A stretch of DNA of 63,530 bases, the filler included, from Sphaeroforma arctica JP610 (Eukaryota): NCBI RefSeq assembly GCF_001186125.1. It is 6 parts of 2 records of this genome, joined end to end, with 100 filler letters (N's around TTAATTAATTAA, not from the genome) between each part and the next. Parts side by side here need not be neighbours in the genome. Positions count along the whole stretch, not along the records: positions 1 to 26,173 come from NW_014040550.1; 5 more parts are not named here. The stretch is one strand, 5' to 3'. Below, piece by piece: positions 1-63,530 of the stretch. The notes beneath the pieces are model-generated. The model was given only the letters and a program-made list of their open reading frames with translations, did no database searches and was not told where the DNA came from. The position numbers and the translations under genes were made by a program. Within the stretch, counting starts at the first letter, position 1; every line of letters begins with the position of its first letter.

Positions 1-487
1 GTGTGTCTGTGTGTCTGTGTGTGTGTGTATGTGTGTGTGTATGTATGTGTGTGTGTGTGTGTGTGTGTGTAATAACATGACACATCCACACATACGATGG
101 CCTTGTGTACGTACCTGGCTTTCCTTTTTTTCTCCTCTTCGTGGGTTTTGGGTTGATGGTCGGTGTGCAGGGTCGTGCAGTGATGGGTGCACTCGAGTGG
201 GAATCTCTTGACGAGTGCGCAACACCGGATACAATATCTTCTGTTACTTTCATGTTAGCGATAAGCTATCAACCTTTGTATTTGACTAAATCAGATACCG
301 TCCAATAAATAAATATATTCCGAGAATGCTTATTATATCATAGCAGAGGCTGACCCACACGGTCTCCATTGTTCATAAACAGACTTTAAATAGTTATCTC
401 TTAAATCATCAGCGACACTTCTGAAGTTATGAACACGAGCCAATTTCAACTTTTTATAAAACCCGCCAAAATATATTTGGAATAGTA

Positions 488-757
488 TGTTGTAATACCA
501 GGGCGGACTGAACCAGCCCTCCTGTCCGGGTGCAGGTGCACACCTCAAGTCCGGAAGTCGACGGGTGGTCCACAAGGGTGAATCATCTGATAATAGTCGA
601 TGAACCTATTAGATGAATCATCGTAGCTGTAGTATCGGCATACAATACTTCTCCGTTGAAGTATCGTCTGCAGAAAGTAACTTAATAAACCTTAGTTGAT
701 TAAGAAGTATTGTTTCAGCCAGCTAATACCGGCCAGCTAGTACGATAAAGTTAAACA
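488..757 (+). repeat. Putative 5' LTR of copy 1
   Basis: Starts TGTT(G) and ends AACA. 491-685 aligns with 9672-9874 (roughly 85-90% by eye), and 500-800 aligns more loosely with 9964-10280. The right end is tentative. Confidence 0.6.
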
Positions 758-1913
758 GGCTTTAGATTCAAGCATATACTAAATGGATTTATTATCCTAA
801 CAAACACCCGAAATTTTTGAGATTTCGACTGCGATTACAATCTCCACATCGACGAGTACAGTGGGGACCACCCTGGGTCTACGAAGGCCAGAAGCACTGG
901 ATGCTACTGCCGTGGTTGGACCGTTGGCAGGGTTTTACCCGCTCACCGGCGTATCGGAAGATCGAGCCGAAGGACCATGAGAGCGTACCCCACACCCAAC
1001 TCGACCCCGGGTTTCTCGTCCCAGGTCAACTTACTGCTCACGTACTTAGAGGAACGTTTGGTCCTCGACGTTCAAATGAACATGAATGCTGATATGACAT
1101 TAGTGGAGATAATCCGTTACCTGGTGGCCAACTATGTGATGGCCCCTCAGTTTATCTGTTGACCCGTTACTTCTCCCTTGATTTGATTGCCTACGGACTC
1201 AGTATACATGCTGAAGGCTAAGCAGCATGCCTTGTTGAGCTGTCAAGAGTGTCATCTATCGGCTGGACCAGGGCCTCCGTGTGGTCAAAACCAAGTAACA
1301 CCTATTAATAAAGAGTGTTAAGTCTGAAATAAGTGAACACAGTCAGAAGTGCCATTGCGAATGGCGCGCCTGCTATATTTATTAATCACGAAATAGCAAC
1401 TATTGTATAGTTTATTTGTTATACATTGGATCCTCGAATCTATGTTGTAATAACGCATAGTCCATAAATCTACCCAATTAAATGTGTTAACTATTGATTG
1501 TGATCGCAAGCGATTAAATGCGATCTCATCATTGCAATTAATCGTGCTTGCGAATGTCTTGGTGTGTAGTATGCGGAAGCCATGTAGTTGTTACGCACAT
1601 GACCTCCCCTATTATGTGTGAAAATATGAATGCTGTAGCATGCTTCGTTCCTGAGATATACGTGTTTGTATATATGTTATATGTTGGTTATTACATATTT
1701 ATGTATGTTAACGTTTATATTTTATCGTTGAACTTATATTCTAAAACGAAAACGTATTTTTGAAACGTTTATTTTATTATTTTTAAAAATTCGTGAAAAA
1801 TAAGCCCATTAATAGGCCTCGTTTTATGATATGACTAAAAGCATAAAACGCATGTGACTAAAGTAAAACGTCTATGAAAAATAGCAAAACTGACCACTTC
1901 TTCCCATCAATCT

Positions 1914-2012
1914 TTCCTGAACCACTACAGCGACTATGAGAGCCATACCATATGTTCATACATTGTATCATACATACTTGCCATTTTTGAAATAAATAAT
2001 ATTATCCCTATT
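1914..2012 (+). repeat. 99-bp dispersed direct repeat, copy A
   Basis: 3 mismatches versus 9424-9522. Confidence 0.95.
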
Positions 2013-2371
2013 CGCGTGTTTGCCGCCGAAGGTGCGGATGTCTATCAGTATACTGGGTAACTATTCTAATGTAGGTATACTGTCTTCCTTTCCCTTTTAT
2101 TACAGGTTCGATGAAGCATATAGTTGCCCATGTTATCAAACATCGGCTTGATAAAGCATATAAATGCCCGTGTTAGCAGTCATTGATGGGTATAGGTGGC
2201 CTTTACATGCCGTATCTAAGTAACGCGCCCTTATAAATTAGACGATTATCTTCACGTGTTTAAATAAAGTTGTAAAGTCTTTATGGGTTATTGATTGTGT
2301 GAGAGTGTGATGTGGTGTCCTCATGAGCATACTCGAGAAGGGCACGCTTTTTGTGACTCCGTCACAGTGCC

Positions 2372-2560
2372 TTACATGTTCCGCCTGCCACACCAATAGA
2401 GTTACGCATTTTCCGTCTGCTATGTAATAATGTCTCGACCGTACCGCCGTCAGCGTAACAATGTTGCACATGTTCCGCCTGCTGCGTAATAATGTTGTAC
2501 ACATTCCGTCTTCTACGTAATAATACTACCCATGGTCTCGTTTGGTACGTAATGATGTTA
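2372..2560. repeat. Degenerate ~31-bp minisatellite, ~6 units
   Basis: Units like TTGCACATGTTCCGCCTGCTGCGTAATAATG. Confidence 0.8.
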
Positions 2561-2610
2561 TCCAACTCAACACCACTCACAGCGACTATGCAACACACTT
2601 GAGGTTGCGG

Positions 2611-2903
2611 ATTCCTACCGATTTTCAAGTTTTCGCGCAAAATTCAATGCGGCGTGTCCTCAGGTTTGCTCACCTCTGAGTGAGAGTCAACAGGGTGCTC
2701 GCCTGTACTCTCAGCATCTAAATAAACATACGTTCTATTCTATCGACTGTGATAAGTGCCATACAGCACGCTAGTGAGGCTGCGATTGCTCACCAATTTC
2801 AAAGTGCCTACGCAAAGTTCCATGCGCCGTGCCCTCATGGTTGCTCGCCACTGAGTTAGAGTCAACAGTGTGCTCGCTTTTACTCTAAGCATATAGATAT
2901 ACT
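2611..2903. repeat. Diverged direct duplication, period ~175 bp
   Basis: 2611-2730 matches 2786-2903 (…CTGAGT.AGAGTCAACAG.GTGCTCGC…). Confidence 0.85.
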
Positions 2904-3649
2904 TGCCACCCACAACCAGCACTCGTGTAACTGTAATCTTTGGTCTATCAAGGCGATATTAACGCCTTAGAGTAATTAAACGCTTAGATTAAGTCTAAGT
3001 ATAGTTAAATTCGAAATAAATAAACGAAATGAGTCTTTTAGTAAAGTTATGAATTTAAAGACAATATATGGAGAGTGGATATAAGGTACGTTGTCCACAT
3101 CCGCCCTAGTAACGCGCAGGTAGCCCCGAGACTGGCCCCACGATTGAATATGCTCCAGGCGGCACATAAAGGGATACCGCTGCCGTTGCCTGAGACAGCA
3201 GCCCAGCCGCCCCCAAGGATACCGGAGCGTCCTTCGTCGAGTCCCCGACCCAGGGATTTAAGCCCTTTTCGAGCAAACAACCGTATGCAACCGCGTGGTA
3301 AGGGTGATTTGCGTGGAACCCTTACAAGAGCCTCCTAACATGAGTTCACGAATGCTAAAACCCTAAACTCTAAAATCCTAAGCCTGGGGACAATACGCGC
3401 GATAGTTCATCTCGCAGCCCTTCTCCGGGCCGAGCGGCATGCCCGCGTTGTAATCTTCGACATTGGGGAGACCAGTGTCCGGAATGTGATATCTGTAACC
3501 AGACGGGCATTTTCGATATCAGTGCCCGCAGAACCCACGCAATCTCAGCAATACGTTCAGCGATGGCTCTACCATAACGGTCGCGGCAACGGTTTCACGT
3601 TGACTGGAGGAGGACGAGTGGACCAGTCCTGGTACCCAGGCCAGCTATG

Positions 3650-3960
3650 TGAGGACCTACCAGTCAGTATATACAACAACACCGGTGCTCGTCCAGCTAT
3701 GTTGAGCCGGGGTTTTGCGGCTGCACATCAGTTTGAGATCACAACGATGGAGCAATTGTACCACACAGGGTATGGTGGCAATGGTACAATGGCCCTCATT
3801 TTCTACAAGGAGGCCAAAATTCTGTTGGAAGTGTTGGACATTGAAGGCAGGGCGACCCATCATGAGACATCCTCTATCTGCCTCGTGATTGCCCCATGTG
3901 GTATCCTCCTTGGGCTGGACACCATGCGCCACGAACATCTGGTCACCATGTGGGACGAGT
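3650..3960 (+). pseudogene. Retropepsin-like aspartic protease remnant
   Basis: LPVSIYNNTGARPAMLSRGF...GILLGLDTM. Copy 1 has AAC-ACC-GGT (3678) and copy 2 has GGC-ACC-GGT (12557); each is one substitution from GAC-ACC-GGT, the catalytic DTG. Confidence 0.75.
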
Positions 3961-4239
3961 CGATGTTGCCGCCTACCTTTTGCCTGCAGCTCCCCAAGTT
4001 GTTACAATCAGGTTCATTTCCTGGTATCATACCGCCCCCCGGAAATCCTCTACAATCTATGAATTACCAGCTGCAGCCCATATATAGTTGAGCAGGACGC
4101 TCCGTTTGTGGACTACGATTTCACGGGCCTCGAATATTTAGGGCGTATAACGAACCAACTAGCCGAGTAAGTCCAACGTCTGAAGGACAAGTTCTACATG
4201 GTACGGATGGACCCGAAACATCCGCTGTTTATTCCGGAT

Positions 4240-5215
4240 GTCATGGTGAAGGTAATGCCTCTACCAGACGCAGCTTTCTGTCCGGCAATTTTATGACACG
4301 AGGGACCCTTTTAAAAGTGATGTGATCACCCGGAAAGTGGAGGCTATGTACCAGGTGAGCCATGTGGACGAAGGGGATCCAATGAGTTTGTGGGTCGCTC
4401 CGTGTGTCCTAGCTCGGAAGAACGCCCGCACGGTGCCTACATAGGACATACATTTCCGTCTCACGGTCGACTACTCGATGCACAACCCACACATGCATAT
4501 TCAGCCGGTCACATTGACGACGGAGGACGATGTGCTCTTCGCGAGGTGCGCTCATTCTCACGTGCATTGATTTGGCGGCCTCCTACCATCAACTAATGAT
4601 AGTGCCTGAATGCCGGTATACCCCACGTTTTATACGCCGGAGAGCCGTTTCCACCATTCGGTGTGCTTACTGTGGGGTTTCCAAAATGGCTGCTTTGATA
4701 TGCAGCATTATATGCTGCACACCTTTCGGCAGGTCAAGGCTCTATTTGCCTACTTGGAAAATCTGACAATAGCGGCCAGGCAAATATTGGAGCGTACGTA
4801 TATTGTCGATAGGCCAGCACTGGTCCGACCATCATCAGACGCGCGACATTATGATCGACAGGAACATTCAGCTCCAGCTGTTAAAGAGTCAGATAGCTCG
4901 CTTGACGCAGGAGATTGCTCAACTTTTTGGACGCGACATATTGGACCAAGGGTCCATGATAGACCACGACCGGTTGAAGGATTTCTTAGAGCACCAGTAC
5001 CAAAGAATATGAAGGAACTAGTGTCCCTCCTGACAATGATGTCCTGGTGGTCAGATATGGTGCCCCACTATGCACGCACAATGGAATCCCTTACCCGCTT
5101 GACCAAGAAGAGTGCGGTATTTGAGTGAAGGACCGAACAACAGTTAGCGTGAGAGGAAGCCCTATATTTCTTCTCAATGTGGATTAAGCTTCACCAGCCA
5201 CTTCCGCACCAGCGG
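4240..5215 (+). pseudogene. Ty3/Gypsy-type reverse transcriptase plus connection subdomain
   Basis: IDLAASYHQL, LLWGFQNG, FAYLENLTI (decayed YLDD at 4751), QLFGRDILDQG, PVPKNMKELVSLL..WWSDMVPHYARTMESLTRLTKKSAVFE*..QQLA*EEAL. Confidence 0.85.
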
Positions 5216-5910
5216 TGTATGCCCTCTTTGTTCAAATGGACGGGGGTATCCCGCGTTATGTCGTCGAAGAGATCAACTGTGCATCGCTCTCACAACTGGC
5301 TTTGAAAGCAGCGATGACCCGCACCTTCGACCAACCGGATCTGATCATAGAACTGGAGGCCCTGGCCTTACAGTTCTCCACAGAGGCCATCCGACCGAAG
5401 GACGCCGACGAGGAAGGTTCGGGGGACCCAGCCTCACGCTTTATGGCACTCCACCACACGGGCATCCAGCCAACGGGCAGCGCGAACATCGATTATGTCA
5501 TTGCCATCGGGCGCAAGAATGGCATCCAAGGTTTCGCGGTTGTACTAAATGAAATCATTGATGTCGGCATTACTATTGCCGGCCACTCAAATCTTTTTCC
5601 TGTAATTATCGCGGCCAGTACTTTGAACTCGGCACAGCGCAACTATAGCGCCACGGGCCGTGGAATGATCGGATGCAAATTTGCGGCAAAGAAGGCCCTA
5701 AGCATCCTACCGCGGTCGTATCGTCCAGTGATTATGTACACCGATCACAAACCTTTGTTGGATATCATATAGAACCCTGGTAAGTATACCAAGGATGATA
5801 CCATGGAGAGTCGCCGAATCTTGAGGTCCATCCAGGTTATGCATGAAGTTGAAATTGATTATCAATACGTTCTGGGGCCGCTGAATTTCTTTGGTGACTA
5901 CATGTCGCGC
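5215..5910 (+). pseudogene. Gypsy-type RNase H with a ~120-aa internal insertion
   Basis: ASTLNSAQRNYSATGRGM...VIMYTDHKPL...EIDYQYVLGPLNFFGDYMSR matches the Ty3/Gypsy RNase H consensus (RNYS..EKE, YTDH.PL, G..N..AD.LSR). Confidence 0.85.
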
Positions 5911-6033
5911 TGTTGCGACCATATGCACCCACTTATGTTGCCCGCAGAACGGCGGGTAGCATGGACGGACGTTCTCGAGTTGCCGGAGCCCCAAGTCATG
6001 GCGACGCTCATCACAGCCGTGCTTGACCGTACC

Positions 6034-6330
6034 AACTGGCAACTCAACCGGTTGTGGTACAGGAGGTCTATTGAGGTCTTCGGCGAGGAATACGTTATTG
6101 AGCTCTTCGCCACCGACACATCTATTACAGCAATAAGCCAGAAGGTGGCACATATGGGTGCAATTTCTTCGACGTTGACTTCAACGACAAACACTGCTAT
6201 GACGATTCCCGTTTTGAAATACTGGATGATGTTTTACACCATATCACGACCTTTCGCAATGCCTCTGTGGTTTTGTGTGTCCCGTTCTGGGATACGGCCC
6301 CATGGCCTCCTCCCCTGTTTGGGATGCTAG
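6034..6330 (+). pseudogene. DIRS-type DNA N6-adenine methyltransferase (Dam-like) domain remnant, copy 1
   Basis: NWQLNRLWYRRSIEVFGEEYVIELFA, frameshift near 6120, then YYSNKPEGGTYGCNFFDVDFNDKHCYDDSRFEILDDVLHHI...VLCVPFWDTAPW. Matches the DIRS MT pattern W.L...G...IDLFA...Y.S...D.F...Y.NPPF..I..VL...L.VP.W...W. Confidence 0.7.
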
Positions 6331-8039
6331 AACGTGCGGTGGGCTTACCACCTTGTAAGGTCACGCTCCTGGCACACGTCAAGAGCTGCGGAGGTGTTAA
6401 CTATCCGGTGCCCCGCTCTTTTTGACACCAACTGGGCCGTACTCGGGCCCAGGCGTCTCTCTGGCATGTGGGCCACCAATATCGATCTGTCTCGTATTTT
6501 TCGGTGACCACACGCGCTAGACAAACAGCCGACGCACAGGTGGACAATGTTAGCCCAGTGCAACTTGAGTTGTGGTGGGGCTGGCGGACGCCACACAGGC
6601 GGAGACCAGTGAGTTGCCCGCTGCAACGAGCGACGAGACAGTCACAATCGTCGCTACAATAGCCATACCCGTTGACGCGACCATCGAGCCAACCGAGCCA
6701 CATCTGGTGTTAGAGTACAATGTAGTAGACTTTAAATAAAGTACAAATGTATGTATTTATTTCTGTCCTCACCTTTGGTTTTATACCTAAGGTGTTTGTG
6801 CTAGTGTTTAGCCGCTTGGGCTGGCCAGGGTAAAACCTCATATGGTCAGTATGACAAACCTTATGCGGAACACTTTAACACTTCGATGCTTTTCTATTTC
6901 AACTTCTCTGCAACTAAATCTCACGTTGATCACATGATGCCTTTCCGCATAGGTTGCGACTCACATAGAACCACAGCTATTATTAATATGTTGTGGTTGA
7001 CAGGCTTAATCCACTCTCGGGATTCGGCTGAGAAACTAAATCTGCTATCGGAAGTCGGTTAAGTAATAGCTCAACTCTTGAGAGTAATTTGAGCAACTTG
7101 ATTCACTCTCGGGAGTGAGCTATCTCTGATGACTTAGCTCTCGGGAGTGAGCTAATTCGGATGACTTCCATAAATCAAAGATGGTTTCTTGCTGTAAAAT
7201 CTGGCCTGAGACCTGTAGTCTCTCATCTGGCAACACCTGAACAGGTGGGTGAGGCAAAACCTCTCCCCTTGCAACAGGAAGCTGTACCTATTATCGGAGA
7301 TAATGATACCCCACGGGCCCCGGTTCTAATACTCGGCATGGACGCAAGTCAAGAAAGTGGCCTGGCATCGGAAATGTGGACCTTGGATGAAGTCTCCTTT
7401 ATGAACGCAGAACAACACCCAGCCCTTGACATGCAGGAGCTCTTATCCGGTATGGACATCTTACCGTTGGCCAAACCTGCTTCTCCGGACAATCCTTCTT
7501 CCGCTCGAAGGTGACCGTTTTCCCTTTATCTCACACGTATGCAACAACCCGGGCTGGATAAAACGCCAATTAAGGACACCACCGGACTGGACCCTCCGGC
7601 CTCCCATACATATCTGGACCCTGAGCGATACACTTTGGATTTCTATGATGAAATCTTGACGTACGAGTCTGAATTGTTACGCACCGTGGAGGACCTGGCT
7701 CCTTTCTCAGCCTCGTTGGAATTCCAGGAGATACATTGGGTACTGGCGATTTGATGTACCAGGCTGGCCTTGATGAGGACCCAATTGGTACGACTTCAGA
7801 CACTAACAATGTCCTTTTCGACAAAACGGACGACACCGCGCAACCACCCGTTGACTACTTGGTCTCACACCACCCATCAACCGACACACCAATACCGCGA
7901 CGCCGTACCAAGACTCCGGTACCGATGCCACACATCCTCCACGCCTGCCCAATGGACCTTCCACATGTCCACGCAGCCCTTGCAGCTTTAGAACTGGTCT
8001 CCATTCATGGGGTGGTCTCGTCGCCACGAAGCTTGGAGG

Positions 8040-8965
8040 CTATTTGGACGTTACACGACTGATTCGGCCACCATTTAGCTGATCGGATGCGCCCACTACT
8101 GCAGCAGAAATGTAATTGAAACATCCCAGTAGCGCTGCTTAGGGATATCCTTGGTACGTGTCGCGAGTGGATCCGCACGGGCCGACAGGGTGGGCGCAAG
8201 AAGGGCCTCCTCTAGCAGCCTGCTAGGCCTACGACGATCGGGGAGGAGGTAAACATAGATTATTTATCGGTGAATCCGGATCCAAAAACTCTAAACCGAG
8301 GGGCCATGTCCGGACGTATAATATGGACAAAGATAGTCCGATGTGAAGTGATGAATTTGCTAAGTATGCGTCCGACAACAACGCGCGTGTGAATTACGTT
8401 ACAACGGGCGAGTACGCTGGTAATTGGAGGATTGAGGTTTTCCTCCGAATGCTTACCTATTGGCTCAAACGCAGCTTGTCGGTTGGCCTCCATCACGCGT
8501 GGCGCCCATGAAGTGCCGGCGTTCTTCACGAATTGCAACGCGACATGGTCCGGCGTCATCGATACGGCGCCCTATACATTGTTTACGGGACGGGTGTACC
8601 CCCATTCCTCGGACCCAGAGATATCGGCGATCCTCGACGGCGATGCTGCCGCTTCTGGCTATGAAGCGACGGATACACCTCCAACTCTGGAGCGGGACCT
8701 CGTAGCCCTGGCAAAGGTCGAACGGGCTAAAGCTGCCCAGAAGAGAGCAGCGGATATTCGTCGTATTGACTGCCCGATGGCTGGTATTGGCCGCCAGGTA
8801 TTTAATATACATCTATGGCGGACCTCCTACACAATTTCGCGAAGGATTGGTTGAGGCCCGCAGTCGTATTGGCCCATGTGGCTCCAGTAATGCGGTATAT
8901 TAAGGATACGGCAAGTAATAAGGAGTACCGCGTACACGTGAAGAATATCAAAGCGTACGTACCTC
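8040..8965 (+). pseudogene. DDE integrase remnant (HHCC Zn finger, core, GPY/F-like C-terminus)
   Basis: LHD*FGH...DILGTCREW (HHCC with the last C decayed), KKGLL*QP..EEVNIDYL (first catalytic D), FAKDWLRPAVV...YRVHVKNIKAY. Confidence 0.8.
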
Positions 8966-9026
8966 CAGTCGGTAGCGACGAGATGGTGTCCAAGGGAACA
9001 GCGGCCAACTCGATTTATGCTACTTC

Positions 9027-9385
9027 TTGTTTCACGATTCTATCTACGCCCCATTGATCTCCGACGACCAACGCCAGGCGTTGAGCATTGCATTCCGCAC
9101 TTATGCGGCCGCCATCCGTTTCCAATATGGCCTTAATGGTGCCTATGTCAAGTGGGCACGACTGTGTACAAAGTATAAACGTCCACGATCCAGCGATTTT
9201 ACGGCTGAGGATGAAATGTTCTTCCGTAAACACGCGGCTGAAGTCACGAATCCAGCGAGTACCCTGAGCGCGATTAAGCGCTGTTTTTGTTTCGCCGAGG
9301 ATGCAAGCTACCGCGATGAGCTCCTGTTAACATGAGAACTCAAGCACAACTCAACAATGCTGTTGGATGCGCTTCCCACTTCATG
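9027..9385 (+). pseudogene. Extra ORF between integrase and 3' LTR; resembles a tyrosine-recombinase N-terminal (SAM-like, core-binding) domain
   Basis: AYVKWARLCTKYKRP..FTAEDEMFF...ASTLSAIKRCF resembles Y..W..(W)C....P......F......LSAI of DIRS/Crypton YR N-termini. No catalytic R-H-R-Y region is present. Confidence 0.35.
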
Positions 9386-9423
9386 AGTACGGTTCTATCC
9401 CTTTCTAATTTTTGAGACTATTA

Positions 9424-9522
9424 TTCCTGAACCACTACAGCGACTATGAGAGCCATACCATATGTTCATACATTGTATCATAAATACTTGCCAATTTTGA
9501 AATAAATAGTATTATCCCTATT
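9424..9522 (+). repeat. 99-bp dispersed direct repeat, copy B
   Basis: 3 mismatches versus 1914-2012. Confidence 0.95.
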
Positions 9523-9671
9523 ATTCCGACTTTTCTATGTCCCTGCAAAAAAAAATCGCTGACTCACAGCGGTTCGGGCACTCACGGAGTAAAATGTCCG
9601 GGCCAGCGATTCTCCGCCGCTTTTCAAATTTTGGGGTCAACATTCATCATAATCGCGAGTCTCCCCGGGGC

Positions 9672-9874
9672 TGTAGTACAAGGGTGGACAGAACCAGCCC
9701 TCCTGCCCGGGTGCAGATGCACAGCCCTGCCCTCAAGTCCAGAAGTCGACGGGTGGTTCATATGGGTGAACCATCTGATAATAGTCGATGAACCTACTAG
9801 ATGGATCATCGTAGTCATAGTATCGGCAGTACAATGCTTCTCCCTTGAAGTATCGTCTGCAGAAAGTAACTTTA
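9672..9874 (+). repeat. Putative truncated 3' LTR of copy 1
   Basis: Begins TGTAGTAC after a short G-run (weak PPT). Direct repeat of 491-685. Confidence 0.55.
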
Positions 9875-10280
9875 ATGCCATAAATAGATGGCTGTCTAAA
9901 TATACATTTTTATTTACACAAAGCGAAGGCAATGAAGTATTAATATGTAAATATAGGAATACTAGGGTGGACAGAACCGGCTCTCTGGCCGAGTGCAGGT
10001 GCATGCCCTTACCCTCCGGCCCAGAAGTCTGATCATGGCCCGCATTGGTGAACCATCCGATAACCACGCCTGGGAAACTACTTAGCTGAACGAACGTGGT
10101 TCTAGTAGTAGCAGTACGGTACTTATTCACTGCAGTATCGTCTGCATAAATAAAAACCGTTAGTTGAATAGAAGTTTTGTATCATCTGCCCTACCAGCTA
10201 ATACAATTGAGTTTGACAGGCGTGAGATTAAAATATGCACAAGGGGTATATATTTATTGAATCGATTTGAACGAACTACG

Positions 10281-11102
10281 AATAAAATGTCAACCGCGAC
10301 GAGTAGAGGCGACATATGGGGCCCACCCTGGGTCTAAGAAGGCCAGAAGCATAGCGTGTTGCTGCCGTGGATTGACCGTTGGTAAGGTTTTGCTCACCCG
10401 CCGGCCTATCGAAAAATTGAACCCAAGGGTCACACCGAGAGTGATTACCTAGCACCTAATACGACTTCAGGTTCTCTGCCCAAGTCTTTTTATTGCATAC
10501 CTATTCGGTGGAGCGCTTGGTCCTGGAGGTTTACATAAACATGAATGCGGGCGTGACAGTTGTGGATATTTTTTTGCTATCTCGTGGCCAACTATGGCCC
10601 TTCGGTGTATCGTCTAACTCGGCCCTTCTCCCCTGATTTGATCGCCTACGCTACACAGCTATTTTTATACTTTGAAAGCAAAGCATGCCTAATAAAATGT
10701 CAACCGCGACGAGTAGAGGCGACATATGGGGCCCACCCTGGGTCTAAGAAGGCCAGAAGCATAGCGTGTTGCTGCCGTGGATTGACCGTTGGTAAGGTTT
10801 TACTCACCCGCCGGCCTATCGAAAAATTGAACCCAAGGGCCACACCGAGAGTGATTACCTAGCACCCAATACGACTTCAGGTTCTCTGCCCAAGTCTATT
10901 TACTGCATACCTATTCGGTGGAGCGCTTGGTCCTGGAGGTTTACATGAACATGAATGCGGGCGTAACAGTTGTGGATATTTTTTTTTGCTATCTCGTGGC
11001 CAACTATGGCCCTTCCGTGTATTGTCTAACTCGGCCCTTCTCCCCTGATTTGATCGCCTACGCTACACAGCAATTTTTATACTTTGAAAGCAAAGCATGC
11101 CT
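10281..11102 (+). repeat. Near-identical ~410-bp tandem duplication in the gag N-terminus of copy 2
   Basis: Units 10281-10690 and 10691-11102 both start AATAAAATGTCAACCGCG and end AAGCATGCCT. Confidence 0.95.
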
Positions 11103-14100
11103 TCCTGAGTGAGACCTCAAAGTTGACTGTCAAGTGTGTACCGTTTGCACCAGGACGCTCAAGCCGTGCCACACCGACCCCAGTTTGTACCACGGATGAG
11201 TCTGTTCCAGGCGGCTTCAAGGGCTGTGCCCGCGCCGACGCCGATGATAACTGCCCAACCGCCTCCAAGGAAGCCATTGTCAGACTGTACTCTGTCTAGC
11301 CCACGCCCACGAGACTTGAGCACCTTTCGTGCTGGGAACCACACGAACCGTCCCACAACTACGCATGGGAGGGGCGACTTGTGTGACACCCTCACGCGTG
11401 ACACGTACCACAAATTTACGGCAGTCGAAATAGTCCGATGAATTGAACGATGCTCCGATGCCCCGGCCGACAATCGCCCAATAGAAGGCCCTATCACTAG
11501 AATTGACAAGTGGGTGTTGGTCACTTCGGCAACCCACGATGTTCACGAGGATTTCCGATGGAGCAGATTGCGAGGTTACTGAGAGCCGATGAATAATCGC
11601 TACGCCTCATTTAAACATCTCTACCACTCATAATGTTACGTACCGGTGACTGAGTTACACACTACGGTGTCGGCAGCGGATAAGCGACCGATGAACAACG
11701 CAAGCCGTGTCCGTCAGGAGGAACAACGTAAACTTGACGAATATGAGCGCTCCCGTGCAACACGCATCCAGGATACACAGATGCAAGGGATGGAGAGGAA
11801 GATGGCGAGATTACAAGACCTCAGCCACCGGCTCACCGTTTCTGGGCTAACAACTATCTGTGGGGGCATACAAATGCATACGAACAAACAGGCTGCGATT
11901 ATGACGATGATGTTCCTCAGCGTTAAAAAGACCCCTGCGGTAAAACAGCCATTGATCAAAGGTCCAAAGACCTCAAGAAGTTGACGAAAAATCTGACCGA
12001 TTCAATGGTATCAGTCCGTACATTTACTAATAATGCGTCTACGGGTGTAGATAAAAAAAATATGTCAAACCTTTACAGAACTAACGGAATAACCTCCACA
12101 AGAGCCCTAGTGCCTTGCGGCGTTCAAGAAAAAAAGAAAACGGGGATCATAACCCCTATACTACCGCCATTAATCGTTCGCGATATTCACGTTCCACTTG
12201 TGCCCCTATGGGGCTCTTCTCAGCCACGCGGTTCAACACCGCTAAGCGACAACACTAGAGACCACGCTTCCCACAGCCGCTGCCGCCGCTGTATAGGTCG
12301 ACCAGCTGCGTGCCTGCGTTGTGGCCTCCGTCATTGGAATGACATGTGCCCCGTATGCGACATCTGTCACCACACCAGATAGAACATTTTAGATACCGGA
12401 ACATACCCTCTTTATCCACGCAACCCAAACAATACCCTCAGCACTGGCTCTACAACAGTGGGGGCTGAGACGAATTCGGATTGATTTGAGGAGGACGAGT
12501 GGACCGATCCAGTTACTCAGGCCCCCTGCGAGGACCTACCAGTGATTATATAAAATGGCACCGGTACTCGTCCAGCGATGTTGAGCTGAGGATTTGCTGC
12601 GGCGAATCAGTTTAAGATAACACACTGGAGCGCTTATACCTAACTGGGCATAGGGGCAGCGGAACCTATATCAGGTTAATTTCTTCATTTGCCGACCACC
12701 GGAGGTCTCTTATAATCTTGATATCAGACACAGGAGCCCATACATTGCAGACCAGGACAATACCTGGACCGTATCACTAATCAGCCGGCCGCGAAGGTTG
12801 AACGCCTGAAGGACAAGTTCTTTAAGGTTTGGATAAGTCCGGCCCCACCAAAGTTCATTTCGGATGTCATGTTTAAGGTCATGCCGCTGCCAGGGGCCCT
12901 CTCTATCCGGCGTGTATACGGCACAACGGATCCTTTTCAGAGCGGAGTTTTCACCCGGAAGGTGGATGCCATGTACCGGGTGAGCAATGCGGAGGAAAGG
13001 AACCCCACGAGTCTGTCAGTCGCTTCCTGTGGCCTCGCCCGTAAAAACACCAGAGCAGTGCCGACTGAGGATAAGAATTTCTGCTTGACGGTCGATTATT
13101 CTATGCATAACCCTTACATGCATAACCTGCCGGTGACGCTGCCTACGGAGGACGACACGCTGAACCATGCACGAGGTGCGCATATCCTTACATGTATAAA
13201 TTTGGCCGCCTTCTATCACTAGCTAATGATAGCACCGAAGTGTCGATATATCCTCACGTTCTATACCCCGTGATGGTTGTTTTTACCAGCCCGTTTGCTG
13301 GAAAGCATACAAGACGGCTGTTTCGATATACAGCAATACAAGCTGCACACGTTCCAACCAACATGTTAAAGCCGTCCGACCATCATCGAACAGTAGACAT
13401 TATGATTGAAAAGAATATCCAGCTGCAGCCAACAAAGAGTAAAAAGGTTCGTCTACCACAGGGGATGGCACATCTGTTCGGTCAGGATATTTTAGATCAC
13501 GAGTCCAGGACCGCGACCGACTGAAAGATTTCTCACCGCGCCAGTTCCCAAGAATCGGAAGGAACTGGTATCTCTCCTCGCCATGATGTCTTAGCTGTCC
13601 GGCATGGTGCACAGCCCCATTATGCGTGCACAATTGAACCACTCACCCGCCTCACGAAGAAAAGAGCGGTTTTCGCTTGGGGAACTGAGCAGCAGCTGGC
13701 TTGGGATAAAGCCTTCTTCCATCTGTCGATGAGGATGAAGCTGTACCAGCCGCTCCCGCACCAGTGACTCGTCATATAAAACAGCCGTGGGCATGACCCT
13801 GTATGTCCAAATGGAGAGAAGGATTTCTGTAGACTTCGAAAGGTATTACTAGGTTTCAAACTATGTTAAATAAACTAAGATACAATTCAAATCAGTTAGG
13901 ATATAGCAGTGGTAGCTTGTGTAAGAATGATCGGGACTGCCTCTTGGTACGAGCCTTGAAATCTTCGAACACACAGGACGTACCTCTAGCTGTTCTTTAT
14001 TAGTTTTCACTAGAAGTACTAAGTATCCATGATCACACGCCTAAGTTGTAGATAGACATAAGAACATATGTCACGTTGATACATTAGCTATTATAAATAA

Positions 14101-14271
14101 AGTTCTATCTGGAGAAAAGTTAAAAAAAGAAAAAGACTTATTGGATTTTGGAGATTGGCGGGAGGACCAAAATCTGTAAGTAGTAGTTCAGAGATTATCG
14201 AAATTCAGTTTATAAAATTCTACATCTACTAATGTCTCAAATAGATCCAAGTGAATGAGTCATGTATATAT

Positions 14272-14353
<82 letters not shown>

Positions 14354-15280
14354 TATTATACATACACACACACACANNNNNNNNNNNNNNNNNNNNCATA
14401 TATATAAATTTATGATCAAGTGTGTATATATGTGCTTGTGTGTTTTAAAATACTCAGGCTATTGGAGCCATCAAAGTGAATTTAGAACATTTTGGAAATA
14501 TTGGAAAAGAACTTGTATTGAAATATTTTAATACAAATAAAATCTTGATTTTTAGACTGACCGGAGGCCGTATTCTTTCACTTCTTGCTATGCAGCGGAA
14601 GAAATAGACAACGCACCGCTCTCACAGTTGGCATTGGAAGCCGCGAAATTGCATATCTTCGACCAGACAGACCTCATAATGGGCCTGAAAGCGCTGGCAC
14701 CGCAATTCTCCGCCGAGGCAATACAACCAACGGATGCCGACGAAGTGGGCTCAGGGGTCCCCGCCCCACGCTTTATGACACTCCATCACACGGGGACGTA
14801 GCCACAGGGTACAGCAAACATGGACGATATCATCGTCGTCCGGCACAACGACGGTACCCAGGGCTATGCGGTCATTCGAAAGGAGATCATCGACGTCGAC
14901 ATCACCATCACGGGTCACTCAAAGCTCTTTTCAGTTGTTCTCGCAGCCAGTACTCTGAAATCGGCGCAGCAAAACTATGGCGCTACGGGCCGCGATATGA
15001 CGGGGTGTAAATTTGCAGCCAAGTAGGCTTTGAATATCCTGCAGCGGTTGCATCTCCGTACTGGATATCATGAAGAACCTCGGCAAAAACACCGAGGACA
15101 ATACAATGGAAAGTCGCCGAATCCTCCGGTCTATCCAGGTCATGCATGAGTTACAAATTGGCTACCAGTATATCCCAGGGCCTCTAAACATCTTCGTTGA
15201 CCACATGTCGCGGTGCTGCAACCATATGAACCCACTCGTGCTCCCAGCGAACAAGCGTCAGGTCCTGGCGGCACTCATCA

Positions 15281-15510
15281 TTGCAACTAAACCGTCTGTG
15301 GTTACATCGATCCATTGAGGTTTTTGGAGCCGAGTACGCAATTGAGATATTCGTCAGAGAGGAGAAAAATCTACAGGCGGTCTATTGCAGTAACGAACGG
15401 GGGGGGGGGGAGTGAAATATGGCTGTGGCTTCTTCGATCTTGAACTAGACGACAAACATTGCTATGGGAACTCTCCTTTTGATATATTGGCTGGTGTATT
15501 GTTGGAATGA
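15281..15510 (+). pseudogene. Dam-like methyltransferase domain remnant, copy 2
   Basis: LQLNRLWLHRSIEVFGAEYAIEIFVREEKNLQAVYCSN, poly-G frameshift, then KYGCGFFDLELDDKHCYGNSPFDILAGVL. YGNSPF at 15463-15480 sits at the NPPF motif-IV position. Confidence 0.7.
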
Positions 15511-18500
15511 TAGCGGCCCGCCAAATCGTGACCACAAATGAGGTGGACATATCTCTCATGAGAGGGAATCGGGCGGTTGGCTAACCGCCTTGGAAGTATA
15601 CGCTCCTGGCACACGTCAAGAGTGGAGCAGGCATGAAATTATCCCGTGCCCCGATCTTTCTGGCGCCAACTGAACCGTAGCGGTGCTCCGACCGCCCGAT
15701 GGCATGTTGGCCACCAATACCGATCGGCTTCGTGCTTCTCGATCACGACGCGCGCTCAGAAGGTTGTCGATGCACACCTGGGCAGTGCCGAGGGCGATTC
15801 GCCTGTTGTGGTTCAAACTTGATAAGACAATGGTCTCTGCACACCGAACTGGTTGAACAACCAACCCTCGATATACAGGAGCTCCCAGCGGAGGTCAACT
15901 CTCTGCCGGACAGGGATGTCAGCCGGGTGCGTATACGTGATCTTTTTTTGACCAAAGTTTACTCCAACAATCGGTTGCCCTCGATTCAAGTTCTTTTATT
16001 AGTGGCGTGAATCAGTACTCATTACGAATCGGGGTGGATGAACCCAGCTTTCAATTTGCTTTCCACAACGCACGTACGGAAACAGTGCGTGTTTAATATG
16101 CTGACATACGAGAAGACATCAACCTGCAGTTAGTATTCCTACCGCAAGCACCCTGAATAGTGTCTTTTTGGTTTGAGTGAAGATGGGGGGCATTATAGGT
16201 CATAATTAGGTAGTGCTTTTGTTCTTCTGCATGTAATCGTAGTATTGTTGGTATGTTTACCGTTCTATTCTGAGCCACTCTAAAAAATGTAGTTTACTAT
16301 GTCTGCGATGAGACATTGCTCGTCGATTTTACGCTATCTATAGTACTTAAAATACAAAATTACTGTCGCAGTACAAACCACATTTAGAACACTATCAGCA
16401 GGCGCTTCCGATCAATTTCGGTTGTAGAGTTTTTTTCGCTCGATATTGCAATATGCAACATTGCCAGTGTAGAAACGGACGGTATCTGAACGGACATCAC
16501 TTTTAACAAGAAGTATAACTGTCCCTTCCTGCAATTACAAACGTTAAAGTAGGGGTCAACAATTGTGAGACTGATGGTCATCGTCTAGTGTAGATGTATT
16601 TACATTCACGGCAAGTCTGTGCTGTATATAAACCGACATGTTCTAATTAATTTTGAACGTGTAATACCCAATCTTTATTGTTTCTATTGTCCTGAAGGTT
16701 GACATTAGATATAAATTGAGATAGCTTTCGTATAGAGTATACAGAGTACCTGGAAAGATATGACCAAAGGAAACAATAGACCTCATCTCAAGTACGTTTA
16801 TCTCAGCAGAAAAGACTTGTATTTTTGAATTCACTTGACTTAAAATTTCTACTTGAGTGTTTCTCTCATACGCGGGGTACCGGTATCCTTTACCGCTATA
16901 TTTCTGGTGACTCTAATTTCAGGAACATTGGATCCTGTCCCAAAACTCAGTCTTTGATGATTTTGTGGCTTTGGGTTTGAATTGTCTTTTCTAATAATCC
17001 AGTCCCTAAGACTGTACTGCCGAGTCTAATTCATACCTACATATTGACGGAGAAATCGTGTAAACACATATCGGTATGATGAGTCGGACCAGAGTGTCAG
17101 GTTTTGTGTCCAATGCGGACTGTAATTCGTAGCAAATCTATGTCTGCGCATTGCGTGTACACGTGCTTGGCGTTACTTCCACTCACTAACGGTCACCTAT
17201 GGAATTGAATGAAGTCGCTGGATGCTTTAATTGCCATTTCCTCCTACAACAACGTGAGCGCTCTACAAGTCGACGCTAGTTGTCGGGCACCTAACAGGAA
17301 GTGGTATGCGCTGAAAATACCGTTCTCGATCACAAACACCGAATCTCACTAGTCAACCAGCTACCTATTAGCAAGAAAAGTCATGTATCCAGCTAAAGTT
17401 GAATTCAGCTATCTTTTTAACGTGTACGCTACTATGTACAGAGAAGCATGCTGTATGTCGGGGACGGACTGTAGCCCCTGAAGGTACTCATATTTGGTAT
17501 CAGTTCTCATGACAAATGAAACAACAAAGAGTCATTTTTTGTATAACACGCCCTAGAAACCTTGCAACTATGGTAAACCTTCGAAGTATTGAAGAGAACA
17601 ATCACGAGAATCCCTAGATAAACTTCTTGAGAGAGTTGAATGATGATGCATTCTGCTCCAATACAGGTGTAGCAGCTAAGCAGTGCATAGCAGCTAACGG
17701 TAATAATCGTACGTTGTTAACAATGGAAGCCGAGCAATATGTGTACAGCTGCTGTTGCAAGAGCTATATATGTTGCTCCAATACCAAAAGCGTGCAAGGA
17801 TACTACTTGATAATGAATGAGATGTGGAATCACTGAAATATCTGCAGGCGAAATAAGTAAGTTGAGAACGGGTGGTCGTTAACTGATCAAGGAATGGTGA
17901 GACCGAATGACCACCAGTAAATACAGATATGGAAAGTAAACAACCTGCGCTGATAGATGTAACAGCGTTGGGAATAAGTATGACGGTATATCATGGTTAT
18001 TCATAGCCTGCATGTCATGCTACAAAAGATCAAAAACTGACTATAAATAAAACAGGCATCAGAATTCTGAACTATCATACTTTGACCCTTTAACTTTCAG
18101 CCATTAAAGCCCAATCAAACCCACTTTGGCCGAGCGTCTTTAATTACCCATGGCAGTCACATGTGAGTTATATACCCCTATTCTCCACATGTATCCACAA
18201 AATGCTTGCTAAAACGAAATGAACAAAGAACCATACGACCGACAAATTCCAACTCATAGCTACAGTAGCAGATTGGGCAATTGAGTCAATTCTAACCTTC
18301 GGCTTTTACCGAACAATGATGCAAGAGGCTATACGAAGCATTGTCACCAAGATGCCTGTAGGTTCTTACTCAAAATATGGTGGACATCTCACAGGTAGCA
18401 TAGCAATTGGTAATACAAATGTAGAGCGAACAGTCGATTTAGATTTCGTATTCAACGTCCCGTTGGACAGTATTTTAGATCATGCTCTCACTCTAGTAGC

Positions 18501-19020
18501 ACATCTTGGATTGTACATCATAATGTGAAGTCATTACTACATTCTAAAGAGAATCGCCAGGCCAGACTAAGTAAAACCAGAGTGTCGAAGTTCAATAGCT
18601 TTAATTCTTGTTTGACATATAGACTTCCTCCCTCATTCCTGGCTACATTTTTTTACCCGGAATAACCACATCGTTTGACATTCAGTTACGTTTTCGACTT
18701 GCTAAAAGCGTCCTATACAAAGCTTTCCCTTGTGAGCGGGGCATTAGCGCCATCTCATTTACCATTCGACTGAGCTCTATATCAAAGCGCATGAGTAGGT
18801 CTCTCAATACGTAAGTGGGTTGAAATATCCATACAATCAAATGTGCATATATGAGCATTTTCGTACTTTCCCCCAGGAAAATATATCAACGATTTTTCCG
18901 TTCGAAAATGAGCTTGCCCTAATGATATTCGCTCTGCAAGACGATTTGATAGGTGGATAGGATAGTTCGCAAGACTAACTGCACTCCCTATCGTACATTG
19001 CTCGGATTCCGATTATGCTT

Positions 19021-25246
<6,226 letters not shown>

Positions 25247-25700
25247 CTGGTTGGATCGGGAAGGCCTTATTCTGTGTCCATGTGTCTGTATGGCCTTGTT
25301 ATGTGTTTATATTATATATCTGTATTGCTTTGTTCTGTGTTTCATGTATTTGTATTGTGTCCCTGTGTCTGTATCCTTAAGAGCCTCTTTGAAGGGACAC
25401 GCGTTATATGTATTTATTTATTTACCTAACATACATCTACAATATCTTTTCGGAATTTGTTTATACTTCATTATATAGGATATTTCATATTGATTACACA
25501 CCAGCGAGTCTTGATTTTACATGTATGCCTCTGTACATATCTACACGAAATACTACACAGACATTTTTACACGTAAGTAATCATAGGGATATAGCTGACC
25601 AACCTATGCTGTGCTGAGTCTTGCGTGTCAAGCAATGGCCATCACCACACAAAGTTAATACAGCAGACCTCAGGATTACGGCAGCAGGTATACCGGCCTC
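25247..25700. promoter_or_regulatory. Probable bidirectional promoter between head-to-head ANKRD16-like and presenilin genes
   Basis: Divergent predicted ATGs ~450 bp apart; depends on the tentative first presenilin exon. Confidence 0.4.
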
Positions 25701-28700
25701 ATGGCTCGAGAGTCCATAGCTATGACTGAAGTCTCAGAGTCCTCAACGCGTCAGTATGCTCGCTTGTCAACTGCCGATGTTGATCATGGGTACGTATGTT
25801 TTTCTTTTAGCGCATGTATTTGTATTAGGCTGTGAGATGGATATGCTAGTGTGTGTTTCTATGTATACATATAAAATCATGATAGTTTGTGTACGTGTGA
25901 GTTGATAGGCATTACCGATCATTCTCGACTTGTACTTTACTTTTACGCTTGGTTTACCAATATGCAGCTGAGTGCATTGTTTTTGCGAACATCGAGGATT
26001 CTGTGAGTTCACAGATCTACTTGATCTTTGTGTCTATCTCCAACCCGGTCTCCTTGCATTTGTCTACAATATCCGATGGCAATTTAGACTAGAAGTTGCA
26101 AGTTCTCGGAGATAGTCCGTTGTAACTTCATTCGATTTCGGATACCGAGATAGCTTCTTTGACAATATATATANNNNNNNNNNNNNNNNNNNNNNNNNNN
26201 NNNNNNNNNNNNNNNNNTTAATTAATTAANNNNNNNNNNNNNNNNNNNNNNNNNNNNNNNNNNNNNNNNNNNNTATACATACTTATTATATATATAATTT
26301 TATATACACACATATATATATATATATTGATATATATATATATCAGTACTTTCCATACTGTCTTATTGCGGGCTTTGTTTGATATAGTGGAAAGAGTTGA
26401 CACTTGCATATGTGTCATTATATAGGAGTATTTATATGTATATCATTCCTGCACTATATCCTATATTGCGGTAAGTAGAAAATCTGACCTCACATGCCCA
26501 CACGTACGCTCGCACAATTTTACATACACGCACACGAACACACATACTAGCACACACAGATGCTATCACAAACCACACGGATATATGCGGACACACACCT
26601 CAAAGTTTATAAGCTAAGTCTGTCGTTATGTCGACTTTCATTCCGGCACATCAATGTGTATTTCTGTATTTGGGCAATTGCAAATCTTTATTGATGATTT
26701 GTAGCAATATTTTCTCCGACTGTGGCAAATGGTCCCTGAGTGTAGGGCCTACATCGCTTGTTTACCCGAAGGTTTACTCACACCCTTGTTTCTATGAGTT
26801 TGTGACTGATTCTGTCTTTCATCATTGCTTTAATTTCTTGTTGATAATATCTGCTCAATACTCGCAATTTTCTTCGGTTGTGCCAAATAGCCCATTACTA
26901 TCAGCCATGCCTGATGTCATTCGATGTCTTCCGTTTCATAAACATATGCATGCTTTGTGCAGTTGTGTATAGAGTCACACAATCAATACAACTCCGTCGT
27001 CAATTAAGCCGTCGATATCTTTTGTTGATACCACTAGCACTCCCTGCATAGATACGGAGGAGAGCACAACCACAGGGGATCACGCACCTCCTAACGGCGC
27101 TGAGATTGACGATCCTATGACGATGGAAGATGTGCACCATGGCGCCGGTCAAATACAGGTAGTCGATTTCATTCAGTAATATTGAGACTAGGGCAACTTG
27201 CTGTGGTTGCGTCATAATACCCGTCGAAAGTTTACAGTGCTCATCGATTAGCGCGAGTGATGTCAAAGATTTAATACATGCTTTCAATGCAGATAAAGTC
27301 TCCGGCATATTCTTTAATAAATTCAGCTTAGGTATTGTTTCTGAGCGTCTGTGTTGCTGGAGAAGATTGGCAAACGAATATCTGCAACCGCGAGAAAATT
27401 TAATCACTGATCTCCAAAGCATGTTTGCCACATTCCAAGTTGAGAGAATCACTGCACATCTGCTCGTATGGTGATACCAGACTACGACAGGGCTTTTCAA
27501 ATGGGCCCTCGTTGACAGTGTGGGACATTGAAAATTGTCCAATTGCCGAGTTTCGCATCCCACATGGGCACTTCATATTTCATTGCTCGACCACGCATAT
27601 AAATCTGCGCAGATCTATGTTACATCTATGTCGAGTACCGAGCCAACGAATCGATTCGACACATGCAAGGTTTCTGGGCAAGCATCAAGTTGTCTCTTTT
27701 CCTCACGGATGCGCCCGTATCAACTACAACAGAACAGGAACGCTTTTGATTCTATATGCAGGCGTTGCTGATCCCAGTGTCCATTTGCATGATGCTGGTG
27801 GTGATAACAGTCAGGTCGATAACATACTTTGCCACCAATCCCGAGAAGCAGTACATTGCTTATGCGAGTATATTCAAGGAAGACGACGGACAGACCAACT
27901 ATCAGAATGCAATGAGGTATGTTATATATATTTTTTGCTATGCACGGATGCGGGATTAAGGAGAGGGTTGATTGTATTTATGAAAATTCTTATTTTGCGT
28001 GTGTGATGAGGTGAACGTGCCGATTGCAGCCGATGGCGCGTGCAATAGATAGGGGTGAATATAACTTTGCTGTAAAATTAGACGATGCAAATAGGTCGTG
28101 TTGTGTGTTTGAGCAAGTTAGGGTGTACAAGTAAAATTATTGTGGACGGGACGTGGTCGGGACGGGTGATGGGTAGTCGTAATCGTGCGGGCGTTTGCTG
28201 GTCTCTTCACTCTGTATGCTACACAATCTAGCACAAGTGTAGTACCCTGAACATGCCACGTAGTGGTTATCTCCGATGTTGTCTGTTGAGCCTATAAGGG
28301 CTACAGCGGATGTTTGGATATAGCCATCCACTACGGGATTTGTTCGGATTCACCACAGTCTAAGCGCAATGGGTGGCAGTTACTTAAGCCCTTGCAGGTT
28401 GCTGGTTGAGATAGCCTCCGGACATGTATATCCACCGCGACAGGAAGTTATAGTCTAGTTATGTAGTTATCTACTGCAAATTATGGAGCCGATAATGTAT
28501 TAACGGAGAGGCAGAAAAGGATGTCATGTACTATACACGGTACGATGAATAAAGCATTACATGGCATTTATATGGAGGTGCACTGTAGTGTTTGCGCTAG
28601 AGAAATGTTCATGCAGCAAGCTACAGGGAGTAGTCGATAAATCGGTTGTAACTTTAGTTTTGAGCTATAAATTTGGTACTCTTTGCAAATATATCTACGC

Positions 28701-31700
28701 GTACAAGCTTGCATACAATTTCAAGCGATCAGAATTCTCAAACACGACAATTGTTCACGCAGCGCCGTCGGAAATGCTTTGATGCTGCTTGTGGTGGTCG
28801 TCACCATGACACTTGGACTGGTGCTGCTGTTCAAGTATAACTGCTACAGAGCTATAAAGTGAGTTTGAGATAATATTTTTTACATACAAAGGGCGAGTTT
28901 GCTAGTCTTTATTGCCGGGTTGCATGTGCAAGAGTATAATTGCTACCGACTTCTCAAATGGGTGCGCGAAAAATTTGCCGATTTATACTGTTGAGAGGCG
29001 GAATTGTTGCACAACCACAAAGTGCACCATTGTTACCGCAGGGAACCTCTCACTTGCTTCTTTTGAATTGTATGTGGGAGATTGTTGGATATGATATGCG
29101 AGTATAATGGGCTACTCAGTCACAGCAACCACAAAATTAGGTACTTCTACACATCTATATATACAATAGTTTACATTATCATACACGAAGAAATAGTTAT
29201 ATATATATAGGATATGGGATATTACGGAGGCACTCACAGCGCATTTGATGTACAGCCCTCCCGTAGAACAATTGACCATGTTGCAGTCTATCATAAACAA
29301 CGCGATATTGTCACTTTTTTCCTGCCTGATTCCCTCAACCTACACAAGCTTTTATGTTTCGGACCTCAGATTACACATACACTTTTGACTTATTGGCACA
29401 TTCTGTTTGTCATTTTCACGTATGAATCGCTTCCAGAGGGTGGCTTATATTCTCGTCCCAAATGCTCCTCATGACGTTTGGTTTTGTGTATCTACAACAA
29501 GTCCTTCTCGCCGTCAATTATCCCGTGGATTGGATCACTGTTGCTTTCTTCATCTGGTATGTATATCGTCTGTCGAGTTACTGATTACAGGACTGATCTT
29601 TTGGATATGGTAAAGATAAATACAATGTAATTTTAGGTCAAGCACTACTCTCATCGACTGAGCGCGATTCATGATGAATTTTTATTCAAATGCACATTTG
29701 AATGGTTTATAGCTTATTTACGATATCCGATAATTTTACAATCCGTCGCAAAATAAAAACCGGATATCAGGCTCCCTCCTCTACAGGCTCCCACTTTTTT
29801 ATACCGGCAATCGGAAGTACAATTAATACAAACTGTCTGTTGCAAAACAAATGCTAAACGACATCTGTACTCGCACATTGCATATAGCCTTGGCAGCAGA
29901 GCTCCACAACACTATTTCGTATTCATTAGAATAGCACGCATCGGCACATTTTGGCTATGTACTTATGTTTGACATTTAAATATTAAATGTCAATTGTCGA
30001 ATGTCAAATATCAACACAGCGGCCATCGCCAACTTTGCACGTCGGTACAAACTCTGCACAGCCCATACACAATTTCTCAACACACAATAGCCAAAGTGGA
30101 ACATCCCAGCACGCATCTTTAATGACTATGAATATAAGATGTTCGAATACGTGCCAACTCACAGGAATTTCAGCATCGTCGGAACCATATGCATCCACTG
30201 GCGCGGTCCTCTACTGCTCACACAGGCTTATCTGATCATATCGAGTGTCCTAATGGCTCTCGTTTTCATCAAGCACCTGCCACCGTTCACGACTTGGGCC
30301 GTGCTGATATTTGTGGCGCTGTATGACATCGTTGCTGTATTGTGTCCGGGTGGTCCACTTAAAGTATGTTACATAATCCCTTATCATATGATATATCTTT
30401 ACGATAGTCTATAGTGTGCAGATGACTATAATTTGGGCCTGTTGATATGTGTGGCTCTGTCGGACATCGTTGCTGTATTGTATTCGGGTAGTCCATTCAA
30501 GGTGAATTACTTATCCTTATTGTCATATAGTACGTCTTAGTATAGTCTCGAGTGTACTGAGGACTCCCGTCTTCATCGAGCACCTGCTACCGTTCCCAAC
30601 TTTGACTGTGGTTCACTAGAGGCAGGTTACGAAAGTGTTTGATATGAATTAGTACGTTTTTACAATTCTTTTGAGTTCTTTAAGCACTCCCACCGTTCAC
30701 GGCTTGAGCGTGCTGATGGGTTGGTTCTGTGTTGTAGTCGGAGTTTCTATATGTATATACATGTTTTCATCCGATAGTCTCGAATGGGTTAATGGCGTTC
30801 GAGTGTTCTGGTGGCTTTTGAAGTCGTTAAGCATGATTCGAGCCTAAGTTATATATTCGTACCAACGTGTGTACCTAGAGGCGTGCGAGGTCTGCGCGGC
30901 TGCAACTATTATTAATATGCGGACGCTCTGTTGAGTCCCTATTTGTGTCCACGCGTACTAGTCGTCCATCTGACATAGTTGTAAATACGAAGTGGTTCAG
31001 GACGTGTCAAGCCGTTGCATTTAGCTCCTGTGGATTCTTCGACGTTGGCATATGTCGTCGCCATTTCACACTACATGATGGTAGCACCTAAGCCCACCCT
31101 CACAAACGAATGCCAAGTTTAATCACGCACAGATGGTGCGGTCTACTACTATAACGTCTATAGTCTCCACAAAATCCCCAAAACCCGAAATCTAAAATCC
31201 TAAACGCTACAAACCACACACAGATGCTGGTGGAAACTGCACAGGAACGAGACGAGCCTTTGCTTCCTTCTCTCATATACTCTACGACAATGGCGTACAT
31301 AGTGTCCGCTACCTTACCCAGCCAACCGAATGTTGATGATGATGCGGATGACATATACGGAAAGGATTTCGAAAGTTCTGGTACGAGATATATCAATGGA
31401 GTTGCTATTGCGTATCGTTATAATTTACATACTTCTCTGGTGATAATTGGGTATCTCCTTATGCCAACGATCGTACGTTTATGGGGATTTATCACCTATT
31501 TAGTCTGGTAGAATATAGTGTTTTCGGCTTTCCTAATGATTTTTTATGGTAAAGCAAAACCCCTTCCAACCCAATGTTTGAAAATCGATATTGGTCAGCA
31601 AATATTGAAGCTCCCGACTTCTCACTTGAGAATTGTACCATGTAGACGTTGGAAACCTCGTAGAGTCGGGAGTGAAGTCCGGAAAGTGCTTGATACATCA

Positions 31701-34700
31701 GCTGTAGTTTTTACTTTTGGGGAATTTAAATTTTTTTTTGTTAAACTTGTTTCGTACAACTAATATCAAAACTGACGGTATTTTGAGATTCAAAATTAGA
31801 TATATGAACACCAATTCTTGCCGTTGTATTCGTCCATTGTCACCATTGGCCTGACTTATTTGCGTACGATGACTCAATAGATGCAATCGGCCATCACGGG
31901 GAAGATGCGAATAGCGACACCGCCCGTCTCCTCCCCACCAATGACGAAAGCGCAAGCACAGAGATTTCAGATCTAGCGGCTGCAAATAGCGCTTCTGAGC
32001 CAGCCCCAACTGCTACAAGTCCTGGTACGTTCTATGTGTTTGACTGGGTGTGACTTGCATACGCATGTATATTATCTCCTCTATGACCACAGCAATGAAA
32101 TAAGACCTGTCATCAACGAACAACAGAGCAAATCCCTGGTGCCCGTTGTTACTCGTCATTGCACCTCTATGGCATGTGTGCATAGATGTAATCATATCAT
32201 GCAAATGTATTTATCACCGTGGATTACGCATATCTCACACAACTATACGCACGCGTTGCATTTTTCACATACGGATACAAGTGGAAGCCACATAAAACAC
32301 TAGAGCTAGGCGGAACAGGCATGCACTCACAATACAAGACAACAGAGCTTATGCAGCACGCCAACATACATGTATGTAGTAGGTCGCATATATGAATACA
32401 AAAGAGACGAGAGCGAGGCACCGGAAACGTAGACCTAGACGTATACCTGTATACAAATAGGCCATTTATCATAGATTCAGTTTATGGACTATAGGGCATG
32501 CTTGACCAGCACATCATCTCCTATCCGCTTTTAGTGCCGCGATACACGTGCAGACTTAAGAGTGCGACCATATATGCACATAAAAACCATAGTACACGCT
32601 CAACCAACAATAATTGTTAGGCGTATATTTAGTGGAATTAACGAACATACGTATGGAGCACACCTACGTCATCTCGTATGCAATGTTTTGTCAAATATAG
32701 ATGCAGTGGACGCCACAAACGTATAGATAGTGATACATCACGTCACCTCATGTATGTTGTATTTATCACGTACACATGCAGTAGTGCATTCCACATATTA
32801 ATGTATAGAGCACCCAGAAATAGATTCATCCATCACGTCACCTCATATACAATGTATTCGTCACGTGTAGATATAACAGAAGCCATAGGGAATCAACTCA
32901 CATGCGTTGAATCTGTTACGTGTAGATGCAGTGAACACCACAGACGAAGCACGAGCTAGGCGGCGGAGGCGACGACGCAGGCGGCGCGAGCTGGAAGAAG
33001 CCAGGCAGAACATGCAGCAGGAGCAGGATGAGGGCGTCAAGCTGGGTTTAGGGGACTTCATATTTTATAGGTCTGTGCGGTGATGGGATCTTTTGATATG
33101 AAATATAGCGCAAAGCTGCGCGTAGGTGACTCAATATTCATTAGTGTTGTTGTGTGGTGGAGAGTGAGTGTTACGGGATACATTTGTGAGTGGTGGTGTG
33201 GCAGCTGTATGGGGAGGCTTGTAGCCAGTATAAAGCAGTCGCATGTTTATTTTTGTCACGTAGGGATGGGCGACTTCGGAGTGTGTGGTCGCCGGTACAT
33301 AATTTGCGACATAGTTTATAGTATGGACAACAAGGCGGAGTCATCTGAAGAAATGGCTGTTTATATATTCATCTGGTTGTGATACAATTTATGACTGTGT
33401 TGCCTGTACGTGTATTTATGGTCTATCTACACCAGCGAGTCGCGTTCTGCTCCATTGCGAACGAGACGATACAGTCAGTCATGACCAACGCAGATCTGTA
33501 CCTTGATATGTACACTGTATGGTCTGCCACCGTGTAGCACCGCAGTGTTTCCTTGCTATGCGATTATGGCTTGATAGATAGGTATAAGTTCTTCTGTATC
33601 ACTTTTGTATTCTAATTCACGTTTTGCGTATTTTGTTCCAAGTAGTGCATTATTTTGGCGCCCATTTCCCCCCACTACATCCACCATGGAACGTCTTCTC
33701 GGAAATGCACCTCTTAGTATTTTATCTGTCCTTGAGTTACGTTCCTGCATAGTTCAACACATGTAATGATTGACGTTTGTCCCATCTTTACCCACCACGT
33801 CCACCTTGTAGCGTTTTGATCGGAAAGGCAGCAGAGGGGCCGAGCCTAACAGTTACCGTGGCTTGCTTCTATGCCATTCTGGCGGTGAGTTCATAACCTG
33901 CTGCATTGCCGTACTAGTATTTTTGATTTTAATGTCTACTAACCCGTGAGAAACCATATCGCGTTTTCTTCAAAAAAGCCATTGTTGGCGATATTCTACG
34001 ATATCCAGTCTGCGCTCTATGATGAATCTGAAAATGTGATCTCAATACTCAGATACACCATCGGTATCACTACCCTGTATTCGTGCAATGCAAGTGTATG
34101 ATATAATCCTGAGATCATATCCGTGTGTTCGACAATCAAGTTCACCCAGTAGTTTCGCGATGTGTATGTATGTGAAGGTGCACATGTGACAGCCCGCGAG
34201 TGATTAGCAGGTCAAAGCCCAAAGTGGTAGCTTAGTAGAACTAGCAGTACTTACTGTACTCTTATCGTGAGTTTTCATTTATTAGGGTTACTTTTCTATT
34301 ACACCTGTTATATTTATAATAGCTTCACATTTCAGGATGCATGCTGTAATGCAAGTGATTAGCAGGCTCGCGAAAGGCTTTATGACGATGGCCTTTTTGT
34401 AACCAACTCGAGAGAAGGATGGCACGTGTCTGCAGAGGCTCTGCATATACACATCGAAAATTTGCGCCTAGGTGCTGCTAGAAGCTAATTTGCCGCGTCG
34501 AAATGCGGGTTGGCACCTATATCTTGGTGTTATCTACTTACTGTTTGATTGTTAAATTAATGTCTGCGCTGACTTCAGCCATGTTTATCCCCTTTATATG
34601 ATTATAAAATCAGCTTCACACCTTGAAAATATCTTCAACTACACTTTGTTCTCCTGACGAGCCTTTGCCTGTTATTATCCAGAGCCTTTGCCTGTTATCA

Positions 34701-35143
34701 TCCAGAGCCTTTGCCTGTTATCACTCTATTATGTCAAACAGGACTTTGATCCATACTCTGAATGTAAACACACAATCTAGCATGTCAGTCAATTTGAACA
34801 CACTCTCACTTACGTTGCCAGGGTCTCTGCTAAACATTGCCTTCCCCGCTGAATGTTGGTTGCACGCCATATTGGGATATAGAATGCTCATCTGATTGTA
34901 GCAATTATCTATAATACATATATCCTGGTATACACCCAAACCAGCATATATCTCACATTTCACGCACTCTCACTCGTACATACCCAGGGTCTCTGCATAA
35001 CATTGTTTATTCTGCTGATTGTTGGGAAGGCTCTGCCGGCGTTGCCTATCTCCATTGGTCTCGGATTGTTCTTCTACTGCACGACGGATCTGATGATTGT
35101 TCCTATGTTGGATGCACTGGGCCAGTCAGGACTCAGAACATAA
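25701..35143 (+). CDS. PSEN: Presenilin (gamma-secretase catalytic subunit, GxGD aspartyl protease), multi-exon
   Basis: GT-AG exons: 27052-27158, 27762-27916, 28763-28858, 29437-29556, 30165-30363 ([16 protein letters not shown]), 31224-31380 ([11 protein letters not shown]), 31881-32024, 32926-33070 ([13 protein letters not shown]), 33812-33884, 34988-35143 ([10 protein letters not shown]). The first exon 25701-~25790 is tentative because its phase is unresolved and a gap lies downstream. Confidence 0.93.
26174..26273. other. Artificial 100-nt scaffold spacer N44-TTAATTAATTAA-N44 (also at ~42978, 48782, 53030, 58862)
   Basis: Identical six-frame-stop linker in the middle of fixed-length N runs. 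Confidence 0.95.
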
Positions 35144-35993
35144 ACACTTGGCGAACATAGTGTATTTGAATCACTGTAGTTCAGAAACCGAAACAAAAGT
35201 GGTATATGGTAACAATCTGTTCGTATGACAGGTCTGGAGACTGGATGTGAATGTGAAAAAGACTATTATAGAAGATTAGAGAATAAAAAATGGAGTACAA
35301 CCTGAACAACAGGAGACAGGAGCGAGCTAGCCCATGTAAAGTGGTGATAGAACCCGATCAGGCAAGCTACTCAATCATCGTTCAGGAATGTATCTGATAT
35401 CGAGTATCAGAAAATTGAGATTGATCGTAACGGGAACATAATTTTTATTTCAAGGTAGTCACCACTTTCCATAATCAATTTGCATAGCGAATGGGTTATA
35501 AACGAACCAGGGAAGTTTTTAAGCGAAAACCAGGACGACATACATATAATACATGTAAGGAGTGCATCTTTGTTTAAGACTTGGATTTAAAAAGTATTTA
35601 GGAAAATGCCGAAAACAGTCAGCTTTTGAGATTTTAAAAAGTTCTGTACTCACACGTCACGCTCATCACGACGACCGGGCTCTCGAGAATCAAAAGCACA
35701 CACCCTATGTAATAAATTGCCACGGCAAAACGATAGCCGAGGAGTGGCAAATCGTATTTATATACGACATTCTCGCGCACGCAACTAAGTCACTACGGTG
35801 CTCACCAGCCTTATCAGATCAGTGCTATATGCGAAACGAATCGGTTGGGCTTACACATGCACAACGACGGATACAGAACCCAGAAGCTCGCTTGAATGCA
35901 CCAAAAATTCGCTTTAGTTTTATTATACAATCAGAGAAATTTCTAATGATCCGAACTGCCGGGATCGAATAGATAGCATGGCACAGTCTTCCT

Positions 35994-41432
<5,439 letters not shown>

Positions 41433-43321
41433 ACTGCGCTATTGTATATCAACTAAATGGAGTGCTAACGACAATCAGGATACAAAATAGGATAATGCAC
41501 ACAGACTCTATAGTAGAAGGGTATTGGAAGTATGGCTCGTCGCTTTTTAGAATTTTAGGCCAAACCGAGCTATATTTATTTTTACTATATATGTGTCATC
41601 AATTTTATTTAAATACAATAAGAAGGCATCACAGCAGTCTTAAACAGTGTCACTTGAGAGAGTTCAGAGTAGAGAGAGAGTTAGATAGAGAGATAGAGAG
41701 AGAGAGAGCGAGAGTGAGATAGATAGAGAGATAGAGAGAGAGAAAGCGAGAGAGAGGGGCCAGAGGGCTCACCGGCTCAGGCCCTCAGGGAGCCAGAGAC
41801 TGGAGTCTGATGAGAGAGGTCAGACACTGACAGACAGAGAGTCTCTCACATCTCTCTCTCTGAGAGAGTTCAGAGTCCAGACTGTCGTTAGCCATAAGGA
41901 CCATAGTGTTCGAAAGAATCCTACAAATTATAACCCTAAAACCCAAGGGCGGATACTTCAGTTTTGGCGGTCGCATTGTCGCACGTGAATCTGTGGTCTT
42001 AATATTTTTAGGGGAGGCGTCGCCACTATGGAATCTGGTCTGAAATTGTCGCAAATTCATGGCTCGTCAGGGTGATCTATTACCACTTGTTGAATGGATC
42101 TATGTTGTTTTATACTTCATGTAAATACACAGATATTTATTTATATAAATGTATGCAAGATATAGCTTATACAATGAATCTGCTGACAATAGTATAAGCT
42201 ATTCGGTCTATGTAATCGGGAACTTCCGAAGTGTGGGATACAATAGCATTTGACAATCGGAATACTACACACTAGAAAGGTCCAGTAGATGACCACATTT
42301 TCGGCGTATCTCGTCTATGATCGACGCCTAGTTACACTTTTCATGATGAGTTTCGCTTTAAGTTCACGGAGACCCGCACTCCAAGCCCTGCAATCTAACA
42401 CACCCACCCACACACACACATACACTGATATGTTCACACGGGGTAGATTATACACAAACAAAAGTATGTCCACATCAGCAAGTGGAGTTCAAAAGTTCAT
42501 GACTATGCGAATGTATTCTGAGCAATCACGTACAAGTGTGTGTACTCGACCGATTATGAGGTGTATGCACAACGATGCACATAAAAAGGATACAGAAGGG
42601 ATGGAACAATTACCACAGACAGATATAATGGAGGAGGACAAAAAAAGACAGAGTATATCCCCGAAAACGAAATTCAGCGATCTGAAAGTGGCATCCAATA
42701 TCTACACCAAACTACGTAAGCGCTTGGTTTATAATGTTTGACTTTAAATGTCTGCATTCTTATCCTAAGTAGATAGATGCTATACTTTGCTGGATTGGAT
42801 TTGTGAACCTGCCAATGCTTCGACAATATTCAGTTTTGTGCGCCGAAAATGGTTGCATACTCCCACATCGACATACATATGAGACCATGTATATATAGAG
42901 ATATACATGGAATGTATATAGATCAACAGGCATATCATATGTATACCTAGTTTACACACACACACACACACACACACNNNNNNNNNNNNNNNNNNNNNNN
43001 NNNNNNNNNNNNNNNNNNNNNTTAATTAATTAANNNNNNNNNNNNNNNNNNNNNNNNNNNNNNNNNNNNNNNNNNNNTCAATATATACATACATATATAT
43101 ATATATATATGACAGTGAAATTGATTTTGGTTAGCTCGGTGCTTTCAGGACCACGCGCTCTGTTGAGTAAACCACGCACGAACACTAGTCACAAGTAACG
43201 CACCTATGTGCATCAGATCAATCGTCACTTATGATATATAAAAAATATATGCACAGAAACATTCCATGCAAGTATCTCAAAAACCATAAATGATATCTTA
43301 ATCAGAGAAATATACACATAC

Positions 43322-43521
43322 CTCCTCATTATGATGAGGCAGATCGGCTGTTTCAAGCGCTATTGATATGTCAGTACTGGCGGATCCCGAGTACGTAGCA
43401 TTCGGTCGCAGTTTATTTGCATCAAACGGTACGTTTTGCGTAGCAAAAGCAAAGTGGTCTGGATTGGCGTCAATGCCACTGAGGGTCTGCTCCAGTTTTT
43501 GTTTTGTTTTTGTTATGGTTG
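43322..43521 (-). CDS. Possible exon of an unidentified gene
   Basis: Open frame MATITKTKQKLEQ...HHNEE ends at a GTATGT donor. No recognisable motif, and downstream exons were not resolved. Confidence 0.3.
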
Positions 43522-44805
43522 CCATCTTCACATCATCACTAACTTTCCCCTTGTCGTCGACACACATCAGCGTACTTGGACTATTGATTAACTATTTATA
43601 CTATTTATAGAGAAAATTCCGTACTGGGAACCACTGTAAAACCCGCGGGAGAATAGTGTGTGAGCACGTGTACTGTGCTGTAAAACCAATCTAACTTTGA
43701 ATCGTGCGTGTACAAGTCTGTGTATAACTCATAATTTGCATATAGTGTTCTAACTTGCTCATGTATGCGTTATATCTATCCCAGGCCTTGGCGACAACGC
43801 AAATGGGTGCGAATTAATATAGCTGTATATGATTCTACGTCTATTTATCAACTGACTCCTTCGCACAGCCATATCACGGTGGCGAAAGTCTCTTATTTCT
43901 GTCCGCACACCACACTTCAATTTATTCGGTTAGTTCACTAAGTGTGCGCTTACTGTAGGGACCTGGCTGTGACACACGTATTTACATGTACTGCATACTG
44001 CGTGTTGCTGTCAGTAATAAATAGTGGGATCGGCTATTACTATCACATAGCCCTCTTTGTTCACTGTTCAGATGGGTAAGCTACTATTCTTCGTAGTAAT
44101 TTTTTTAATATTATTTATTTATAGCCGCATTTTTATTTTTATGTATTTTTTCTTGTTGATATAATAATAATATGTTTGACAAATTGTATAAACAATAAAA
44201 AACAAAAATGCCCTAAAAATATCTTTGCCTCCTTTTCTAAAAATCAGATACATATTTACTTCACATTTTTGGTTTTTGGTTAATCTTTGTGTATTTTTGT
44301 AAAAAAAATTATTTGTAAATACTAGGCGGTTCGGATGGGTTACTTTGGTTTAGAGACATCATGTGGTCCAAAATCAAGAGTGGGGGGGACTGTAACGACT
44401 AATAACTTTGACAGAAACCATAGAATGATACGTCATTAGTACGGGTTTTTTTTTTGCTTTGAAATTCTTTTCAGCTAATAGCTACGCAAGGGGCACAGTC
44501 ATCACTTCACAAATATATGTACGAATGCTAAATATTTAGGTCAATATTGAACCAAAAGTCTGAAAAATGCACTCAAATATATAAGTCCTTAAACGCCTAT
44601 GTCTAAAATCCAGGGGGCGGGGGGGGGGGGTCTCTATCCCAAAGTAGCACATCCGAACTGCCTTACTGTATTGTACAGTCGAAGTGTATTTTTATGTGTG
44701 ACAGTATTTATTCTCAAAAAAAAACCACGCGAGTCAGGCCGCCACTCAGTGACTCGGGCGTCACGCGCGCTCGAGAGACCGAGACTCAGCCACATATTTT
44801 AAGGT

Positions 44806-45330
44806 GGGTCTTTTTTAATATTTTAAAAAATAAACGGGATCAGAAGTTTGTAACAAATATTTGATTCTGATTTCGATCACAGAAAGTAAATACGACTCTC
44901 GAGTCTCGAGTTTCGAGTGCAAGAATTTAGGTCTGCGGGCAATTCTGAGTGCAATTATTTTACGTACATTTCAGAGAAGTTTGAGAGAAGTGACTCATCA
45001 TTTCACTGAAAGAAACCAGGAGTCCAGGAGCCCGGACCCAGGACCCAGGGTCCCAGGTGGAATTTAGAGTTGTTTATTAAAATCAGAAACGATTACCGAA
45101 AAATGTGCTAAATACCCCGTAAAATATGCTTCTGAAATCTGAATACGTAATTCTGATTTTGAACCAAAATTTTACACGAGAACAATTTTTGTTCTCGATA
45201 TATTTTCCTTGTTCAGAAAAAAAAGTCATTTCTACATATTTGAAAAAATATATATGAGAATTGTTGCCCCCCCATCTGATTCTGAACGTTCAAAATCAGA
45301 AATTTCTGATCCCGTTAAAAAAAAAGACAC
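44806..45330. mobile_element. MITE-like non-autonomous element with terminal inverted repeats
   Basis: Perfect 13-bp IR AACGGGATCAGAA (44833-44845) / TTCTGATCCCGTT (45304-45316), flanked by GTCTTTTTT / AAAAAAGAC. Several internal AAAATCAGAA/TTCTGATTTT motifs. Confidence 0.6.
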
Positions 45331-46387
45331 GCTGCGGCCTGCTCGACGCAGGTTGAAATGAAGAGGCGCGTTCAGTGTTCTCTGTATTTATGTAGTACAC
45401 GTCCTGAATCAGTCTGAATCGTTAAAAACGGATACGATTTGTTTTTTTATGAAAACGAGTTTAATTTTTTCTTCTTCTTCACAATTTTGCACTTCTTGAG
45501 GGCCTAAATATTTATTTACACCTATTTCTTTCAAAAAGACTGTATTTAAATAGCGAGCTGAAGTCGGGTATATATTTCTTTGCCGAAAAAAATATGATAA
45601 TGAGTATCCTACTATCCTTGAAATCATGCACCATATAAATTTTCATAGGGCTATATATTTATATTTTTACATTCCATAGCCACAGGAGTTAACAGTGAAC
45701 ACTTTTAGTTTGTGGCTTTTAAAAAAAACAAAAAACAAAAAGAGTGAAAAAGACCGAATATTTAAGGGATTGTGTATATGTATACGGCACCCGTGACTAC
45801 TAGGTCCCGCCCCAGGCCCGCCACTGCCACCCGGCCCGGTGCACAGGGTCGGTAAGTCAGTATATGTAGGAGTGTATGTATGCAGTATGACTCGCCTACT
45901 CGGTATGCGTGTGCGGATTGGAGTATGCTTGACACTCCATTGAACTTGTTCACGAATCAATACAAATATTTAGTTTAAGAATGTTGAGAACGTAGCTAAT
46001 TTTAATTTGCATATGAATAGAAAATGTATTGTGCGCCACTTTCACTACAGCGGAGTGGCTGTAGACTGTAGACTTGCAGTGCACTGAGTGCAGTCACTGC
46101 AGTGTATGCTACTCTACTCTCTACAAGTAGTAGAGAGAGACTGTAGGAGTCTCTAGAGCATCCTATTAAATCATATAAGGTACATACGCACAAGAAGGGT
46201 ATGGATAGTTGGGTACGCGCAAGATTAGGTACTACCGTACGGGCGTACGCCGTACGGTACTATGTAAAACAGTGAGTATTTATAACAATAGTCGTAAATA
46301 CCGTAAAGCTATAAATCTACCACTACCTATTTAGTAGTATGAGAGTGTAAACTCACTGTAAAGTCGGTACTTTGTAGTCATATTTGT

Positions 46388-46620
46388 GTACACACATATA
46401 CACACACACACACACACGTGTACACACACGCACACACATGTGTACACACACGCACACACATGTACACACACACACGTGTACACACGCACACACACGTGTA
46501 CACACACACACGTGTACACACGCACACACGTGTACACACACACACACGTGTACACACACACACACACATAAACACGCACAAACACACGCACGTGCACACA
46601 CACTCATACATACACACACA
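46388..46620. repeat. Compound (CA)n/GTGTA microsatellite
   Basis: Directly visible. Confidence 0.95.
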
Positions 46621-47582
46621 AATAGTACTGTACAACAAAGTCGTTCTCTGTTTCAACTTTTTCAGATTGAATAATAATAAATAAGCGTTTCCATTCAACT
46701 TTTATAATATACATAAAATAACAGCGAGGAAGTCTTGTGATGAAATGTGAAGCGTAAAGTGTGAACTGTAAATTCTCTGGACTGCGAACTTCTCTCTCTC
46801 TTAGTCTCTTATACTCTCTCTTCTCTTGTGTTGTATTGTGTGTGTGGGACTGTGTGTGCGCACGTGAGCCATGAGCCCGTGACTGCTTGACTGCGTGTGT
46901 GTGAACTTCTGTTTGTGTTAAATGTATCTATTTTAGTGCAGACGGTGAGCCGGTGAGCCGTTGCCCGTGAGACTGGGTGAGAGTACATACGAACGGAAAT
47001 ATGTCGTACATTCTAGTATCAGATTCAACCCCCGAGAGAGAGAGAGAGAGTGATTGTCACTGATTGAGTGATCGAGTCGAAGACTTTAAAGAGTCGAAGT
47101 GTGAAATTGTTTTTATATATAAAACTTTTGTTTGTTGTATTTTATGTAAAATTACAATTGCTCTTATACATATAAAATAAAACTGTAAATATATACATAA
47201 AACATAAAAAAAACTAAAAGTGCCGGTCAAGCCTATTGGAGGTATTTAGAAATAATCCGAACACGAGTTCTAGTCCTCAAAGCTGGTCCAAAAACCAAAC
47301 AAATGCGACCCCGGCCGAATATATTAGGACTGTAAGGATGAGTTTGAGACGCCACTACCCAGATTAGCCCCAGAAGCCCGAGACGAAAGAATTAAAGAAA
47401 CAACCTCCATGATGTGGCCCCATCCCCCAGGCCCCAGCAGTGATTCCATCCTTAGCAGACAAGCCGTGATATATTGGTATAAATGTCATTTTTCATTTCA
47501 TTGTTTTTTTGTAAAACATAAGAAAAAAACTAGCTCTATATGTACTACTCTCTCTCTCGACTACGCTCATGAGTAGAGAGAG

Positions 47583-47614
<32 letters not shown>

Positions 47615-48733
47615 CTAAATATTTATAAAAAGTAGAGTAGAGTAGCTTTTAAAAGAACCGGGGTCTCGAGAAGAGACCCTATGTACTTCATGGTGATAAG
47701 GCACACACTAATATTGGCTCAAATCGGGATTTCTCGACGGTTTTGAGCTTCCCGCGTCGTCCTGAAAAATGTGAGCTGGTCAATTTATTTACTAGTAGCA
47801 CCATTATTTTGAAACTTGACCTGGCAGATTTTGGACGAATTTTGCAATATGCCCAAAATGTACCCTTTTGACCTATATAATGGTGTTACTGTGCTCTGAG
47901 AGTCTCAAACTCATCGGATTTGAACTCCCCGTGTCCGTGTCAAGAACCAAACGGACATTTGTCCTCAGGAATTTCTGACGGACAGAAATTTTGGTTATTT
48001 CGGCCCAAATGGGTGATTGTGGTCTCATATAGACCTCAGACATGACCCCACAGGCCCACAGCCCCACACCAAATAAATTTGAAAAAAAACTGTCTATTGC
48101 ATTTTTGGTATAGCTCTCAGAATATGGAGGAGCATACCGTCCAAATCTCTGAAAATTCGTGGCCTCGCGGGCTCGCGAGTCGCGGCTGTCGCCCAAAGCC
48201 GAAGAGGCAGAGTGGCAGGCTGTGCACCTAAGGCGGCTTTCGTAAATGTGGACGGATTTATGAGGCGTGTTGTGAATACAAATAGAATAAACTGCATTCC
48301 ATGTACTATTTAGTGGTTCTGAACTCAAGTTGGGATGATGTTGTTTAGAGGATTCTATGCAAAAAGGCCTTCATGGCAAGCGGCATTATCAGCGGTCACC
48401 TCCACTCAGCGCCGCATTTCATCTAGAGTCTATCAAGTTGAAAAAACCGCATCGATATCTAGCAGAAATAAGTATGTGGACATATTGCATATAGGAGTTG
48501 ACTTAAACAGTTTTGATATTGGGTATGACGATGTCATCTGCAATCGCATAAAGGGCGACACTCTGTGGTAGTAATGTATAGCGTTCATTCTTGTTGGTTG
48601 ATTGGAGAACATTTACAACCTTTCCACACAAGTCTCACAAAATGGTATGAACGTGACTTCTATTAATATGCATGTCAGTATATATCGAACATGAATACAT
48701 TTCCTTTGTCTATAGGGATGAATACAGTCAGCC

Positions 48734-48781
<48 letters not shown>

Positions 48782-48910
48782 NNNNNNNNNNNNNNNNNNN
48801 NNNNNNNNNNNNNNNNNNNNNNNNNTTAATTAATTAANNNNNNNNNNNNNNNNNNNNNNNNNNNNNNNNNNNNNNNNNNNNATATATATGTATATATATA
48901 TATATATATC

Positions 48911-48942
<32 letters not shown>

Positions 48943-49215
48943 GAGTGCTGCAAGTCTGTATCTAGTGTCGCACAGATCCCAAATATAGATTCACCGCCAC
49001 TCTGTCTCGTTATCATGGACAGATTCCAAATAACTTCAAAAGATGTTAACTTCATTCAAAACAGTGCCAGAGTGGTGTACGAGCAAGTTGTTTAATTAAT
49101 TTGGTAACACAATGTATAGCTATACACATACATCCATGCTATTCTGCAGGTACACATATATATATATACTAATGCAGTGATGGGCAGCGGTGCGTGGTAA
49201 TCGCTCACTATATCG

Positions 49216-63530: not shown

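What the first reader, a model, noticed from the sequence alone, without database searches (positions are those of the whole stretch)
488..15930. Ty3/Gypsy-type LTR retrotransposon family carrying a DIRS-type DNA adenine methyltransferase between RNase H and a DDE integrase
Seen: in both diverged copies, the RNase H end (..DYMSR/DHMSR) is followed by the same domain (6034-6330; 15281-15510): WQLNRLW..FG.EY.IE(L/I)F, Y(Y/C)SN, FFD..DKHCY(GNSPF/DDSRF)..IL..VL, plus VPFW...W in copy 1. Frameshifts hide it in the ORF track. Established: a Dam-like MT domain (IDLFA...NPPF...P.W...W) directly after RNase H is the hallmark of DIRS1-group tyrosine-recombinase retroelements, which lack protease and DDE integrase. 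Here it lies in an element with protease, Gypsy-type RT/RH, HHCC-DDE-GPY/F integrase and TG..CA-type direct LTRs. Presence at the same position in both copies argues it is a family feature, not a chance nested insertion. Inference: the element may have methylated adenines in its own cDNA or target site, or used the domain as a nucleic-acid binder. I cannot confirm novelty without a search.
Basis: partly seen in the sequence, partly recalled or inferred. Interest (0 to 1): 0.88.

Follow-up and report, generated by a model that had tools for sequence, protein, structure and literature searches.

The report
Dead Gypsy retrotransposons carrying adenine methyltransferase
Two broken copies of a Gypsy-type jumping gene in the protist Sphaeroforma arctica carry a phage-like adenine methyltransferase domain that likely helped new copies acquire an active-chromatin mark, an arrangement already reported for this species in a 2026 preprint.

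Summary
The host is Sphaeroforma arctica: presenilin exons match SARC_00303. Two ~70%-identical decayed Ty3/Gypsy copies carry the same domain right after RNase H. A profile of its C-terminal part, searched against 1.84 billion proteins, found two more S. arctica copies and one Pfam-Dam protein (E=2.8e-4). Profile comparison gave 96%. The domain shows the same third-codon bias as RT and RNase H. RT matches Ty3. The integrase, present only in copy 1, has exact D-35-E spacing but only a weak profile score. A third copy links RH, MT and IN. bioRxiv 10.64898/2026.05.21.726589 already describes an ichthyosporean DAM-LTR lineage that includes S. arctica, with raised 6mA and expression but no activity in E. 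coli. This scan also noted such elements in other genomes. One difference: motif IV reads N-S-P-F/W (or D-S-R-F), never NPP, in 4 of 4 S. arctica copies that cover it. Fold predictions were inconclusive. Verdict: known kind, low novelty; catalytic activity untested.

The parts
491..711 (+). Copy 1 left LTR-like repeat, begins TG
   Evidence: 87% identical to 9672-9872 over 201 bp; K2P 0.10 over 193 columns; shared GAAGTATT at 704 and 9934
766..1232 (+). Probable gag N-terminal remnant, copy 1 (inferred from position; no profile hit)
   Evidence: 68-72% nt identity to copy 2 10281-11102; no Pfam or PHROG hit
1233..3130 (.). Stretch without counterpart in copy 2, lower GC; probable insertion(s)
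   Evidence: No blastn match to copy 2 11050-12330 except 3138-3219; GC 0.26-0.47; holds a 99-bp repeat also at 9424-9522
3433..3530 (+). Cys/His knuckle-like gag end (read by eye)
   Evidence: Frame translation; homologous to 12304-12400
3642..3950 (+). Aspartic protease remnant; active-site Asp reads Asn (NTGA at 3678)
   Evidence: Aligns from the DTGA column of a Gypsy Pol profile; 2 of 300 shuffles reach the score; no PDB or NCBIfam hit
4183..5160 (+). Reverse transcriptase, copy 1, frameshifted; YLEN at 4751 in place of Y-x-D-D
   Evidence: Gypsy Pol profile hit 4976-5158 E=7.7e-5; 67% aa identity to copy 2
5188..5910 (+). RNase H, copy 1, with a ~100-aa insert (about 5257-5590)
   Evidence: Pfam RT_RNaseH E=2.3e-5, 24.9 bits vs cut-off 24.8; Gypsy Pol profile 5590-5997 E=1.7e-5
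6037..6383 (+). Dam-like N6-adenine methyltransferase domain, copy 1; frame change near 6110, motif IV D-S-R-F, internal deletion of ~18 codons
   Evidence: tblastn of Pfam-Dam protein P0022: best hit in the window 6117-6329, E=1e-7, 32% over 71 aa; hhalign 96%; alignment
6402..6536 (+). Conserved ~45-aa tail after the methyltransferase domain
   Evidence: 64% aa identity to copy 2, 23 of 41 differences at third positions, p=0.002; also in SARC_00943 and SARC_00905
8054..8970 (+). DDE integrase remnant, copy 1 only: H-x4-H 8054, C-x2-W 8159, first Asp 8258, D 8326-x35-E 8434, GPY/F-like end (last read by eye)
   Evidence: Spacing and X-read-through score vs a Gypsy integrase profile: E=0.001, 0 of 500 shuffles for core plus C-terminus; core alone 17 of 500; no Pfam or PDB hit; 71% identity to SARC_03267
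8976..9335 (+). 119-aa open frame after the integrase; no chromodomain hit
   Evidence: Pfam and PHROG scans gave only weak unrelated hits
9672..9943 (+). Copy 1 right LTR-like repeat, preceded by GGGGC; clear homology ends at 9872; candidate target duplication TATGT at 9944-9948
   Evidence: the duplication is suggestive only
9951..11102 (+). Copy 2 LTR-like start and gag remnant with a 410-bp tandem duplication (97%)
12304..13764 (+). Copy 2 knuckle, protease and reverse transcriptase remnants
   Evidence: RT matches Ty3 Gag-Pol 7q5b (E=4e-7) and Ty3 RT 4ol8 (E=1.4e-6), the only 2 PDB hits at E<=10
14570..15216 (+). Copy 2 RNase H remnant, after an interruption at ~13830-14560 that includes an assembly gap
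   Evidence: 68% aa identity to copy 1
15284..15620 (+). Dam-like domain, copy 2; motif IV N-S-P-F; the PFW segment is deleted
15640..15930 (+). Copy 2 conserved tail and linker; no integrase follows
   Evidence: 15640-15816 matches 6402-6569; 15856-15884 matches 7414-7442
27756..35134 (+). Host presenilin exons, used to identify the host (not part of the element)
   Evidence: 88-100% identical to S. arctica SARC_00303 per exon match, the mismatches falling at exon edges; 61-88% to Creolimax CFRG4448

Best explanation
These are two dead copies of a Sphaeroforma arctica Ty3/Gypsy LTR retrotransposon family whose Pol carries a DIRS-type Dam-like adenine methyltransferase domain between RNase H and integrase, likely a member of the ichthyosporean DAM-LTR lineage described in 2026, and the domain likely put 6mA on the element's own reverse-transcription products. 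Shown here: domain order PR-RT-RH-MT-IN, homology of the domain to Pfam Dam, purifying selection on it while the family was active, and at least five family copies in the species. Inferred: the domain came from a DIRS-like element together with its position behind RNase H; it was packaged with Pol; it methylated adenines on cDNA or the RNA-DNA intermediate; host AMT1 then kept 6mA on the new insertion so that it stayed transcribed (the preprint's model). I put the identity at about 0.9, membership of the published lineage at about 0.8, and the catalytic mechanism at about 0.5.
For: Host identity. A profile lacking the N-terminal 40 residues retrieved P0022 at E=2.8e-4, which is Pfam Dam PF05869 at E=3.4e-9, 37 bits vs cut-off 28.1, phrog_111 DNA methyltransferase and weakly TIGR01712. 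The unused N-terminus of copy 1 then matched P0022 independently, 2 of 2000 shuffles. Atlas neighbours of the S. arctica copy SARC_00943 include Dam clusters by features (0.90) and by model (TM 0.55). Motif-IV-to-PxW spacing is 81 nt, within the 78-87 nt of most DIRS1 rows in PMC3266345 supplement 2. Third-position bias equals that of RT and RH. SARC_03267 joins RH, the MT C-terminus and IN in one model on another contig. The preprint names S. arctica DAM-LTRs without chromodomain, enriched in 6mA and more expressed. The catalytic first residue (N/D) and the aromatic fourth residue of motif IV are kept in 4 of 4 copies; the first proline acts through its main-chain carbonyl and is replaced in active KsgA/Erm enzymes (PMC3814359 passages).
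Against: No window fragment or S. arctica gene model hits Pfam Dam directly. The copy 2 N-terminus did not match P0022 beyond chance (211 of 2000 shuffles). Motif IV is never N-P-P, whereas the preprint calls that triplet nearly universal. The preprint's E. coli expression of eukaryotic DAMs gave no 6mA. Its 6mA enrichment is a correlation. No intact copy was seen, and the preprint's main text does not give the domain's position for the ichthyosporean lineage. The integrase profile score is weak.
Confidence: 0.6

Rival explanations
1. The domain is a catalytically weak or dead methyltransferase fold, kept as a nucleic-acid or SAM-binding module of Pol (for example in cDNA protection, packaging or integration targeting); 6mA on these elements comes from host AMT1 alone.
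For: Fixed Pro-to-Ser change in motif IV in 4 of 4 copies; negative heterologous assay in the preprint; many DIRS1 domains read xFPP, with no catalytic Asn/Asp, yet persist.
Against: The catalytic N/D and the stacking aromatic are kept in 4 of 4 copies; replacement of the first proline is compatible with activity in KsgA/Erm.
Confidence: 0.3
2. This is a separate, more divergent capture or subfamily that the preprint's Pfam-based screen missed, not the lineage it reports.
For: 0 of 3 S. arctica gene models of this family reach Pfam Dam at E<=10, while the screen needed E<=1e-5; the NSP motif is not mentioned in the main text.
Against: Same species, no chromodomain, conventional Gypsy order; the gene models are broken copies, so failing Pfam says little about intact ones; the preprint screened raw ORFs.
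Confidence: 0.15
3. The arrangement is a chimera: a DIRS fragment, or a separate integrase, nested in an unrelated element.
For: Copy 1 has long interruptions (1233-3130, about 6570-7410) and copy 2 has no integrase.
Against: Same RH-MT junction in both window copies and SARC_00943, and RH-MT-IN in SARC_03267 at equal divergence, 74% RH and 71% IN; RT is Ty3-like; no HS-x-R recombinase motif in any of six frames of 481-16000.
Confidence: 0.03
4. The post-RNase-H segment is not a methyltransferase, and the resemblance is chance.
For: No direct Pfam, PHROG, NCBIfam or PDB hit for the window fragments.
Against: Database-wide E=2.8e-4 link to a Pfam-Dam protein, ordered motif match along the whole domain, and independent N-terminal support.
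Confidence: 0.03

Closest known systems
Ichthyosporean DAM-LTR lineage (Fernandez-Moreno et al., bioRxiv 10.64898/2026.05.21.726589; Pirum gemmata, Abeoforma whisleri, Sphaeroforma arctica)
   Same: Same species; Ty3/Gypsy organisation; Dam-like domain in an LTR element; no chromodomain.
   Different: Motif IV here is N-S-P-F/W rather than N-P-P; these copies are dead; the main text does not state the domain's position for this lineage, and sequence identity to the published families could not be tested.
Chloro-Ochrophyta DAM-LTR clade (same preprint)
   Same: DAM domain lies between RT and integrase.
   Different: Algal hosts; treated by the authors as an independent capture.
DIRS1-like tyrosine-recombinase retrotransposons (PMC3266345)
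   Same: RT-RH-MT order; motif IV followed about 26-27 residues later by P-x-W.
   Different: DIRS1 has a tyrosine recombinase, inverted terminal repeats and internal complementary regions; this element has a protease remnant, a D-35-E integrase and direct repeats.
Phage N6-adenine methyltransferases (Pfam Dam PF05869, TIGR01712, phrog_111)
   Same: Homologous core, reached through P0022.
   Different: Free-standing enzymes with N-P-P-Y/F; here fused inside Pol.
KnitGypsy-Dnmt3 (PMC5890265)
   Same: A DNA methyltransferase under purifying selection inside a Gypsy Pol.
   Different: Cytosine-C5 enzyme, structurally unrelated to Dam.

Membership tests
Ty3/Gypsy LTR retrotransposons | RT of Ty3/Gypsy type | tested here: met
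   Only PDB hits are Ty3 Gag-Pol and Ty3 RT, E=4e-7 and 1.4e-6; no RT tree against DIRS references was built
Ty3/Gypsy LTR retrotransposons | Pol order PR-RT-RH-IN | tested here: met
   Pieces fall in that order on a Gypsy Pol profile; PR and IN scores are weak (2 of 300; 0 of 500 shuffles)
Ty3/Gypsy LTR retrotransposons | DDE integrase with HHCC and D-35-E | tested here: met
   H-x4-H, C-x2-W (CGEC in SARC_03267), D 8326-35-E 8434; copy 1 only; no library hit
Ty3/Gypsy LTR retrotransposons | Direct LTRs with TG...CA ends and a target-site duplication | tested here: inconclusive
   TG starts and 87% identity over 201 bp; CA end not seen; TATGT duplication has about 16% chance probability
DAM-LTR retrotransposons | Dam-like (PF05869-type) domain encoded within an LTR element | tested here: met
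   By transitive homology through P0022; no direct Pfam hit on these broken copies
DAM-LTR retrotransposons | Asn-Pro-Pro catalytic triplet (typical, 'almost all' in the preprint) | tested here: not met
   NSPF, NSPF, NSPW, DSRF: 0 of 4 copies that cover the motif. This is a typical rather than strict feature; it is why membership of the published lineage is called likely, not shown
DAM-LTR retrotransposons | Five-stranded methyltransferase core | tested here: inconclusive
   Models had mean pLDDT 51.5 and 39.6; fold searches gave nothing above background; Atlas model TM 0.55 to a Dam cluster, under that tool's naming bar
Ichthyosporean DAM-LTR lineage | Ichthyosporean host and no chromodomain | tested here: met
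   S. arctica; no chromodomain hit after the integrase
Ichthyosporean DAM-LTR lineage | Groups with the published clade in DAM and RT trees | not testable with these tools
Ichthyosporean DAM-LTR lineage | Raised 6mA and expression of insertions | not testable with these tools
   No methylation or expression data were obtained for this window
DIRS1-like elements | Tyrosine recombinase | tested here: not met
   No HS[TLVIF]R motif in six frames of 481-16000 (motif search only); a DDE integrase is present instead
DIRS1-like elements | Inverted terminal repeats and internal complementary regions | tested here: not met
   Terminal repeats are direct; the longest inverted pair in 400-11200 is 23 nt at 78%

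The most novel reading that the evidence does not exclude
The S. arctica family carries a fixed N-S-P-aromatic variant of the Dam catalytic motif, kept under purifying selection across subfamilies about 30% identical. It is an active enzyme with a changed pocket, like the first-proline replacement in KsgA/Erm, that marks the element's RNA or RNA-DNA hybrid rather than double-stranded DNA. It is a capture that Pfam-based screens, including the 2026 one, missed.
Probability: 0.1. Interest if true: 0.55.

Novelty: already known. Interest (0 to 1): 0.22.

Why it matters
If the model holds, a retrotransposon writes its own 6mA to enter the host's active-chromatin state, the reverse of the usual silencing story. 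That idea and its presence in this species are already in a preprint, so this window adds confirmation and three details: the domain's place between RNase H and integrase, codon-level evidence of selection on it, and a Pro-to-Ser variant of the catalytic motif that an assay should take into account. What DIRS and DAM-LTR methyltransferases act on remains open, and these dead copies cannot settle it.

Tried and rejected
No whole genome is held for this window, so copies could not be counted genome-wide. Direct scans of the domain fragments against Pfam, PHROGs, NCBIfam and PDB gave nothing. A word-based homologue search with 6114-6422 gave 16 candidates, none scoring. AlphaFold2 on the copy 1 fragment (pLDDT 51.5) and on P0022 (39.6) failed for lack of alignment depth. 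Foldseek on viral models found 0 hits at E<=0.001. VIA-align had best Z 4.0 to proteasome subunits, with a cap adenosine methyltransferase at Z 3.3; this is uninformative either way. Scans for related loci found none in viral contigs or metagenome contigs. None of 127 reference loci, fetched with a Gypsy integrase motif, had a Dam-like hit. MAFFT misplaced non-overlapping fragments in alignments A1, A2, A4 and A7; these were not used for claims. The integrase core alone was not significant against the Gypsy profile (17 of 500 shuffles), nor was the copy 2 protease (38 of 300). ApT and GATC densities were tabulated for element and host DNA without a statistical test, and no inference was drawn. 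No tRNA gene lies in the window, and a primer-binding site could not be established. Expression and read support were not obtained. No RT or MT tree was built: no DIRS RT references were in hand and only five MT sequences.


Full report
Observation. The window's first 16 kb hold two decayed copies of one retroelement, about 70% identical in DNA. The post-RNase-H domain spans 6037-6383 in copy 1 and 15284-15620 in copy 2, each broken by a frame change and by different deletions. Between the copies it is 70% identical in protein over 74 aligned codons, with 13/12/34 differences at codon positions 1/2/3 (p=1e-4). RT shows 29/22/65 over 130 codons and RNase H 37/26/98 over 192. The segments were chosen by local alignment, which favours good matches equally in all domains. 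The domain was therefore under purifying selection as protein while the family was active.

Host. A presenilin exon returned Creolimax fragrantissima CFRG4448 (89%) as top hit and Sphaeroforma arctica SARC_00303 at 100% over 56% of the query, among 17 hits. All four exon matches to SARC_00303 are identical apart from exon edges. The host is S. arctica, an ichthyosporean protist.

Element class. Copy 2 RT matches only Ty3 Gag-Pol (7q5b, E=4e-7) and Ty3 RT (4ol8) in the PDB. RNase H reaches Pfam RT_RNaseH at its cut-off. To test protease and integrase I fetched 127 loci with a recalled Gypsy integrase motif; 126 held the motif in frame, 22 were long enough for an integrase profile and 13 for a Pol profile. 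Single frames of the window did not hit the integrase profile. Read through with X at breaks, the integrase core plus C-terminus scored E=0.001 with 0 of 500 shuffles reaching it; the core alone was not significant (17 of 500). Spacing from D 8326 to E 8434 is exactly 35 codons, after H-x4-H and C-x2-W. The protease remnant aligns from the DTGA column (2 of 300 shuffles). Direct repeats at 491 and 9672 start with TG and differ by K2P 0.10. A CA end is not seen, and a TATGT duplication at 486-490 and 9944-9948 is only suggestive. No recombinase HS-x-R motif was found. The integrase is present only in copy 1. However, SARC_03267, the single hit among 5096 candidates for the RNase H query, lies on another contig and joins RNase H, the domain's C-terminus and the integrase at similar identity to copy 1 (74% and 71%). 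So the integrase belongs to the family.

Identity of the domain. The fragments hit no library directly. A profile of the C-terminal two thirds (A5), run against 1.84 billion representatives, gave 4 hits at E<=0.001: SARC_03267 (in the query, circular), SARC_00943 (1.6e-11), an unnamed JGI protein P0022 (2.8e-4) and SARC_00905 (7.4e-4) (names). P0022 is Pfam Dam above cut-off (E=3.4e-9) and phrog_111 DNA methyltransferase. hhalign of the window's pieces to P0022 gave probability 96%, E=3.9e-9, and tblastn placed P0022's best window hit at 6117-6329 (E=1e-7). The N-terminal part, not in the search profile, matched P0022 in copy 1 (2 of 2000 shuffles) but not significantly in copy 2 (211 of 2000). 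Atlas neighbours of SARC_00943 residues 40-170 include Dam clusters and RT-RH-Dam clusters, all below that tool's naming bar. My own folds failed. The spacing from motif IV to P-x-W is 81 nt, as in most DIRS1 rows of PMC3266345 supplement 2.

Catalytic motif. Four of five known copies cover motif IV: NSPF (copy 2), NSPF (SARC_00943), NSPW (SARC_00905, at the start of its gene model) and DSRF (copy 1). All four have Ser where the consensus (D/N/S)-P-P-(Y/F/W) has the first Pro (PMC7544214 passages). PMC3814359 (passages) states that the first Pro acts through its main-chain carbonyl and is replaced by L/I/V in the active dimethylases KsgA and ErmC'. The change therefore does not prove loss of activity, nor does it show activity.

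Mechanism. Shown: architecture, homology and selection. Inferred: the domain travelled in Pol, likely methylated adenines on cDNA or the RNA-DNA intermediate, and host AMT1 maintained 6mA so that new copies stayed transcribed. This is the preprint's model. Its support is a correlation (more 6mA and expression for DAM-LTRs in S. arctica and A. whisleri), and its E. coli assay was negative. A non-catalytic binding role is the main rival.

Comparison and novelty. bioRxiv 10.64898/2026.05.21.726589 (whole text read; supplements not seen) reports DAM domains in LTR retrotransposons and defines an ichthyosporean lineage in Pirum, Abeoforma and S. arctica, without chromodomain and with conventional Ty3/Gypsy organisation. 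It was the only paper returned, and one of 2; one search returned none. PMC3266345 (passages and one supplement table) and PMC5890265 (passages) cover DIRS methyltransferases; PMC12695648 was seen only as a listing. The NSP variant is not in the preprint's main text, but its supplements may show it. This scan has 12 earlier notes of similar elements in at least 3 other genomes, and none on this DNA. Whether this exact family is the published one could not be tested; I put it at about 0.8. Verdict: real, correctly read, already known; interest 0.22.

Noticed in passing
window 5257-5590 and about 14620-14930: RNase H carries a ~100-aa insert relative to a Gypsy Pol profile (43 profile columns span 144 codons). 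It is conserved in both copies and in SARC_03267 and lies in a segment with strong third-position bias. No PHROG or PDB hit; Pfam DUF7100 only E=0.08.
   Followed up: partly
window 6402-6536 and 15640-15774: A conserved ~45-aa tail follows the methyltransferase core in four copies; it lies where motif I-IV-TRD (gamma-order) enzymes have their target-recognition part (inference).
   Followed up: partly
window 10281-11102: 410-bp tandem duplication at 97% identity in copy 2 gag; recent duplication or assembly artefact.
   Followed up: no
window 1914-2012 and 9424-9522: A 99-bp repeat at 97% identity lies twice inside copy 1, much younger than the element; probably another small mobile repeat.
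   Followed up: no
window 8976-9335: 119-aa open frame after the integrase C-terminus, where chromoviruses have a chromodomain; no family hit.
   Followed up: partly
window 13830-14560: AT-rich interruption with microsatellite and a short N gap splits copy 2 between RT and RNase H.
   Followed up: no
window 27756-35134: Host presenilin gene has at least nine exons by tblastn with the Creolimax protein; the S. arctica model SARC_00303 (189 aa) covers only the middle of it.
   Followed up: partly
window 19909-20373 (-), 39184-39630 (-), 53251-53574 (-): Host exons that look like an ankyrin-repeat protein, an aldo-keto reductase and a DnaJ protein (read by eye, labels recalled).
   Followed up: no
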